In this document: positions 1-64,000 of the stretch, piece after piece
Position numbering within the stretch: the stretch's first letter is position 1
How the letters are laid out: each line of letters starts with the position of its first letter
Origin: a virus
Taxonomy: Duplodnaviria; Heunggongvirae; Uroviricota; Caudoviricetes
Virus record (IMG/VR): IMGVR_UViG_2703718819_000007
Strand: one strand, 5' to 3'
Length of the DNA: 64,000 bases
The notes under the pieces: generated by a model
Seen by the model: only the letters and a program-made list of their open reading frames with translations
The model's database searches: none
Told to the model about the DNA's origin: nothing
Position numbers and translations under genes: made by a program

Positions 1-2
1 GG

Positions 3-1513
<1,511 letters not shown>

Positions 1514-1599
1514 ACGACAGCTGTTGTAGTTTCTGGTTTCTACTGAATTTAAATTGTGGGGATGATACTCACCTCACGAATTTCAGAAGGATATATGAA

Positions 1600-2112
1600 A
1601 TGGGGATAACATCGGGATGGGTAGGTTCTTCGGCTAAGAGCGAAACAGGTGAGCAATGGATGGGGGCTGCTGGCACTAAACTAGGATTGGATAAACCTTT
1701 TATGATGAGTCAAATGGTGGGGCGAGCTATGGGTTGTAAAATAGAAACCGCTTACTATAAATGGAACTCTTCGGATCAAGTTGAAAACTGGGGGGCGGTT
1801 GGAGCTGATTGGCCATTAGAAGAAAAAAGCAAAGGGACAATTACAAACGCTGAAAACTGTGGTTCTGGGAGACTGGTGGGGGCTGTCGTTACACTTTCTC
1901 ACTTTTTGACGAACTCTACACCGACAGCTGCTGTTTATTTATCCGGTGGTAAAGCAGGTAACATCACCGTAAACGTAGGTGGTGCTACACAAACCATGAT
2001 TTATCAGGGCGTTGTTAGTGGGTTCCAGTATTACTGGTCAGGTTCTGTTAGTTCCGCTTTCGTGGAGGCAATGAAAAAGACGGGAGTAACCCAGGATCTA
2101 AAAATTAGTTAA
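1600..2112 (+). CDS. Hypothetical phage protein (170 aa) downstream of the tail fibre
   Basis: ORF with GAAGGA RBS-like sequence upstream; no recognisable motif. Confidence 0.4.
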   Translation: MGITSGWVGSSAKSETGEQWMGAAGTKLGLDKPFMMSQMVGRAMGCKIETAYYKWNSSDQVENWGAVGADWPLEEKSKGTITNAENCGSGRLVGAVVTLSHFLTNSTPTAAVYLSGGKAGNITVNVGGATQTMIYQGVVSGFQYYWSGSVSSAFVEAMKKTGVTQDLKIS

Positions 2113-2279
2113 ATGGTAAATGAATAATTTTAAAAACTTCACGTTCTACATACCGGAGACGCCGGATATATAGGATATTGTTTTAAGTTGCCAGAGAAAT
2201 TTTTCCGGACGGATGCTGATAATAATGATGTAATTTTTCAAGATTTCTGGAAATCTGTATTCTGCACAGGCGCAATTGT

Positions 2280-3971
2280 ATGCCGCCTTTAAAACTTCAA
2301 TTCAGTGACTCACCTGCCATTCAAATTTTCGGATACCAGACAACCATGCCTTATATCGATATAACAACTATGCGCGGGATGATGCCAGGCGTTATTGCAT
2401 CTATGCTGCCAGATCATTCTGCTGTACTGGCAGAAAACTGTCATTTTCGCTATGGAGTGATCACGCCTGAACACCAGATGTCAGAGGCTGAGAAAACATT
2501 CGCGATTAAGCCGAAAACCATTTTTCATTACCGTGACGATTTCTGGTTTGCATGGACGGATGTGGTGGATGTGATCCGCAGTCCGGTCGCTCAGGACTCC
2601 CACGGGCGTATTTACTACACTGACGGGCGTTTTCCTAAAGTGACGGATGCGACCATTGCCACAAAAGGGGACGGGAATCACCCGACATCATCGTATCGTC
2701 TGGGGATCCCCGCGCCGACGACAGCACCTGTCTGTACTGTTCAGCAGGGCGGTGATGTTTCTGACGATAACCCGAATGATGACGAAACCCGGTTTTATAC
2801 GGAAACCTTTGTCTCAGATTATGGTGAAGAAGGTCCGCCAGGTCCGGCGTCTCTGGAGGTAACACTCCGTACTCCGGGGACTGCGGTACAGCTGACGCTG
2901 TCTCCGGTGCCATTGCAGAATGCCAGTATTAAACGCCGCCGGATTTATCGCTCTGCATCAGGTGGAGGAGAAGCGGATTTTTTACTTGTGGCTGAACTGG
3001 ATGCATCCGTGCTCAGTTACACGGACAAAATACCGGGGAAAAACCTTGGACCTTCTCTGGCGACATGGGATTACCTGCCGCCGCCAGAGAATATGACAGG
3101 CCTTTGCCTGATGGCTAATGGTATTGCCGCCGGGTTTGCCGGTAATGAAGTGATGTTTTCGGAAGCGTATCTGCCGTATGCATGGCCGGAAGTGAATCGT
3201 CACACGACGGCAGAAGATATTGTGGCTATCTGTCCGCTGGGAACGTCACTGGTGGTGGCGACAAAGGGGGAGCCCTATCTGTTCAGTGGGGTATCGCCTT
3301 CCACAATTTCTGGCTCCAGAATTCCTTCCATGCAGGCATGCCTGAGCCGAAGAAGTATGGTGGCGATGGAGGGATTCGTACTCTATGCTGGGACAAACGG
3401 TCTGGTATCTGTTGATGTAAACGGTAATACAGCACTGGCAACGGAAAAGATTATTTCACCTGAACAGTGGCAGAGTCAGTTTAACCCGGCGTCCATTGTG
3501 GCTTATTCCTGGCGTGGTGAGTACATTGCCTGTTACACGAAACCGGATGGTAAGCAGGATGTGTTTGTATTCAGTCCGGTGAACATGGATATCCGTTATC
3601 TCAGTACACCGTTTGACTGCGCATGGGTTGATCTCGCGAAAGATATGATGCGCGTGGTGACAGGAGACAAAATGTCAGTGCTTGCCGGGAGCTCTCTGCC
3701 CTCCACGATAAGGTGGCATTCAAAAATTTTTTCATTACCTGAAAGAACCTCTTTTTCCTGTATCAGGGTGAAATCTCCGGCGCCTGAGCGGGTGGGGATC
3801 ACCATTATGGCTGATGATGTTCCTGTGATTCATTTTGCGCCGGGTACGTTTAAGGGAAGTGTGGTGAGACTTCCGGCAGCAACCGGGCAAAACTGGCAGG
3901 TGATGGTATCCGGATTCGGGCAGGTGGAACGAATAACCCTGAGTACATCGATGTCGGAGATGCCGGTATGA
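2280..3971 (+). CDS. Hypothetical phage structural/tail-associated protein (563 aa)
   Basis: Long ORF translationally coupled (ATGA overlap) to the next ORF; within virion gene block. Confidence 0.5.
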   Translation: MPPLKLQFSDSPAIQIFGYQTTMPYIDITTMRGMMPGVIASMLPDHSAVLAENCHFRYGVITPEHQMSEAEKTFAIKPKTIFHYRDDFWFAWTDVVDVIRSPVAQDSHGRIYYTDGRFPKVTDATIATKGDGNHPTSSYRLGIPAPTTAPVCTVQQGGDVSDDNPNDDETRFYTETFVSDYGEEGPPGPASLEVTLRTPGTAVQLTLSPVPLQNASIKRRRIYRSASGGGEADFLLVAELDASVLSYTDKIPGKNLGPSLATWDYLPPPENMTGLCLMANGIAAGFAGNEVMFSEAYLPYAWPEVNRHTTAEDIVAICPLGTSLVVATKGEPYLFSGVSPSTISGSRIPSMQACLSRRSMVAMEGFVLYAGTNGLVSVDVNGNTALATEKIISPEQWQSQFNPASIVAYSWRGEYIACYTKPDGKQDVFVFSPVNMDIRYLSTPFDCAWVDLAKDMMRVVTGDKMSVLAGSSLPSTIRWHSKIFSLPERTSFSCIRVKSPAPERVGITIMADDVPVIHFAPGTFKGSVVRLPAATGQNWQVMVSGFGQVERITLSTSMSEMPV

Positions 3972-5236
3972 CCAGAAAACCGTGGCGTGCGGGGAAGGAT
4001 TTATCCACAGTTGTGGAGAACATGGAAATTGGCACCGGGCAGCGTGGTGACGGACGCCACGCATTTGTGACCCGTGAGGAACTGGTTGGTCTTAAACTCG
4101 CCCGGCGTCGAACATCGGGTGGTGCCTCATATGCACTGAATCCGGGTATTGAGATTGACAGTACTTTAATGACTGTTGATTTTCCCACAAAACCGCTGAA
4201 TTTTAAGGCGACAGGAGGATTTGGCTCGGTTCTTCTTGAATGGGATATGCCTAATTATCGCGGACATTCACTGACTGAAATCTGGCGGGGTACGGAGGAT
4301 GACCTTGCTGATGCAGTGCTGGTTGCCACGACGCCGGGGCAGGTTTACGGCGATCCGGTTGACCCTGGCTGGTCGGGATTTTACTGGATACGTTTTGTTA
4401 ACGCGGCAGGAGTGAAAGGTCCATGGAATGCTGAAAAAGGCACTCAGGCACAAACACAGATCGGCGTGAAGGCCATCATTGACCAGATCCGCGATGAGGC
4501 TGCAAAGTCGCCGGTTGTGTCCGAGCTGCGTAAAGAAATAAAAAACGCGCAGGGGCAGGCTGTAAAGGATGCTGCAATTAAGACAACCGAAGTTGTGGGG
4601 ACTCTCAGGGAAGAAACGACAAGAACGATTGGTGGTATTGAAACCCGCATTAGCACACTGGATTCATCAACCAGTGAATCGCTTAATGAGGTCGACAAGC
4701 GCATCACTAAACTGGATAAAGAAGGCGGTGAGGCGTTTCTGGCAATGTGGTCAAAAAAAGCGGGAGTTGATGGTATCACTGCGGGGATCGGGATTGTCGC
4801 CGGAAAAGACAGTGAAGGTAGGCCTGTAAGTCAGGTTGCAATTTCTGCGTCGCAGTTGTTTGTCTTTGACCCGAACAACCCGGATAACACCGCCTATCCG
4901 TTTGCGGTATCAGGTGGCAAGGTTGTGATCCCGAAAGCGATGATTTATGACGCGGTGATTGAAACACTGGTGTCGCGGAAGGTTGTGGCGGATGAGGTAA
5001 AAGCCGGGGTAAGTATCACTTCGCCAGTTATCCGGAGTGCCGTTATTCAGAACGGAAACTTTCAGGTTGATTCTCAGGGTAACCTGAATATTGGAGGCCT
5101 TTTCAGTGTTACGTCACAAGGGCAACTGACAATTCGTTACTCTAATCAGAATGTAGGACTGGTGATCCGCAATGATAAAATTGAGGTTTATGATCAGAAT
5201 GGACGACTGGCTGTTCGCATAGGCAGATTACGCTGA
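3968..5236 (+). CDS. Hypothetical phage tail/host-recognition-associated protein (422 aa)
   Basis: Long ORF coupled to upstream gene; region resembling tail-tip protein segments (GFYWIRFVNAAGVKGPW). Confidence 0.45.
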   Translation: MTRKPWRAGKDLSTVVENMEIGTGQRGDGRHAFVTREELVGLKLARRRTSGGASYALNPGIEIDSTLMTVDFPTKPLNFKATGGFGSVLLEWDMPNYRGHSLTEIWRGTEDDLADAVLVATTPGQVYGDPVDPGWSGFYWIRFVNAAGVKGPWNAEKGTQAQTQIGVKAIIDQIRDEAAKSPVVSELRKEIKNAQGQAVKDAAIKTTEVVGTLREETTRTIGGIETRISTLDSSTSESLNEVDKRITKLDKEGGEAFLAMWSKKAGVDGITAGIGIVAGKDSEGRPVSQVAISASQLFVFDPNNPDNTAYPFAVSGGKVVIPKAMIYDAVIETLVSRKVVADEVKAGVSITSPVIRSAVIQNGNFQVDSQGNLNIGGLFSVTSQGQLTIRYSNQNVGLVIRNDKIEVYDQNGRLAVRIGRLR

Positions 5237-5250
5237 TCAGGAGGTGAGTA

Positions 5251-5529
5251 TTGGAATACGGTTTTGCCATTTATAACAGAAATAACGTTAATGTTACGGG
5301 CGTGCTGACTCCGGTATTTTTCCTGGACAGATTTACAGCGGAGTCTGGCTCAAAGACGTACACGAATAAACCCGACGGGAAATCATTGCAGGCTGTATGT
5401 TGTTTATTTCCCTGGAATAACGTATTTGCGGATCGGAAAGTACCGAAGATAACCATTAATGGCAATACGGTGACGTGGTCGAATCTTGAGCAGGGTATGG
5501 GATCTTATATTTATACATTCTGGGGATAA
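5251..5529 (+). CDS. Hypothetical protein (92 aa)
   Basis: ORF with GGAGG RBS upstream. Confidence 0.35.
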   Translation: MEYGFAIYNRNNVNVTGVLTPVFFLDRFTAESGSKTYTNKPDGKSLQAVCCLFPWNNVFADRKVPKITINGNTVTWSNLEQGMGSYIYTFWG

Positions 5530-5534
5530 GTGTC

Positions 5535-6152
5535 ATGTATGGTTTGAGCATTATGAAGCCGGATGGCAGCGTATGGATAAGTCCAGGTTTTACGCCGCAG
5601 TGTCTGATCAACAAAGGCACCATACCGGCGACTGAAAAGTCTTTTTTTAAAACATCAATCCCGTCAGGCAAAAGTTGTTTTTTCTTTATCAGAACAGAGA
5701 AGAAGGCCGATGTCATGTACACGCATGAACAGATTGATGGATATCATGCACTAAGGCTTCATGTAATTGTCAGGGGAACGAACCCTGGTGTTACGACGGT
5801 TTATGCTTTCGCGAATATGGTTACTCCACCTTCTGAGTATGGTATCGCCATGTATAACCCGGACGGTGAGATGATTTATCATGGCGAAATGATGCTGCTT
5901 GACGCGAAGTTAATACCTGTTGATATCAAATTTGAAAAGGACCTTGGATATCCATGCGCAATCATGCCTGCACTGGTCGGGTATTATAACTGGAAAAGAA
6001 CTCCTTATGATCGACCGATTTATACCACATCCACTGGTGCTACAGGAAATAAAATATATTCCTGTGAGCATTATTCCGGCGGTGCAACATGGGATATTCG
6101 AAAGCCGTATATAGATAAGGTCCTGGTTATTAATACATCAGTATATGATTAG
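5535..6152 (+). CDS. Hypothetical protein (205 aa)
   Basis: ORF immediately following previous gene. Confidence 0.4.
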   Translation: MYGLSIMKPDGSVWISPGFTPQCLINKGTIPATEKSFFKTSIPSGKSCFFFIRTEKKADVMYTHEQIDGYHALRLHVIVRGTNPGVTTVYAFANMVTPPSEYGIAMYNPDGEMIYHGEMMLLDAKLIPVDIKFEKDLGYPCAIMPALVGYYNWKRTPYDRPIYTTSTGATGNKIYSCEHYSGGATWDIRKPYIDKVLVINTSVYD

Positions 6153-6242
6153 TTGAAGCGAGTCTTTAATATTCATTTAAAATGTCTAAAAAGATGTATT
6201 ATTAAAAAGTTTAGCGTGTTATCTGAATACAGGATATCTTAA

Positions 6243-6977
6243 ATGAAGAGTATAGCAACACTGGTTGTGTGTGCAATCTCCGGGATTGCCTGTGTAAATT
6301 TATCTGCACATGCAGCAGAAGGAAACCATACAATTTCTCTGGGGTATGCGCACTTTCAGTTTCCGGGACTGAAGGATTTTGTAAAGGATGCGACTGCTCA
6401 TAACAGGGAGACTTTCAGTCATTTCGTCAACAGAAACTACTTTTCTTCATTGGGCGAATATACAGATGGTCGGGTCAGTGGATATGAAGGCAAGGATAAA
6501 AATCCACAGGGCATTAATATCAGGTATCGCTACGAGATAACGGATGATTTTGGCGTTATCACCTCTTTTACATGGACGCGTTCTCTCACTAACTCACAGA
6601 CATTTATTGATGTGCAGTCAGCCGATCATACCAGGAAGATTAAGAATCCGGCAGCTTCTGCCAGAACGGATATCAGGGCGAATTACTGGAGTCTGTTAGC
6701 GGGGCCTTCATGGCGGGTTAATCAGTACATGAGCTTATATGCGATGGCAGGGATGGGCGTTGCTAAAGTTAGCGCTGACCTGAAAATTAAGGACAATATT
6801 AACAGTAGTGGCGGATTTTCTGAAAGCAACAGCACGAAAAAAAACTCCCTTGCGTGGGCTGCAGGTGCACAGTTTAACCTGAATGAGAGTGTTACACTGG
6901 ATGTGGCTTACGAAGGTTCCGGCTCTGGCGACTGGCGCACGAGTGGAATTACTGCTGGCATTGGCCTGAAATTCTAA
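6243..6977 (+). CDS. lom: Lom/Ail/OmpX-family outer membrane beta-barrel protein with signal peptide
   Basis: N-terminal signal peptide, alternating beta-strand pattern, C-terminal ...GITAGIGLKF typical of Ail/Lom family. Confidence 0.85.
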   Translation: MKSIATLVVCAISGIACVNLSAHAAEGNHTISLGYAHFQFPGLKDFVKDATAHNRETFSHFVNRNYFSSLGEYTDGRVSGYEGKDKNPQGINIRYRYEITDDFGVITSFTWTRSLTNSQTFIDVQSADHTRKIKNPAASARTDIRANYWSLLAGPSWRVNQYMSLYAMAGMGVAKVSADLKIKDNINSSGGFSESNSTKKNSLAWAAGAQFNLNESVTLDVAYEGSGSGDWRTSGITAGIGLKF

Positions 6978-7001
6978 CCTGTATCCGGTAACCGTTTACT
7001 A

Positions 7002-7026
7002 CCCGCTGTGATGGCGGGTTTTTTAT
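7002..7026 (+). terminator. Rho-independent terminator after lom
   Basis: cccgc-tgtgatg-gcggg hairpin followed by T-run. Confidence 0.6.
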
Positions 7027-7428
7027 TGCCCGTACAGGGCAAAAACCGTAAATTATGCGTGGGTGCCTTTCGGCTGATGGCTGGAGGGTGAACCTGAAGG
7101 CCTGATGTGGAAAGGCCCCGAGTCAACTTAACGTTAACCCGAGGCCCTAACACTTCGTACCTTGACAAGTAGAAGGTTAGCGCCTCTCCACTCAGGAGGC
7201 AAGCGCTATGTCGCAAAAATCGCTTATCACCGTCACAATTTGTATGACGGTTATCTTCACTATCTGGATGTTGCACGGTTCGCTGTGTGAGTTCCGGCTG
7301 AATTTGTGGGGAGCGGAGTTTGCGGCGTTCTTACAGTGTAAGCAGTAGGAAAACCGCGACGGGGACGAAAGTCCCCGTCAACTGGTTGCTGAGGTTCAGC
7401 CGATATGGCACCCGTTTCAGGTGAGAGA

Positions 7429-7806
7429 ATGAACGATAAAATTCTCCGGTATATGCAGCGTGTGGTGAGAAATTCCCGCAACCCTGAATTTATGAATGAA
7501 GTTAAAGACGCCTGCCTTAAAAAGCAGGCGTTTTGTTTTGAGGCACCTGATGGCTTTCTGGTGCTGCGTTCTGTGCTCAGTGCTGATGGTATCCCTTATG
7601 TTCTGGTGTTGCTGGGCGTGTGTACGGGGAGTAACAGCGTTGAGCGTTATCTGCCGGAGGTGAAGACATTAACCCGTCTGGCTGGCGGACGTTGGGCTGA
7701 ATTTCATACGGCAAGGCGGGGATTTATCCGGCTGGGAAAACGTCTGGGCTTTGAGCGAATGCCGGATGATGAGGATGGCTTCATGGTGTTCAGGATAGCG
7801 GTCTGA
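7429..7806 (+). CDS. Hypothetical protein (~125 aa)
   Basis: ORF bounded by terminators at 7002-7026 and 7860-7882. Confidence 0.4.
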   Translation: MNDKILRYMQRVVRNSRNPEFMNEVKDACLKKQAFCFEAPDGFLVLRSVLSADGIPYVLVLLGVCTGSNSVERYLPEVKTLTRLAGGRWAEFHTARRGFIRLGKRLGFERMPDDEDGFMVFRIAV

Positions 7807-7859
7807 CTGCCACAGTTTTCATCATCGTGTTTAAACCAACATTGCAATTCACATTCTGA

Positions 7860-7882
7860 CCCTGCTCCGGCAGGGTTTTTTT
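7860..7882 (+). terminator. Rho-independent terminator
   Basis: ccctgc-tccg-gcaggg hairpin followed by 7 T. Confidence 0.65.
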
Positions 7883-7900
7883 ATTATCCAGGGGGCCATT

Positions 7901-8557
7901 ATGGGTGGAAGTAAAGGTGGTGGTGATACCAAAGTAAAACCAACAGCAGCGCAAATAGCACAGGAAGAAGTGGCCTGGAAAGGGTGGCAGGATTACAAAA
8001 ATATCCTCCGCCCGGCTGAAGATAACTTCATGGAAAAGGTCGATGACCTGAACAGTGAGCAGCAGTACGACAATATCGCTGGCACCACAAATCTGGGGTA
8101 TCAGAAACAGTTTGGCGAAGCACGGAAGGAGCTGGCGGGTAATCTTGCTCAGTCCGGTGTTGACCCGTCCAGTGGTCGCTTTAACGCGGTAATGAATGCG
8201 AACCAGAGTGATCAGGTAACCGGGCAGATTGACACAACCACACGGGGGCAGGTATCGCAGGCAGATAAGTATGTTGCCGGGCTACAGGATGTTGCAGCTC
8301 TCGGTTCAGGTCAGAAGGCGGATGCGTTACAGAGTTTTAACTCGCTGGCAGACAGCAGTCTGGCAAAAGCTAAATCGGACGCACAGGCTGCGTTTACGAA
8401 ACAGCAGGGGCGAGCCTCTCTTGTTGGCGCTGGTTTGGGTGCGGTAGGTGCATATGCGATGCATAAGGCTGGTGGTAGCGGAGGAAGTGGCGGTGCTAAA
8501 ACACCGGGCACCGGCGCTAATGCCATTCAGCATCAGGCTCAGAACTGGAGACTGTGA
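7901..8557 (+). CDS. Hypothetical virion-associated protein (218 aa), first gene of a coupled operon ending in the giant ORF
   Basis: AGGGGG RBS, stop/start overlap with next gene. Confidence 0.5.
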   Translation: MGGSKGGGDTKVKPTAAQIAQEEVAWKGWQDYKNILRPAEDNFMEKVDDLNSEQQYDNIAGTTNLGYQKQFGEARKELAGNLAQSGVDPSSGRFNAVMNANQSDQVTGQIDTTTRGQVSQADKYVAGLQDVAALGSGQKADALQSFNSLADSSLAKAKSDAQAAFTKQQGRASLVGAGLGAVGAYAMHKAGGSGGSGGAKTPGTGANAIQHQAQNWRL

Positions 8558-9006
8558 TTATGGAGTACGGTAAATACGAAACACTTGCGAGATACGGTTA
8601 TACCGGAGCTGCCCGTCCACAGGGTGACTGGCAGACGTCAGCAGCGCTGACACGCCAACAATACGACGACTGGCGAACCAGATATTTGCCCCGCGTGGCA
8701 AGGCTGGCTGACCTTGGCGAGAACAACAGCCTGATGAATGCACAGCTTGCCCGGGTGGGCGGCCTTGCCACTTCCAGTCTCCGTACAGCGCAGATGGCGC
8801 AGGATAACCAGATGGCGAGATACGGGGTAAGCCGCCCGGATAATCCCGACAGTAATACGCTGGGGTTACGTAATGCCCTGGCAATTGCTGGCGCGAAAAA
8901 TGGTATCCGTGAAGCCGAACAGGATCGCCAGATGAACATACTGACGGGGGCTTCTGCACCGGCAAGACAGAAACTGAGTGTTGGCGGACAACTGGTGGCA
9001 GCGTAA
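8554..9006 (+). CDS. Hypothetical protein (150 aa)
   Basis: ATGA-coupled to upstream ORF. Confidence 0.5.
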   Translation: MIMEYGKYETLARYGYTGAARPQGDWQTSAALTRQQYDDWRTRYLPRVARLADLGENNSLMNAQLARVGGLATSSLRTAQMAQDNQMARYGVSRPDNPDSNTLGLRNALAIAGAKNGIREAEQDRQMNILTGASAPARQKLSVGGQLVAA

Positions 9007-9015
9007 GGAGGAAAT

Positions 9016-9267
9016 ATGGGGTACGGCTTACTGGATATTGCGAATCAGTCACGGCGTGAGGCATTACAGGGAATAAGTGACGCAGACCGACGACGTGAAG
9101 AAATTGAGGCTGCGAACAAACAGATGGCGGCGCAACAGAAAGCGCAGAACAAGCAGAATATCGGTACGGGCATTGGTACGGGGGCGGCTATTGGCGCATC
9201 CGTTGGTGGTCCTGTTGGTGCTGTTGCTGGAGCAGTAATTGGCGGCATTGCTGGTTCTTTGTTTTAA
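9016..9267 (+). CDS. Small protein with C-terminal glycine-zipper/hydrophobic segment (83 aa)
   Basis: Strong AAGGAGG RBS; C-terminal GTGIGTGAAIGASVGGPVGAVAGAVIGGIAGSLF. Confidence 0.5.
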   Translation: MGYGLLDIANQSRREALQGISDADRRREEIEAANKQMAAQQKAQNKQNIGTGIGTGAAIGASVGGPVGAVAGAVIGGIAGSLF

Positions 9268-9277
9268 GGAGTGGTGA

Positions 9278-10543
9278 ATGAGCGGATTTGCACAGGGGTT
9301 ACTTGCCGGATTCAGCACGGTTGACCAGGCAATGACCCGTCGTAAGGAGCTTGGTCTGCGTGAAGCACAGCTTGCCCGGCAACAGAAAAATAACGAGCGC
9401 GATTTTGAGTTTGCGCAGTCTCAGTTTGAACATAATAAAAACGTTGATCAGCGGAACTTTGATTACAGAGCCAAAGTTGACGACCGTAATTATGCACTGA
9501 AGGAAAGGGAGTTTAACGCTAACCAGAATTACCGGAATGCGTCGCTGGGTATGGAGCAGCAGCGACTCCGGATGCAGAAATACAACCAGCGACGGCTTGA
9601 GTATAACGATATGCTGGCGCGCGATCAGCCTGTGATGGCGGCGCTTGGAAAGGCTGTGGATGCTGGCGATCGGGATGCAGCAATGCGTCTTTACGGCCAG
9701 TTGTCAGAGGGTAATCCGCTGAGGCTGATGGCGAATGATGGCTATGTAGCGAAAGCGGGTCAGGCCGTGAACAACCTGCAAAAAATCTTTGATGACAAGC
9801 CAGACAGGGCTATCGCTTCACTTAATACGCCGGAGAATCTTGATGTCCTTTCCGGGGTGTTTGGCCCGGAACTGCAACAGCGTATTGGCATGCCCGATTC
9901 AACCGGGAAAAAGACGATAAAAGAGGCCAGGATTGGCAGTATAGTACCGGCACAGCAGGAAGGGTACATACTTATCGGCCTTGATCTCACATACAGTGAT
10001 GGCTCTACAGCACATAAACCTGTAACAGAATACGGCAGTGCGCACCCTGATGATCAAACCGTGCTGGCGATACCCGTTGATAAGGCTATCGCTCAGGTCA
10101 GGGATCGCAGCAAATTTGCAGAGATATCGAAAAATTATGGTTATTTTATGCCGAAGCAGCAGGGACTTTCTCTGAAAGAGCTTCAGAAGGGGGCCAGCAA
10201 CGTCGCGGCGGACGCGATCAAGAATGGCGGTAATGCACAGGCTGCGGTGGATGAATATTATGCTGCGACTGGTTCACAACCGCATCAACAGAAAATTCAG
10301 CAACAAAAACTTCAGCAACAGGTTATCAACTGGGCGGGAGATGATCCTGATAAGCTGTCATTTGCCAGAAATGTAGCGGCCCGTCAGCCTGAAATGCTGG
10401 AGCCTCAGAATCAGAAATTGCTGGAGAACGGGTATGCGAATTTTCTCCGTATTCAAAAGGCCAGGGGGGAACAGGCCAGAGATGAAAGTGCTTCATCTGC
10501 ATCTCAGTTTATCCGTGGACTGAAACAGAATTACGCCCAGTAA
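9278..10543 (+). CDS. Hypothetical Q/N-rich protein with predicted coiled-coil character (421 aa)
   Basis: AAGGAG RBS; Q/N/R-rich sequence. Confidence 0.5.
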   Translation: MSGFAQGLLAGFSTVDQAMTRRKELGLREAQLARQQKNNERDFEFAQSQFEHNKNVDQRNFDYRAKVDDRNYALKEREFNANQNYRNASLGMEQQRLRMQKYNQRRLEYNDMLARDQPVMAALGKAVDAGDRDAAMRLYGQLSEGNPLRLMANDGYVAKAGQAVNNLQKIFDDKPDRAIASLNTPENLDVLSGVFGPELQQRIGMPDSTGKKTIKEARIGSIVPAQQEGYILIGLDLTYSDGSTAHKPVTEYGSAHPDDQTVLAIPVDKAIAQVRDRSKFAEISKNYGYFMPKQQGLSLKELQKGASNVAADAIKNGGNAQAAVDEYYAATGSQPHQQKIQQQKLQQQVINWAGDDPDKLSFARNVAARQPEMLEPQNQKLLENGYANFLRIQKARGEQARDESASSASQFIRGLKQNYAQ

Positions 10544-10575
10544 TTCACGATATTCCATTAATACCATTTCCTGAT

Positions 10576-10601
10576 GCCCGGCCATTGTGCCGGGTTTTTT
10601 T
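10576..10601 (+). terminator. Hairpin plus T-run immediately upstream of the giant ORF start
   Basis: cccggc-cattgt-gccggg followed by 7 T; implies the true start of the giant gene is the ATG at 10613. Confidence 0.55.
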
Positions 10602-10612
10602 ATGGAGTCTGT

Positions 10613-13600
10613 ATGGCCTATTCAGAGGAACAGCGTCCTGAGGCGCAACTCGGTAACCAGAATCGTAACAGCCTGAACATTCAGCAACCCGGCGAAACTG
10701 ACAGCTATGAAGCATTTTTCTCTGATCCGAATCGCTGGAAGGATAACAGTACGTCGTTCAGCCTGGGCGATGTATTGCCAACAATGGGTAAAGGTTTCGC
10801 CCAGTCCGTCCGGGGAACAGGGGAAATGGCCCGTGGACTCGGTGATGCGATGATTCAGAGCCCGGTAAAAACAGGGGCGCGTATTTTAAATGAGTTCAGC
10901 CGTATGGGGCTGCCGGGTGTCGCAACTGTGCAGGATATTTTTGCCGGTGGCAGCAGGGGGGCTGATGAGGTCATCGATACCCTGCCTGATGGCAAAAACG
11001 CGGTTACTGATACTGTCGGTAAAGGTCTGAAGGCAACCGGTAAGGCTGTCAGTGATGGTGCTGAAGCCACTGATGAATGGCTGACCGGTAAGATGTCGCC
11101 GGGTGCAGTTCGTGCGCTGAATACGCCGATGACCGAAGGCTATGATGATTCTGCGGTCTGGGTGGCGAAGGGTGTAAACCTGATTGGTGCGCTTGTACCT
11201 GATATGGTTGCTGGCGGTGTGGCTAAAAAGGTGGGTGATGTCACACTGCGAAAAATGCTGACCGCCGGGCTGGAGAAAAAATACATCGCGGCAGGGATGC
11301 AGCCGGAAAGAGCCACGGCACTGGCAGCAGAAGCTGTCGATAAAAAAATGCCGGATTTATTCCAGGCGGGCCTGATCACCCATTCCACAGCCAGTGCACA
11401 GGGGCAGAGTGCAATGGCGGCAGCAGATGCTGTTCTTAATGCGGATTACTCTGAGCTGGCGCAGTCACCGAAATTTCAGCAGACGTTTTTGTCCATTGAC
11501 GCCGACCCGCAGCACGCACAGCTTACTGATCGCCAGAAAATGGATCTGGCAAAAGAGCGTGTTGCCGATGAGGTGCGCGCGCAGCTGGCAACCGATCCTG
11601 AATTGCTGGCTGTGAATGCCATGGCGGCAAAACTGGGTGACGCACAACTGTTTAATCTGGTGACACGAGGCACAGCGAAGACCGTTAAAAGCGGCATTGT
11701 CAGAAATGCCACGGAACAGGGGGCGATTAATGCGGCGCAGGGCGGCTATTCACGCTATCAGGAAAACACGGCATTGCGTGAGACCGCCGGAATGGATGTG
11801 TCACCGTGGGAGGGCGTGGCTGACGCAACGATCGAAGGTGCAGCCTTTGGTGCTGCGATGGGGGCTCCATCCGGTGCGGTTGCCGGATATCGTGGCAGAC
11901 GTCAGGCCGCAGAAGAAGCAGCCATGCGTGATGCTGAAACCGTGCAGCAGGACGACGCAGCCCCGCAACCAGAATCTGTTGATCCGGTGGCGCAGCATCG
12001 TGAATCCATGCAGGGGATGAATCGCGAGCAGCTTCTGGAGCAGTATGCTGATGCGGATATGGCAACAGAGGGGGACGCATCCGCAGCTCATCGCCGGGAA
12101 GCTGCCAGCCAGTTGTTGAATGAACTGGACGAACAGGCGAAGCGACAGGCTGTGATGAATGAGCTGAAGGCGAAGCCGCGTTCTGAACTGCTTGAGGAAT
12201 ACCGCAGACTCAGCCAGAAAGAGGAGCGCACCGAGACTGAAGAACAACAGTTTCAGGCAATACGAGAAGTCATTCGCCCACAACAGGAAGTGACGCCGGA
12301 AGCACAGTCACAGCCTGAAAATGCGGAGGATGGTAACGGGAGCATTTACCCGACGGTGCGGTTCCGGGACCCGAATGAAGTCCGCATTGAAATTAACGGG
12401 AATGGTGCGTCCAGACCAGCGGAACGCATTGAAAAGGTGCGCCCGGACAACCGTTATTTCACGGATGAGAAAAGCGCCATGGGGAGTGATGTTTTCCGTA
12501 ATGCCGCCGCCACCGGCCTGAAACCGTCCGTAGTGAAGAAAGGCGAGACTCAATATGCTGTTGAAATGGATAATCCTGCGTTCTCTGAAGATGTGGCAAC
12601 GGAAACCATTAACACCCTGGCTGACGGAGAGCGTATTGCTGATGCTGACCCGATGGAGCAGCCCGCGTTCATGCGTGACCCACGATTCCGTGGTTTCACG
12701 GGGGATGATACGGAGGTACAGGCCCGCCTTGCCCGTGGCAACGTGCCGACGGCAGAGGAGCTTGTACGTTCACAGATGGCTGAAGGTGATGCCGGTCCGA
12801 CAGCACAGGAGTTAACTGAGCGTCCACGCCTGCCCGCTCCCGGCGATATTCATCCCGGACAGGGATATCCGTTACCGGGAGAGGTGGCGCGTACGCCGGA
12901 TGAGAATCAGGCAGGACGTGGTGGTCGTTTTACCACAACCGGTGAGGTTAAGGGCCAGAGTTTCCAGAAAGGACAAGCTCTGGCACCGGAAAACGCCGCT
13001 GGTCGCCAGGGGGAAACACTCGAGGGTGAAATGGTTCGTCGTGGTCTGCCGTCACCGGATGCGCAGAACGCGACAGCACCGGTACGTGAAGGGCTACCGG
13101 CTCCGGACATTACACACAATGTCCGTATGCCTCAGCCTGATCAGCTTCCCCGAACTGTTCGTAACTCATTGCCTGAGCTCGCACAGCAGGCAGAAGTACG
13201 TCGACAGGCCGGAGGAAATCGTGACATCCCGCAGCCTGAGACAATCGCACCTGAATCTGAAACAACAGTCGCTACTGACAGGGAAGCTACCGTGCGCGGA
13301 GGTGAAGTCAGGGGCAAAAAAATTGAAGACTTTGGTGAAGAAATTAAGGGCGCGGCAAAACACCGTTATGCACAGCTTGCTGAAACACTGGGTAAAACGC
13401 TGGAAGACAGGGATTATGTCACGCAACCGCTGAGCAAACTGTTCCCGAAACCGGACTACGCAAAACTGGCGAGCGAAGGGGCTGATGCTGACACCCTGGC
13501 AATGATAGCGCTGTATCGTAGCGATATTCCGGTGAAGACGAAACACAATACGGCAGGCTGGGGGGAGAGCGTAAAAAAAGTACGACACAGTGTATCGGAA

Positions 13601-16600
13601 ATGCTGAACGGAACGGTCAGCGCGAAACGCCTCGCAGAATGGATGGAAGGCAGAATGCCCTCCCGTTACGCGGACACCTGGCAACTGTTACGCACTCTGC
13701 CACCCTCACAGATGGACAAGGCTTCTGCTTATCGGGTGGTATCGGGTGTGTATCAGGCGGCAGGAGGGAAGCGTTACGATCCGCCACAGAAACTTTATTC
13801 ACTGCGCAATAAGGACAATAAGGGGAGTAACCTCTTTTTCTCGGAAAGCAGGGATGAATTACTGGCAAAGGCGAAAGTCTGGTTTGCAGAGCAGGAGGAA
13901 AAATCACAGGCGAAAGGTGATGAAAAAACAGCACCGTCTCCGGATGACAAAATCCGCTTTGACGTTTACCGGAATACCCGCAGTGGCGATATTTTTATCG
14001 CTTACGGTAAAAACAAAATGCGGGTGAGAGGTGGCTTTAAGTCAGCCAGTGATGCGCGTAAGTACATTGATTTACATCGTGATGAGCTTGTTCGTCATGT
14101 GAAGGAGATGCGGGAGATTTCGCGTGAGGAGCAGCGCAACGCCACCAACCGCGACCGTACCGGACCAGAACGCCGCAAGGGGGATGTTTCACCGGAGCAG
14201 TTCAGTGATGCGTTTGGTTTTCGTGGTGTGCAGTTTGGTAATTATGTGGAAAGTCCGCGTCGTCAGGCTGATTTGAACCGGGCTTATGACTCGCTGCATG
14301 ACCTGGCTGACGTGCTGAATGTACCGACAAAAGCGCTTTCTCTGAACGGTCGTCTTGGGCTTGCTTTTGGTGCCCGTGGTAAGGGTAAGGCGGCGGCACA
14401 CTATGAGTCAGGTGAGGTGGCAATCAACCTGACAAAAGGTAACGGACCGGGTGCGCTGGCGCACGAATGGTTCCATTCTCTGGATAATTATTTTGGTCGT
14501 TATGACGTTTCCAGTGACGGGAAAATTACGTCAGGTGGCGACTTTATGACGGAAGCACAGCGTGTCAGGCGCATATTTAAAGACGGCAGGTATGTTGATG
14601 CTGAATATCCGGTACGTCAGGAGGTTTACGACGCTTTTAAAGGTGTGATTCAGGCCATTAAAAACAGTGACATGCCGCGTCGTTCAGCGCTTCTTGATGA
14701 GGTGCGCTCAAAACCGTACTGGTCAACGGATGTTGAAATGGCGGCACGTGCCTTTGAGCGTTATGTTCAGGATAAGGCGCGTATGGCTGGCGTGGAGAAT
14801 GATTATCTGGTCAATATCCGTAAGGCACCTGAGCACAACACAGATAACACCTACGCTTATCCGACGAATGCGGAACTGGATGGCGGTATTCGTGAGGCAT
14901 TCGATCACCTGTTCCGCACCCTGAAAACCCGTGAGACGGACAAGGGCGTTGCGTTTTATTCCCGTAAGGGCATGACCCGCACACCTGAAGGTAATCTCAT
15001 TTCGGATGTTAACCGTAGTGCGGAAGCCAAAGGCAGCCCGGTCCCGCAGGTTGAAGCGGTTGCCCGTGGCGTGATGAGCGGCATTAAGGACAGTGACCTG
15101 ACGGTCCGTGTGGTGAAGTCACAGAAAGAGGCTGAAGCGCTGGCGGGTGAATCGTTCGACGGTTACGGCAGGGTGCACGCATTCTATCGTCCGGATAAAC
15201 GAGAAATTGTCCTGGTGGCGGATAACATCCCTGACGGGCAGACCGTACGCGAGAAGTTGCGTCACGAGATTATCCACCATGCCATGGAGCATGTTGTCAC
15301 GCCAGCGGAATATCAGACGATTATCAAAACCGTGCTGAAAACCCGCGACAGTGATAACGCCACCATCCGTGAAGCCTGGCGTAAGGTTGATGCGTCCTAT
15401 GGTAAGGAATCACCGGAAGTACAGGCGGGTGAATTTCTGGCACATATGGCGGAGAAACAGCCGAATAAATTCGTGGCGGCATGGGAGCGTGTTGTTGCCC
15501 TGGTCAAAGGGGTACTGCGTCGTACGGGGTTACTGAAGCCGACGGAACTGAACGATATCAGACTTGTTCGCGAGACCATCCGTACGTTAGGCCAGCGTGT
15601 GCGGGAAGGTTACACGCCGCGTGAGGATGGCGTGGGCGCATCGTCTCAGTACTCCCGTAGTGGTAAGCCTGATCCGTTCAAAGTGCCGGAAGGTGAGGGT
15701 GAACGTTATCGCGATGACCTTGCCAGAATGATGAAATCTCTGCGTACCACAGATTTAACGGTAAACATCGGGCGTACGCCGCCGGTATTGCGTCACCTTG
15801 GTGCACCGGATTTGCCGCTGGTTATTTCCCGCGATACTGTGCGGAAGGCCACCAATGGTGTGAAACATGTGGTGCCGATGGATGTTATCGAGAGACTACC
15901 GGAACTGATGCACGATCCGGATGCAATTTACCGCTCAGCGACAGAAAGAAATGCGGTTGTGATGCTGCTTGATGCCGTGGATAAAAATGGTGATCCGGTA
16001 GTGTCTGCGGTGCATATGAAGGCAACCCAAAAACTTCTGGAAGTTAACCGTATTGCTTCTGTTTACGGAACGGAAAACGGGAAAAAACTGAAGAGTATGG
16101 AAACGGCTGGCTTAACATTATACAGGAGAGAAAAACTAAACCCTGATGGTTCTCTGTACAGAGGGCTCCAATTGCCCAAAGATGAGCACTCCCGTCAGGG
16201 TTCTGCGGATAAAATACTCTATCCTGAAGATATTCGCAAGGGGCCGTATTACTCCCGTACCAGCAGTCTGACACCGGAAGAGACAATTGCATCGCGTTTT
16301 GTGCGCCAGATGCAGGATAAATTCCAGGTGCTGAAAGCTGTTCAGGAGAATATCCGTAAAACTGGTGGAAAAATAGACGACAGTAACAACGCTTATATGG
16401 CGGAAGAACTCTTCCACGGGAAGGCGGAAAACGACCTGAACGTGATGAAGGAGCGCTACGTTCAGCCACTGGCTAAATTACTGGCGGACTACAAAATTGC
16501 GCAGGCCGATCTGGATGAGTACCTCTACGCCCGTCACGCGCCGGAACGTAACGCGCATATCGCGAAAATCAACCCGAAAATGCCGGACGGCGGTTCGGGG

Positions 16601-18994
16601 ATGACCAACGCGGAGGCGGCGGAAATCATGCAGCGTGTACGTAACAGCGGCAAACAGGCACAGTATGACCGTCTGGCAGGGATTGTTGACGATATGCTGG
16701 CCCGTCGCCGTGAGCTTATCCGTGAGGCAGGACTGGAAGAGAGCGGCGTGGTGGATGCCTGGCAGAAAGCCTACCGTTACTACGTTCCCCTGAAAGGGCA
16801 GGATGTTGACGGTGTGGTGTCACTGCCACGTACAGGCAAGGGATTCACCATCGGCGGGCGTGAAAGTAAGCAGGCCATGGGGCGCGCATCCCGCGCACAG
16901 TCTCCTTCCACTCAGGCGATACAGGATTTGAGCGAATCACTGATCCGCAATCGCAAAAATGAAGTGGGTAACGCCTTCCTGAAACTGGTACAGGATAATC
17001 CCGACAAGGATTACTGGCAGGTATTCACCGATGACAGACCGGATACCATGCGGACGATTGCAGAGCGCAAGGACAAGGAAACTGGTGAAACCATTCGCGA
17101 AGTTGTCGAACGCCCTGTACCGATGGCAATGATGGCAGACCGGTACTTCACCACCAAAAAGAACGGCAAAACGTACTACATCAAACTCCATGATCCGCGC
17201 CTGATGCGTGCGATGAAGAATATGGGACCGGAAACCAGTAACGCCGTAATCCGCACGCTGGGGAAAGTTAACCGCTTCCTGGCAACGGTGAACACGTCGT
17301 ATAACCCGGAATTCCTGGTCAGTAACTTCATCCGTGACGTACAGACGGCGGTGATGAACCTGAAGGCGGAGCAGGGAAGGAGCGACGGCAAACTGAAAGG
17401 GCTGGATAACTTATCCGCACTGGCTGTGGTGAAAGACAGTCGGTCTGCCATGTCTGCCGTATACGCCAGTCTGCGTGGTAAAACCCTCACGGGCAACGGT
17501 GCGCAGTGGCAGAAGGTGTGGAAAGAGTTTGTTGAGGACGGAGGTAAAACCGGCTGGTTTAACATGGGTGACCTTGAAGGCCAGCAGAAGGAAATGGATC
17601 GCCTTGTATCGCTGGCGAAGGGAGGATGGAAAGGCCAGAGTATCGGTGCATGGAATTCGTTCCTTAACCTTGTCGAGGATGCCAACGGGGCGGTTGAAAA
17701 CGCTCTGCGTCTTTCTGCCTATAAACACGCCCGTGATGCCGGTTTGTCACGCCAGCAGGCGGCGTCTCTTGCCAAAAACATGACGGTGAACTTTAACCGT
17801 CGTGGTGAGCAGGGGGCGCTGATGAACTCGCTGTACATGTTCGCCAACGCCAGTATTCAGGGAACGGCAAATCTGGTGAGAACGCTCGGACATCTTAATG
17901 GTGAGGGACCTTTACTGGAGCGCCTTCGCTGGAAGAATCTGAATGTTCCGCAGAAAATCGCGCTTGCCGCTGTGGGAGCGGGTTATCTGCTTGGCTCGCT
18001 TAACCGCAGCGTGGCGGGTGAGGATGATGACGGGGTTAACTGGTATGACAAAGTACCGTCTCATGTGAAAGAGCGTAACCTCGTCATTATGAAATCGGTG
18101 TTCGGGGGCAAGGCCGGAGAGTACTGGAGTATTCCTCTGCCTTACGGGTACAACGTTTTCTTCCTGCTTGGTCACACAGCCGAAGGGGTGGCAGCGGGCG
18201 ACCTGACCGCTTCACGTGCTGCCGGTAATGTTGTTGGTGGTGTGCTTGGGGCATTCAGTCCTGTGGGCAGTGAAACGTCGGAAACACTGTCCGGGGCATT
18301 GCTGAAAAATGCAGCGCCGACCATTCTGCGTCCGTTTGCGAACCTTGCCATGAATGAAAACTTCATGGGGGCGCAGATTTACCAGGAGAACATGCCGTTT
18401 GGTACACCAAAACCTGACAGCCAGCTGGGAAGACGTTCAACGCCAGAAGCGTACAAGGCGTTTGCATCCTGGCTGAATGCGTTCTCAGGTGGCAGCCAGT
18501 ACCGTCCCGGCGCGGTGGATATCACACCGGAATCGCTGAAATTCTGGATTGACTATATCTCCGGAGGGACAGGGCGCTTCATTTCCAAAACCACGGATGC
18601 GGCGGTGAAATCGCTGAATGGTATTGATATACCGGAACAGCAGGTGCCCTTCCTGGGGAAAATTTCGGGGGAGGTGATGCCGTATGCAGACCAGCAGAAG
18701 ATGTACGACCGGATGACAGAGATTGCGCAGTATCACGCAGAGCTGAAGAGTCTGACCGGTGCAGAAAGAACGGCGTTCATTGACGAGAACAACGGAAAAT
18801 TGTCGATGAACGGGCTTATGCAGGATACCCGGAAGAGACTGAAGGATTTGCGTAAACAGCGTGATGCCATTTATGCCGACAGTTCTCTCAGTCTGGCGCA
18901 GCAGGCGGCGATAGTGAAATCGGTAGAGCGGGATATGAAGGTTGCCGTGGATCGCTTTAACCGCGAGTACAACAAAAAAGTGGGAGTGGATTAA
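10613..18994 (+). CDS. Giant 2793-aa phage protein with two HExxH (zincin-like) motifs; candidate multi-domain polyvalent virion/ejection protein
   Basis: Single uninterrupted ORF; GGAG RBS 5 nt upstream of ATG 10613; HEWFH and HEIIHH motifs. Confidence 0.8.
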   Translation: MAYSEEQRPEAQLGNQNRNSLNIQQPGETDSYEAFFSDPNRWKDNSTSFSLGDVLPTMGKGFAQSVRGTGEMARGLGDAMIQSPVKTGARILNEFSRMGLPGVATVQDIFAGGSRGADEVIDTLPDGKNAVTDTVGKGLKATGKAVSDGAEATDEWLTGKMSPGAVRALNTPMTEGYDDSAVWVAKGVNLIGALVPDMVAGGVAKKVGDVTLRKMLTAGLEKKYIAAGMQPERATALAAEAVDKKMPDLFQAGLITHSTASAQGQSAMAAADAVLNADYSELAQSPKFQQTFLSIDADPQHAQLTDRQKMDLAKERVADEVRAQLATDPELLAVNAMAAKLGDAQLFNLVTRGTAKTVKSGIVRNATEQGAINAAQGGYSRYQENTALRETAGMDVSPWEGVADATIEGAAFGAAMGAPSGAVAGYRGRRQAAEEAAMRDAETVQQDDAAPQPESVDPVAQHRESMQGMNREQLLEQYADADMATEGDASAAHRREAASQLLNELDEQAKRQAVMNELKAKPRSELLEEYRRLSQKEERTETEEQQFQAIREVIRPQQEVTPEAQSQPENAEDGNGSIYPTVRFRDPNEVRIEINGNGASRPAERIEKVRPDNRYFTDEKSAMGSDVFRNAAATGLKPSVVKKGETQYAVEMDNPAFSEDVATETINTLADGERIADADPMEQPAFMRDPRFRGFTGDDTEVQARLARGNVPTAEELVRSQMAEGDAGPTAQELTERPRLPAPGDIHPGQGYPLPGEVARTPDENQAGRGGRFTTTGEVKGQSFQKGQALAPENAAGRQGETLEGEMVRRGLPSPDAQNATAPVREGLPAPDITHNVRMPQPDQLPRTVRNSLPELAQQAEVRRQAGGNRDIPQPETIAPESETTVATDREATVRGGEVRGKKIEDFGEEIKGAAKHRYAQLAETLGKTLEDRDYVTQPLSKLFPKPDYAKLASEGADADTLAMIALYRSDIPVKTKHNTAGWGESVKKVRHSVSEMLNGTVSAKRLAEWMEGRMPSRYADTWQLLRTLPPSQMDKASAYRVVSGVYQAAGGKRYDPPQKLYSLRNKDNKGSNLFFSESRDELLAKAKVWFAEQEEKSQAKGDEKTAPSPDDKIRFDVYRNTRSGDIFIAYGKNKMRVRGGFKSASDARKYIDLHRDELVRHVKEMREISREEQRNATNRDRTGPERRKGDVSPEQFSDAFGFRGVQFGNYVESPRRQADLNRAYDSLHDLADVLNVPTKALSLNGRLGLAFGARGKGKAAAHYESGEVAINLTKGNGPGALAHEWFHSLDNYFGRYDVSSDGKITSGGDFMTEAQRVRRIFKDGRYVDAEYPVRQEVYDAFKGVIQAIKNSDMPRRSALLDEVRSKPYWSTDVEMAARAFERYVQDKARMAGVENDYLVNIRKAPEHNTDNTYAYPTNAELDGGIREAFDHLFRTLKTRETDKGVAFYSRKGMTRTPEGNLISDVNRSAEAKGSPVPQVEAVARGVMSGIKDSDLTVRVVKSQKEAEALAGESFDGYGRVHAFYRPDKREIVLVADNIPDGQTVREKLRHEIIHHAMEHVVTPAEYQTIIKTVLKTRDSDNATIREAWRKVDASYGKESPEVQAGEFLAHMAEKQPNKFVAAWERVVALVKGVLRRTGLLKPTELNDIRLVRETIRTLGQRVREGYTPREDGVGASSQYSRSGKPDPFKVPEGEGERYRDDLARMMKSLRTTDLTVNIGRTPPVLRHLGAPDLPLVISRDTVRKATNGVKHVVPMDVIERLPELMHDPDAIYRSATERNAVVMLLDAVDKNGDPVVSAVHMKATQKLLEVNRIASVYGTENGKKLKSMETAGLTLYRREKLNPDGSLYRGLQLPKDEHSRQGSADKILYPEDIRKGPYYSRTSSLTPEETIASRFVRQMQDKFQVLKAVQENIRKTGGKIDDSNNAYMAEELFHGKAENDLNVMKERYVQPLAKLLADYKIAQADLDEYLYARHAPERNAHIAKINPKMPDGGSGMTNAEAAEIMQRVRNSGKQAQYDRLAGIVDDMLARRRELIREAGLEESGVVDAWQKAYRYYVPLKGQDVDGVVSLPRTGKGFTIGGRESKQAMGRASRAQSPSTQAIQDLSESLIRNRKNEVGNAFLKLVQDNPDKDYWQVFTDDRPDTMRTIAERKDKETGETIREVVERPVPMAMMADRYFTTKKNGKTYYIKLHDPRLMRAMKNMGPETSNAVIRTLGKVNRFLATVNTSYNPEFLVSNFIRDVQTAVMNLKAEQGRSDGKLKGLDNLSALAVVKDSRSAMSAVYASLRGKTLTGNGAQWQKVWKEFVEDGGKTGWFNMGDLEGQQKEMDRLVSLAKGGWKGQSIGAWNSFLNLVEDANGAVENALRLSAYKHARDAGLSRQQAASLAKNMTVNFNRRGEQGALMNSLYMFANASIQGTANLVRTLGHLNGEGPLLERLRWKNLNVPQKIALAAVGAGYLLGSLNRSVAGEDDDGVNWYDKVPSHVKERNLVIMKSVFGGKAGEYWSIPLPYGYNVFFLLGHTAEGVAAGDLTASRAAGNVVGGVLGAFSPVGSETSETLSGALLKNAAPTILRPFANLAMNENFMGAQIYQENMPFGTPKPDSQLGRRSTPEAYKAFASWLNAFSGGSQYRPGAVDITPESLKFWIDYISGGTGRFISKTTDAAVKSLNGIDIPEQQVPFLGKISGEVMPYADQQKMYDRMTEIAQYHAELKSLTGAERTAFIDENNGKLSMNGLMQDTRKRLKDLRKQRDAIYADSSLSLAQQAAIVKSVERDMKVAVDRFNREYNKKVGVD

Positions 18995-19002
18995 CAGAAA
19001 TG

Positions 19003-19024
19003 GCCCCGTACGGAAGTGCGGGGC
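19003..19024. terminator. Hairpin at the convergent junction between late operon and leftward accessory genes
   Basis: gccccg-N10-cggggc inverted repeat between the two converging gene blocks; no strong T-run. Confidence 0.4.
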
Positions 19025-19117
19025 TGATTAAGGAATAAACACACATTAACCTGTAATAACCGGAGCTATTAACATATAGTCAGAAAGAGTATTTCATGTG
19101 AGACAGAGAGCCGATTT

Positions 19118-19309
19118 ATGTTTAATGAAGAAAAAGTTGCGCAAATGGCAGCGTATTTGCTGAAAAAGCATGGCGGATCTATGCGTTTCATTAAGCTGAT
19201 GAAGCTGATGTATCTCTCTGACCGCAAAGCAATGGAGTCTTTAACCGGGAAGGGGAGAGGTTTGAATGCTCCCCCACAATTCCCCGGCATCAAATCTCCA
19301 TGCAGGTGA
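19118..19309 (+). pseudogene. Truncated fragment resembling the N-terminus of a Panacea/DUF4065-type phage-associated protein
   Basis: MFNEEKVAQMAAYLLKKHGGSMRFIKLMKLMYLSDRKAMES then premature stop at ~63 aa. Confidence 0.3.
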
Positions 19310-19395
19310 ACTATTTTACCCCCAGCGGCAAATCGCAAAAACAATCAGTGCGATCGAAATGGCAGCCACTACAATTGCAAATGCTTCAGGCTAGG

Positions 19396-20322
19396 TCATT
19401 GGCTTACCTCCTTCGGCGGTTCTGGTAGCGGCATCCAGTGGGTTACTTCTTTGAGATGCAGGTCTTCGCCATCACCGTCATCCCAAGTGGGATTGCCATC
19501 ATTAAACCAGTCGCCATATACGCCGACCTGAGTGTTGGGGATGCTTGGTGGGTAGTTGTTTTTAAAGTCAGCTGCTAACACATAGTATTGTCGCTCTCCC
19601 ATTTCTGGCATTCGATCACTACAGCTTATCCAACCATCCGGAGTTACCGGAACTGGCGGAACGGCTGTTTGCTCTCGAACGTCATTAGTCGCTATCGGTT
19701 CTGCTGCCAACTGACTGGCATATTTGTTAATGGTAACGATAAGCTCTTGCTCAGCCTCATCCAGACAATCACCGATACCTCGCCTGTCACCGTCAAAATC
19801 ATCGAAATCGGCACGAATCTTGGCAACCTTCTGGATTGCGGACAACACCTCACTAGGAATTACCGGATAGTTGGTTGACGTTTCCGCGATTTCCCGAAAA
19901 TTATTGGTTGACGAATTCTTGTTTTCCCGAAAGTTTCCGGACTGAAGCATGGCGGCGCGGCAGGCATTCCAGCCTCTTACCTCTGCAATAGCGGCAACCG
20001 CATCAACCGCGTACATGCTAAGAGGATTAGGCATTGGTTTTTCTTCCGGTACTACTGGTGCTGGAGGGGCGGCGTAAATGCCCTCTATCACTAAATGTTT
20101 GCGCTCAAAATCATCTGGCTCTCGATGATATACGTAACTCCAATCACCAAGGTTATCATTGCGCCTGCAACGGAAACCTATCGGCTCGGCTTCCAGCGCT
20201 GCCAGAGCAATTCGTGCCAGTTCTTCCGCTTCTTCTGCTGGCAGTACAACGTTGCTACCAGGTCCGTATGTTTCGCGCCACTGCTTGATTGTCAGTAGTC
20301 GCTCTTTGGTAATAGTGATCAT
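19396..20322 (-). CDS. DUF551-like lambdoid prophage protein (308 aa)
   Basis: C-terminal W/D-rich motif (DGWISCSDRMPE...VTHWMPLPEPP) typical of DUF551 proteins. Confidence 0.55.
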   Translation of the reverse strand: MITITKERLLTIKQWRETYGPGSNVVLPAEEAEELARIALAALEAEPIGFRCRRNDNLGDWSYVYHREPDDFERKHLVIEGIYAAPPAPVVPEEKPMPNPLSMYAVDAVAAIAEVRGWNACRAAMLQSGNFRENKNSSTNNFREIAETSTNYPVIPSEVLSAIQKVAKIRADFDDFDGDRRGIGDCLDEAEQELIVTINKYASQLAAEPIATNDVREQTAVPPVPVTPDGWISCSDRMPEMGERQYYVLAADFKNNYPPSIPNTQVGVYGDWFNDGNPTWDDGDGEDLHLKEVTHWMPLPEPPKEVSQ

Positions 20323-20834
20323 GCCGCGTTTCCTTCTTTCTTATTAACAATTACACCGTCATATATTTCATTAAGGTGCCCTCTCAACTCCATGCGCCTT
20401 AATGCAGATAACATGTAATCGCATTCAACCTGCTTATTCCCAATAAAAGGTTTATCTTCAGGGTTACCCCAACAGCAATTCCCCTTGGGCCATCCATGTA
20501 CTTTCCGTACTCTTCCGTTAACAACGTGAAGTAATCCCCAGCCAGGTGGTAAATCCTCAATTGAAATAATTCCCGGCTCACTAATAAAGAATCGCCAGTC
20601 GCCCATTCCAAGAGACGGATTTTTACGAAAACGCTTTTTTCTATCTGCCAACAAGTCAGCACGAGAACATTTCGCCTCTATCAGGCATGATGCTGAATTT
20701 CTGAATCCCATAGCATCTGGCTGTTCTCCGGTACTGGTTACAGCTATAAAGCGGTCATGAAAACAAACCTTGAACCCGTTGCGCTTAAGGAACTTGTACG
20801 CAATCTGACAGAGTTCGCGGTGTGTTAACGCCAT
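20319..20834 (-). CDS. Hypothetical prophage protein
   Basis: ORF coupled to neighbours in leftward operon. Confidence 0.45.
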   Translation of the reverse strand: MALTHRELCQIAYKFLKRNGFKVCFHDRFIAVTSTGEQPDAMGFRNSASCLIEAKCSRADLLADRKKRFRKNPSLGMGDWRFFISEPGIISIEDLPPGWGLLHVVNGRVRKVHGWPKGNCCWGNPEDKPFIGNKQVECDYMLSALRRMELRGHLNEIYDGVIVNKKEGNAA

Positions 20835-20835
20835 A

Positions 20836-21786
20836 TCACTCTCCTTTGATGCGAATGCCAGCAAGCCAGTTTCTTATGCCGATATATTCAGCGTTCCGGA
20901 AACCGCTTTTTACATATATAAATGGCAAGCGAAGATTGTGACCATTGACTGCCAGGTAGTCTTTACAACCCTGTTCGGTGAAACAGCAGGTAACGAATTC
21001 ATCAATATCTTTCACAGCAACGCGCCGCCATTTTTCTGGTGGCTCTCGAAAGTTTTCATGAAGTAGCTCGAGACGACGACTATGGCGTTTATTGGCTTCA
21101 TTGCCATCTTCGTCAACCCAGACAATCCGGTCATGGTCATAATCAGCATCAACAACGATTTCGCGCTTTTGATACACACAAAACATGGGATCTGACGTTA
21201 TTCGATTGTCCTGTGTTCGAATATTTTCACCGATGATGCCAAACGAATCTGGTGCAGATTTTGTCTGCATCTCTTCGATACGTTCAGCCATCGCAGCACA
21301 CTCTTCAAAGTTGCTTAATGCTTTTCGCTCCCATTCGGCGCATTGTTTTTCCAGTTCTGCTATGCGCTTACTTCCATCCGCGATTACTCCCTCGTAATAT
21401 TCACGCTGCTCGTTGAGTTTTGATTTTGCTGTTTCAAGCTCAACGCGCAGCTTCCCTACCGTAAGCGCAATATCCTCGTTCTCCTGGTCGCGGCGTTTGA
21501 TGTATTGCTGGTTTCTTTCCCGTTCATCCAGCAGTGCCAGCACGGTAGCCGGATTGGCTGCGGCGATGAATTCAGCATTGGCCTGCTGTTCCATTTGGAA
21601 ATCTTCATCGAAACCGCTTTCAGGATGTGCTCCTTCAATTCTGCAAATGGGAATATATCCAGCAGCCTCGCGATGAATTAGTGCATCATCACCATCAAAT
21701 CGGTTCTCTCCATATTCGAGCGACCACTCACCACGCGTTGCTTTTTCTGCCTTTTCACGCAGTACCTGATAGTTAATCTCGCTCAT
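20836..21786 (-). CDS. Ea22-like lambdoid prophage protein
   Basis: MSEINYQVLREKAEKATRGEWSLEY N-terminus characteristic of Ea22-family proteins. Confidence 0.6.
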   Translation of the reverse strand: MSEINYQVLREKAEKATRGEWSLEYGENRFDGDDALIHREAAGYIPICRIEGAHPESGFDEDFQMEQQANAEFIAAANPATVLALLDERERNQQYIKRRDQENEDIALTVGKLRVELETAKSKLNEQREYYEGVIADGSKRIAELEKQCAEWERKALSNFEECAAMAERIEEMQTKSAPDSFGIIGENIRTQDNRITSDPMFCVYQKREIVVDADYDHDRIVWVDEDGNEANKRHSRRLELLHENFREPPEKWRRVAVKDIDEFVTCCFTEQGCKDYLAVNGHNLRLPFIYVKSGFRNAEYIGIRNWLAGIRIKGE

Positions 21787-22057
21787 TTTTCTCTTCGCTC
21801 CGGTATACAAGAATTACAACGTCACCTCTGCTAATTACGCGAGCTGGATCTCCTGGCTCCATGCTGTCAATCCCGAAGGCTTCGGAAAACGCATTCATTG
21901 CCTTCTGGCGTTGATCCTGCTTACGGCATTTATTCCATTTTTTCAGTAACAACAGCGATAGCCACCGCCCGGCGCAGAACATAATGTAAAAATAACCAAG
22001 AAGCGCCAGACCTGTGTTGAGGGCCGTATCGATCGTTATAGTGGTGTCTATGCTCAC
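21773..22057 (-). CDS. Small hydrophobic hypothetical protein
   Basis: ORF coupled in operon. Confidence 0.4.
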   Translation of the reverse strand: MSIDTTITIDTALNTGLALLGYFYIMFCAGRWLSLLLLKKWNKCRKQDQRQKAMNAFSEAFGIDSMEPGDPARVISRGDVVILVYRSEEKNERD

Positions 22058-22275
22058 TTCACACCTCTCTGTTTGTTGATAAGTTCAATATCCTGCTGGC
22101 AACTGGCGCAAGTTCGGCATCCGCGAACAGCCTGGCGTCGCCGCTCATCTATCGGATCGCCACACTCGCAACAATGAGTAGCAGATGGGGCATTACTTTC
22201 GGATTTGTATTTTTGCAGGGAGAGATTGCGCTGCAATTCTTCGATTTCAGCGGCATTGTCGATGATATCTGCCAT
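22054..22275 (-). CDS. TraR/DksA-family C4 zinc-finger protein
   Basis: CCECGDPIDERRRQAVRGCRTCASC motif. Confidence 0.65.
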   Translation of the reverse strand: MADIIDNAAEIEELQRNLSLQKYKSESNAPSATHCCECGDPIDERRRQAVRGCRTCASCQQDIELINKQRGVK

Positions 22276-22322
22276 TTTCCTTTCCTTCAGGCATGAAAAA
22301 AGGAGCCGAAGCTCCTTTGGTA

Positions 22323-22946
22323 TCAGAATTCAAATTGTCTTGCTCTTAGTTGCGCTAGCATACTTCTGGCCCTATGCACCATATAGTTGGCGGGATCAAG
22401 TTTTGCTGCTTCGCGGAGCAATGTGTCGCGAGTCCGGTTGGTTATATGACGAGTCTCGTAGGCCAGATCAAACAGTTTCCCGTAGTAATCAGAATTCAGT
22501 TCTCTCATGACGGGGTATAGCTGCTTACTGAGTTGTTGTGCTTTTTCCATCCAGAGTTGAACGTAGCAGAGCAGGATGATGTCTTCTGCTGTGAATTGCT
22601 GCTCAGTTTGTACTGGCTGAATGTTGCGAAGTTTCTTTTCGCACTCGATGAAGTATCGGCGTATCTGGCGGCCTTTTTCGTTACGTTCAACCATCGCAAG
22701 CTCTTTGGCTGTGTCGAGGGTGAGGTGGTAATCCTTGCGGCGGCGGCCTGGAGTTTTCGCCAAATTTGGCGAAAATAGAATGTAGTCTAAATTTTCTACG
22801 AATCCATACTCGTTTAGCTTGGCCCGTATCCAGTTAGAAAAATCTTTACCTACCTCTAAAAATCCATGCAAATCACGCGCGTTCACCAGAAGCGTAGGTT
22901 CATTTGAGATTGTACCTTCAAACACAGGGATGAGTTGAGTGGTCAT
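22323..22946 (-). CDS. Phage antirepressor (AntA-like N-terminal domain plus C-terminal domain)
   Basis: MTTQLIPVF...ARDLHGFLEV...NLDYILFS...RKDYHLTLDTAKELAMVE; AGGAGG RBS. Confidence 0.7.
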   Translation of the reverse strand: MTTQLIPVFEGTISNEPTLLVNARDLHGFLEVGKDFSNWIRAKLNEYGFVENLDYILFSPNLAKTPGRRRKDYHLTLDTAKELAMVERNEKGRQIRRYFIECEKKLRNIQPVQTEQQFTAEDIILLCYVQLWMEKAQQLSKQLYPVMRELNSDYYGKLFDLAYETRHITNRTRDTLLREAAKLDPANYMVHRARSMLAQLRARQFEF

Positions 22947-23195
22947 GATGACCTCCTTTGGCTTTTTTCGAGAAATGCCACCACAAAATGTGGTGCCGGG
23001 AGGCTCGAAACGGCCCAAAAGATACCGCGGACTTATTCCCCTTGCGGGTGTTGTATTCGTCGCCCTCCCGACATTGATCGGGGATGTGACCGCACACTGT
23101 GCTATCACTGAATAACAGGCATAAAAAATCCAACACTGACGGGGTTGGTTTAATCCGCTTTTGGGAGGTTTTCGAGGCCTCGGCGCGGAGTATAG

Positions 23196-23483
23196 TCAGT
23201 ATTGGACGCAGTCGTCAACCATCGCCGTTTCTTTGGCTGTGTCGAGGGTGAGGTGGTAATCCTTGCGGTTGTGACCGCCTCTACCAGATGTTTGCTTTCC
23301 CAAATTGGAAAGCAAAATATAGTCTTGATTTTCAATGAATTCGTATTCTGAAATGCGATTTGTAATCCATGCCGCAAACACCTTTTTCACGCCTAAAAAA
23401 GCATGCAGATCGCGGGCATTGCAGAGTAGGGCTGTTTCGTTGTCGATAGTGCCGTTGAATACGGGGATGAGTTGATTAGCCAT
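23196..23483 (-). CDS. Truncated paralog of the antirepressor N-terminal domain
   Basis: MANQLIPVFNG...ARDLHAFLGV...QDYILLS...RKDYHLTLDTAKETAMVDD; ~60-bp nucleotide near-identity with 22690-22750. Confidence 0.55.
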   Translation of the reverse strand: MANQLIPVFNGTIDNETALLCNARDLHAFLGVKKVFAAWITNRISEYEFIENQDYILLSNLGKQTSGRGGHNRKDYHLTLDTAKETAMVDDCVQY

Positions 23484-23810
23484 AATTATGACTCCTGACG
23501 TTTTAGTATTGACTGCCACCTTAGTGGGGTGGCGGGCTTCAACTACCGCGTCAGACGGCGGAGCGTATTTCCCGAAAGGGTATTGTATTAGGCTCTCTCG
23601 ACCCGCCATTGATATGGCGATACCTGTAAACAGGCATAAAAAAGCCGCAAAGCTATCGGGTGCGGTTGACCGCTGACGTTGTAGTGCAGTCAGTATGCGA
23701 TAGCTCTGGCAGATTTGTCAAATCGTGCAGTAACATCCTTTTCTTCCTTGCCATTTCTCAATGATGACAAAGGGTGGATTCGGATTGGTATTGGGACAAA
23801 AGTGAGACAC

Positions 23811-23844
23811 ACAAAGCTTTGCATCGGCTTACAAAGCTTTGCAT
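23811..23844. repeat. Two direct copies of acaaagctttgcat 20 bp apart next to the prophage/ynfG junction; candidate integrase arm-type sites
   Basis: Exact 14-bp repeat at 23811-23824 and 23831-23844; related ctttgca occurs at the junction. Confidence 0.5.
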
Positions 23845-23924
23845 GTTTTTCAATGTTGGGACGTGTGAGCGCAGAAATGACGGGCTATCTAATTGATTTT
23901 AAACGATACGTAACCAACTTTAAA

Positions 23925-24002
23925 ATCTTTGCACGCCAGTTCGCAGGTTTTACAGCCAGTACAGCGGCTGGAATCGATAAAAAATCCATATTGTGTGGTC
24001 AT
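23925..24002 (-). pseudogene. ynfG: ynfG 5' fragment (Fe-S subunit of DMSO-reductase-family enzyme), truncated by prophage insertion
   Basis: MTTQYGFFIDSSRCTGCKTCELACKD then divergence into phage sequence. Confidence 0.7.
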
Positions 24003-24012
24003 GGGCTACTCC

Positions 24013-26439
24013 TTAAACCTTTTCGATCTGGACAAGATTGCTGTGCGACGGGTTTCCCTTTGCCAGCGGTGAAGGGCGGTGAGAGGTCAGAATATTGATA
24101 CTGCCGCCGTGATCGACCCGGTCACCAAACATATCCGCTTTAAGCCACGCACCTTGCCCGATGGCGGTAACGCCAGGCAGAATACGCGGAGTCACTTTTG
24201 CGGCAATCAGCATTTCTCCATTATTGTTAAATACCCGCACGGTATCGCCATGACGGATACCGCGTGCCTGAGCATCAATGGGGTTGATCCACACCTCTTG
24301 TGGGCAGGCCTGCTGTAACACATCAATATTGCCGTAGCTGGAGTGGGTACGCGCTTTGTAGTGGAAGCCCGTTAACTGCAGTGGATAGGTTTTCCGCAGG
24401 GGATCGTCCCAGCCATCAAAACCTGGGGTATACGCAGGAAGGGGATGAATAATTTCATCTTTTTTCAATTCCCAGGTATCTGCAATCTTCGCCAGTCGTT
24501 CAGAATAAATTTCGATTTTCCCCGAAGGTGTTTTCAACGGGTTTGCCTGTGGATCTTCACGGAATGCGCGGAAAGCGACGTAGTGTTCTTCCGGGCATTT
24601 TTTCTTAAAGATCCCGGTCGTTTTCATCTCCTCGTAGTCGGGCATCTCAGGGTTACGTTCCTTCGTTTTCGCATGGAGATATTTGATCCATTCATGCTGA
24701 CTGCGACCTTCAGTAAAGGTTTGATAAACGTCTGGTCCTAAGCGTTTGGCGACTTCACTCAGCATCCAGTAGATGGGTTTGCGTTCAAATTTTGCTGAGG
24801 TTGCGGGTTGGGCGAGGATCACATAGCCCATATTCCCTGCAGATTCATGAGAGATAAGGTCTTCTTGCTCTGTTGGCATCAGGTCGGGCAACAGGATATC
24901 GCAATACTTAGCCGAGGCCGTCATGAAGTGGTCAATGCCAACAATCATCTCGCACTTGCTGTCATCCTGAAGCACCTCATGGGTGTGATTGATGTCGCCA
25001 TGTTGATTGATCAATGTGTTACTGGCGTAGCACCATAAAAACTTGATGGGGACATCCAGTTTTTCTTTTCCACGAACACCATCACGGGTCGCGGTCATTT
25101 CCGTACCATGGTCGATGGCATCTGTCCATGTAAAGACGGAAATCTGCGTTTTAACAGGATTCTCAAGCATCGGGAACCATTCTACCCCCAGATCCCAGCT
25201 ACCTTCGCGTACACCTGAGTTGCCGCCGTTTATGCCGACGTTACCGGTGAGAACGGAAAGCATGGCAATAGCGCGGGACGTTTGCTCGCCGTTGGAATGT
25301 CGTTGTGGCCCCCAACCCTGACAAATATAAGCAGGTTTTGCTGAACCGATCTCTCGTGCCAACTGGATAATTTTTTCTGCCGGGATGCTGGTGATTTTTG
25401 CTGCCCATTCCGGCGTTTTAGCTATGCCGTCAGGCCCTTCGCCCAGAATATAGGCTTTATAATGCGCGTTACGTGGTGCGTTGGCGGGCAGCGTTTTTTC
25501 ATCGTAACCAACACAATATTTGTCGAGAAATGGCTGATCGACCATGTTTTCAGTAATCAGTACCCAGGCAATCGCACAGGCCAGTGCGCCATCGGTGCCA
25601 GGGCGAATGGGCAGCCATTCATCTTCACGCCCGGCAGCAGTGTCGTTATAACGTGGATCGATGACGATCATGCGTGCGTTTGAACGTTCGCGGGCTTGCT
25701 CGACGTAGTAAGTGACACCACCGCCGCTCATCCGCGTTTCTGCCGGGTTATTTCCGAACATAACGACCAGTTTCGTATTGGCGATATCATCCGGGCTGTT
25801 GCCATCATTGGCACCGAACATATAACTCATTGCGGCACTGATCTGTGCGGTACTGTAGCTGCCATAGCGACTGAGAAAACCACCGCAAGAGTTCATCAGA
25901 CGGTACGGGACGTTTGAGTTGGTGATGTTTCCGCCATCTACGCCTGTTCCGTACAGGACATGTACAGCCTCATTGCCGTAATCTTTCAGGATCCGCCGAA
26001 GATTATCACTGATGGTATCCAGGGCTTCGTCCCAACTTATCCGTTCAAATTTACCTTCACCGCGCTTGCCGACGCGCTTCATGGGATATTTCAACCTATC
26101 AGGATGATTCATCCGTCGGCGGATAGAGCGCCCGCGTAAACACGCTCGAACCTGATGGTTACCGTAGACGTCGTCACCTGTCGTATCAGACTCCACCCAG
26201 TACACGGTGTCATCTTTCACATGCAAACGTAACAGACAGCGGCTCCCGCAGTTAACGGTGCAGGAACTCCAGACCGCTTTCTCTTCTACCGGAGCCTCTG
26301 CCGCCCGGACCATTTGGGAAAATGGCAGAGTGAAAGCACTGCTTGCCAGCGCAAGACTGCCAAGTGCGGAGGTTTTCATCAGACTTCTACGGCTGATTTC
26401 AGCCTTCATGAGCGCCTCTGTGGTATGGATTTTCATCAT
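24013..26439 (-). CDS. ynfF: DMSO-reductase-family molybdopterin oxidoreductase catalytic subunit YnfF (Tat signal)
   Basis: RRSLMKTSALGSLALA twin-arginine signal, CxxCxxxC Fe-S motif, 808 aa. Confidence 0.85.
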   Translation of the reverse strand: MMKIHTTEALMKAEISRRSLMKTSALGSLALASSAFTLPFSQMVRAAEAPVEEKAVWSSCTVNCGSRCLLRLHVKDDTVYWVESDTTGDDVYGNHQVRACLRGRSIRRRMNHPDRLKYPMKRVGKRGEGKFERISWDEALDTISDNLRRILKDYGNEAVHVLYGTGVDGGNITNSNVPYRLMNSCGGFLSRYGSYSTAQISAAMSYMFGANDGNSPDDIANTKLVVMFGNNPAETRMSGGGVTYYVEQARERSNARMIVIDPRYNDTAAGREDEWLPIRPGTDGALACAIAWVLITENMVDQPFLDKYCVGYDEKTLPANAPRNAHYKAYILGEGPDGIAKTPEWAAKITSIPAEKIIQLAREIGSAKPAYICQGWGPQRHSNGEQTSRAIAMLSVLTGNVGINGGNSGVREGSWDLGVEWFPMLENPVKTQISVFTWTDAIDHGTEMTATRDGVRGKEKLDVPIKFLWCYASNTLINQHGDINHTHEVLQDDSKCEMIVGIDHFMTASAKYCDILLPDLMPTEQEDLISHESAGNMGYVILAQPATSAKFERKPIYWMLSEVAKRLGPDVYQTFTEGRSQHEWIKYLHAKTKERNPEMPDYEEMKTTGIFKKKCPEEHYVAFRAFREDPQANPLKTPSGKIEIYSERLAKIADTWELKKDEIIHPLPAYTPGFDGWDDPLRKTYPLQLTGFHYKARTHSSYGNIDVLQQACPQEVWINPIDAQARGIRHGDTVRVFNNNGEMLIAAKVTPRILPGVTAIGQGAWLKADMFGDRVDHGGSINILTSHRPSPLAKGNPSHSNLVQIEKV

Positions 26440-26496
26440 TACTCACTTATTGCTTTTCAAACAAAATGTCATGCCAGAATTTATGATTGTCGTGGG

Positions 26497-27523
26497 TTAT
26501 ATTTTTTCGATCTCGACCAGATTAGTGTGCTGCGGGTTTCCCTTCGCCAGTGGTGAAGGGCGCAGAGTGGTTAGCGTATTCACACAGCCGCCATGGTCGA
26601 TTTTATCGCCAGACATATTGGCCTCGTGCCAGGCTCCCTGGCCCATAGCGCTAACTCCAGGGAGAATACGTGGTGTTACTTTGGCTGGTAGCCGAACTTC
26701 GCCACGATGGTTAAACACCCGCACCATATCGCCGTTGGCAATCCCACGTTTCTGCGCATCTATAGGGTTGATCCACACCTCCTGACGGCAGGCAGCCTTC
26801 AGGAGATCAATATTGCCGTAGGTCGAGTGAGTACGGGATTTGTAATGGAAACCAAACAGTTGCAGTGGGAAGGTTCTACGTTCAGGGGAGTCCCAGCCTT
26901 CAAAGGTAGAGGCATAAACTGGCAGTGGGCTTATCACTTCATCTTTTTCCAGTTCCCAGGTACGGGCAATTTCCGCCAGCTTGCTGGAATAAATTTCAAT
27001 CTTACCGGAAGGTGTTTTAAGTGGATTTGCCTCGGGGTCGTCACGAAATGCTTTGTAGGCGACAAAATGACCATTGGGATCTTTACGCTTATAGATACCC
27101 ATTTTTTTCAGTTCGTCGTAAGACGGTAACGCCGGATCTTTGGCAAGCATTTTGGCGTACAGATGTTGTAACCATTGTTCCTGCGTGCGACCTTCAGTGA
27201 ACTTTTGATAGACGTCAGGTCCAAGACGTTTCGCGACTTCACTCAGGATCCAGTAAATCGGTTTGCGTTCGAATTTTTCGCTGGTGACAGGCTGGAGGAA
27301 AATGAGATATCCCATGTTACCGGCGTAGTCGTTAGGAATAATATCTTCCTGCTCAACGGTCATCAGGTCTGGCAGCAGAATGTCGGCATATTTTGCCGAT
27401 GAGGTCATAAAGTTTTCGATGACCACAATCATTTCGCATTTCGATTCGTCCTGCAGAATTTCATGCGTTTTGTTGATGTCAGAATGCTGATTAACGAGGG
27501 TATTTCCCGCGTAGTTCCAGATG
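26497..27523 (-). pseudogene. ynfE: ynfE 3' (C-terminal) fragment, separated from its 5' part by the 6.7 kb insertion
   Basis: Translation ...ESIWNYAGNTLVNQHSDINKTHEILQDESKCEM... to ...VEIEKI paralogous to the YnfF C-terminus; upstream part of the ORF reads into element DNA. Confidence 0.8.
27513..27523. repeat. Left copy of 11-bp direct repeat agttccagatg (target duplication or att core)
   Basis: Identical 11-mer at 34224-34234; joining the flanks restores an in-frame ynfE (KFIWNYAGN). Confidence 0.75.
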
Positions 27524-27588
27524 GACTCCACTGTCAGACGGATGGACGGACTTGAAGTAGTTGACTCAACGCTACTTAAGGTCCTGAT

Positions 27589-29211
27589 ATGACTGACATT
27601 AACCATGACAATACTGTATATCCATCCAGTTCTTTCTCTGGGTCTCCCTATCTGTATCAGCAAGTCTACACCTCAAGTCCTGACACAAGGCTGACACAAA
27701 TCAACCTACTCGGCGTGGCTTGCTCGCTACTTGCTAAGCCTCAGTTAGTCCGTAGAGCCAATGGTCGATATACTATCCGCTTCAGACTCAAGGGACAGAC
27801 CATCCCGTTTCTTTCAGTATCGACCCGAAGCACAGACAGGAGAGTAGCCACAATGCGTCAGAGAGAGCTTGCAGCCACAGCTAAGTCCTTCATGTTGGAT
27901 AGGCCTGATGTCTCGCTACAGGAGCTTACAGAGCACCTCCGGTCTATGGCTGAGCAGTTCCTGACAGACGCTAGTGACGATTACTGGAATGGACTTGAGG
28001 TCGCTACTTTGGTGGACGAGAAGTCCAACCTGAAGGAGCTAGCCGCTACGCAAGCCTTAAGTCTGGACCAGCAGAAGGGCATAAGGTTAGCGCTTGAAGT
28101 CCTGACCGCAGCACAGCAGAGGGTAGACACTGGTGATACCTCTGGTCTGATTAAGCTGATTGATGATAATAACCATACTGATTACTCAACTATAGGCGAC
28201 TCTACGTCAATTCTGAAGAATGAGCAGGGGGATAGACCAGCAGTTTTCACACAGGAGCCCCAACCTGAGGTCACTATCGCTGACCAACCAGCTATCTGTA
28301 GTTTTTCTGAGCTAGTGTCCTCGCTGCTGGCTGAGAAGGTCCAGACCCTGAAGTCATCCAGCTACAAGGACCTGTCGTCCTCACTGAATACCGTCTCTCG
28401 GTTCTTACCTGAAGACATGGACCTGATGTCCCGCTCTGAGTGGCTGGCTGTCAGGGACGCTATGCTGGCTTCTGAGGTGAGACCGTCGACGATTAACAAG
28501 CTGCTGACTAAGGCGAAGATGTGTCTTGACTACGGTCTGATGAATGGGCAACTTGAGGGCCGCAACCCTATTGAACGGATGAAGCTGACCAAGGATATCG
28601 ACTCCAAGCGCAGAGCGTTCACAGACGAGGAGCTGGAGAGACTTCTGGTCCGTGTTGAGGCTGAGTATCAGTTCACACGACACACGGCTCACACGACCTC
28701 TGAGGCCCGTAGATGGGCGTCTCTGGTGTCTGTAGTTACTGGCGCTCGGTCTGCTGAGGTCTGCCACCTGACTAAACGTGACATTGTAACCTTAGACAAT
28801 GGACTGGTCTGTATCGACATCAACGAAGATGGGGACGGTAAGTCTGTGAAGAACAAGCATTCAGTCCGACTTGTGCCGTTGACCGATGGGGCCTGTGGTC
28901 TTGACCTGAAGTCCTTCCTCGAATGGGTAGACATGCAGCCTGACGAGGGTCCTCTCTTCGGGATGACTCCAAGCGCATACTCTAGCTGGTTTAACTCTAG
29001 GGTCCTGACTGAGGCCCTAGGAGACTCTCAGGATGTCTCTCTCCACAGTCTGAGGCATTGGCTGGCGACCCGCATGAAAGAGCGTGGAGTCAATCTGGTG
29101 GATGCTCAGGGCATCTTAGGCCATAGCAGTCAGTCCATTACGTATGACCTGTACGGGAAAGGACATGCAGTCCAGAGACTGGCTGAGGTGCTGAAGACAG
29201 CTTTACTTTAA
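27589..29211 (+). CDS. Tyrosine recombinase/phage integrase (start uncertain: ATG 27589, GTG 27715 or ATG 27853)
   Basis: C-terminal HSLRHWLAT...GHSSQSITYDLYG catalytic motifs (H-x-x-R, Y); N-terminal RYTIRFRLKGQ arm-binding-like motif. Confidence 0.85.
   Translation: MTDINHDNTVYPSSSFSGSPYLYQQVYTSSPDTRLTQINLLGVACSLLAKPQLVRRANGRYTIRFRLKGQTIPFLSVSTRSTDRRVATMRQRELAATAKSFMLDRPDVSLQELTEHLRSMAEQFLTDASDDYWNGLEVATLVDEKSNLKELAATQALSLDQQKGIRLALEVLTAAQQRVDTGDTSGLIKLIDDNNHTDYSTIGDSTSILKNEQGDRPAVFTQEPQPEVTIADQPAICSFSELVSSLLAEKVQTLKSSSYKDLSSSLNTVSRFLPEDMDLMSRSEWLAVRDAMLASEVRPSTINKLLTKAKMCLDYGLMNGQLEGRNPIERMKLTKDIDSKRRAFTDEELERLLVRVEAEYQFTRHTAHTTSEARRWASLVSVVTGARSAEVCHLTKRDIVTLDNGLVCIDINEDGDGKSVKNKHSVRLVPLTDGACGLDLKSFLEWVDMQPDEGPLFGMTPSAYSSWFNSRVLTEALGDSQDVSLHSLRHWLATRMKERGVNLVDAQGILGHSSQSITYDLYGKGHAVQRLAEVLKTALL
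27681..27700. repeat. Left arm-type repeats tgacacaagg-c-tgacacaaa
   Basis: Same 20-mer recurs at the right end (34136-34155) in direct orientation. Confidence 0.6.
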
Positions 29212-29218
29212 GTAGGAA

Positions 29219-29270
29219 GACCCAAGGTGGAGACCATATACGGCTTGATGGTTGAGACCTTGGGTCACTG
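29219..29270 (+). terminator. Long-stem hairpin after integrase stop; possible terminator or processing site
   Basis: gacccaagg ... ccttgggtc 9-bp inverted repeat. Confidence 0.35.
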
Positions 29271-29399
29271 AAGTCTGACTGAAGTTAGGGAGGGTGATAA
29301 TAATCATAATCCCTCCTGACTATAGGCCCACTGGTTCGCCTTCGGCTGTCCGACTCTAAGTCTGTCTGTGGTCTTATTTAAACTGCGTCCTAAACTCCA

Positions 29400-29650
29400 G
29401 TCCCTCCAAATTCCTATGGTCTCCTCTTGACATTCCTGTTTAACTGTGAGTCGCCTCTGGTCTCTCTTTATATATACTTCCTTAATTCCTGAGGCGTCTT
29501 TAGTCCTTGACATTCTGTCCAACCTGTGAGTCACATCCGGTCCTCCCTCTTTATATTTACTTCCTTAATTCCTAGGGTCGCCTTAATCCTTGACATCCAG
29601 TCCAGCCTGTGAGTCACATCCTGTCGCGCTACTGTATGCATCACCAGTGG
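29400..29650. repeat. Three tandem ~80-83 bp repeat units each containing TTGACAT and palindrome TGTGAGTCACA; candidate operator or iteron array
   Basis: TTGACA at 29427, 29507, 29590; cttccttaattcct and ctgtgagtcac recur with the same period. Confidence 0.65.
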
Positions 29651-29652
29651 TG

Positions 29653-29675
29653 GACTTGATTATCACTATAGGGGA
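29653..29675 (+). promoter_or_regulatory. T7-type single-subunit phage-RNAP promoter motif (tatcactatagggga)
   Basis: 12/12 match to T7 core TCACTATAGGGA (-8 to +4); 36 nt upstream of an RBS-preceded ORF. Confidence 0.6.
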
Positions 29676-29705
29676 ACCAACTAATTCAACGACAGGAGAT
29701 ACTCT

Positions 29706-30074
29706 ATGGCACGACCAATCGCAACTCACGACAACACGTTCACCAAAGCCTACTTGCAGCAGCACTGCGGGGACCTGCTGTCATTCGATGGTCAGGGTGA
29801 CTTGAGTGGCTGGCTGGATGATGTCCTTACTGGTGCTGGTCGCCTGAGCGAATCAATGGCAAGCAATACCAAGCCTGTCAGCCCATACTTGATTCTGACC
29901 CAACTACTAACGCACGACACATTAACTGTAAGCGCTGTGCAGGAGTCCCTGAGCCGTAAGCGTGTTGCCTTGGGTGAACCTATGGTTTCAACTCGCTACG
30001 CTCGCTACGTCTATTCTACGGTGGTCAGCGCCAGTAAATCCGTCAAGTACCACGCCAGTAAAGCTGGTTCATGA
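29706..30074 (+). CDS. Hypothetical protein (122 aa), first gene downstream of a T7-type promoter
   Basis: AGGAGA RBS 6 nt upstream of ATG. Confidence 0.6.
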   Translation: MARPIATHDNTFTKAYLQQHCGDLLSFDGQGDLSGWLDDVLTGAGRLSESMASNTKPVSPYLILTQLLTHDTLTVSAVQESLSRKRVALGEPMVSTRYARYVYSTVVSASKSVKYHASKAGS

Positions 30075-30095
30075 TAAAGGACCCTAAACTATCAC
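30073..30095 (+). promoter_or_regulatory. Second T7-type promoter motif (tatcactatagggaaga)
   Basis: Shares exact 13-mer tatcactataggg with 29660-29672. Confidence 0.6.
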
Positions 30096-30504
30096 TATAG
30101 GGAAGACCAACCTTGCCTCTGAGTCTGATGCGTCAGAACATGCGAGCATCTGGTCAACCGACATTAAGTATCTCTCCTAAGTAATCAAGGCCCGTGACCG
30201 CCTCTGTCAGACCTCCTGTATGACCTCCAGCTCGTTAGCGTTCTTTAGTCGTCTCGGTTAGTAGCTCGTCTACTCACTACATTGGCTTAAGTCTATCACC
30301 GCTCACCATCTGGAAGTCCTTACAGCTCGTCCTGACATGCGGTCGCACCTTTATACGTACATGGAGAACATGGTCACTCCAGACCGTCAACATTTAACCA
30401 TTCACTTTCGTTAAGCACTTTCTGATGGGTCCGTTTAGGATGCGTCTGAATGGTGCGGACTCCATGTGGAGACAGAAAGTGCTTTACCAAAGGAGCATCT
30501 TTGT

Positions 30505-31020
30505 ATGAATACCGAATTACCAGTAACTAACCGCCAGTTCTTAATCATCCTGCTGACCAATGCAGAGTCCAGTGTCGATTGCTGTCGCTATAACTTAGAC
30601 CTGCTGAAGTTATCCCGATGGTATGCCCAGGCGGAAGACTGGGACTATGAGAAAATCCGGGAGATGTACGCGGAGCCTATCCAGTCATACCTCCAGACAC
30701 ACACCGAGGAAGAGCTGAAGCGTGGCCTGCAGGACATCTTCTATTTCAACAATCCTTACACCTGTGAGGGTGACTCAGAAGAGATGGATTGGATAGCGTC
30801 ACGCTCTGATGCCGACTTGAAGCACATCTCTAACGCGATGATGCAGGTGGAGAGCAAATGGTCTCGCCGACTTCAGGTCCTAACTGAGGATTACGAAAAC
30901 GGCACCTTTGATAAGCTGGTCCCACCTGATACCGAACGTCTTCAGGCGAAAGCTGACCAAGAACAGCGCTTCAAGTCCTTTGCCGAAGCTCTGGCGGGAG
31001 GTGCCTCTTATGACTTCTGA
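30505..31020 (+). CDS. Hypothetical acidic protein (~171 aa)
   Basis: AAGGAG RBS 10 nt upstream of ATG 30505. Confidence 0.55.
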   Translation: MNTELPVTNRQFLIILLTNAESSVDCCRYNLDLLKLSRWYAQAEDWDYEKIREMYAEPIQSYLQTHTEEELKRGLQDIFYFNNPYTCEGDSEEMDWIASRSDADLKHISNAMMQVESKWSRRLQVLTEDYENGTFDKLVPPDTERLQAKADQEQRFKSFAEALAGGASYDF

Positions 31021-31504
31021 CAATAAGCAGGAATACACCATTCATATCTTCGGTCAGGACATCACCAGTCAGGACGGATTGTTTCGACTCGATGAAATTC
31101 GCCGGGTCGGCATTCAGATTGGCAAAGTAGAAGACACCGAGTCGACACAGTACAAGCGTTTTGCTCAGACCAAAGTTGGAAAGCTACTGAGGAATAGGCA
31201 GAAAATCCGCCTTATCCGAATGGGTGAACTCGGGTCTACCGTCCTTGCTGACCCCGCCGCTACTGTAGAGTTTGGTCGCTGGCTGGACTTTGAGTACGGA
31301 CTGGCAGTCTCTGAAGCCTTCGTGTCTATGACCTCCAGCGCCACCGTGCAGTCTGCTGTAGCGTCTGCTGAGGACATCAAGCCGGAGACCAAGGAATTCA
31401 TCCAGCGTCATGGCACAGGCCTCTACATCGCCGGACGTGAAGTCTCACAGGCTGAGTATTCAGACTATCAAGCTGTGACCGCTGGTCGCTGTGAGTGGAG
31501 GTAA
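31009..31504 (+). CDS. Hypothetical protein (~165 aa)
   Basis: ATG overlapping the upstream stop (translational coupling). Confidence 0.5.
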
Positions 31505-31510
31505 GTAATC

Positions 31511-31684
31511 ATGGCTATGATTGACCCACGCACACCTGAGGGCCGCATGACTCTCCGTTACCGTGGCTACCGGACTGAAGTCCTCCTCAGAGAGCTTGGT
31601 CTAGACCCGGAAGATGAGACCCGCCAGCACCAATCCCGAGACGAGCTGATAGCGCAACTGGTCGCTATGAAACTGTCTGCCTAA
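31511..31684 (+). CDS. Small hypothetical protein (57 aa)
   Basis: GGAGG RBS upstream of ATG; not in ORF track because <60 aa. Confidence 0.45.
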   Translation: MAMIDPRTPEGRMTLRYRGYRTEVLLRELGLDPEDETRQHQSRDELIAQLVAMKLSA

Positions 31685-31780
31685 TTTTAAAACCTTTTGA
31701 GATGACCGATGCGGGGAGACCCGTAGGCGCTACTGCGTCTGCGATACCGATAGTCTCAACTCTCAAGAGGAGAATTACCT

Positions 31781-32272
31781 ATGATGTTCAACAACAACAA
31801 CTGGAAGCTGTCAGTCACCGACATCAACCTTTATGAAAACACTGTGAGTCTGGACGGTCAGCCCTATCCGCTGTCGCTCGCTATCAAGACCCTCATTCCG
31901 GGCTACCTGTCAGGCCTGCCGTCTACCAGCCGCGAGGCAATGGAGTTACTGGAAGCTCTGGCTGAAGCTGGCGTAGCTATTGGCAACTTCTTCAGTAATG
32001 ACCTGATGACCGCCTATGGTCGCCGCCAGCTTAACAAACGAGCTGAGGCTGAGCGTATCGCTAAAGAGCTGGCATCTCAGAAAGAGCGTATGCGTGAAGA
32101 GAACATGACCGATGCAGAGTGGCAGAAAGAGCTACAGCGCCGCGAACAAGTCAAAGCTGAACGCCGGACCTATGGTGAGAACCTCCGCAGTGCAACCCAT
32201 TCCGCTGGTCGCTCCCGTGCCGCTATTGTCGCTGACCTTGAGTCAGGCGGTAACTGGCTGGACAGCTTATAA
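31781..32272 (+). CDS. Hypothetical protein with charged coiled-coil C-terminal half (163 aa); scaffold-like by position
   Basis: AGAGGAGA RBS; K/E/R-rich helical region; immediately precedes the 328-aa ORF. Confidence 0.5.
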   Translation: MMFNNNNWKLSVTDINLYENTVSLDGQPYPLSLAIKTLIPGYLSGLPSTSREAMELLEALAEAGVAIGNFFSNDLMTAYGRRQLNKRAEAERIAKELASQKERMREENMTDAEWQKELQRREQVKAERRTYGENLRSATHSAGRSRAAIVADLESGGNWLDSL

Positions 32273-32356
32273 GACACACAGTCCCTGACCCGATGTTAGG
32301 GACTCCTCAGTTTTGAGGACTCACAGTATTTAAACTAATTTAGGAGATTGATTATT

Positions 32357-33343
32357 ATGACGATTAAAGACGCTTTCCAGTTTGGCATTGAGCCAGTACG
32401 CATCACCGATACCGACAACATTCAGGTCAATGAAGGTCTGCCGACTAACGCTGACCCGCAGGTCTACGCCCTCCAGTTAGCTAAGACGGTTAAGGCTATG
32501 CTGAACGGTGTACTTAAGGACGCTCAAGAGAACATCCCGTTCCCTGTAGAAGTCCTGCCGACCCGTAACAGCTTACCGACCCCAATCATTGCCCACACTC
32601 TGGCTGACCGCTCTGTGGTCGTTCCTGTCCGTGGTGGCAAGCGACCTGAAGTCGTGACCATTCCGTCTGGACAAGAAATCGTGGTCGAACCAATCGAGCA
32701 GGCTATTCTCATCTCTGAGCAGACCACTCTCTGGGACGCCAAGTCATCCACCGGATTCACTCAGGGCACACTTCAGCAGGACGCTATGAACATCTGTGAG
32801 AATGTGGTCCGTACCATCAACGCTCACATGGTCGACGTTCTGGAATCCTCTAAGCTGCTGAAGACCGTAGAGCTTCCTGTCCTGACTGGTAGCCTGACCG
32901 CTAAGGCAGACGCTATCATGGACGCTCTGTATGAGAACACAGAGCCTTCTTTCGGTTCTGAGGTGTCTAACTACGGTATTATCGCTCATGAGAGCCAACT
33001 GAAAGCACTGTCCCGTCTGGCTGCTAAGCAAGGCTTCTCCGGTGAAGACGCTATCGTCGATATGCTGGGAACAGACATCGCCTACTACAACGGTGAAGAC
33101 AAGGGTGTATTCATGCTGGCTAAACGCTTCACGGCTCTGAGCTTCGGTTGCTTCCGTCACGATGGCGAGAATATTACGGTCGTCCTTTCACGTGATGGCG
33201 ACTCTCAGTCCCACGACTTGGAAATCCTCGGTAAAGTGTACGTTGTCGCTGAAGCTGCTACGACCATCAAGATGGGCACTGGCTCAGCTACTGCCGTCCT
33301 GCCTGTAGTCAAACGCCTGAAGTTCACCAAGACCGAAGCGTAA
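32357..33343 (+). CDS. Hypothetical 328-aa protein, largest non-integrase gene of the element; candidate structural (capsid-like) protein by context only
   Basis: AGGAGA RBS 8 nt upstream; leader tttaaactaatttaggagattgattattATG resembles the T7 gene-10 leader. Confidence 0.5.
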   Translation: MTIKDAFQFGIEPVRITDTDNIQVNEGLPTNADPQVYALQLAKTVKAMLNGVLKDAQENIPFPVEVLPTRNSLPTPIIAHTLADRSVVVPVRGGKRPEVVTIPSGQEIVVEPIEQAILISEQTTLWDAKSSTGFTQGTLQQDAMNICENVVRTINAHMVDVLESSKLLKTVELPVLTGSLTAKADAIMDALYENTEPSFGSEVSNYGIIAHESQLKALSRLAAKQGFSGEDAIVDMLGTDIAYYNGEDKGVFMLAKRFTALSFGCFRHDGENITVVLSRDGDSQSHDLEILGKVYVVAEAATTIKMGTGSATAVLPVVKRLKFTKTEA

Positions 33344-33348
33344 GACCA

Positions 33349-33588
33349 ATGGGTAAGAGCATTAGTAAAGGCTTCAGGTCCATCGCCAAGGGCCTGACAG
33401 GTGGTGGTGGGACTCAAGGTGGGGCTTCGGTCCCGCCTCCTGTAGCTCCTCCTGTAGCTCCTCCAGATGACGCTCAGCAAGCTGTAGTCGATACCCAAGG
33501 TCAGGAGACCGAGGGAGGTAAGACCATGAGCAGAGGTAAGTCTGGACTGAATATCAGCAGGACTTCAGGTGGTGGCCTGTCACTGTGA
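33349..33588 (+). CDS. Small Gly/Pro-rich protein (79 aa)
   Basis: ORF 5 nt after previous stop. Confidence 0.4.
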   Translation: MGKSISKGFRSIAKGLTGGGGTQGGASVPPPVAPPVAPPDDAQQAVVDTQGQETEGGKTMSRGKSGLNISRTSGGGLSL

Positions 33589-33826
33589 TTAAGACATCTA
33601 TACAGCCTGTGGAGGGTGGACGATATCAAGCAACAATCTGGATGACACGCAGAGTCTATAAGCGGCTATGCTGGTCACTGGCTGAAGCTGAACAGTGGGT
33701 GAGACGTAAAGTGCCTACCGTTCAATCGTTCCAATCATCATGATAACTATGGTCTGGACCAATGGTCTGGACCTTTGTTTTGTACTAGTTATCTAGTGCA
33801 GTAGTACAATAGACGAAGGAGGCTTT

Positions 33827-33982
33827 ATGTCCATGACTTCCGCAGACCTAAGGTCCCTCCTGACTCTGGTCTATAAACTCGTGCTCCTCTCTGTGGGTCT
33901 CTATATGGTCCTCTCCGGTCGACTCGGTGTGAATGTATTCGACACTCTGTCTAAGGCTGTGGGTGGGCTTCTGGGGGCTTAG
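33827..33982 (+). CDS. Small hydrophobic (single transmembrane) protein, 51 aa; holin-like by size only
   Basis: Strong AAGGAGG RBS; LVYKLVLLSVGLYMVLSG hydrophobic core. Confidence 0.4.
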   Translation: MSMTSADLRSLLTLVYKLVLLSVGLYMVLSGRLGVNVFDTLSKAVGGLLGA

Positions 33983-34135
33983 GTTTGGACTCACAGTGGG
34001 ACCGATGGTTTCTGACAGAAAAATGTGAATGACCATCTAATACATTAAGCCAGCAGACTTCTCCCCCATAGCCCCGCCTCAAGTCCAGACCGAGGCCACC
34101 GGGGTCCTGACCAGCCGTCTAGACATCCCGTCTAA

Positions 34136-34168
34136 TGACACAAGGCTGACACAAAGCCTGACACAAAG
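34136..34168. repeat. Right arm-type repeats: three copies of tgacacaa(g/a)g
   Basis: Direct repeats at 34136, 34147, 34159 matching the left-end 20-mer. Confidence 0.6.
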
Positions 34169-34223
34169 TCCTTGACTCAATGCAGGACCTCAGACCTACT
34201 AAGGGTCCGCTTCAAGTCCTTGA

Positions 34224-34234
34224 AGTTCCAGATG
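34224..34234. repeat. Right copy of 11-bp direct repeat agttccagatg
   Basis: Identical to 27513-27523. Confidence 0.75.
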
Positions 34235-35634
34235 AACTTAATGGGCACATCCAGTTTATCTTTGCCGCGGACGCCGTCGCGGATTGCCGTCATTTGCGGA
34301 CCATGATCGATAGCATCTGTCCAGCTGAAGCAGGAGATTGACATTTTGACCGGATTATCCAGCACCGGCAGGCGTTCTATGGTAATGGTATAGGTCGATT
34401 CACGCGCGCCACTATTTCCGCCGCTGATGCCGACATTGCCCGTCAAAATAGGTAACATAGCAATAGCGCGTGCAGTCAGTTCGCCGTTTGCCTGGCGTTG
34501 CGGCCCCCAGCCCTGGCAGATATAAGCGGGTTTTGCTGTGCCAATTTCACGCGCCAGTTTGATGATACGGTCTACCGGGATACCGGTAATTTGCGAAGCC
34601 CACTGCGGCGTTTTCGCTGTGTTATCATCACCTTCACCAAGAATATAGGCTTTATAGTGACTATTTTTGGGTGCATCTGCGGGTAAGGTTTTTTCGTCAT
34701 AGCCGACGCAGTATTTATCGAGAAAAGGTTGATCAACGAGATTTTCGTTAATCAATACCCAGGCAATACCCGCAACCAGCGCGGCATCGGTGCCCGGGCG
34801 AATAGGGAGCCATTCATCTTCACGACCAGCAGCCGTATCGGTATATCGCGGATCGATAGCAATCATTTTGGCGTTCGATTTCTCGCGCGCTTTTTCAAGA
34901 AGATAAGTGATGCCACCGCCGCTCATGCGGGTTTCTGCCGGGTTGTTACCAAACATCACGACCAGCTTGCTGTTTTCAATATCCGTGGTGCTGTTGCCAT
35001 CATTACTGCCGTAGGTGTAGGGCATGGCACAGGAAATTTGCGCGGTGCTGTAGGAGCCATACTGATTGAGTGAACCGCCGTAGCAGTTCATCAGGCGTTT
35101 GACCGCCGAGGCTGATGGCGAAGAGCGGGTCATATTGCCGCCAACGATCCCCGAAGAGTACTGAATATATACAGCCTCATTGCCATATTGTTCGACGGTT
35201 TTCTTCAGGCTACTGGCGATAGTATCCAGGGCTTCATCCCAGCTAATCCGTTCGAATTTGCCTTCGCCGCGTTTGCCCACGCGTTTCATTGGGTAATTCA
35301 AGCGATCGGGATGATTAATACGCCGACGGATGGATCGACCACGCAAACAGGCGCGTACTTGATGATTGCCATACTCGTCGCTGCCGGTGTTGTCAGTTTC
35401 CACCCAGGTGACTTCATTATCTTTAACATGTAGACGAAGTGCACAGCGGCTACCACAGTTGACGGAACAGGCACCCCAGATCACTTTTTCGCTGGCCTGT
35501 TGTACCGCTGCCGCTGCACTGCGCAGGGTGAACGGTAAAGAAAAACCGCCTGCAGCCAGCGCCAGAGAACCTATCGCGGTTGATTTAACGAGTGTTCTGC
35601 GGCTGATGCCCACCATTCGGTCATTTTTGGACAT
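34224..35634 (-). pseudogene. ynfE: ynfE 5' (N-terminal) fragment with Tat signal, interrupted by the element
   Basis: MSKNDRMVGISRRTLVKSTAIGSLALAAGG...; reading frame runs into element sequence and stops at 34177. Confidence 0.85.
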
Positions 35635-35832
35635 AACTCACTCCCTGTTCTTTATCGTTATATAAATGTTTATATATTGAATATTTAGCGCGCTAACAAT
35701 AGAGGGAGTCTACCCATTTTGGGTTAAGAATTATTAATCCATATCAATAGAAGGGTATGAGTAATAAGGTGGGATTATGTTGTATGTTCAAATCGCCGGA
35801 TGTGTCGTATCCGGCGTTCAGTCGATAATGTA

Positions 35833-36141
35833 TTACTGCGGTTCGGCAGGCGCGCCATCCTGGGTAGACTGCGCGGGAGCAGAGACGTTACCGCTGGTGG
35901 TGCGGGTATAGAGAATTTTATGCGTATCATTAGCGCAATGGCCGACGACCTGGGAATCAGGCTGATCAACCTGGTCATTGGGTACAATACTTAACGTGAA
36001 GCTGCTTTCGGGTACGCCATTATTGATAATGCGCTGTGATATATCGCTCTGTATGCGCTCACAGGATCCCGGCGCGGCGAGTACCGCGGGTGAGGCGAGG
36101 GCGAGCAGAAGCGCGGCACAGCAGGTTGAGAGTTTCATCAT
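35833..36141 (-). CDS. ynfD: YnfD (DUF1161) secreted protein
   Basis: MKLSTCCAALLLALASPAVLA signal peptide. Confidence 0.75.
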   Translation of the reverse strand: MMKLSTCCAALLLALASPAVLAAPGSCERIQSDISQRIINNGVPESSFTLSIVPNDQVDQPDSQVVGHCANDTHKILYTRTTSGNVSAPAQSTQDGAPAEPQ

Positions 36142-36245
36142 AAGCTCCTTACGCGAAGATAACTTCTTTAAGCATAGCATTTAACGTGTAAAGTACTGTA
36201 TTTGCTACTATGATTGAGAATCATCTCTACTCTCTGGTGACTGTT

Positions 36246-36956
36246 GTGAAATACAAATTACTACCATGCTTACTCGCGATATTCCTCACAGGATGTGACC
36301 GCACAGAGGTAACACTTTCATTTACCCCTGAGATGGCCAGTTTCTCTAATGAATTCGATTTTGATCCGCTGCGTGGTCCGGTAAAAGATTTCACTCAGAC
36401 ATTAATGGATGAGCAAGGTGAAGTGACGAAACGTGTTTCTGGGACTTTGTCGGAAGAAGGCTGTTTTGATTCACTCGAATTACTGGATCTGGAAAATAAT
36501 ACCGTGGTCGCTCTGGTACTGGACGCCAATTATTACCGTGATGCCGAGACGCTGGAGAAGAGAGTACGTTTACAGGGAAAATGCCAGCTAGCAGAATTAC
36601 CTTCTGCCGGGGTGAGTTGGGAAACCGATGATAATGGCTTCGTGATTAAAGCCAGCAGCAAACAAATGCAGATGGAATATCGCTATGATGATCAGGGTTA
36701 TCCACTGGGTAAAACCACGAAAAGTAACGACAAAACATTATCTGTCAGCGCCACGCCATCAACGGACCCGATCAAAAAATTAGATTACACAGCGGTTACT
36801 TTACTGAATAATCAACGAGTTGGTAATGTAAAACAGAGCTGTGAATATGACAGTCACGCCAATCCGGTGGACTGTCAGCTGATCATTGTTGATGAAGGAG
36901 TAAAACCCGCCGTCGAAAGGGTTTACACCATCAAAAATACGATCGATTATTATTAA
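36246..36956 (+). CDS. ynfC: YnfC lipoprotein (UPF0257), GTG start
   Basis: KYKLLPCLLAIFLTGC lipobox. Confidence 0.75.
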   Translation: MKYKLLPCLLAIFLTGCDRTEVTLSFTPEMASFSNEFDFDPLRGPVKDFTQTLMDEQGEVTKRVSGTLSEEGCFDSLELLDLENNTVVALVLDANYYRDAETLEKRVRLQGKCQLAELPSAGVSWETDDNGFVIKASSKQMQMEYRYDDQGYPLGKTTKSNDKTLSVSATPSTDPIKKLDYTAVTLLNNQRVGNVKQSCEYDSHANPVDCQLIIVDEGVKPAVERVYTIKNTIDYY

Positions 36957-36958
36957 TG

Positions 36959-37519
36959 CTATTGTGCGGTCGGCTTCAGGAGAGTCTGACCCGGTGTTTT
37001 GTGCTCTGCCAGATACTGATGCTGGAATATACACATGCGAATGGCATTACGATATTGACCATTAATAAAGAACTCGTGCATCAATTCACCTTCAACCGTA
37101 AAGCCAAGCTTGCGGTAAATGTGAATCGCTTTTTCATTCTCTTTATCGACGATCAGATACAGCTTATAGAGATTGAGAACGGTGAAGCCATAGTCCATTG
37201 CTAATTTGGCGGCACGGGTTGCCAGACCTTTCCCCTGATACTCCGGGGAGATAATTATCTGAAATTCTGCCCGGCGATGTACATGGTTAATTTCCACCAG
37301 CTCCACCAGACCGGCTTTTTCGCCGTCACATTCCACCACAAAGCGTCGTTCGCTCTGATCGTGAATATGCTTATCATACAGATCAGAGAGTTCAACAAAG
37401 GCTTCGTAGGGTTCCTCAAACCAGTAACGCATCACACTGGCGTTATTGTCGAGTTGATGTACATAGCGTAAATCTTCACGCTCCAGCGGGCGTAGCTTAA
37501 CACTGTGGGCGCTTGGCAT
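36959..37519 (-). CDS. speG: Spermidine N1-acetyltransferase
   Basis: [39 protein letters not shown]...; GNAT fold, 186 aa. Confidence 0.9.
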
Positions 37520-37553
37520 AACGTGTCCTTACATTCCTTAAATCAATAACAGG

Positions 37554-37895
37554 TTAGGGGGTAATAACGCGGCCAGTTCGACGGTCCAGGCAGCGCAAAG
37601 TATTTGGCTCCCAGTAGGCATTGATGTTGGCGCTTTGCTCACATTTATCGCGGTTATCAAAAGCGGCGTCGGCTTTATCCCACTCTTTTTCAGTGCGTTT
37701 ATTCACTTTCTGACGCAGATTGCGCGTGTCATTCCATTGCTCTTTTTCCATAGCGGCGTGCTGGCGGCTTTGTGCACTGTCGCCAGACTCAATCACCAGT
37801 TTGTTAGTTTCGGCATGAACAGTTGTGCTCAGTGCCAGTGCGCAAGGCAGCAGAAAAGCGAGCAGGCCGATTCGTTTGCTGAGAGTGATTTTCAT
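37554..37895 (-). CDS. ynfB: YnfB (UPF0482) secreted protein
   Basis: Signal peptide; 113 aa. Confidence 0.75.
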
Positions 37896-38029
37896 AATTC
37901 ATTCCCTGTATGAATGATTAAAGGAGATTCTACACCATCCACTGCGAACGCAAAACGTACCAGGAGGGTGTTTATATTGATGATATTATGTCGCCCTATA
38001 ACTATACATGATGTCAATAAGTGACAAAG

Positions 38030-38356
38030 ATGATTAAAGCAACGTTACTATTTTTTGCTACTGCGCTGTGTGAAATTATTGGATGCTTTCTGCCCTGGTT
38101 GTGGTTAAAACGAAACGCCAGTATCTGGCTGTTGCTTCCGGCGGGGATTTCACTGGCGCTGTTTGTCTGGTTGTTAACGTTGCATCCAGCGGCGAGTGGG
38201 CGTGTTTACGCGGCTTATGGTGGCGTTTATGTCTGCACGGCGTTGATGTGGCTGCGCGTTGTGGATGGCGTGAAACTGACTCTTTATGACTGGACGGGTG
38301 CGTTGATTGCGCTTTGCGGCATGTTGATCATTGTTGCGGGCTGGGGGCGCACGTAG
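38030..38356 (+). CDS. ynfA: YnfA (UPF0060) small membrane protein
   Basis: Four hydrophobic segments, 108 aa. Confidence 0.75.
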
Positions 38357-38561
38357 GAACATAAATCCATTTTATCAATAAGATAAGAGGAAGTGTCAGC
38401 TGACAAAAGGTATTCTATTTCATCTTTTGTCAACCATTCACAGCGCTAATATACGCCTTTTTTTGTGATCACTCCGGCTTTTTTCGATCTTTATACTTGT
38501 ATGGTAGTAGCTCAGTTGCGTAGATTTCATGCATCACGACAAGCGATGCAAGGAATCGAAC

Positions 38562-39776
38562 ATGAAGATCGTAAAGGCTGAAGTTTTTGTTACCTGTCCG
38601 GGGCGTAATTTCGTCACATTAAAAATCACCACTGAGGACGGTATTACGGGCCTTGGGGATGCCACCCTCAATGGACGTGAGCTTTCCGTGGCCTCTTATT
38701 TGCAGGATCACCTTTGTCCGCAGCTTATTGGTCGCGATGCGCACCGTATCGAAGATATCTGGCAGTTTTTCTATAAAGGTGCTTACTGGCGTCGCGGTCC
38801 GGTTACGATGTCGGCCATTTCAGCGGTTGATATGGCGCTGTGGGATATTAAAGCCAAAGCTGCCAACATGCCGCTTTACCAGTTACTCGGCGGCGCGTCT
38901 CGTGAAGGGGTGATGGTTTATTGCCATACCACCGGTCACAGTATTGATGAAGCTCTGGATGATTATGCCCGTCATCAGGAGCTGGGATTCAAAGCCATCC
39001 GCGTGCAGTGCGGAATCCCTGGTATGAAAACCACCTACGGCATGTCGAAAGGTAAAGGTCTGGCTTATGAACCCGCAACCAAAGGACAGTGGCCGGAAGA
39101 GCAGTTGTGGTCGACGGAGAAATACCTCGATTTCATGCCGAAATTGTTTGACGCGGTACGTAACAAGTTTGGTTTTAATGAACATTTGCTGCATGACATG
39201 CACCATCGCTTAACGCCTATTGAAGCGGCGCGCTTTGGTAAAAGCATTGAAGATTATCGCATGTTCTGGATGGAAGACCCGACGCTTGCAGAAAACCAGG
39301 AATGCTTCCGTCTCATTCGCCAACATACCGTCACACCCATCGCAGTGGGTGAAGTCTTCAACAGCATCTGGGACTGCAAACAACTGATTGAAGAGCAACT
39401 CATCGATTATATCCGCACCACGCTGACCCATGCAGGCGGAATTACCGGTATGCGCCGGATTGCCGATTTTGCTTCGCTGTATCAGGTACGTACTGGCTCA
39501 CACGGTCCTTCCGATTTGTCACCAGTCTGCATGGCTGCAGCGCTGCACTTTGATCTGTGGGTCCCCAATTTCGGTGTCCAGGAATACATGGGTTATTCCG
39601 AACAAATGCTCGAAGTCTTCCCGCACAACTGGACTTTCGATAACGGCTATATGCATCCGGGAGACAAACCGGGTCTTGGCATCGAATTCGATGAAAAGCT
39701 GGCGGCGAAATATCCCTATGAACCTGCTTATCTACCAGTCGCACGTCTGGAAGATGGCACGCTGTGGAACTGGTAA
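38562..39776 (+). CDS. rspA: Starvation-sensing protein RspA (enolase superfamily, mannonate dehydratase-like)
   Basis: [38 protein letters not shown]... Confidence 0.9.
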
Positions 39777-39787
39777 GGAGTAAGATA

Positions 39788-40807
39788 ATGAAAAGCATAT
39801 TAATTGAAAAACCGAATCAACTGGCGATTGTCGAACGTGAAATACCCACCCCGTCAGCGGGTGAAGTACGAGTAAAAGTGAAACTTGCCGGAATTTGTGG
39901 TTCAGATAGCCATATTTATCGTGGGCATAATCCTTTTGCGAAATATCCGCGCGTCATTGGACATGAATTCTTTGGCGTCATTGATGCGGTGGGTGACGGC
40001 GTGGAAAGCGCCAGAGTCGGTGAACGTGTTGCTGTCGATCCGGTGGTCAGCTGTGGGCATTGCTATCCGTGCTCTATAGGTAAACCGAACGTTTGTACGA
40101 CACTTGCTGTATTAGGTGTGCACGCTGACGGTGGTTTCAGTGAATATGCCGTGGTTCCGGCAAAAAATGCGTGGAAAATTCCTGAAGCAGTGGCCGATCA
40201 ATATGCGGTGATGATCGAACCTTTTACCATTGCGGCTAACGTAACCGGACATGGTCAACCGACTGAAAATGATACCGTTCTGGTTTATGGTGCCGGTCCA
40301 ATCGGCCTGACGATCGTTCAGGTATTAAAAGGCGTCTATAACGTTAAAAATGTGATTGTTGCCGATCGCATTGATGAACGACTGGAAAAAGCGAAAGAGA
40401 GCGGGGCAGACAGGGCGATTAATAACAGCCAGACACCGCTTGGCGAGATTTTCGCTGAAAAAGGCATCAAGCCGACATTAATTATCGATGCGGCTTGTCA
40501 TCCTTCTATCCTGAAAGAGGCCGTTACGCTGGCTTCTCCAGCGGCACGTATTGTATTGATGGGCTTCTCCAGTGAACCGTCTGAAGTGATTCAGCAAGGA
40601 ATTACCGGAAAAGAACTCTCTATTTTCTCTTCACGCTTAAATGCAAATAAATTTCCGGTTGTTATCGACTGGTTAAGTAAAGGGTTAATTAAACCAGAAA
40701 AATTAATTACCCATACGTTTGATTTCCAGCATGTTGCTGATGCCATTAGTTTATTTGAACAGGATCAAAAACATTGCTGCAAAGTCTTACTCACTTTTTC
40801 TGAATAA
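39788..40807 (+). CDS. rspB: Starvation-sensing protein RspB (zinc-dependent alcohol dehydrogenase family)
   Basis: GICGSDSHIYRGHNPFAKYPRVIGHEFFG zinc-binding motif; GAGPIG Rossmann motif. Confidence 0.9.
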   Translation: MKSILIEKPNQLAIVEREIPTPSAGEVRVKVKLAGICGSDSHIYRGHNPFAKYPRVIGHEFFGVIDAVGDGVESARVGERVAVDPVVSCGHCYPCSIGKPNVCTTLAVLGVHADGGFSEYAVVPAKNAWKIPEAVADQYAVMIEPFTIAANVTGHGQPTENDTVLVYGAGPIGLTIVQVLKGVYNVKNVIVADRIDERLEKAKESGADRAINNSQTPLGEIFAEKGIKPTLIIDAACHPSILKEAVTLASPAARIVLMGFSSEPSEVIQQGITGKELSIFSSRLNANKFPVVIDWLSKGLIKPEKLITHTFDFQHVADAISLFEQDQKHCCKVLLTFSE

Positions 40808-40994
40808 TACCAATAACGGCGAGTAAGTAGTACGCATCTTACCTCTTTTTTAGAGATAACCATTATGACAATAGAAAAACATGAAAGAAGCACTAAGGAT
40901 TTGGTGAAAGCAGCAGTATCGGGATGGCTGGGCACTGCGCTTGAATTTATGGATTTCAAGAGTCATGCGTGTTAACTATTTGATAAATATTAAA

Positions 40995-42290
40995 TTAATT
41001 TTTCATTGATTCGTTATGGGGCATGGTTGGGGCAAACTCGCTTAACTGTGTATTTAACAAAGCTACCTGTGCATTATTGTTTTCAGACATCCATTTTCCG
41101 TATACCTGAAATACCATTTGCGCATCTGCATGGCCCATCTGGTTTGCTATAAATGCCGGGTTAGCACCAGCTGTCAGCGACCAGCAGGCATAAGTATGTC
41201 TCGACTGATATGATTTTCGATGGCGGAGTCCGGCACGTTTTATCGCTGCGTCCCACATCTGCCTTATTGAGTCAACGGTAAAATGGTCACCATAATTTTT
41301 TACTCTCGCTGACACTTCAGGTTGAAAAACAAAGGTGCATTTTTGTTTTTCTGTTCTGCCATACTCTCTGAGGTGAACATCAATGATATGCTCTTTGCTC
41401 AGTCTCGTTAATGTCATCTGACTCCGGAGAGCGTCGATTGCTGGCTTAATAAGATGAATGGCCCGATTGGTTCCCGCCTGTGTTTTTGGTACCGTGAAAC
41501 GGTCTTTTGCTAAATTTCTCCTGATCATCATTGTTCCATTTTTCAGATCTATGTCCTCCCATCCAAGTGCACACAGCTCACCAGGGCGAACGCCAGTATA
41601 AACAGAAACACACCATAAATTTTTTGCTTGCTGATTTCTGCACGCATCGATAAGACGGATAAATTCCTCCCGCGAAAGAGGATCCGGAATGGTTCTTGAT
41701 TCCTTTAATGGCGAGATCCCCTTAAACGGATTATCTGCCAGGTAACCGTTATCAACACCAAACTGGAACACGGCGTTAAGATTTGTCATGTAATTATTTA
41801 CAGTTACAGCCGATCTCCCTGGTTGTGTAACAATATAGTTACTTTTGGGGATCTGGTATCCAGTCAGTAGCTCTTTACGAACCTCCAGTAATTTTTCTTT
41901 ATTAATCGATGAGGCAAGATTTTTTTCACCGATTATGCTCAGGATATTTTTGATGACGGCACGGTATGTGTTGAGTGATGTTTTGGCGACTTCAGTTTCT
42001 TTCAGTGCCAGAAATTTTTCAGCCAGTTCTTTTATGGTTAAATCTTGTCGGGCCTCACCAAATTTTTCCAGATTGCGTGAGGAGGGAAACTGTTTTGCAT
42101 AGTCGAAAACACCAGTTTTTATTGCGTAACAAACAGAGGAGCGTAGTTCACCTGCAACGCGCCTGTTTTTTGCTGTGTCAGGAACCCCCAGATTTTCCCT
42201 GACTCTTACGCCTTTATAAACAAACCAGATACGTAATTTCCCTCCATGGTTTTCCACGCCTGTCGGATATTTCATTTCAACTTCTCTCAT
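40995..42290 (-). CDS. Phage integrase (tyrosine recombinase) of the Qin-type prophage
   Basis: C-terminal catalytic region (RHTYACWS...GHADAQMVFQVYGKW); start may be M6. Confidence 0.85.
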   Translation of the reverse strand: MREVEMKYPTGVENHGGKLRIWFVYKGVRVRENLGVPDTAKNRRVAGELRSSVCYAIKTGVFDYAKQFPSSRNLEKFGEARQDLTIKELAEKFLALKETEVAKTSLNTYRAVIKNILSIIGEKNLASSINKEKLLEVRKELLTGYQIPKSNYIVTQPGRSAVTVNNYMTNLNAVFQFGVDNGYLADNPFKGISPLKESRTIPDPLSREEFIRLIDACRNQQAKNLWCVSVYTGVRPGELCALGWEDIDLKNGTMMIRRNLAKDRFTVPKTQAGTNRAIHLIKPAIDALRSQMTLTRLSKEHIIDVHLREYGRTEKQKCTFVFQPEVSARVKNYGDHFTVDSIRQMWDAAIKRAGLRHRKSYQSRHTYACWSLTAGANPAFIANQMGHADAQMVFQVYGKWMSENNNAQVALLNTQLSEFAPTMPHNESMKN

Positions 42291-42309
42291 TAGTTAGTGT
42301 GGCTTTTAG

Positions 42310-42561
42310 TCAAGTAAGATGACATCTTGGTCTCGCTGATGCTTGGCGCTCAATCCAGCGATCAATTTCTTCCAGGTTGTAAAAGCATGGACTGTTATCC
42401 CATGGCATACCGTCATGAGCGACATGCTTATATTCCCTTCCTTCCATAAACGATTTTTCCCGAGCCTTTTTTAACGTACCTTTTTTTATTCCTTTCAGCG
42501 CAATTAACTGCTCTTCGGATACCCATTTGCCGGGAGAGACAATCATGATTACTTCGCTCAT
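42310..42561 (-). CDS. Excisionase-like protein (DUF1233 type)
   Basis: Position upstream of int; KWVSEEQLIALKGIKKGTLKKARE...CFYNLEEIDRWIERQ. Confidence 0.55.
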   Translation of the reverse strand: MSEVIMIVSPGKWVSEEQLIALKGIKKGTLKKAREKSFMEGREYKHVAHDGMPWDNSPCFYNLEEIDRWIERQASARPRCHLT

Positions 42562-42633
42562 CGATTTCTTTATCTCTTACATCAGACGAGCGCCGGTTGC
42601 AGAATACCAGTCACAACCGGCGACAGTTGAACA

Positions 42634-45105
42634 TTAAGAATCAGCCTGACTCGGGATCAGTTTTTGCCAGATAACTGAAACGTATTTTGCCTGGTAACGG
42701 GCGTCATCAAGTGCATTATGGCGCTCACCTTCGAATGGAATAGCCGTTCTGGCATCGAAGTCTATGGCTTTCCCCAGCTCAACGATTGTGCGTACATCGC
42801 GATCGTTGTAGTAACGCCACGGGCAGGGGATCCCCTGCCGTTCATATGAACGGCGCAAAATCGTGTTGTCGAAGTTGGCTCCATTTCCCCAAACCTGAAC
42901 AAAAAATTCACCGGAGTTTTCGTCGATAAATTCCCGCAATTGTAACAGTGCATCATCTAACGGGATTTCATCGGTCATAATGGCAGATTGCGCTTCGCGT
43001 GATTGCTTAAGCCACCATTTAATGGTGTCCCGATCAATGACTCCGCCAGCAGTTTCCAGATCGATAGTCTTACTAAATTCCGGTCCCATATCTCCGGTTT
43101 GCGGATCGAAAAATATTGCACCTATTGAGATGATCGGGGCATCAGGATTTTTTCCCATGGTTTCAAGGTCGATCATTAGATGGTCACACGTCCTGCTGGT
43201 GGATGTGATTTCGTGATGACCGTTCACCTTAATTGGGTGATCTGCCGTCTCGCCAGTTTCATTATCGCTATTGTGATGCTGATTGCCGCCAGTGTTCTCC
43301 TTGTGTGGATGTTCAGCGCCTTCCATTTCCTCCGGATCATCTTCCTGAACTTCAACCTGATACTCTTCATCGAATGTTTCTTGGTATGTTGCGTCGCCCA
43401 TCACCGCGCCACAATCAGGGCAGTTGCCGCCGCCGGTCTGACCGCAGGCGGTGCAGACCTTTTCCACTTCCTGTTGCGCCACTGGTTCAGGCTGTTTCGT
43501 TTCTGGCTCGTTTTGTAACGCATTTGGACTGTTTTGTTCCGCTTTTTGGTAGTTCCGTTCCGATTCATGCTGGTTCTGGTTCACAGAATCGCGGGTCTGG
43601 ATCCCCTTAACCCATTTCGGATCATTCGGGTCACTAATCCCTTCAACAAATTCACCACGTGATGCAGCAAGCAACTTATCGGCGTCAGGCTGGCTGATAT
43701 TGGCTGCCTGCATAATTTTGTTTACTTCGTCAGCGGTAACTTTTATCGGCTCTGGTTGTTCTGAATCTTCAGCGGTATCTACATTTTGCGGTAAGCCCGT
43801 GTATGTGCCATTTTTTCGGGCAAAATATTCTTCTTTTGTGATTTCAGTGGCGCCAGCAGCCAGTGCCTTATCCAGACCAGAAAGTTTGTTTGCGCGACCG
43901 TATTTTTCTCCGTCCTTATCTGCGAAGAGGAAATAGAACGGCCCCTCACGCTCTACAGATGGTTCAGCTTCCGGCGCGGTTTCATTTTTTGGGATATCAG
44001 ATACCTCAGTTTCCACTGCATCAGTTTGTGTTTCTGATGACTGGAGAACATCAACAGTGCCCAGGTCTGTTTCTTCATTCTCAAACACGCCCTTTGTCGT
44101 CAGGTATTCGCAGATATATTTGTTCAGTGCTACGGGATCTTTGTGAATGTCGATCGGACGCTCACGGACAAGGCCAAAAATAGTTTGGCGGTCGTAGCGA
44201 AGGGCATCAGGCTGTTTGCGCATTGATGCCGAGATACGCTTCCAGTCTTCGCGGTCGTTGTCGATAACTTCTTTTTTTGCCCAGCGATGGATGCTGCCGT
44301 CAATGTTTCCGGCATCCACATCACCAGGCCAGAGAGCGTAGGCCAGTTCGTCATCCAGTGTTTTCCATGTCTGCTTGTATTCGCGATGAATGGCAGCAAT
44401 GACCGGGCTGATTTTTCCTGTTGAATTTTCAGTGTACTGTTGATTGGCTCTGGCGCGGGCGAGATCAACAACAGACGTGTATTTTCCGGTTTCCTTGCGT
44501 TCACCTTCGCGACGTTTTTTCCAGATGCGCATCTCTGCCTGAATTTCGGGCCATTTAGCACCAGGAATACATTTATGCTTAACCCACCCAATGGCGTGCA
44601 ACTTAAGCTCCGGATACATGGCGTTAACTTCTGGCATTTTCATCAACGCTTCAACGATATGTCCGTCGAATGTTGCCATGTCTTCCTGCAACAATTCCTG
44701 TGCGCTAATAACCATATCAACGGTGATGTTTTCACATGTGTCGAACTTAACCATGACAGCGTTCTGTACTTCAGGGGCCAGCTTGTCAAAAGTGACGTTC
44801 ATCGGATCGGATTCAGTCTCAACCGGGACAAAAGAAGCAGACTCCTCATCCCAGCGGTTTTCCTGCATATATTCAGCATCCCATGAATCGAGGGCAGGGC
44901 GGGGTATGCCAGGTTTATCCTCGCAGACAATAAATTTATAAGCGCAGTCCTGAGCAGCCGGATAATGTTCCAGGAATTGCCAGTGAAATTTTGCTCGAGC
45001 ACGGCGTTCGTCGCCAGCTTCAATGGCTGTGGCTACAGCCACAGCGCCTTCTTCCCTTGTTGCCAGTTCGTCAGGAATAGCGGCGCAAATAAAGACTTTA
45101 CTCAT
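42634..45105 (-). CDS. Prophage exonuclease (823 aa) with C-terminal DEDDh 3'-5' exonuclease-like domain
   Basis: C-terminal DHLMIDLETMG...GNGANFD...HNALDDARYQ motifs. Confidence 0.65.
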   Translation of the reverse strand: MSKVFICAAIPDELATREEGAVAVATAIEAGDERRARAKFHWQFLEHYPAAQDCAYKFIVCEDKPGIPRPALDSWDAEYMQENRWDEESASFVPVETESDPMNVTFDKLAPEVQNAVMVKFDTCENITVDMVISAQELLQEDMATFDGHIVEALMKMPEVNAMYPELKLHAIGWVKHKCIPGAKWPEIQAEMRIWKKRREGERKETGKYTSVVDLARARANQQYTENSTGKISPVIAAIHREYKQTWKTLDDELAYALWPGDVDAGNIDGSIHRWAKKEVIDNDREDWKRISASMRKQPDALRYDRQTIFGLVRERPIDIHKDPVALNKYICEYLTTKGVFENEETDLGTVDVLQSSETQTDAVETEVSDIPKNETAPEAEPSVEREGPFYFLFADKDGEKYGRANKLSGLDKALAAGATEITKEEYFARKNGTYTGLPQNVDTAEDSEQPEPIKVTADEVNKIMQAANISQPDADKLLAASRGEFVEGISDPNDPKWVKGIQTRDSVNQNQHESERNYQKAEQNSPNALQNEPETKQPEPVAQQEVEKVCTACGQTGGGNCPDCGAVMGDATYQETFDEEYQVEVQEDDPEEMEGAEHPHKENTGGNQHHNSDNETGETADHPIKVNGHHEITSTSRTCDHLMIDLETMGKNPDAPIISIGAIFFDPQTGDMGPEFSKTIDLETAGGVIDRDTIKWWLKQSREAQSAIMTDEIPLDDALLQLREFIDENSGEFFVQVWGNGANFDNTILRRSYERQGIPCPWRYYNDRDVRTIVELGKAIDFDARTAIPFEGERHNALDDARYQAKYVSVIWQKLIPSQADS

Positions 45106-45198
45106 TTTGTTTTAACCTCATGACAGATTTAAGGATGAACAAATCCCTGCCATTGCTGGCATATAAGAATGAAACCGGATATTTATTACGGAACTGTT

Positions 45199-45390
45199 TT
45201 AAAGACCTGCCGGGATTTCGATATTATCCTGGTGAATAACTTTATCGACCGGGTAACAGTTACCGGGAATTTTCTGTTCGGTTGCTGCAGTCATACACTC
45301 CTGCATTGTCCTGTGAACACTGACTGCAATATCAACTGGCACTCCGGAAACAAGAAAAACTGTCAGAACAAGCGCAAATGCTGAATTCAT
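45199..45390 (-). CDS. Small hypothetical protein with N-terminal hydrophobic segment
   Basis: AAGGA RBS; MNSAFALVLTVFLVSG. Confidence 0.45.
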   Translation of the reverse strand: MNSAFALVLTVFLVSGVPVDIAVSVHRTMQECMTAATEQKIPGNCYPVDKVIHQDNIEIPAGL

Positions 45391-45575
45391 TGTGCACATC
45401 CTTTTGGCATCAGACGTAAACGAGCCAGCATTGAAACAATGCATATTTTATTTAATAGCTCCCGTTCTTGTTTTCTCTTGTTAATGGCATCTTCAGTAAA
45501 TACAGGGTTACTGATAGTGACACCAATTTCAAAACAACCTTCAGACGTATTAACGTTTGGTAATAACGTTTTCAT
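45387..45575 (-). CDS. dicB: Cell-division inhibitor DicB (62 aa)
   Basis: MKTLLPNVNTSEGCFEIGVTISNPVFTEDAINKRKQERELLNKICIVSMLARLRLMPKGCAQ. Confidence 0.8.
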   Translation of the reverse strand: MKTLLPNVNTSEGCFEIGVTISNPVFTEDAINKRKQERELLNKICIVSMLARLRLMPKGCAQ

Positions 45576-45749
45576 TATCGCGTCCTCAACAATGAATTTT
45601 GTGATGCAGTGCCTGGTGCCTCCAGGTGACGTTAACCAGTTAACAATTAACGTCGGATACAGAGAATCCACCCATAACACTGTTTTTGGTTTTAACTGTT
45701 CCGCGTGCGCTTAGCCGCATTCACCGCATCACAAAATTCACTTTAAAAA

Positions 45750-45802
45750 CGGCGGCAGAGCAGTCACGGAGTAAAACTGATACCGCCAAACGTCACCAGA
45801 AA
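45750..45802 (-). ncRNA. dicF: DicF small regulatory RNA (targets ftsZ mRNA) with 3' terminator
   Basis: Reverse complement reads tttctggtgacgtttggcggtatcagttttactccgtgactgctctgccgcc followed by T-run. Confidence 0.8.
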
Positions 45803-46448
45803 ATTGATAACAGAGGGCGTTGCAGCGGGGTTGTCACTTAAGCGTATGGTCAACCTGACAACTCGGTGTCCTCAACGGGGAAGGAATAACCCCGCCATAC
45901 TTACCGCCGCGCCATTTTGCGGGTTGCCACAACCGGAAGCGCACGGTCGAATTAAATTTAACGACACCGTACAGCGAGACGAACTTCGCCGTGCGCTTTC
46001 GTGTTGTGTGCCTGCTTTTAACCACGTCAGGCGAGGTGGTATCCTTAAAATCACCACAGTTTTAAGGATTCATTAAGCAATGTCGCAACCACCAATAAAT
46101 CCGCTTAAGAACATGAAAATTGATTACTGGTATAAAGCGCTTACAGTTGTTGGCGCTGCGTTGTTTGTCTTTAATGGAACGTCTTTTTTTGACAGATATC
46201 CCGTTGTTCCATTGGGTTTTTTGTCCTCCGGCATCTTTTTTATTGGTTTGGGGGAGTGGATTAATCACCCTCTCAAAGTGAGATTTATTGGTCCTGGAGT
46301 TTGGACTCGTGGATATAATAGTTCTTCGTGCGCACTCGGTATCATCTTCGACATACTTGGTTGTTTCCTGATTGTTACAGGAGTCGTCAAGTTCTTCTGA
46401 TGTAAAACCGCAAATGGGGCACGTAACGGGAATTTTGAAAAGCGTTTC

Positions 46449-46637
46449 TCAGGGTTCCAGAACAAAATTTTCTGCGGTCTGATTTTGCTTCTCATATTTG
46501 TGCTCCGCGTCATTGTGAGAGCACATTCTTATTCTGAGTGCCTGTTTAAACTCACTGAAGCTGAGAGCTTCTTCGCCTTCGGCAAGGCCTTCGAAGTATT
46601 CTTCGTAAGCCTTTTCCATGATTGTGTCGAAATCCAT
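46449..46637 (-). CDS. YdfB-like small protein of the dicB operon
   Basis: MDFDTIMEKAYEEYFEGLAEGEE...; operon position. Confidence 0.5.
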   Translation of the reverse strand: MDFDTIMEKAYEEYFEGLAEGEEALSFSEFKQALRIRMCSHNDAEHKYEKQNQTAENFVLEP

Positions 46638-46638
46638 A

Positions 46639-46794
46639 TCACTCACCTGAGTTTCTTTCCAGCCAGCGACGGGCACCATTTTCGGTTTTAAACGTTTTGC
46701 TTTTGGTATACGTCATCGCGGTGAACGTACCGTCCTGGTTGGGGAATACGCCACATACCAGAGATTCGTTGTTGCCAAGATCGATAGTATCCAT
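46639..46794 (-). CDS. YdfA-like small protein (51 aa)
   Basis: MDTIDLGNNESLVCGVFPNQDGTFTAMTYTKSKTFKTENGARRWLERNSGE. Confidence 0.6.
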   Translation of the reverse strand: MDTIDLGNNESLVCGVFPNQDGTFTAMTYTKSKTFKTENGARRWLERNSGE

Positions 46795-46986
46795 GCTGAC
46801 CTCATTTCCCCTTAACGCCGGGGTAGCGGAACTGTTTGCTGAGAACACCGTGCGGTGTCTTGATGGAGGTAATTTAGTTTTCTCATTGTTTTTCGTCAAG
46901 GTTTTTTGATGAGAAAACTCAAGTATTGGCGCAAGATAAAGCCAATACATTGAAATGTAAGGCTTTAAAATTTTGTGAAGGGATGA

Positions 46987-47397
46987 TTATTGATGCTTGT
47001 TGCGTTTGCGAGCCTCTAATAGCTCGGTGAACAGGCGATTAAAATTCTCAACGCGGGCGCGGAGTTCGCTGAGTTGTGCTTGTTGCTCTGATTTAGGAAG
47101 TGCGCGATACAAACGCAGCATCTCTAACTCATCTTCCGATAAGTCTAAGGCACTATCGAGTGAAACAGGGGGAGCTGGTGTTTTGTCCTCGTCGCCAAAC
47201 AGTATCCAGGTTGGTGAACATTGCAATACCTCGGCGAGGCGATGCAAATTTTGCCCGCGCGGGGCTGTATGGTCACTTTCCCATAATGAAATTGATGAGC
47301 CAGATACGCCAGCAGCTTTGCTTAAACCGTTTTGACTTAAGCCTACCTGCTTACGTCTTTCTCTAATGCGTTGACCTAAAGTTTTCTCGTTCATATT
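46987..47397 (-). CDS. dicA: DicA-like HTH (XRE family) repressor
   Basis: GLSQNGLSKAAGVSGSSISLWESDHTAPRGQNLHRLAEVLQCSPTWILFGDEDK. Confidence 0.8.
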   Translation of the reverse strand, partial: NMNEKTLGQRIRERRKQVGLSQNGLSKAAGVSGSSISLWESDHTAPRGQNLHRLAEVLQCSPTWILFGDEDKTPAPPVSLDSALDLSEDELEMLRLYRALPKSEQQAQLSELRARVENFNRLFTELLEARKRNKHQ

Positions 47398-47471
47398 TAG
47401 ATATCTTAATAACCCTTGACTTGAGATTCCTTGAGTGATTAGCATTGAGAAAACTCAATATTGGAGGTGCG

Positions 47472-47699
47472 ATGTTTAAATCAGACGTAATTAATTTTTA
47501 CGGTACGAAAGCCAAAGTAGCGAAAGCTGCTGGCGTTGACCCATCTGCTGTTTCTCAATGGCAAGAGCTGGTTCCTGAAGGTCGCGCGATGCGTCTACAG
47601 GAGGCATCTGGCGGCGAGCTTCAGTATGATCCCAAGGTTTATGACGAATATCGTAAGACGAAGCGGGCGGGGCGGTTGAACAATGAAAATCACTCCTGA
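47472..47699 (+). CDS. dicC: DicC-like (Cro-type) regulator, divergent from dicA
   Basis: GGAGG RBS; ...LVPEGRAMRLQEASGGELQYDPKVYDEYRKTKRAGRLNNENHS. Confidence 0.75.
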   Translation: MFKSDVINFYGTKAKVAKAAGVDPSAVSQWQELVPEGRAMRLQEASGGELQYDPKVYDEYRKTKRAGRLNNENHS

Positions 47700-48204
47700 A
47701 CAGGCTCGTGAGGCTCTGGATGCCTGGATATGTCGACCAGGAATGACACAGGAGCAGGCGACGATATTAATCACTGAAGCATTCTGGGCTTTGAAAGAGC
47801 GCCCGAACATCGATGTTCAGCGTGTCACAGATGAAGGTGGCGCGGTTGATCAGCGAGCGCTTGGCGTTAATCGAGTGAAGATATTCGAACGCTGGAAGGC
47901 TATCGACACCAGGGATAAGCGTGAAAAGTTCACGGCGCTAGTGCCTGCAATTATGGAGGCTATCCGGATTAATGATTTCAGGTTGTATCGTGAAATTAGT
48001 GACGGAAAAAGCATCACGTACATGATCGCCGGGTTAAACAAAGAATATGGCGATGTGGTGGAGTCCGGACTGCTTTTTGCTGATCCTGCCGTAGTGGATC
48101 GTGAAACTGACGAACTTATAGAAAAAGCAATTGCTTTCAAACTTGCGTATCGACAGCAATACCAACAAAAAGCTGGATGGAATTATGAGCCTTCTTTTTG
48201 CTGA
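47683..48204 (+). CDS. Hypothetical prophage early protein (173 aa)
   Basis: ORF following dicC. Confidence 0.5.
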   Translation: MKITPEQAREALDAWICRPGMTQEQATILITEAFWALKERPNIDVQRVTDEGGAVDQRALGVNRVKIFERWKAIDTRDKREKFTALVPAIMEAIRINDFRLYREISDGKSITYMIAGLNKEYGDVVESGLLFADPAVVDRETDELIEKAIAFKLAYRQQYQQKAGWNYEPSFC

Positions 48205-49150
48205 ACGCCCACTGGTTATAAACACACAGCTTGCGATGAAGATTGGCTTAAATGAAGCCATTGTGTTGCAGCAGTTGCATTACTGGTTGAGAGATACCAA
48301 TTCCGGTATGGAATGTGATGGTGTTCGCTGGATTTACAACACAACGGAACAATGGCTGGAACAGTTCCCATTCTGGTCAGAGTCAACGTTAAAGCGCGCG
48401 TTTGCAAGTCTGAAAACGCTGGGGCTTTTGCGTTGTGAAAAGCTCAATAAATCAAAGCGCGATATGACCAATTTCTACACGATCAACTACGGGAGCGAGC
48501 TTTTAGATGATGGCAAATTGAGCGAATCCATCGGTTCAAAATGCGCCGCTCCATCAGGTCAAAATGACACGATGGAAGAGGTCAAAATGAAACGCTCCAT
48601 TGGTTCAAAACGATCCAATGTCATCGGGTCAAAATGGCCTGATGATCTTACAGAGAATACAACAGAGATTACTACAGAGAATAAAAACACTTTTCGTCCG
48701 GAAGCTTCGCAACCGGACCCGCAGACGACTGAACAGGATTTTTTAACCCGGAACTCCGACGCGGTTGTGTTTAGTGCGAAAAAACGCCAGTGGGGTAGCA
48801 GGGAGGATTTGGCGTGTGCGCAGTGGATCTGGGGGCGGATCGTGGGCCTCTACGAACAGGCAGCCAGTGATGATGGCGAGATCATGAGACCAAAAGAGCC
48901 TAACTGGACTGTCTGGGCCAATGACGTGCGCACAATGCGGATGCTGGATGGCAGAAGCCACAGACAAATTTGCGAAATGTTTGGTCGGGTTCAGCGAGAT
49001 CCATTCTGGGTAAAAAACATCATGAGCCCGTCAAAGCTCCGCGAAAAATGGGACGAACTGGTCATCCGCCTGGGACGTTCACCTGTACAGCGTTGTGTTA
49101 ATCATATTTCTGAACCGGATACAGAAATTCTGCCTGGTTTCAGAGGATAA
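48185..49150 (+). CDS. Phage replication initiation/replisome-organiser-like protein
   Basis: N-terminal helix-turn-helix-like region; position downstream of cro-like gene. Confidence 0.5.
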   Translation: MSLLFAERPLVINTQLAMKIGLNEAIVLQQLHYWLRDTNSGMECDGVRWIYNTTEQWLEQFPFWSESTLKRAFASLKTLGLLRCEKLNKSKRDMTNFYTINYGSELLDDGKLSESIGSKCAAPSGQNDTMEEVKMKRSIGSKRSNVIGSKWPDDLTENTTEITTENKNTFRPEASQPDPQTTEQDFLTRNSDAVVFSAKKRQWGSREDLACAQWIWGRIVGLYEQAASDDGEIMRPKEPNWTVWANDVRTMRMLDGRSHRQICEMFGRVQRDPFWVKNIMSPSKLREKWDELVIRLGRSPVQRCVNHISEPDTEILPGFRG

Positions 49151-49190
49151 GTGTTGATTTCAGGTCATGAGGTAATTTTAAGGGGGACTT

Positions 49191-49613
49191 GTGGCAAAAG
49201 TTTTTACACAAGAAGAGCGGGAAAAAATTAAAGGGCAGGTGGTGGAACTCGTGCGCCAGAGCGGTCGTGAGACGTTACGGCAACTGGAAGCTAAAACAGG
49301 TGCGACTAGATATCTGATGAGCGTTCTTGCCAGAGAGCAGGTAGCCAGTGGCGATGTATACAACTCCGGCTACGGGTTATTCCCGTCTGAACAGGCGCGT
49401 AAGGACTGGCAAAACGCCCGCAAAAAACTCTCGAGGGCAAAGGTGAAGAAACCTGCTGTGGTTGATCCGGACCTTATCTGGTCATTACCTGACGGAGAAA
49501 TACGCCGCTACGACAGTCGTCTAAACATAATCTGTCGCGAGTGCCGGAAGAGCGAAGTTATGCAGCGTGTTCTGACGTTTTATCAGGGGAATTATCGGGA
49601 GGTGATGCTGTGA
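49191..49613 (+). CDS. Hypothetical prophage protein (140 aa)
   Basis: ORF in early-right operon. Confidence 0.45.
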   Translation: MAKVFTQEEREKIKGQVVELVRQSGRETLRQLEAKTGATRYLMSVLAREQVASGDVYNSGYGLFPSEQARKDWQNARKKLSRAKVKKPAVVDPDLIWSLPDGEIRRYDSRLNIICRECRKSEVMQRVLTFYQGNYREVML

Positions 49614-49843
49614 GTACATCGGCTACCATTCTCGACATGTGCTGTGGCAGTCGCATGCTCTGGTTCGATAAGAATGACGAATGGTCGATATTTAGCGATA
49701 TCAGGAAAGAGGAACATTCGCTATGTGATGGACGTCACCCGATTATTAATCCCGACATTATCGCTGATTTTCGTGCGCTGCCGTGGTTGTCTGCTTTGCA
49801 TCAAAAGCAGACATTACCAGATTTAGACATCTGTTTCCGATAG
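49611..49843 (+). pseudogene. Short ORF that may be a truncated remnant of an early gene (possibly a methyltransferase N-terminus)
   Basis: ILDMCCGSRMLWFDK... then ends abruptly before the QueH-like gene. Confidence 0.25.
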
Positions 49844-49875
49844 CCCGTTCTGATGCTACACTTTTTGCTATTTTC

Positions 49876-50562
49876 ATGAACCTCATAAACACATTTATGA
49901 CTGTTGCTGATTTCAAACGCCCCAAATTGGAGCTCCCAAACGGGGCAAAAAAACTATTACTGCACTCTTGCTGTGCTCCATGTTCCGGTGAAGTGATGGA
50001 GGCGCTTCAGGCCTCGGGAATCGACTACACCATCTTTTTCTACAACCCGAACATTCATCCTCAGAAAGAGTATTTAATTCGTAAGGATGAGAATATTCGC
50101 TTTGCTAAACAACACGGCGTGCCATTTATTGATGCTGATTACGACACAGACAACTGGTTTGAGCGAGCCAAAGGAATGGAATGGGAGCCTGAACGAGGGA
50201 TCCGTTGTACCATGTGTTTTGACATGCGTTTTGAGCGGACTGCACTGTATGCCGCTGAAAATGGTTTCAGTGTGATCAGTAGCTCACTGGGCATTTCACG
50301 CTGGAAAAATATGCAGCAGGTTAACGACTGTGGACGGCGAGCCGTCGCGCATTATCCGGGCATGGTGTACTGGGATTATAACTGGCGAAAACAGGGCGGC
50401 TCTTCCCGCATGATTGAAATCAGCAAGCGCGAACAATTCTATCAGCAGGAATATTGTGGCTGCGTGTATTCACTGCGCGATACCAATCTACACCGCAAAT
50501 CTCAGGGACGCCCTCTAATCAAAATTGGTCAACTGCACTACGGTAAGGAAGGACAGGAATGA
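49876..50562 (+). CDS. QueH-like (DUF208) epoxyqueuosine reductase family protein; start uncertain
   Basis: [16 protein letters not shown] motif and conserved Cys spacing. Confidence 0.6.
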
Positions 50563-51174
50563 TTTTATATTATGCCAACGGAGCGTAGCAGTGTTTCTAT
50601 ATATAGTACGCCTACCTTAATTTTCAAATAATCATGATTAATGAGCAGGTCATCAGTGCAAGCAATGACCTGCTCATCTTGTTGAAATTAGAGGAAATCT
50701 TGCAGCCATGATATGGCTTAAAATAACGTTTGATTATTTTACCTGCTGTTTGTCCCTGGTTTAAAGTCGGTTGTCTGATTTGATTACGCGCAACTGACGC
50801 TTACGTATTGAAGTAACGAGCACGAAGACACATATTTATCAGTGCCTGTATACGTCAAGAGCAGGAGATTTATGTGCTGGTTCTCAAATGCACGCTGGCT
50901 ATTGTGGCTGTAATGGCAATTTATTGTCTTGTTATTGTTCTTATGGATCACCTTTCTGATTGATTTCATATTGGCGAGGTAACGGTAGTTAAGTAGAATG
51001 GCTGCGGGTGCTTGAGGCTATCTGCCTCGGGCATGAACACCAACGGCAGATAGAGAAAAGCCCCAGTTAACATTACGCGTCCTGCAAGACGCTTAACATT
51101 AATCTGAGGCCAATTTCATGCTAGACACATGTAGGTTAGCCTCTTACGTGCCGAAAGGCAAGGAGAAGCAGGCT

Positions 51175-51330
51175 ATGAAGCAGCAAAAGGCGATGTTAAT
51201 CGCCCTGATCGTCATCTGTTTAACCGTCATAGTGACGGCACTGGTAACGAGGAAAGACCTCTGCGAGGTACGAATCCGAACCGGCCAGACGGAGGTCGCT
51301 GTCTTCACAGCTTACGAACCTGAGGAGTAA
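51175..51330 (+). CDS. hokD: Hok/Gef-family membrane toxin (51 aa), with in-frame upstream extension
   Basis: MKQQKAMLIALIVICLTVIVTALVTRKDLCEVRIRTGQTEVAVFTAYEPEE. Confidence 0.85.
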   Translation: MKQQKAMLIALIVICLTVIVTALVTRKDLCEVRIRTGQTEVAVFTAYEPEE

Positions 51331-51398
51331 GAGACCCGGCGAGGGAGAAATCCCTCGCCACCTCTGATGTGGCAGGCATCCTCAACGCACCCGCACTT

Positions 51399-51425
51399 AA
51401 CCCGCTTCGGCGGGTTTTTGTTTTT
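51399..51425 (+). terminator. Rho-independent terminator after hok
   Basis: cccgc-ttcg-gcggg hairpin plus T-run. Confidence 0.7.
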
Positions 51426-51546
51426 ATTTTCAACGCGTTTGAAGTTCTGGACGGTGCCGGAATAGAATCAAAAATACTTAAGTAGCGCGCAGGGATAAGA
51501 GGGATGGTCCCTTAAAGGGGAGAGCTAATTATCCGGAAGGATTCTG

Positions 51547-51798
51547 ATGATGAACATCGAAGAACTGCGTAAAATTTTTTGTGAAGATGGCCTCTATGCT
51601 GTGTGCGTTGAAAATGGAAACATTGTTAGTCATTACCGCATTCTGTGTTTGCGAAAGAATGGGGCTGCGTTAATTAATTTTGTGGATGCTCGGGTCACGG
51701 ACGGATTTATCTTGCGCGAAGGTGAGTTTGTCACTTCATTACAGGCACTGAAAGAGATCGGAATAAAAGCAGGCTTTTCAGCTTTTGCAGAAGAATAA
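51547..51798 (+). CDS. Hypothetical protein (83 aa)
   Basis: ORF with GGAAGG RBS-like sequence. Confidence 0.4.
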   Translation: MMNIEELRKIFCEDGLYAVCVENGNIVSHYRILCLRKNGAALINFVDARVTDGFILREGEFVTSLQALKEIGIKAGFSAFAEE

Positions 51799-51864
51799 AC
51801 TCATCTACAATCTTGCGCGGGGCTGAACTCCCGCTGAGTAACACCGTGCCACCGGAGAAAACCG

Positions 51865-52143
51865 ATGGCACGCAACGTAAAATATTACAATTCTGATAAT
51901 TCGCCCGTTCTTGTCTGCACGCACGAGCGGTATTCTCACGCATTCAAGTCTGAATGGTTCCAACACCCTCCATGCACTGAAGAGCAGGCTGAATGGATAA
52001 TTCAGTGTTACCGCAGGCGCGGATACGAGGTTAAGAAAGCCCTTAGCCTCGACTACCGTCACTGGATAATCTCAGTCAGATTGCCTTACTCCGAACGCCC
52101 ACCACGTGCGTCCCGCACTTTCCAGCAACGGATCTGGAGGTAA
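51865..52143 (+). CDS. Hypothetical protein (92 aa)
   Basis: ORF. Confidence 0.35.
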   Translation: MARNVKYYNSDNSPVLVCTHERYSHAFKSEWFQHPPCTEEQAEWIIQCYRRRGYEVKKALSLDYRHWIISVRLPYSERPPRASRTFQQRIWR

Positions 52144-53194
52144 CGTGCGGGTATTACTTAGACCTGTTCTGGTGCCTGAGCTTGGGCTGGTGGTCCTTAA
52201 GCCGGGCCGTGAATCCATACAGATATTTCATAATCCTCGAGTGCTGGTGGAACCGGAACCAAAAAGCATGCGTAATCTGCCATCCGGAGTCGTTCCTGCC
52301 GTTCGCCAGCCGCTGGCGGAAGACAAAACATTGCTGCCGTTTTTTAGTAACGAACGGGTGATTCGTGCTGCTGGCGGCGTTGGCGCATTGTCTGACTGGC
52401 TATTACGTCATGTTACATCCTGCCAGTGGCCTAATGGCGATTACCATCACTCTGAAACAGTCATTCACCGTTATGGTACCGGCGCAATGGTGTTGTGTTG
52501 GCACTGCGACAACCAACTGCGTGACCAGACATCGGAATCACTGGATCTGCTTGCTCAACAAAATCTGACAGCATGGGTGATTGACGTCATCCGTCACGCA
52601 ATAAGCGGTACGCAGGAACGTGAATTATCTCTGGCTGAATTATCCTGGTGGGCGGTCCGCAATCAGGTGGCGGACGCGCTACCGGAAGCGGTATTACGTC
52701 GTTCGCTGGGATTACCAGCGGAAAAAATCTGCTCGGTGTACCGCGAGAGCGACATCGTACCGGGAGAGCAGACCGCCACCAGCATATTGAAACAACGCAC
52801 AAAAAATCTTGCACCGTTGCCTTACGCCCACCAGCAACAAAAACTACCACAGGAAAAGACGGTGGTAAGCATCACCGTTGATCCAGAGTCTCCGGAATCT
52901 TTCATGAAGCTGCCTAAACGTCGCCGCTGGGTTAAGGAGAAATACACACGTTGGGTTAAGACACAGCCGTGTGCTTGCTGCGGTATGCCAGCCGACGATC
53001 CGCATCATCTGATTGGTCACGGGCAGGGCGGAATGGGAACAAAAGCACATGATCTCTTTGTGTTGCCTTTGTGCAGAAAGCATCACAACGAGCTGCATAG
53101 GGATACAGTGGCATTTGAAGAGAAGTATGGCTCCCAACTGGAGCTGATATTTCGTTTTATCGATCGCGCGCTGGCAATTGGCGTACTGGCGTAA
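52106..53194 (+). CDS. DUF968 (YdfU-like) prophage protein with C-terminal Cys/His cluster
   Basis: CACCGMPADDPHHLIGHGQGGMGTKAHDLFVLPLCRKHHNELH. Confidence 0.6.
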   Translation: MRPALSSNGSGGNVRVLLRPVLVPELGLVVLKPGRESIQIFHNPRVLVEPEPKSMRNLPSGVVPAVRQPLAEDKTLLPFFSNERVIRAAGGVGALSDWLLRHVTSCQWPNGDYHHSETVIHRYGTGAMVLCWHCDNQLRDQTSESLDLLAQQNLTAWVIDVIRHAISGTQERELSLAELSWWAVRNQVADALPEAVLRRSLGLPAEKICSVYRESDIVPGEQTATSILKQRTKNLAPLPYAHQQQKLPQEKTVVSITVDPESPESFMKLPKRRRWVKEKYTRWVKTQPCACCGMPADDPHHLIGHGQGGMGTKAHDLFVLPLCRKHHNELHRDTVAFEEKYGSQLELIFRFIDRALAIGVLA

Positions 53195-53207
53195 GTGGAG
53201 AACGAGC

Positions 53208-53960
53208 ATGAACCTTGAAGCCTTACCAAAATATTACTCCCCAAAATCTCCAAAATTGAGCGATGACTCTCCAGCGACAGGCACCGGTTGTTTAACAATT
53301 ACGGATGTAATGGCAGCGCAGGGGATGGTGCAGTCGAAAGCACCACTTGGGTTGGCCTTATTTCTGGCAAAAGTTGGTGTTCAGGACCCTCAGTTTGCGA
53401 TTGAAGGCCTGCTAAATTACGCGATGGCACTGGATAACCCGACATTGAACAAATTGAGTGAAGAAATCCGGTTACAGATTATTCCTTACCTCGTGAGTTT
53501 TGCCTTTGCTGATTACTCCAGGTCTGCGGCAAGTAAGGCTCGCTGTGAGCATTGTTCAGGTACGGGATTTTATAATGTATTGCGCGAAGTGGTGAAACAC
53601 TACAGACGCGGGGAATCTGTAATCAAGGAAGAATGGGTGAAGGAACTATGTCAGCATTGCCATGGTAAGGGCGAAGTCAGCACAGCGTGCAGAGGGTGTA
53701 AGGGTAAAGGGATTGTTCTGGATGAAAAAAGAACCCGGTTTCATGGCGTACCGGTATATAAGATTTGTGGGCGTTGTAATGGAAACCGGTTTAGTCGTTT
53801 ACCGACCACGCTGGCACGACGTCATGTCCAGAAGCTGGTACCAGACCTGACCGATTATCAGTGGTATAAGGGGTATGCGGACGTCATTGATAAACTGGTA
53901 ACAAAGTGCTGGCAGGAAGAAGCATACGCGGAAGCGCAATTGAGGAAGGTGACGAGATAA
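53208..53960 (+). CDS. Late-gene antiterminator Q
   Basis: [20 protein letters not shown]...; Cys-rich zinc-binding region CEHCSG...CQHCHGKG...CRGCKGKG...CGRCNG. Confidence 0.75.
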
Positions 53961-54066
53961 ATGATTTTTGCTGAAGATGGCGACATGATGTTTGCATTTT
54001 TCAAAAAACATGGATAAGATTTTCTCAACGATGGGCTTTGTGTATCCGACGTTTAGAAAAAAGTAG

Positions 54067-54092
54067 AAAACCCGCTGATAAGCGGGTTTTTG
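54067..54092 (+). terminator. Hairpin terminator downstream of Q (tR'-like)
   Basis: cccgc-tgataa-gcggg followed by T-run. Confidence 0.55.
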
Positions 54093-54096
54093 TGCT

Positions 54097-54325
54097 TTAA
54101 ATGGGGCAATAGAGATATTGAATCTCATCCCGGGATAAACATTGGGAGTTGAAGGTCCACGCGAACCATTTATCCGGCAAAATTCCACGCGTAATCCTGT
54201 GGTAATTTCTTCTGCATCTCGAAGATTGAGAGCTGAAACGTGAAGCTGGGCATCGATACGCCATCGGATGGGAATATAAGACCTTTGCTGCTTTTGTAGT
54301 CAAAGTTTTTGACAATTCCTGTCAT
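54097..54325 (-). pseudogene. CspF/CspH-like cold-shock gene remnant, frameshifted
   Basis: Manual translation [16 protein letters not shown]... then out of frame; [17 protein letters not shown] found in a second frame (ORF 53799..54188). Confidence 0.4.
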
Positions 54326-54635
54326 TTTAGGGGACAGAAAAACTCCTTAATACTGATAACCTGGTGCACCATACACACGTTCCTGGAGAAAACTACTTTG
54401 TTGATAGGGTTGAAGGTGTCTGGATGTCTAAAATAAACATTGCTTCATATGTTCAACTATGAGTTAATGACTGCGTCGGTTTGAAGAACAGACGATATAC
54501 GAAGTAGTTTACTAAAGCAGTTCTCATTTCAGGTGTTATTCACTTATTCCTTCTTTGAGTCTCTCCAATTAAGTACGAAGTCGTTTCTGTTATGCAAACC
54601 ATTTATGCCGAAAGGCTCAAGTTAAGGAATGTAGA

Positions 54636-54851
54636 ATGTCAAATAAAATGACTGGTTTAGTAAAATGGTTTAACGCTGATAAAGGTTTCGGCTTTATTTC
54701 TCCTGTTGATGGTAGTAAAGATGTGTTTGTGCATTTTTCTGCGATTCAGAATGATAATTATCGAACCTTATTTGAAGGTCAAAAGGTTACCTTCTCTATA
54801 GAGAGTGGTGCTAAAGGTCCTGCAGCAGTAAATGTCATCATTACTGATTAA
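54636..54851 (+). CDS. cspB: Cold-shock protein (CspA family)
   Basis: [38 protein letters not shown] (RNP1/RNP2 motifs). Confidence 0.85.
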
Positions 54852-55133
54852 AATTCATCGCTCGTCTGTATACGATAACGAAGAAGGCTGATGCCTGAGT
54901 AGAGATACGGACAGAGTAGTGAATATTGGATTTCTTTAATAAAAATTAAGGAGGTCCAATACATGAAACAATGGCCAGCATATTTGGCAAAATCTTAATC
55001 AGGAAAAGTATGCTAACCATTGTGGTGAAGTGCAGGTTTGCTGCATGAATAGTTTTACAGCAGAAGCTAACTGCTGGCATGGCAAAACAAAGTGCGTAAG
55101 TGGATGACTCCCACAAAAAGCACCACAATCTCA

Positions 55134-55157
55134 AACCCGCTCAGGCGGGTTTTTTAT
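55134..55157 (+). terminator. Rho-independent terminator
   Basis: cccgc-tcag-gcggg plus T-run. Confidence 0.6.
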
Positions 55158-55213
55158 TATCTGCTTTAAATATATTATTAAAATATAAAAATACTTGTTA
55201 CTAATAAAATCAA

Positions 55214-55384
55214 TCAGGCTACAGCTTTAAGATTTGTCTGGAATACTTTGTTGCAATGAGGGCAGATCAAAAGGGCACCTTTTTGTACTCTTGAAAAACT
55301 GTGTTCTGACTCTTGGGTGCAGTTTGGGCAGGAACATTTAACGAGATAATTACGGCGTGATTTTGAGTCTTTACGTTCTGACAT
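55214..55384 (-). CDS. Small zinc-ribbon protein (two CxxC pairs)
   Basis: CSCPNC...CPHC. Confidence 0.4.
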   Translation of the reverse strand: MSERKDSKSRRNYLVKCSCPNCTQESEHSFSRVQKGALLICPHCNKVFQTNLKAVA

Positions 55385-55603
55385 AGGCTTTTCCTGTATA
55401 AATGGCCGTATACAGTACACTAAATATGAAAACATTTCTCGTATTATTATTTTATATATGACTTTCTTTCAAAATAATTACTCACATTTTTAATGTGTAT
55501 GTTTCTTTAGCGCCGTTGAGAACAACGTGTGCTGTCAAAACTACCCCGTAGACTCCGATCTTTTCAAACATATTGCACCATCCGTGTACATCGGGGTGAG
55601 GAT

Positions 55604-55819
55604 ATGAAATCAATGGATAAGTTAACAACAGGTGTTGCCTATGGCACATCGGCGGGTAATGCTGGTTTCTGGGCATTGCAGTTACTCGATAAAGTAACTC
55701 CGTCACAGTGGGCTGCAATCGGTGTGCTGGGTAGCCTGGTTTTTGGCCTGCTGACGTATCTGACAAATCTTTATTTCAAGATTAAAGAAGACAGGCGTAA
55801 GGCTGCGAGAGGAGAGTAA
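55604..55819 (+). CDS. Lambdoid holin (S-like, dual-start MKSM motif)
   Basis: [28 protein letters not shown]...[22 protein letters not shown]. Confidence 0.85.
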
Positions 55820-55823
55820 TCCA

Positions 55824-56131
55824 ATGACTCAAGACTATGAACTGGTTGTGAAAGGAGTCCGTAATTTTGAGAATAAAGTTACGGTAACTGTAGCCTTACA
55901 GGACAAAGAACGCTTTGACGGTGAAATTTTTGGCCTGGATGTCGCCATGGACCGTGTTGAAGGAGCTGCGCTGGAGTTTTATGAGGCAGCAGCCAGAAGG
56001 AGCGTCCGGCAAGTCTTCCTGGAAGTAGCAGAAAAATTGTCAGAAAAAGTTGAGTCTTATCTGCAGCATCAGTACTCCTTTAAGATTGAAAATCCTGCCA
56101 ATAAGCACGAGCGTCCTCATCATAAATATAT

Positions 56132-56135
<4 letters not shown>
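55824..56135 (+). CDS. DUF1327 (YdfR-like) protein
   Basis: Position between holin and lysozyme. Confidence 0.6.
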
Positions 56136-57159
<1,024 letters not shown>

Positions 57160-57520
57160 GGTAATATTAAATCGGAACATTTACATCGCGGAATGTAAAA
57201 TTTAAATAAAAAGGACTCTTCCATGAGCCAAAATTCCTGAAATCTTAAGGGTAAGATAAAAGGTCTTAATCAGAATGACACGTTTTATTAATAAATAAAG
57301 CTATTCTTTCATTGCTGTGTTTTTCTTTACAAAAGTAATCCTTGCTATGGGTGGTTAATCATGCGTTAATGGTGTTCTGGTTTGTTACAAATTTATCTGA
57401 AGCAGTCATTGTTATAATTTTATTATTTGTACCTCTTGAGATTTCCTTGTTGGTTTTTCTCTCTGATATTTTTTTCGGACCATTCTGCCCAAGGGCTAAT
57501 TTCTTCAAAAGGTAATAATT

Positions 57521-57733
57521 ATGTCTAACAAAATGACTGGTTTAGTGAAATGGTTTAACCCTGAAAAAGGTTTTGGTTTCATCACGCCGAAAGATGGCAG
57601 CAAAGATGTGTTTGTCCATTTCTCAGCAATTCAGAGCAACGATTTCAAAACATTAACTGAGAATCAGGAAGTTGAATTTGGTATTGAGAACGGACCTAAA
57701 GGTCCTGCCGCTGTTCATGTAGTGGCGCTTTGA
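57521..57733 (+). CDS. cspI: Cold-shock protein (CspA family)
   Basis: [45 protein letters not shown]. Confidence 0.85.
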
Positions 57734-57938
57734 GGTAGACAATATTACAAACCATATTCACTTTAGATGCCCGTGTTGTCATGGTTCCCAGTATAGAACA
57801 TCATCTTTTGATGTTTCTGACATGAATCCTTTCGGGGCAAAATGTATCTTTTGTAAATCAATGATGATTACATTTGATAATATTTCACAATACTTAAATG
57901 CCAGCCGTCTGTCGTTGGATTTAAAAAAGTGAAAATGA

Positions 57939-57961
57939 AGGCTCCTTCGGGAGCTTTTTTG
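57939..57961 (+). terminator. Rho-independent terminator after cspI
   Basis: gctcc-ttcg-ggagc plus T-run. Confidence 0.7.
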
Positions 57962-58004
57962 CTTGGTGTCTATTCGATGGATACTCACATACTACGGTAA
58001 CATC

Positions 58005-58235
58005 ATGAAAAAAATCATAGTTTTTTTTAACTCTGAACCAGCAGTGGTAGTGCCAGCGATGACTGGAGTTAACACCATCATGCGTGAATATCCAAATGGC
58101 GAAAAAACACACCTTACTGTAATGGCCGCAGGGTTTCCATCTCTGACCGGAGATCATAAAGTCATTTATGTAGCCGCGGATCGACATGTCACTTCAGAAG
58201 AAATTCTGGAAGCAGCAATAAGGCTCTTGAGTTGA
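58005..58235 (+). CDS. YnfN-like small prophage protein
   Basis: MKKIIVFFNSEPAVVVPAMTGVNTIMREY... Confidence 0.5.
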   Translation: MKKIIVFFNSEPAVVVPAMTGVNTIMREYPNGEKTHLTVMAAGFPSLTGDHKVIYVAADRHVTSEEILEAAIRLLS

Positions 58236-58403
58236 TTTGATGCTATTGCATTGATAATTCAGGAAAATTCTCTTTGTCTGTTTGTGTAAAATTTAGACTA
58301 TCGTATGTTGATTATTGCGATGTTTCATCTTATCTTTTACACGTTTGCACCATATAATCGACTTACTGTGTAACTGGAAAGTCATAACAGACTAAAAGAG
58401 GAA

Positions 58404-58580
58404 ATGATGAATATTGAAGACTTAAAAACAAAAGCAGAAGCAGATATTTCTGAATATATAACAAAAAAAATTATTGAACTTAAGAAAAAGACCGGGAAAG
58501 AAGTTACCAGTATTCAGTTTACCGCACGGGAAAAAATGACGGGTCTTGAAAGCTATGATGTCAAGATTAATTTAATCTGA
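58404..58580 (+). CDS. gnsB: GnsA/GnsB-family small protein (57-58 aa)
   Basis: MNIEDLKTKAEADISEYITKKIIELKKKTGKEVTSIQFTAREKMTGLESYDVKINLI. Confidence 0.75.
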   Translation: MMNIEDLKTKAEADISEYITKKIIELKKKTGKEVTSIQFTAREKMTGLESYDVKINLI

Positions 58581-58731
58581 TGTATTCAATAATAAAATTT
58601 ATCCATAAACCTCGTTTTTACGGGGTTTTGTTATATTTGAATGGTTCCGAATATCTAAATCACAATTGTTGATGGTTTTTATTAAACCAATGCAGTCCGG
58701 CTCAGGAGTGAGAGAAGCCGGACGTTATGGT

Positions 58732-59142
58732 TTAGCGTGGTAAGATCTGTGTAGTTTTCTGGATGCTTTCAGTAAATAGTAATGAGTTATCAAAGGCATA
58801 GTAATATCTTTGGTGTTCCTGGATATTTGTAACCCATCGGAAAACTCCTGCTTTAGCAAGATTTTCCCTGTATTGTTGAAATGTGATTTCTTTTGATTTC
58901 AACTTATTATAGGAGGTCTCTATAAGATGTTTGTTTCTGGAGAATTTAACATTTACAACCTTTTTGAGTCCTTTTACTAACACTATGTTGTCGTTTTCTA
59001 ACACAATGTGAATATTATCTGTGGCTAAATAGTAAATATAAAGTGAGACATTGTGACGTTTTAGCTCAGAATAAAATAATTCACAGTTTAAATCTTTACG
59101 CACTTGATCGAATATTTCTTTAAAAATGGCAGCCTGAGCCAT
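58732..59142 (-). CDS. DUF1398 (YdfO-like) protein
   Basis: [43 protein letters not shown]. Confidence 0.6.
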
Positions 59143-59442
59143 TGGTAAACCTTCCATGTGATACGATAGCGCGTAGTTTGCATTATCGTGTTTATTGTTT
59201 CAATCTGGTCTGACCTCTTTGTGTTTTGTTGATGATTTATGTCAAATATTAAGCCTGTTTTTAATGAATAGTGTTGATTGCGTAACAAAGTTGAGCCTTG
59301 CTGGCATCCAGGAGGGATATGCAACCGACAGATGTATGTAAGGTCGATGTACTCAAACTTTCATACTTTTCCTCTTTTATGCAGAAAGATTTGAAGTAAT
59401 ATTTTAACCGCTAGATGACGAGCAAACGCATGGAGCGACAAA

Positions 59443-59649
59443 ATGAATAAAGAACAATCTGCTGATGAACTCTCGTTGGATCTGATTCGTGTAAAAAATA
59501 TGCTTAATAGCACCATTTCTATGAGTTACCCGGATGTTGTAATTGCATGTATAGAACATCAGGTGTCTCTGGAAGCATTCAGGGCAATTGAGGCAGCGTT
59601 GGTGAAGCACGATAAGAATTCGAAGGATTATTCCCTGGTGGTTGACTGA
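59443..59649 (+). CDS. Hypothetical small protein (68 aa)
   Basis: ORF. Confidence 0.35.
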
Positions 59650-59989
59650 GCACCATAACTGCTAATCATTCAAACTATTTCACCTGTGACAGAGTCAATG
59701 TCGCATTCTGTCACTGTCATGCTAATACAGAGCTGCAATTCAACTACTGCAATGTCCTCGTAATTAGGTGAATTTACAATATCGTCCTGTTCGGATGCCG
59801 GCTGCATTGCTGAAGATGAGGCATTTATGGTTCGCATATTTTCCCCTCATGCTCGTCAGTCCTGTGCGTAGGAAGAAACAGGACACTCACACTAATTTGT
59901 GTGGGCATGCTGTGATGTCCTTCTGAATTATTCCTATGCCATTATGTAAAGCGCTGTATCAGATGCTCGTCACGGCTGTCAGGCTGTCG

Positions 59990-60080
59990 GGTCCTCCCGG
60001 TGGGGCCCCTGCCACGGGGCGGGAGCGTCGCGGAAAAAGGCTAGTTTTTGAAATTTTATTCGTCATCACCACTACTGTAA
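59990..60080. other. cos-like packaging site (cosN/cosB region) upstream of the terminase small subunit
   Basis: ggggcgggagcgtcgcgg...tttttgaaatttt...ttcgtcatcacc resembles lambda cos (GGGCGGCGACCTCGCGG...TTTATGAAAATTTT...TTCGTCATAACT). Confidence 0.5.
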
Positions 60081-60202
60081 TTGATTGATATTACAGTTGT
60101 TTTATTTTTATGGTGTCGATTCTGATTGTTTTTTGTTCATCACTAACACCGTTTGCCTAAAGTTGTTCGCAAGATGCATGTTTAAAACATTCTGGAGCGG
60201 GT

Positions 60203-60697
60203 ATGGATCGAGAGTTAAAAAATCTGACGCTGAATATCAGTCAACTGGCGGCATTGTCAGGTGTACATCGCCAGACTGCTGCGGCAAGGCTGCAAAATCT
60301 ACCCGTTGCAGGGGGGCATGAAAGCAACCTCAAGCTTTATCGGGTGGTTGATATTGTGTCGGCATTTCTGGCATTACCACCGCCGGTTGCAGAAGGCGAA
60401 ATGGACGCGCATGAGCGCAAAGCCTGGTATCAGTCTGAACGTGAGCGTCTTAAGTTCGAACAGGAAACGGCACAACTCATTCCGGCCAGTGATGTCAGAC
60501 GGGAGTTTGCCATCTGGGCAAAAGCGGTCGTGCAGGTGCTGGAGACATTACCGGATATTCTTGAACGTGACTGCGGTCTGCAGCCTGCCGCTGTGAGCCG
60601 TGTTCAGTCCATTATTGATGATCTGCGCGATCAGATAGCCCTGCGGGTGACTGAAGCAGGTGCGGATGATGAGGAGGAATTACAGCAGGAGGAGTAA
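60203..60697 (+). CDS. Terminase small subunit (Nu1-like)
   Basis: N-terminal HTH-like LNISQLAALSGVHRQTAA; immediately upstream of large terminase, downstream of cos. Confidence 0.7.
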   Translation: MDRELKNLTLNISQLAALSGVHRQTAAARLQNLPVAGGHESNLKLYRVVDIVSAFLALPPPVAEGEMDAHERKAWYQSERERLKFEQETAQLIPASDVRREFAIWAKAVVQVLETLPDILERDCGLQPAAVSRVQSIIDDLRDQIALRVTEAGADDEEELQQEE

Positions 60698-62799
60698 TGC
60701 TGAATCAGGAAACCGCAAAGGCAGCACGAACCGATTCAGGTTATATCCTTCGCGCACCGAGACGAATGCGGGTTGCTGATGCCGTTGCTCAGTATATGCG
60801 GGTGCCCATGGGGGCAGGGAACTCAGTCCCGTGGGATCCGCTGGTGGCACCGTATGTTATTGAGCCTATGAACTGCCTGGCCTCGCGTGAATACGACGCA
60901 GTGATATTTGTTGGCCCGGCACGAACCGGCAAGACTATCGGCCTGATTGACGGCTGGGTGATTTACAACGTGATTTGCGATCCTGCTGATATGCTGATCA
61001 TTCAGATGACGGAGGAAAAAGCCCGCGAACACTCCAAAAAACGACTCGCCAGAACGTTTCGCGTCAGCCCGGAAGTGGTCAGTCGCCTGAGTCCGAACAA
61101 AAATGACAACAACGTTTATGACAGAACATTCCTTGCTGGCAACTACCTGAAAATCGGCTGGCCGTCAGTCAATATCATGTCTTCATCAGATTATAAATGC
61201 GTGGCGCTGACGGATTATGACCGTTTTCCGGAAGATATTGATGGTGAGGGGGATGCCTTCTCTCTTGCCTCAAAACGTACCACCACATTTATGTCCAGTG
61301 GTATGACGCTGGTGGAGAGTTCCCCCGGCAGGGATGTGAAGGATGTGAAATGGCGACGGACTTCACCGCATGAGGCTCCACCAACCACGGGGATCCTGTC
61401 GCTCTATAACCGTGGCGATCGCCGTCGCTGGTACTGGCCCTGTCCACACTGTGGTGAGTATTTTCAGCCCTGCGGCGATGTGGTTGCTGGTTTCCGTGAT
61501 ATTGCCGATCCTGTGCTGGCAAGTGAGGCGGCTTATATTCAGTGTCCTTCCTGTTCAGGACGGATTTTGCCTGAACAAAAACGCGAGCTGAACGGACGTG
61601 GGGTCTGGTTACGGGATGGTGAATCCATCAATGCAGATGGCAGTCGTTATGGTGATCCCCGGCGTTCACGTATTGCGTCATTCTGGATGGAGGGGCCGGC
61701 AGCTGCTTATCAGACACTCTCGCAACTCGTTTACAAACTGCTTACTGCAGAACAGGAATACGAGACAACCGGAAGTGAAGAGACACTCAAGACGGTTATC
61801 AATACCGACTGGGGATTACCTTATCTTCCCCGCGCCAGCATGGAGCAACGAAAAAGTGAATTGCTTGAGCAGCGGGCAGAGCCAGTTCCTTCCCGCAGTG
61901 TGCCGGATGGCGTTAATTTCCTTGTGGCGACAGTGGATGTGCAGGCGGGACGTCATCGCCGTTTTGTGGTTCAGGTAACGGGCTATGGCAGCCGTGGCGA
62001 ACGCTGGATTATTGATCGTTACAACATCACGCAGTCATTGCGCGGTGACAGCGACGGGGAGAGCCAGCGAATTGATCCGGCCAGCTATCCGGAAGACTGG
62101 GATGTCCTGCTGACGGATGTTTTTCATAAAAGCTGGCCGCTGGCCTCCGATCCTTCTCAACAAATGCGACTGATGGCAATGGCGGTGGACTCCGGCGGTG
62201 AAGACGGGGTCACTGATAATGCCTATAAATTCTGGCGTCGTTGCCGTCGTGATGGCCTTGGTAAACGTATTTACCTGTTTAAGGGCGACAGCATCCGGCG
62301 CGCAAAACTGATCACCCGTACATTCCCTGATAACACCGGACGAACGGGCCGACGGGCGCAGGCCGCAGGTGATGTACCGCTCTGGCTTCTTCAGACGGAT
62401 GCCCTGAAAGACCGGGTGAATAACGCGTTATGGCGTGACTCGCCAGGTCCCGGCTATGTGCATTTCCCTGACTGGCTGGGGAGCTGGTTTTACGACGAAC
62501 TGACGTATGAAGAGCGGAGCAGTGACGGGAAATGGAGTAAGCCGGGTCGCGGTGCCAACGAAGCTTTTGACCTGATGGTGTATGCCGAGGCTCTGGTCAT
62601 TCTGCATGGATACGAAAAGATCCGCTGGCCGGATGCACCGGAGTGGGCGAGCCGGGAAACCTGGCTGGAGTGTGTCCCGGACAGTACCGAACCGTCACCC
62701 ACACCGGAACCGGTATCCACGCCTGTTAAAAAACAAAAACGGAAGAAAACAGTAACTGACGATGTTAACCCCTGGCTGACTTCCGGAGGATGGTTATGA
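60697..62799 (+). CDS. Terminase large subunit (lambda gpA-like)
   Basis: Walker A-like VGPARTGKT; CPHCGEYFQPCGD zinc-ribbon-like motif as in gpA; 700 aa. Confidence 0.85.
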   Translation: MLNQETAKAARTDSGYILRAPRRMRVADAVAQYMRVPMGAGNSVPWDPLVAPYVIEPMNCLASREYDAVIFVGPARTGKTIGLIDGWVIYNVICDPADMLIIQMTEEKAREHSKKRLARTFRVSPEVVSRLSPNKNDNNVYDRTFLAGNYLKIGWPSVNIMSSSDYKCVALTDYDRFPEDIDGEGDAFSLASKRTTTFMSSGMTLVESSPGRDVKDVKWRRTSPHEAPPTTGILSLYNRGDRRRWYWPCPHCGEYFQPCGDVVAGFRDIADPVLASEAAYIQCPSCSGRILPEQKRELNGRGVWLRDGESINADGSRYGDPRRSRIASFWMEGPAAAYQTLSQLVYKLLTAEQEYETTGSEETLKTVINTDWGLPYLPRASMEQRKSELLEQRAEPVPSRSVPDGVNFLVATVDVQAGRHRRFVVQVTGYGSRGERWIIDRYNITQSLRGDSDGESQRIDPASYPEDWDVLLTDVFHKSWPLASDPSQQMRLMAMAVDSGGEDGVTDNAYKFWRRCRRDGLGKRIYLFKGDSIRRAKLITRTFPDNTGRTGRRAQAAGDVPLWLLQTDALKDRVNNALWRDSPGPGYVHFPDWLGSWFYDELTYEERSSDGKWSKPGRGANEAFDLMVYAEALVILHGYEKIRWPDAPEWASRETWLECVPDSTEPSPTPEPVSTPVKKQKRKKTVTDDVNPWLTSGGWL

Positions 62800-63008
62800 A
62801 TCAGAATGATATTGAAGCCATGATTCAGCGTTATACGGAAGCTGAAATGGCAGTGCTGGACGGAAAATCCGTCACTTTTAATGGTCAGCAGATGACCATG
62901 GAAAACTTATCTGAGATCCGGCAGGGGCGGCAGGAGTGGGAGCGCCGCCTTGCGGCTCTGATTACACGACGACGGGGGCATCCCGGGTACCGGCTGGCGA
63001 GGTTCTGA
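62790..63008 (+). CDS. Head-tail joining protein (gpW-like)
   Basis: ~70 aa, C-terminal RRRGHPGY as in lambda W; position between terminase and portal. Confidence 0.65.
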   Translation: MVMNQNDIEAMIQRYTEAEMAVLDGKSVTFNGQQMTMENLSEIRQGRQEWERRLAALITRRRGHPGYRLARF

Positions 63009-64000
63009 TGGCAATTCTTGATGATGTGATTGGCGTTTTTTCACCAGGATGGAAAGCGGCAAGGCTGCGTTCCCGAGCGGTGATCCAAGCTTATGAGGCC
63101 GTAAAAACGACGCGGACACACAAAGCCCGACGGGAGAACCGAACTGCCGACCAGTTAAGCCAGTACGGGGCCGTGTCGTTACGTGAGCAGGCCCGTTACC
63201 TTGATAACAACCACGATCTGGTCATTGGTGTATTTGACAAGCTGGAAGAACGGGTGGTGGGGAAAAACGGGATTATTGTCGAGCCACATCCGGTATTACG
63301 CAATGGTGCCATTGCCCGTGACCTGGCAGCGGAGATACGTACCCGATGGAGTGAATGGTCTGTCAGTCCGGAAGTCACCGGGCAGTTTACCCGTCCGATG
63401 CTGGAACGTCTGATGCTGCGTACCTGGCTGCGCGATGGTGAGGTGTTTGCCCAGATGGTTTCCGGGCGCATAAACAGCCTGACGCCTTCTGCCGGTGTTC
63501 ATTTCTGGCTGGAGGCGCTCGAGCCGGACTTTATTCCCATGACCAGTGATGAGAGCAACAGGCTGAATCAGGGCGTGTTTGTTGATGACTGGGGGCGTCC
63601 CGAAAAATATCTGGTGTATAAAAGTCGTCCTGTATCCGGACGGCAGATGGAAACCAAAGAAGTGGATGCAGAGCGAATGCTGCATCTTAAATTTGTTCGC
63701 CGTCTGCACCAGATGCGCGGGACGTCTTTATTGTCCGGTGTGCTGATCCGCCTCAGCGCCCTGAAAGAGTATGAAGATTCTGAGCTGACTGCAGCAAGGA
63801 TCGCCGCTGCTCTGGGGATGTACATCCGGAAAGGCGACGGACAGAGCTATGAAACGGATGGTAATGACAGCAAGGAGAATGAACGCGAGCTTACCATTCA
63901 GCCAGGCATTATTTACGACGATCTGAAACCCGGCGAAGAAATCGGAATGGTGAAGTCGGATCGTCCCAATCCTAACCTTGAAACTTTTCGTAATGGTCAG
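63007..64000 (+). CDS. Portal protein (lambda gpB-like), 3' truncated by the window end
   Basis: Open frame from ATG 63007 to the window end (not in ORF track because no stop); position after gpW. Confidence 0.7.

Follow-up and report, generated by a model that had tools for sequence, protein, structure and literature searches.

A 6.7-kb island in E. coli ynfE with a predicted HK97-fold capsid gene and a DUF6971-type partner gene, probably a satellite of T7-like phages

The window analysed here is a stretch of 64,000 nucleotides, within which a 6,696-bp island (27528-34223, + strand) sits inside E. coli ynfE, a paralogue of selenate reductase. All genes of the island are on the + strand, as are the features given below unless another strand is indicated. 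The alignment to K-12 ynfE breaks at the island edge, and 15 bp are common to both junctions. These form an imperfect direct repeat, AGTTCCAGATG[G/A]ACT, whose left copy is the attL core (27513-27527) and whose right copy is the attR core (34224-34238), neither with an assigned strand; the same core, GTAGTTCCAGATG, flanks the related Shigella island L017. A repeat search also found a 20-bp exact repeat, TGACACAAGGCTGACACAAA, at 27681-27700 and 34136-34155. This repeat flanks the Kluyvera island L028 as well and is a candidate arm-type integrase site. A tyrosine integrase of 540 aa is encoded at 27589-29211 (Pfam Phage_integrase, 1.7e-14; phrog_1, 4.7e-43). Searches of the 10 ORFs of the island with Pfam and PHROGs detected no gene for a portal, a terminase, a tail or replication. 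The island thus has the general make-up of a satellite, namely att repeats and an integrase on an integrative element that lacks a full set of virion genes. PADLOC models detected no known defence system in the island, an Rfam search returned no family, and a scan for sigma-70 promoters gave sites no more frequent than in shuffled sequence.

Between the integrase and the structural genes lie several small genes and non-coding features. Three tandem repeats of about 80 bp, each with CTTGACAT and CTGTGAGTC, occupy 29380-29625 and may be sites for a regulator or an origin. ORF122 (29706-30074) matches phrog_23123 (9.8e-9) and, weakly, hypothetical proteins of phages. It is followed, beyond the second of the promoters described below, by a non-coding stretch (30109-30465) that has no Rfam match, that is kept between variants differing in their downstream genes and in which the 12-mer GCCTCTGAGTCT (30115-30126) equals the end of the terminal repeat of phage IMM-002; one might speculate that this stretch serves as ori or pac. 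ORF184 (30466-31020) is conserved in L017. ORF164 (31010-31504; 198 aa as listed from a TTG start) has no Pfam match, and its slot is filled by proteins about 61% identical in the related islands L022, L028-L030 and L004, while the small genes of L001, L008 and L006 include one for a KilA-N domain protein instead of an ORF164-type protein. The small ORF57 (31511-31684), conserved in 13 of the 17 tabulated loci, lies just upstream of the pair formed by ORF163 and ORF328. Downstream of that pair we found ORF79 (33349-33588), ORF52 (33585-33743; conserved in L001 and L018), a terminator-like hairpin with a 10-bp stem and a T-run after the structural genes (33751-33783) and, as the last gene of the island, ORF51 (33827-33982), which encodes a small hydrophobic and probably membrane protein conserved in L001, L017, L018, L028 and L004.

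Several features connect the island to T7-like phages of the genus Kayfunavirus (K1F-like). Two sites, P1 (ggacttgattatCACTATAGGGGaacc, 29650-29675), conserved in L001 and L017, and P2 (cctaaactatCACTATAGGGaagacc, 30083-30108), match the promoter consensus of the Kayfunavirus RNA polymerase, which predicts that they are used in transcription. Within P2, CTAAACTATCACTATAGGGA (30084-30103) matches IMM-002 promoters through +1; it is oriented with the genes and precedes them. The nearest IMM-002 site to P2 is phiOR. In IMM-002 the motif AACTATCACTATAGG occurs at seven intergenic sites on the + strand, including those upstream of genes 9, 10, 17 and 19.5; it does not occur in the window outside the island. 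In addition, a hairpin at 29289-29316, GGAGGGTGATAATAATCATAATCCCTCC, is identical to the Kayfunavirus sequence between genes 19 and 19.5. Across 50,697 phage records, the island has no DNA matches other than such Kayfunavirus stretches of 28-32 nt, at 97-100% identity. ORF79 matches phrog_1320 (1.8e-11), scores 17.6 bits against Pfam VirionAssem_T7, below the cut-off of 25, and is 42.5% identical to an ORF without annotation that directly precedes the portal gene of IMM-002. By profile match and genomic position, we assign ORF79 as a homologue of the T7 virion/adsorption protein gp7.3. The notion that the element exploits a helper, here a T7-like one, is therefore supported by the Kayfunavirus-consensus promoters, the gp7.3 homologue, the shared 28-nt sequence, the integrase and the att repeats. 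The integrase gene lies upstream of both phage promoters, which we counted against a satellite in view of the need for an excision trigger.

The sequence-only reading had drawn attention to a 328-aa ORF with an ATG start at 32357-33343, preceded by a T7 gene-10-like leader, and to a 163-aa ORF at 31781-32272. Both ORFs were recovered, as was the leader, tttaaactaatttaGGAGAttgattattATG. An alternative upstream TTG start would give a 331-aa product but lies too near the Shine-Dalgarno sequence. The leader contains a conserved hairpin with a 10-bp stem (32280-32304) and a second hairpin of 5 bp (32305-32318), followed by GACTCAC (32318-32324). Folding of the 93-nt leader gave -25.4 kcal/mol, compared with -15.9 +/- 2.9 in shuffled sequences (z = -3.34), and none of 200 shuffles folded as well. 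The first hairpin and the ribosome-binding site GGAGATTGATTATTATG are preserved across 10 island variants; among the seven distinct hairpin sequences of these variants, 2 of 63 pair-cells are non-standard, with one compensatory and several one-sided changes. The Shine-Dalgarno sequence with its spacer, AGGAGATTGATTATT (32343-32356), is equally constant, GGAGA..ATTAT..ATG being invariant across the variants. The likeness to the T7 gene-10 leader (for which we used AGGAGATATACATATG, as quoted in the sequence-only reading) turned out to be generic in this island, consisting of an AT-rich TAAAC element and GGAGAT, and to be far closer in sister islands, where the leader is AGGAGATATACACCATG (L004, L029 and L030) or AGGAGATACACCACTATG, with one extra base (L028). 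The hairpin and the GACTCAC motif exist as described, but GACTCAC does not qualify as a T7-type promoter. Together with the second hairpin it is an insertion found in only 4 of the 10 variants, and the real T7-class promoters are those at about 29650-29675 and 30083-30108. The 7-mer is not enriched in the window (7 found, 6.45 expected). It is part of a 9-mer, GACTCACAG, which has six copies in the island and none in the remaining 57 kb of the window: 29446, 29526, 29609 and 31844 on the - strand, and 32318 and 33988-33996 on the + strand, the last one after the last gene.

Sequence searches with ORF328 were uninformative. ORF328 and 10 distant homologues gave no Pfam or PHROG match, and ORF328 had no PDB sequence match (phmmer, hmmsearch) and no tblastn match in 50,697 phage genomes. 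Comparison of the family with IMM-002 gp10 by hhalign gave a probability of 0.1%, that is, no relationship, in line with the earlier failure to see primary-sequence similarity to T7 gp10. AlphaFold, proposed in the sequence-only reading as the check on this protein, reached a pLDDT of only 40 with 13 close homologues and gave a usable model once distant homologues from an exhaustive HMMER search were added. The model has an HK97 fold and not a non-capsid fold. As modelled, ORF328 is an HK97-fold major capsid protein with an N-arm, an E-loop, a P domain with spine helix and an A domain. Its dN/dS is 0.06-0.22, and distant homologues carry Ig domains at the C-terminus. An HK97-fold shell could also belong to an encapsulin-like nanocompartment, in which ORF328 would form the shell and ORF163 would be its cargo, on a mobile island unrelated to phage parasitism. 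We consider this very improbable, since the genes stand behind T7-group phage promoters and beside a gp7.3 homologue, no enzyme domain, as expected of an enzymatic cargo, was detected in ORF163, C-terminal Ig-domain extensions are typical of virion proteins, and ORF328 is a 328-aa shell protein with a long N-terminal helix.

ORF163, directly upstream of the capsid gene, encodes a putative, divergent DUF6971 protein. It has itself no Pfam DUF6971 match above threshold, but homologues 83-88% identical to it carry PF22318, and its family alignment matches PDB 5EUR at 4.8e-33, a score driven by the L008 member. The solved structure of the DUF6971 family, 5EUR, may be that of SF216 (FEBS Letters); DUF6971 was not mentioned in the literature that we searched. 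In all the islands examined, the gene that directly precedes the capsid homologue is of the DUF6971 type and encodes 127-165 aa, and the dN/dS of ORF163 is 0.16-0.27. About 90 aa at the N-terminus of ORF163 form a folded domain. The charged helical C-terminal half reported earlier is evident in residues 77-135, of which 46% are charged, 75% helix-favouring and 3% Gly or Pro. ORF163 thus shares with scaffolding proteins its position next to and upstream of a capsid gene, its small size and its helical, charged C-terminal part. Position, composition and conserved pairing suggest a scaffold role. No scaffold family was found by PHROG matching, and hhalign showed no relationship of the ORF163 family to IMM-002 gp9 or to the small terminase of the helper. 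Of the proposed capsid and scaffold pair, the capsid half is therefore borne out by the predicted HK97 fold, and the scaffold half is suggested by the features just listed.

ORF163 might have a different task in the same satellite, as a packaging-specificity factor resembling a small terminase, a portal adaptor or a decoration protein, perhaps with a concatemer of about six copies packaged in helper-sized heads. A folded N-terminal domain, unlike purely helical scaffolds, would fit such a task; six times 6.3-6.7 kb is 38-40 kb, compared with helper genomes of 39.5-40.5 kb, and concatemer packaging is documented in small satellites (VEIMEs, PMC9618062; PICMIs, PMC10803314). However, such satellites have no capsid gene (PMC9618062) and the family described here always has one, the lack of similarity to the helper small terminase speaks against a terminase-like function, and the classical layout for a scaffold is the one seen here, a gene that directly precedes the capsid gene and whose product has a charged helical C-terminal half. 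We regard this alternative as distinctly unlikely.

The integrase, DUF6971 and capsid genes are kept, at 6.3-6.7 kb, in related islands of Enterobacterales and in one GC-rich metagenome contig, which carries the distant member L006. Named sources of homologues are Salmonella, Klebsiella, Enterobacter, Citrobacter and Shigella. Out of 5,426 complete E. coli genomes, 28 contain at least 80% of this island and 310 (about 6%) a member of the family; one Shigella genome has two island copies. Island-carrying E. coli strains include 47-1826 and VG12A2. Integrases of two types occur in the family, and its members occupy either of two attachment sites, one in ynfE and the other at the 3' end of tRNA-Gly(CCC). 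Metagenome contigs of 6.2-6.9 kb consist of the island and about 55 bp of flank per side and are assembly bubbles; therefore occupied and empty sites coexist in the samples. IMG/VR matches were contigs (UViGs) of 18-73 kb, none of island size. These data bear on the possibility that the island is the decayed remnant of a T7-like prophage, an explanation that would fit the finding of a gp7.3 gene and T7-type promoters on a chromosome. Yet every ORF is intact and under purifying selection (dN/dS 0.06-0.27 for ORF163 and ORF328), the compact architecture and length recur across genera and at two attachment sites with the repeats intact, and the capsid protein matches none of the 50,697 phage genomes. 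A decayed prophage is, of all the explanations considered, the one we find hardest to credit.

A search for a concatemer junction or packaging signal of the helper in the island gave only terminal-repeat matches of 11-13 nt, near chance, and no circular junction or excised form was found, the Logan and metagenome contigs having no terminal overlaps. Both results would agree with an interference or defence island that is not transferred. Here a capsid-like protein and its partner, induced by the phage polymerase, would co-assemble with or titrate head proteins of the helper (portal, scaffold, core), so that helper assembly is aborted, the population is protected and the island spreads by other means. 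Control by phage promoters would be an ideal sensor of infection, and known satellites also hamper helper assembly (PLE TcaP, PMC10945586). Against this, there was no PADLOC match, the family is spread across many genera, and the length of 6.3-6.7 kb is tightly kept across cargo, integrases and hosts, for which a pure defence island offers no reason. Moreover, a complete, well-folded and strongly conserved capsid protein, Ig-domain variants and a gp7.3 adsorption protein point to real particles. A pure defence island is accordingly unlikely in our view.

Taken together, it is probable that virulent Kayfunavirus phages have in this island a 6.7-kb integrative satellite, with ORF328 as its major capsid protein and ORF163 as the assembly partner. 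In the best reading, these islands form an undescribed family of minimal satellites that make capsids and exploit virulent T7-like phages, with the helper polymerase as the switch, and for which we infer packaging, transfer and the scaffold role; no satellite of T7-like phages was described in the searched literature. The sequence-only reading had suggested that the element could redirect helper capsid assembly. The idea that it exploits a T7-like helper is strengthened by far more than the leader, but because ORF328 has no gp10 similarity the element is better said to supply its own capsid protein. A wider proposition, towards which we remain tentative and slightly on the doubting side, is that unannotated Enterobacterales satellites of 6.3-6.7 kb are widespread, sense the helper via polymerase promoters, build an HK97 capsid of T=3 or less with a DUF6971 scaffold, borrow portal, core and tail, and manage without encoding replication or packaging functions. 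This would be the smallest known DNA-filled HK97 capsid.

In the satellite reading, the island would lie silent in ynfE, where the integrase, the att repeats and the insertion are observed. On infection, the single-subunit RNA polymerase of the helper would read P1 and P2, whose consensus match is observed, with transcripts predicted to start near 29670 and 30099, on the G's of ...CACTATAGGG. Transcription would then proceed rightward from the small genes over ORF57, ORF163 and ORF328 to the gp7.3 homologue, and the conserved hairpin with the strong ribosome-binding site may give high, gene-10-style expression of the capsid protein. ORF328 would form a shell, scaffolded by ORF163, smaller than the T=7 head of the helper and nucleated on the helper portal. 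The integrase would excise the island and the helper replisome would copy it, as T7 copies DNA past its own promoters. Finally, helper terminase would package the island, and helper tails together with the island gp7.3 would finish the particle. The spread of the satellite would come at a cost to the helper. Since ORF328 has no gp10 similarity and ORF163 no gp9 similarity, their fit to the portal, core and terminase of the helper is assumed.

The arrangement resembles T7 genes 9 and 10, with a scaffold-like gene followed by a capsid gene, a leader hairpin and strong Shine-Dalgarno sequence, no protease gene and, as predicted here from promoter sequence, transcription by a phage polymerase. It differs in that no similarity to gp9 or gp10 was detected and in that ORF163, with a putative DUF6971 domain at its N-terminus, is only half as large as gp9. 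Chung and Hinkle reportedly found in 1990 that a T7 origin (phage promoter) and a concatemer junction suffice for replication and packaging of a plasmid by T7, which would explain how an island without replication and packaging genes could work. Unlike the island, those plasmids are artificial constructs in T7 heads, and the concatemer junction was not found in the island. Known satellites carry hallmark genes (alpA and primase-replicase in PICIs; psu, sid, delta and alpha in P4; the core genes of PLE), and no PICI, P4-like or PLE hallmark gene was found in the island with Pfam and PHROGs. In contrast to P4 (Sid/Psu), SaPI (CpmAB, Ccm) and PLE (TcaP), which reshape the helper capsid, the island has a shell protein of its own, unrelated to gp10.

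The cf-PICIs are larger and exploit temperate phages. They (e.g. EcCI2; PDB 9gyi) encode all the proteins for making and filling capsids and borrow only tails (bioRxiv 10.1101/2022.09.08.507074). By comparison, the 6.7-kb island has only a capsid protein, a DUF6971-type protein and gp7.3, the rest would come from the virulent T7-like helper, and induction is apparently via phage-polymerase promoters. The portal, head-tail connectors and small terminase that a cf-PICI encodes for itself were not found among the 10 island ORFs (Pfam, PHROGs). The island shares with PICMIs and marine VEIMEs (PMC10803314, PMC9618062) a very small integrative form and minimal gene content, and PICMIs also exploit virulent phages. 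Those elements, however, lack a capsid gene, and their DNA enters heads of helper size in concatemeric form, whereas the island family always has capsid and partner genes. The 'Twilight' mini HK97 elements (Aguilar et al., bioRxiv 10.1101/2025.06.18.659913) are similar in being about 7 kb with an integrase and an HK97-fold protein and no portal, terminase or tail. They are set apart from the island by their description as metagenomic elements with RepA and a helicase, discussed as encapsulin relatives, and no link to a T7-like helper or to phage promoters is reported in that paper.

If the satellite reading is true, about 6% of complete E. coli genomes, and related bacteria, carry a parasite of T7-like phages whose two key genes are annotated as 'hypothetical protein'. 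T7-like phages are the textbook example of virulent phages, and both phage therapy and biotechnology rely heavily on them; such islands could lower yields of K1F-type phages used in therapy and could also move chromosomal DNA between genera. A genome of 6.7 kb that encodes an HK97 capsid protein of its own would probe how small tailed-phage capsids can be and bear on the debate on small HK97 shells and encapsulins, and DUF6971, with a structure (5EUR) solved but unexplained, would gain a testable function. If the helper is recognised through promoters for its polymerase, induction would follow a logic that is new and very simple: neither repressor nor anti-repressor is needed, and the DNA sequence itself reveals the specificity. 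Other T7-group promoter classes occur in sister islands: aattacgactCACTATAGGGAGA in L008, taattcctacCACTATAGGGAGA in L007 and aaggaaggtaCACTATAGGGAGA in L004 and L028. The Leclercia island L018, as well as L019 and L025, has tandem promoter pairs of two classes, 26 nt apart, and therefore two helper lineages could be answered. L006 has repeated 12-mers containing AAAAACCCTCA, which we take to resemble the promoters of Pseudomonas phage gh-1.

The window is E. coli chromosome, and its ynfA-ynfH region is 98.9-99.6% identical to that of K-12 apart from a split ynfE. The two halves of the ynfE alignment (26497-27527 and 34224-35634) overlap by 15 bp, AGTTCCAGATG[G/A]ACT, at 27513-27527 and 34224-34238. 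Because this repeat is common to both halves, the inserted DNA was delimited to 27528-34223 (6,696 bp), an integrative island with intact att repeats. ynfE is one of two paralogous selenate/DMSO-type reductase genes and its neighbour ynfF (24013-26439) is uninterrupted. All the island genes lie on the + strand, in the order tyrosine integrase (540 aa; Pfam 1.7e-14, phrog_1 4.7e-43), several small ORFs, a 163-aa ORF (ORF163, 31781-32272), a 328-aa ORF (ORF328, 32357-33343), a 79-aa protein and two further small ORFs. Searches against Pfam and PHROGs revealed no portal, terminase, tail or replication genes in the island, and PADLOC no known defence genes. Among 5,426 complete E. coli genomes, 28 carry at least 80% of the island and 310 the ORF163-ORF328 module alone; every copy of the module in those genomes is chromosomal and its annotation is always 'hypothetical protein'. 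Two of the small ORFs, ORF184 (30466-31020) and the next one (30908-31504), have about 110 nt in common, read in different frames. This arrangement is kept in Shigella, the second ORF probably starts at ATG 31010 (164 aa), and strain 47-1826 has one 252-aa KilA-N gene in place of both.

A sequence-only reading had proposed ORF163 and ORF328 as a possible scaffold and capsid pair, the latter behind a T7 gene-10-like leader, and the positions it gave for the two ORFs and for the leader, hairpin and GACTCAC motif were confirmed. ORF328 has no match in Pfam, PHROGs or PDB sequences, no tblastn match in 50,697 phage genomes and no sequence relationship to the helper gp10. A word-indexed protein search recovered only relatives with at least 70% identity, under the names Escherichia, Shigella, Citrobacter and Rouxiella. 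An exhaustive HMMER profile search gave 64 proteins, about three dozen of which are distant homologues near full length (mostly 311-527 aa, 19-41% identity). Some of these carry C-terminal Big_2 or He_PIG Ig domains, which are frequent in virion surface proteins. AlphaFold modelling of ORF328 reached a pLDDT of 40 with a shallow alignment and of 81.5 (pTM 0.76) with a 39-sequence alignment. The latter model gave 239 Foldseek matches against the PDB at E<=1e-3, and those listed were all HK97-fold capsid proteins or encapsulins, including those of the T7-like phages HRP29, PhiM1 and Kp9; a BFVD fold search agreed. The structure prediction put forward as a refutation test therefore favours the capsid reading, and the model supports the assignment of ORF328 as an HK97-fold capsid protein. 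Purifying selection acts on ORF163 and ORF328 alike (dN/dS 0.06-0.27).

Each related island examined has, directly upstream of the capsid homologue, a gene of 127-165 aa that aligns with ORF163. An N-terminal domain of about 90 aa is common to the members of this family and precedes a charged stretch rich in Glu, Arg, Lys and Ala, and the charged helical C-terminal half noticed earlier in ORF163 is borne out by residues 77-135, of which 46% are charged and 75% helix-favouring. Distant members match Pfam DUF6971 (1.4e-33 for the protein of the related island L008), as do homologues 83-88% identical to ORF163, and DUF6971 homologues occur in Salmonella, Klebsiella, Serratia, Yersinia and others. 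Both the family alignment and L008:9485-9895 match PDB 5EUR chain A, the family structure, deposited as 'Uncharacterized protein'. 5EUR may be the Shigella flexneri protein SF216 (Kim et al. 2017). Kim et al. 2017 is reference 21 in PMC7132871. Neither 5EUR nor DUF6971 is known to have been tied to phage capsid assembly, and DUF6971 is unmentioned in the full-text literature searched, which mostly excludes subscription journals. ORF163 shows no similarity to the helper scaffold gp9 or the helper small terminase and matches no scaffold family in PHROGs. ORF163 is a candidate scaffold, a role in keeping with its position, its composition and the absence of any protease gene.

The 93-nt leader of ORF328 folds more stably than shuffled sequences (z = -3.34). 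Ten island variants keep its first hairpin together with the GGAGATTGATTATTATG ribosome-binding region, and the seven distinct hairpin sequences retain the stem with few exceptions, one compensatory change being among them. The resemblance to the T7 gene-10 leader proved generic in this island; it is striking in the sister islands L004, L029 and L030, whose leaders are AGGAGATATACACCATG, and L028 has the same sequence plus one inserted base. The second small hairpin and GACTCAC form an insertion limited to some variants, and GACTCAC as a 7-mer is not enriched within the window. The 9-mer GACTCACAG is present in six copies in the island (29446, 29526, 29609 and 31844 on the - strand; 32318 and 33988 on the + strand), in none in the remaining 57 kb of the window and in one in the putative helper genome. 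Three copies lie inside tandem repeats of about 80 bp, two form an inverted pair around ORF163, and the 9-mer has CTCACAGT in common with the left terminus of T7-group genomes.

Several features link the island to T7-like phages, for which the Kayfunavirus IMM-002 served as putative helper reference. The capsid gene is followed by that of the 79-aa protein, a homologue of the virion protein gp7.3 (phrog_1320, 1.8e-11) with 42.5% identity to an unannotated IMM-002 ORF just upstream of the portal gene. Downstream of the integrase gene, helper-type promoters precede the capsid gene and its partner: ATCACTATAGGG is present at two sites upstream of island genes, and IMM-002 carries seven intergenic + strand copies of AACTATCACTATAGG, among them those ahead of genes 9, 10, 17 and 19.5. 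The second island site, P2 (cctaaactatCACTATAGGGaagacc, 30083-30108), fits the IMM-002 consensus, and its nearest phage site is phiOR. Compared with the phage collection, the island gave a single DNA match, a hairpin of 28-32 nt (29289-29324). An identical copy is found between genes 19 and 19.5 in four Escherichia phages (about 40 kb each), three of which are assigned to Kayfunavirus (window 29289-29316; L010:1501-1528 and L009:444-475). Its orientation relative to the phage genes is opposite in IMM-002 and phiYIO1-1/Esher7. No packaging signal was found in the island, matches to the end of the helper terminal repeat being 11-13 nt long and near chance. The final bases of the IMM-002 terminal repeat recur as GCCTCTGAGTCT (30115-30126), 10 nt past P2 and within non-coding sequence that the island variants conserve, and the repeat end with the adjoining junction recurs as CTATCTGTATC (27648-27658); each match is near chance (rough p 0.01-0.06).

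Across the islands the promoters vary in the specificity region: L008 carries T7-type aattacgactCACTATAGGGAGA, L007 three copies of taattcctacCACTATAGGGAGA plus one variant, L004 and L028 aaggaaggtaCACTATAGGGAGA, and L006 repeated 12-mers containing AAAAACCCTCA. The last is gh-1-like. Islands of Leclercia, Buttiauxella and Citrobacter carry tandem promoters of two classes 26 nt apart, ..ATACCCTCACTATAGGGA.. then ..CTAAACTATCACTATAGGG.. (L018:5469-5520 and 6021-6075; L019:5439-5490; L025:5486-5540 and 6056-6110), and may be able to answer two helper lineages. Promoter class co-varies with island lineage, and we rank this as the strongest argument for functional promoters and for an adaptation of each island to one or more T7-like helpers in its locality.

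Species-representative genomes that contain related islands come from Shigella, Leclercia, Buttiauxella, Citrobacter, Enterobacter, Kluyvera, Shimwellia and Rouxiella, and the distant capsid homologues lie in similar islands of further hosts. The integrase, variable small genes, DUF6971 and the capsid gene are kept in all islands examined, ORF57 (31511-31684) lies just upstream of the DUF6971-capsid pair in 13 of 17 tabulated loci, and gp7.3 occurs only in some. Two types of integrase occur in the family, and insertion is either in ynfE or at the 3' end of tRNA-Gly(CCC). The latter is used by many members (core TCCCTTC[A/G]CCCGCTCCA; L008:5197-5270, L065:46-119 and the ends of L048 and L053), whose integrase is about 30% identical to that of the ynfE island. 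Shigella flexneri SFBU1023 (CP182556.1) has two family islands, L017 and L023, at different sites, and the integrase of one is interrupted, its two aligned pieces being separated by about 1.2 kb. Metagenome contigs of 6.2-6.9 kb consist of the island plus about 55 bp of flank and indicate no more than the presence of both occupied and empty sites in the samples.

Where no IS element has inserted, the islands measure 6.3-6.7 kb whatever their host, integrase type or cargo genes (window 27528-34223, L008, L015, L020, L022, L025, L028, L030 and L006), about one sixth of a 39.5-40.5-kb T7-like genome. This constancy fits a small head with one copy as well as a helper-sized head with six (6 x 6.3-6.7 kb comes close to 39.5-40.5 kb). 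Concatemer-packaged satellites such as VEIMEs have no capsid gene (PMC9618062), and because the capsid gene is kept throughout the family we favour the small head with a single copy. Helper infection would bring the polymerase that transcribes the late-type genes of the island, and ORF163 and ORF328 would assemble a shell smaller than T=7 on the helper portal. Island DNA would be copied by the helper replisome and packaged by the helper terminase, the particles being completed by helper tails and the island's own gp7.3.

The nearest known systems are the capsid-forming PICIs, which likewise have their own capsid protein but, unlike the island, use their own proteins to make and fill capsids. 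PICMIs and VEIMEs come next, equally small but with no capsid gene, and a further comparison is with the mini HK97 elements described by Aguilar et al., which lack a portal. No satellite of a T7-like phage was found in the full-text literature searched, from which subscription journals are mostly absent, so that an earlier description is possible. The island would represent a new family within a known kind of element, the satellites, and both its helper class and its induction logic would be new.

The surroundings include prophage material. On the left side of the ynf operon, the gene for a 'large polyvalent protein' of 2,806 aa with LPD38, LPD5, LPD1 and MuF_C domains (10574-18994) adjoins a phage tail-tip gene (3968-5236). 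A second prophage region on the right (about 42600-64000) encodes an 823-aa protein with an Rv2179c-like exoribonuclease domain (42634-45105, - strand), a DUF968/HNH protein (52106-53194) and a lambda-type large terminase gpA (60697-62799).

Follow-up and report, generated by a model that had tools for sequence, protein, structure and literature searches.

Escherichia coli does not synthesise cobalamin de novo, and QueH is an Fe–S enzyme whose substrate is a base that has already been built into tRNA. It shares its reaction with QueG, namely the reduction of epoxyqueuosine-34 in tRNA (oQ34-tRNA) to queuosine (Q34-tRNA), which is the last step of the queuosine pathway (PMC5372724), but the two families are non-orthologous, with QueG dependent on a cobamide and QueH providing the cobamide-independent alternative (PMC6461909). 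For the B12 dependence of oQ reduction in E. coli, PMC5372724 refers to a report by Frey et al. (1988). Queuosine-pathway genes are also known from phages, which use FolE, QueC, QueD, QueE and DpdA for the 7-deazaguanine modification of phage DNA (PMC6884629), and such clusters (e.g. that of phage 9g) combine the early preQ0-forming steps with a DNA transglycosylase. A second point of comparison is provided by the lambdoid morons found between the replication genes and Q, such as relBE and hokD in Qin, which are discrete blocks placed between backbone genes and which carry toxin-antitoxin, exclusion or virulence genes. Here we describe a lambdoid element which, in contrast to the DpdA clusters, has only the last and tRNA-specific step of the pathway in the form of a queH gene, and we consider it probable that this is a functional gene carried as moron cargo which gives the lysogen a B12-independent means of reducing oQ to Q in host tRNA.

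The window (the whole stretch of 64,000 nucleotides that was analysed, from IMG/VR record IMGVR_UViG_2703718819_000007) includes a 2-kb region which, when compared with E. coli STEC2018-607 (NZ_CP075697.1), showed 100% identity throughout, and window positions are equivalent to NZ_CP075697.1 positions minus 2717 (a conversion for which identity was established over 2 kb). The annotation of this matching record shows a Qin-type lambdoid prophage of ~45 kb with the integrase beside rspB at one end and ydfK/ynfT beside ydfJ at the other. The gene order begins with a recombination and cell-division block (exonuclease, ydfD, dicB and ydfA), and is followed by a regulation and replication block made up of the repressor (46987–47445, minus strand), cro (47472–47699, plus strand), a YdaT/cII-like gene (47683–48204), an O-like replication gene (48185–49150) and DUF977/LygF, or ‘Ren-like exclusion protein’ (49191–49613, plus strand; Pfam PF06163, E = 6.5e-29, and phrog_142, E = 1.5e-45). 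After DUF977 come a methyltransferase pseudogene, queH and hokD, then rem, ydfU and ydfT (Q) which complete the early-right region, and finally the lysis, terminase, head and tail genes. The first-pass annotation, made from the sequence before any database search, had placed a QueH-like gene among replication and regulatory genes in a prophage early region, and this arrangement agrees with it. To the right, the queH cassette is consistently bordered by the hok/sok type I toxin-antitoxin locus (51006–51330, plus strand), with sok recognised by Rfam RF01794 at 115 bits (51006–51180) and hokD by both RefSeq (51175–51330) and Pfam (HOK_GEF, E = 3e-23).

The predicted product of queH is an intact member of the PF02677 family in which all of the cluster cysteines are present. 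The mechanically called ORF spans 49783–50562 and would give a protein of 259 aa from the GTG at 49783, but we dropped this model because the N-termini of homologues begin at the equivalent of 49897. The ATG at 49897 is the RefSeq start (WP_001595803.1, 221 aa) and the N-terminus read from it aligns with the Erwinia sequence MTNPAFKRAKLELP, giving a queH CDS at 49897–50562 on the plus strand that is predicted to encode a 221-aa epoxyqueuosine reductase. The first-pass annotation had given 49611–50562 for the gene, and while queH does lie inside this span, it takes in two genes, a methyltransferase remnant as well as queH. Its assignment to QueH/DUF208, for which it cited a signature motif corresponding to QueH residues 20–30, was upheld by the profile search that it had named as the refuting test, as Pfam PF02677 QueH matched at 220.7 bits (E = 1.9e-65; profile positions 1–174 of 175) against a gathering cut-off of 23.5 bits. 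A phmmer search of the PDB matched Thermotoga maritima QueH (PDB 7lc5) at E = 5.4e-22, and an AF2 model produced from a 20-sequence alignment (mean pLDDT 71.7, which is moderate) has a predicted QueH fold, with the best five Foldseek matches in the PDB all T. maritima QueH entries (target-normalised TM 0.76–0.79), among them a complex with queuosine and the mutants C9S and D13N. A search of NCBIfam gave no match for QueH, the methyltransferase remnant or DUF977.

Seven cysteines (C25, C26, C29, C104, C107, C187 and C189) are invariant in the 20 homologues, and these align to T. maritima C9, C10 and D13 and to the RCxxC (CxxC) and CGC (CxC) motifs. The protein shares the same full-length domain, predicted fold and CC...C, CxxC and CxC motifs with chromosomal QueH proteins, but differs from the solved T. 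maritima QueH (PDB 7LC5/7LC7) in having Cys29 in place of Asp13. We counted this substitution against the interpretation of queH as a functional gene, although it is common to all of the gammaproteobacterial homologues sampled. We note that T. maritima Asp13 is the residue mutated in PDB 9dco, and that the C9S and D13N entries mark positions which have been studied mechanistically.

The short ORF immediately upstream of queH, which had been remarked upon in the first-pass annotation for its abrupt end, is real (49610–49843, plus strand) and represents what is left of the 5' end of a gene for a phage DNA methyltransferase. It starts at a GTG (49610) that overlaps the DUF977 stop codon, and only residues 3–61 match DNA methyltransferase families (phrog_11564, E = 2.9e-28; phrog_954, E = 1.4e-24). 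The true methyltransferase homology covers 49610–49776, after which the frame continues into cassette DNA as far as the stop at 49843, and RefSeq lists the ORF as a methyltransferase pseudogene ‘missing C-terminus’. The stretch of the window that runs from the O gene into the methyltransferase gene (which is longer in PhiR42_1), as far as 49776, shows 92% DNA identity with phage PhiR42_1, and homology resumes only at 50986 (blastn). As the homology breaks at 49776, we interpret the short ORF as a 5' stump cut at about this position with the 3' part of the gene replaced by the queH block.

The queH block itself is a cassette of ~790 bp (49777–50568, plus strand; borders determined by blastn) that is common to all of the E. 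coli prophage contexts, and which consists of the queH CDS with ~115 nt of non-coding DNA ahead of it and 6 nt past its stop codon. In comparisons with E. coli prophage contexts and 80 IMG/VR loci, the left border was found at 49770, 49780 or 49830 while the right border was always at about 50568 (blastn). The block is missing from PhiR42_1 and from K-12 Qin and K-12 Rac, neither of which has queH elsewhere, and the mapping of its borders against related phages of this kind bears out the earlier description of queH as mosaic cargo. The GC content of the cassette is the same as that of the phage backbone (both 47%), a point that counts against our preferred explanation. In the window it is followed by an AT-rich spacer of 372 bp (50569–50940, 39% GC) which is specific to this Qin-type variant and was found in 117 of the 5,426 complete E. 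coli genomes. The spacer contains a perfect 13-bp inverted repeat (50641–50653 / 50665–50677; fold z = −2.8) with no T-run, and the predicted hairpin may act as a weak terminator. In the majority-type contexts, position 50568 joins 50941 in the hok region directly, and neither the methyltransferase stump nor the 372-bp spacer is present.

The slot between DUF977/LygF and hok/sok is also used by other cargo, including relBE, flxA and ydfV in K-12 Qin, a NgoMIV-type restriction-modification pair in O157 (Z1814) and a Doc toxin in ERP001. The queH block is like the lambdoid morons in being a discrete insertion between backbone genes that is missing from sister phages and is of bacterial chromosomal origin, and it may have its own promoter, but unlike them the cargo is a tRNA-modification enzyme. 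The origin of the block is indicated by the closest relatives of the protein, which is 79–92% identical to chromosomal QueH from Enterobacterales (Scandinavium, Kluyvera, Enterobacter, Erwinia, Providencia, Proteus, Photorhabdus and others). The closest outside Escherichia is from Scandinavium (92% amino acid and 85.6% nucleotide identity), followed by those of Kluyvera and Enterobacter (89–90%). The closest non-Escherichia queH genes are chromosomal and are found in non-phage contexts among ordinary metabolic genes, e.g. between purL and glrK in Erwinia, and near tmcA and purC in Providencia, and as these nearest relatives have chromosomal metabolic surroundings we infer that the cassette is a chromosomal housekeeping gene captured from an Enterobacteriaceae relative. 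In the scenario we propose, a ~790-bp block made up of queH and the ~115 nt that preceded it was picked up from a chromosome elsewhere in the Enterobacteriaceae and lodged in this variable cargo slot, with the arrival of the block in the present variant removing the 3' part of the phage DNA methyltransferase gene.

Further analysis indicates that queH is widely distributed among E. coli prophages, with matches in 995 of 5,426 complete genomes (18%). The majority of these matches (849) share 90–95% identity with the window gene, with a further 83 at 95–99% and 63 at ≥99%, and at least 80% of queH is covered by the match in 985 of the 995 positive genomes. The entire 2-kb arrangement seen in the window is found in only 71 genomes, including E. 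coli B REL606 and ATCC 11303. The contexts we sampled (ST131, O157:H7 Z1814, Rac-like, a ‘plasmid’ contig and GPEC657) were all lambdoid prophages in which DUF977 was the left neighbour of the cassette and queH followed it directly, and DUF977 also preceded queH in those IMG/VR loci that reached far enough upstream; in total, 189 IMG/VR contigs encode queH. A tblastn search of 50,697 phage records identified HannyBb, a plaque-forming isolate of 45 kb that has the same 2 kb at 99.7% identity, as the sole convincing isolated phage with QueH (other matches were set aside because they came from short gut ‘Bacteriophage sp.’ contigs or from very large contigs that looked bacterial). In REL606, queH is intact although the prophage around it is degraded, with DUF968 truncated and an IS3 close by, and in BL21(DE3) it has been lost by a 1.36-kb deletion.

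The B12-dependent counterpart shows a different distribution, as queG belongs to the core genome (5,426 of 5,426 genomes) and queH to the accessory genome. Given that queG is found in every genome, the prophage queH is a second and non-orthologous enzyme for a step that the host already encodes, and in this it also differs from chromosomal QueH, since it is located on a temperate phage rather than at a housekeeping locus and coexists with QueG in the one cell. The mechanism we propose is that QueH, having no need of cobalamin, would reduce epoxyqueuosine-34 in the host tRNA-Asp, tRNA-Asn, tRNA-His and tRNA-Tyr to queuosine, and the lysogen would then be able to complete queuosine synthesis with or without B12. 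Of the two roles put forward in the first-pass annotation, that involving host tRNA is the one favoured by our evidence, though what we see resembles a supplementary, B12-independent housekeeping function more than manipulation of the host. The benefit to be had from a prophage queH is conjectural, and to our knowledge no physiological difference between oQ-tRNA and Q-tRNA has been established.

This proposal presumes that queH is expressed in the lysogen and active in vivo, and the upstream sequence offers some indication of the former. A candidate extended −10 element (TGcTACACT, 49854–49862, plus strand) precedes the queH ATG by 43 nt. We compared four E. coli alleles, and three of them (the window, the ST131/O157 type and the Rac-like allele) have the 9-mer TGCTACACT at −43, with the remaining GPEC657 allele reading TGCTACACA at this site and having TACACT at −53. 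The same 9-mer, TGCTACACT, is located at −40 of the chromosomal Erwinia queH, and −10-like hexamers occur at −36 to −38 in Providencia, Gibbsiella and Photorhabdus, while Ewingella has none closer than −67 (these upstream regions were compared by listing motifs relative to the ATG, as a MAFFT alignment of the chromosomal sequences was not meaningful). The occurrence of TGCTACACT in both prophage and Erwinia queH suggests that the cassette brought with it a native-type promoter that would allow transcription from the repressed prophage. It should be noted that a scan for sigma-70 two-hexamer promoters and terminators called nothing at queH, where there is no −35 element, and that neither candidate ATG is preceded by an obvious Shine-Dalgarno sequence. 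An Rfam E-value scan of 49000–51700 returned sok plus weak sub-threshold matches only; ahead of queH it detected neither a riboswitch (preQ1 or cobalamin) nor an RNA element of any other kind.

The position of the gene also lends itself to a different explanation in which QueH serves the lytic growth of the phage and is not a lysogenic-conversion trait, with transcription from pR topping up Q-tRNA (tRNA-Asp, tRNA-Asn, tRNA-His and tRNA-Tyr) for the translation of late genes when B12 is scarce. The gene comes after the replication genes and before the Q antiterminator and is oriented as cro, O and DUF977 are, no terminator separates it from its neighbours in the majority-type contexts, and it is present in the plaque-forming HannyBb. 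As queH is co-oriented with the pR early operon, induction should transcribe it too, and it may be expressed mainly at this time. However, the native-type −10 element, which recurs ahead of chromosomal queH genes, suggests that queH does not rely on pR for its expression, the gene has been kept intact in the degraded REL606 prophage, and there is limited tRNA turnover in one lytic cycle for an enzyme whose substrate and product have no known functional difference. We therefore regard a dedicated lytic use as rather unlikely, and favour lysogenic expression of a B12-independent reductase.

The functional interpretation receives further support from comparisons of the prophage alleles. Between the window gene and the ST131/O157 allele there are 36 synonymous and 7 non-synonymous differences (dS 0.32, dN 0.013, dN/dS 0.04), and dN/dS ranged from 0.02 to 0.08 in all pairwise comparisons of prophage alleles, which are 5–8% diverged. 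Since the alleles have non-coding flanks in common, most of this divergence probably arose inside phages, which implies continued purifying selection on the QueH protein; the low dN/dS could in part be older than capture had the alleles been captured independently, but the shared non-coding flanks argue against this. These values weigh against the possibility that queH is a neutral hitch-hiker without benefit that has been spread by recombination between the conserved DUF977 and hok/sok flanks, as do the retention of all seven invariant cysteines and the coverage of at least 80% of queH in almost all of the positive genomes (985/995). Neutral carriage would fit with the redundancy of queH with the universal queG, with its loss from BL21(DE3) without obvious consequence and with its presence in only 18% of genomes, but given the evidence of selection we think it an improbable explanation and continue to prefer a functional enzyme acting on host tRNA.

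The gene might instead serve in conflict or defence, with the change from oQ to Q at the wobble position of four tRNAs altering sensitivity to anticodon nucleases (of the colicin E5 type) or to superinfecting phages. Toxin-antitoxin and restriction-modification genes accumulate in this slot (hok/sok here, with relBE, the NgoMIV-type pair and Doc elsewhere), but no PADLOC model was matched by QueH or DUF977, the protein is an orthodox QueH orthologue and no partner gene co-varies with it, making a defensive role very unlikely.

Least likely of all is a part in the 7-deazaguanine modification of phage DNA, the other role raised in the first-pass annotation and one for which phages do use pathway genes, because the element is without the genes needed (no DpdA/TGT-like transglycosylase and no FolE, QueD, QueE or QueC of preQ0 synthesis is annotated in the ~45-kb prophage from int to ynfT in the matching RefSeq record, where the remaining ‘hypothetical’ proteins are all <110 aa with the exception of the O-like protein), the epoxy-cyclopentanediol side chain that QueH acts upon in the tRNA-bound base is found in none of the 7-deazaguanine DNA modifications described (PMC6884629), no QueA, QueG or QueH homologues were found in the DpdA-encoding viruses analysed by Hutinet et al. 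(2019; PMC6884629), and 79–92% identity with housekeeping chromosomal QueH indicates an unchanged substrate.

The enzyme family is already known and the gene has already been named QueH by the RefSeq pipeline. No account of queH on E. coli prophages, or of any phage gene dedicated to the tRNA branch of queuosine synthesis, came up in our full-text literature search (Zallot et al. 2017 was outside it). Also absent from this literature were the recurrence of queH as lambdoid-prophage cargo in 18% of complete E. coli genomes, its occurrence beside a universal B12-dependent QueG in a species unable to make B12, and the difference between laboratory lineages, where REL606 has queH, BL21(DE3) has lost it and K-12 never had it.

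The broader proposal that lambdoid prophages are vehicles for a B12-independent queuosine-maturation enzyme is one on which we are evenly divided. If true, Q-tRNA would be fully matured under cobalamin-free conditions in roughly a fifth of E. coli strains (REL606, ST131, O104:H4 and some O157 among them) while K-12 and BL21(DE3) would stop at epoxyqueuosine, and standard laboratory strains would have a hidden difference from one another in their epitranscriptomes. Were queH active, the queuosine status of tRNA in minimal media would be strain-dependent, with a bearing on translation and epitranscriptome studies and possible relevance to work with REL606 in B12-free minimal medium. We also note a gap in the annotation of phage resources, as phrog_3217 matches QueH at E = 5e-136 and is labelled as being of ‘unknown function’ in PHROGs, and the queH gene of HannyBb is listed as a ‘hypothetical protein’.

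The slot between DUF977 and ydfU/Q in prophages related to the Qin-type prophage studied here is a cargo hot spot (loci L006, L007, L008 and L182). K-12 Qin has relBE, flxA and ydfV there, and PhiR42_1 has a methyltransferase gene. In O157:H7 strain Z1814, queH shares the slot with genes for a cytosine methyltransferase and an NgoMIV-type endonuclease, and in strain ERP001 it shares it with hok and a Doc toxin gene. BL21(DE3) and its derivatives have lost 1,361 bp relative to both REL606 and the window (NC_012892.2, at around position 3502 of the BL21(DE3) locus L009). The deletion spans window 49488–50848 and removes the 3' end of the DUF977 gene, the methyltransferase stump, the entire queH gene and 280 bp downstream, and therefore E. 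coli B REL606 is queH-positive and BL21(DE3) is queH-negative.

A chromosomal counterpart is found in Erwinia (locus L094, 3800–4000), where queH lies between purL and glrK, and the same intergenic spot is empty in E. coli. The Erwinia gene is preceded by a TGCTACACT element, the same as that found in the E. coli prophage cassette (window 49777–50568, plus strand). The left edge of this cassette carries a hairpin with an 8-bp stem (TCTGCTTT / AAAGCAGA; window 49790–49811), which may be a relic terminator from an upstream gene of the donor; the stem is not conserved through compensatory changes in the ST131 allele. On the 3' side, queH is followed by a 372-bp spacer of 39% GC (window 50569–50940), which is seen only in the Qin-type variant (117 of the 5,426 complete E. 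coli genomes compared). The spacer contains a perfect 13-bp inverted repeat (50641–50653 / 50665–50677), and its minus strand has a promoter-like site (50765–50736).

There is an annotation gap for QueH in phage resources, both in PHROGs and in the HannyBb record. The family containing the prophage QueH, phrog_3217, is labelled 'unknown function', and its profile of 188 positions begins at QueH residue 34, past the CCAPC motif, while the queH gene of HannyBb (PP925841.1, 33011–33697) is annotated as a 'hypothetical protein'.

Elsewhere in the window, the hokD–rem interval weakly matches isrK, an Hfq-binding sRNA, in Rfam (51339–51420, plus strand); at 25.7 bits (E = 0.0075), the match falls below the gathering score of 50. 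We also note that a second, unrelated prophage fills the first ~30 kb (1–~30700), with genes for an N4-gp56-type capsid protein, Ail/Lom, Hok and an antirepressor, as well as an 8.4-kb LPD38-domain gene. This prophage abuts a truncated 4Fe-4S protein gene beside ynfF (30630–30713), which suggests that it integrated into ynfG.
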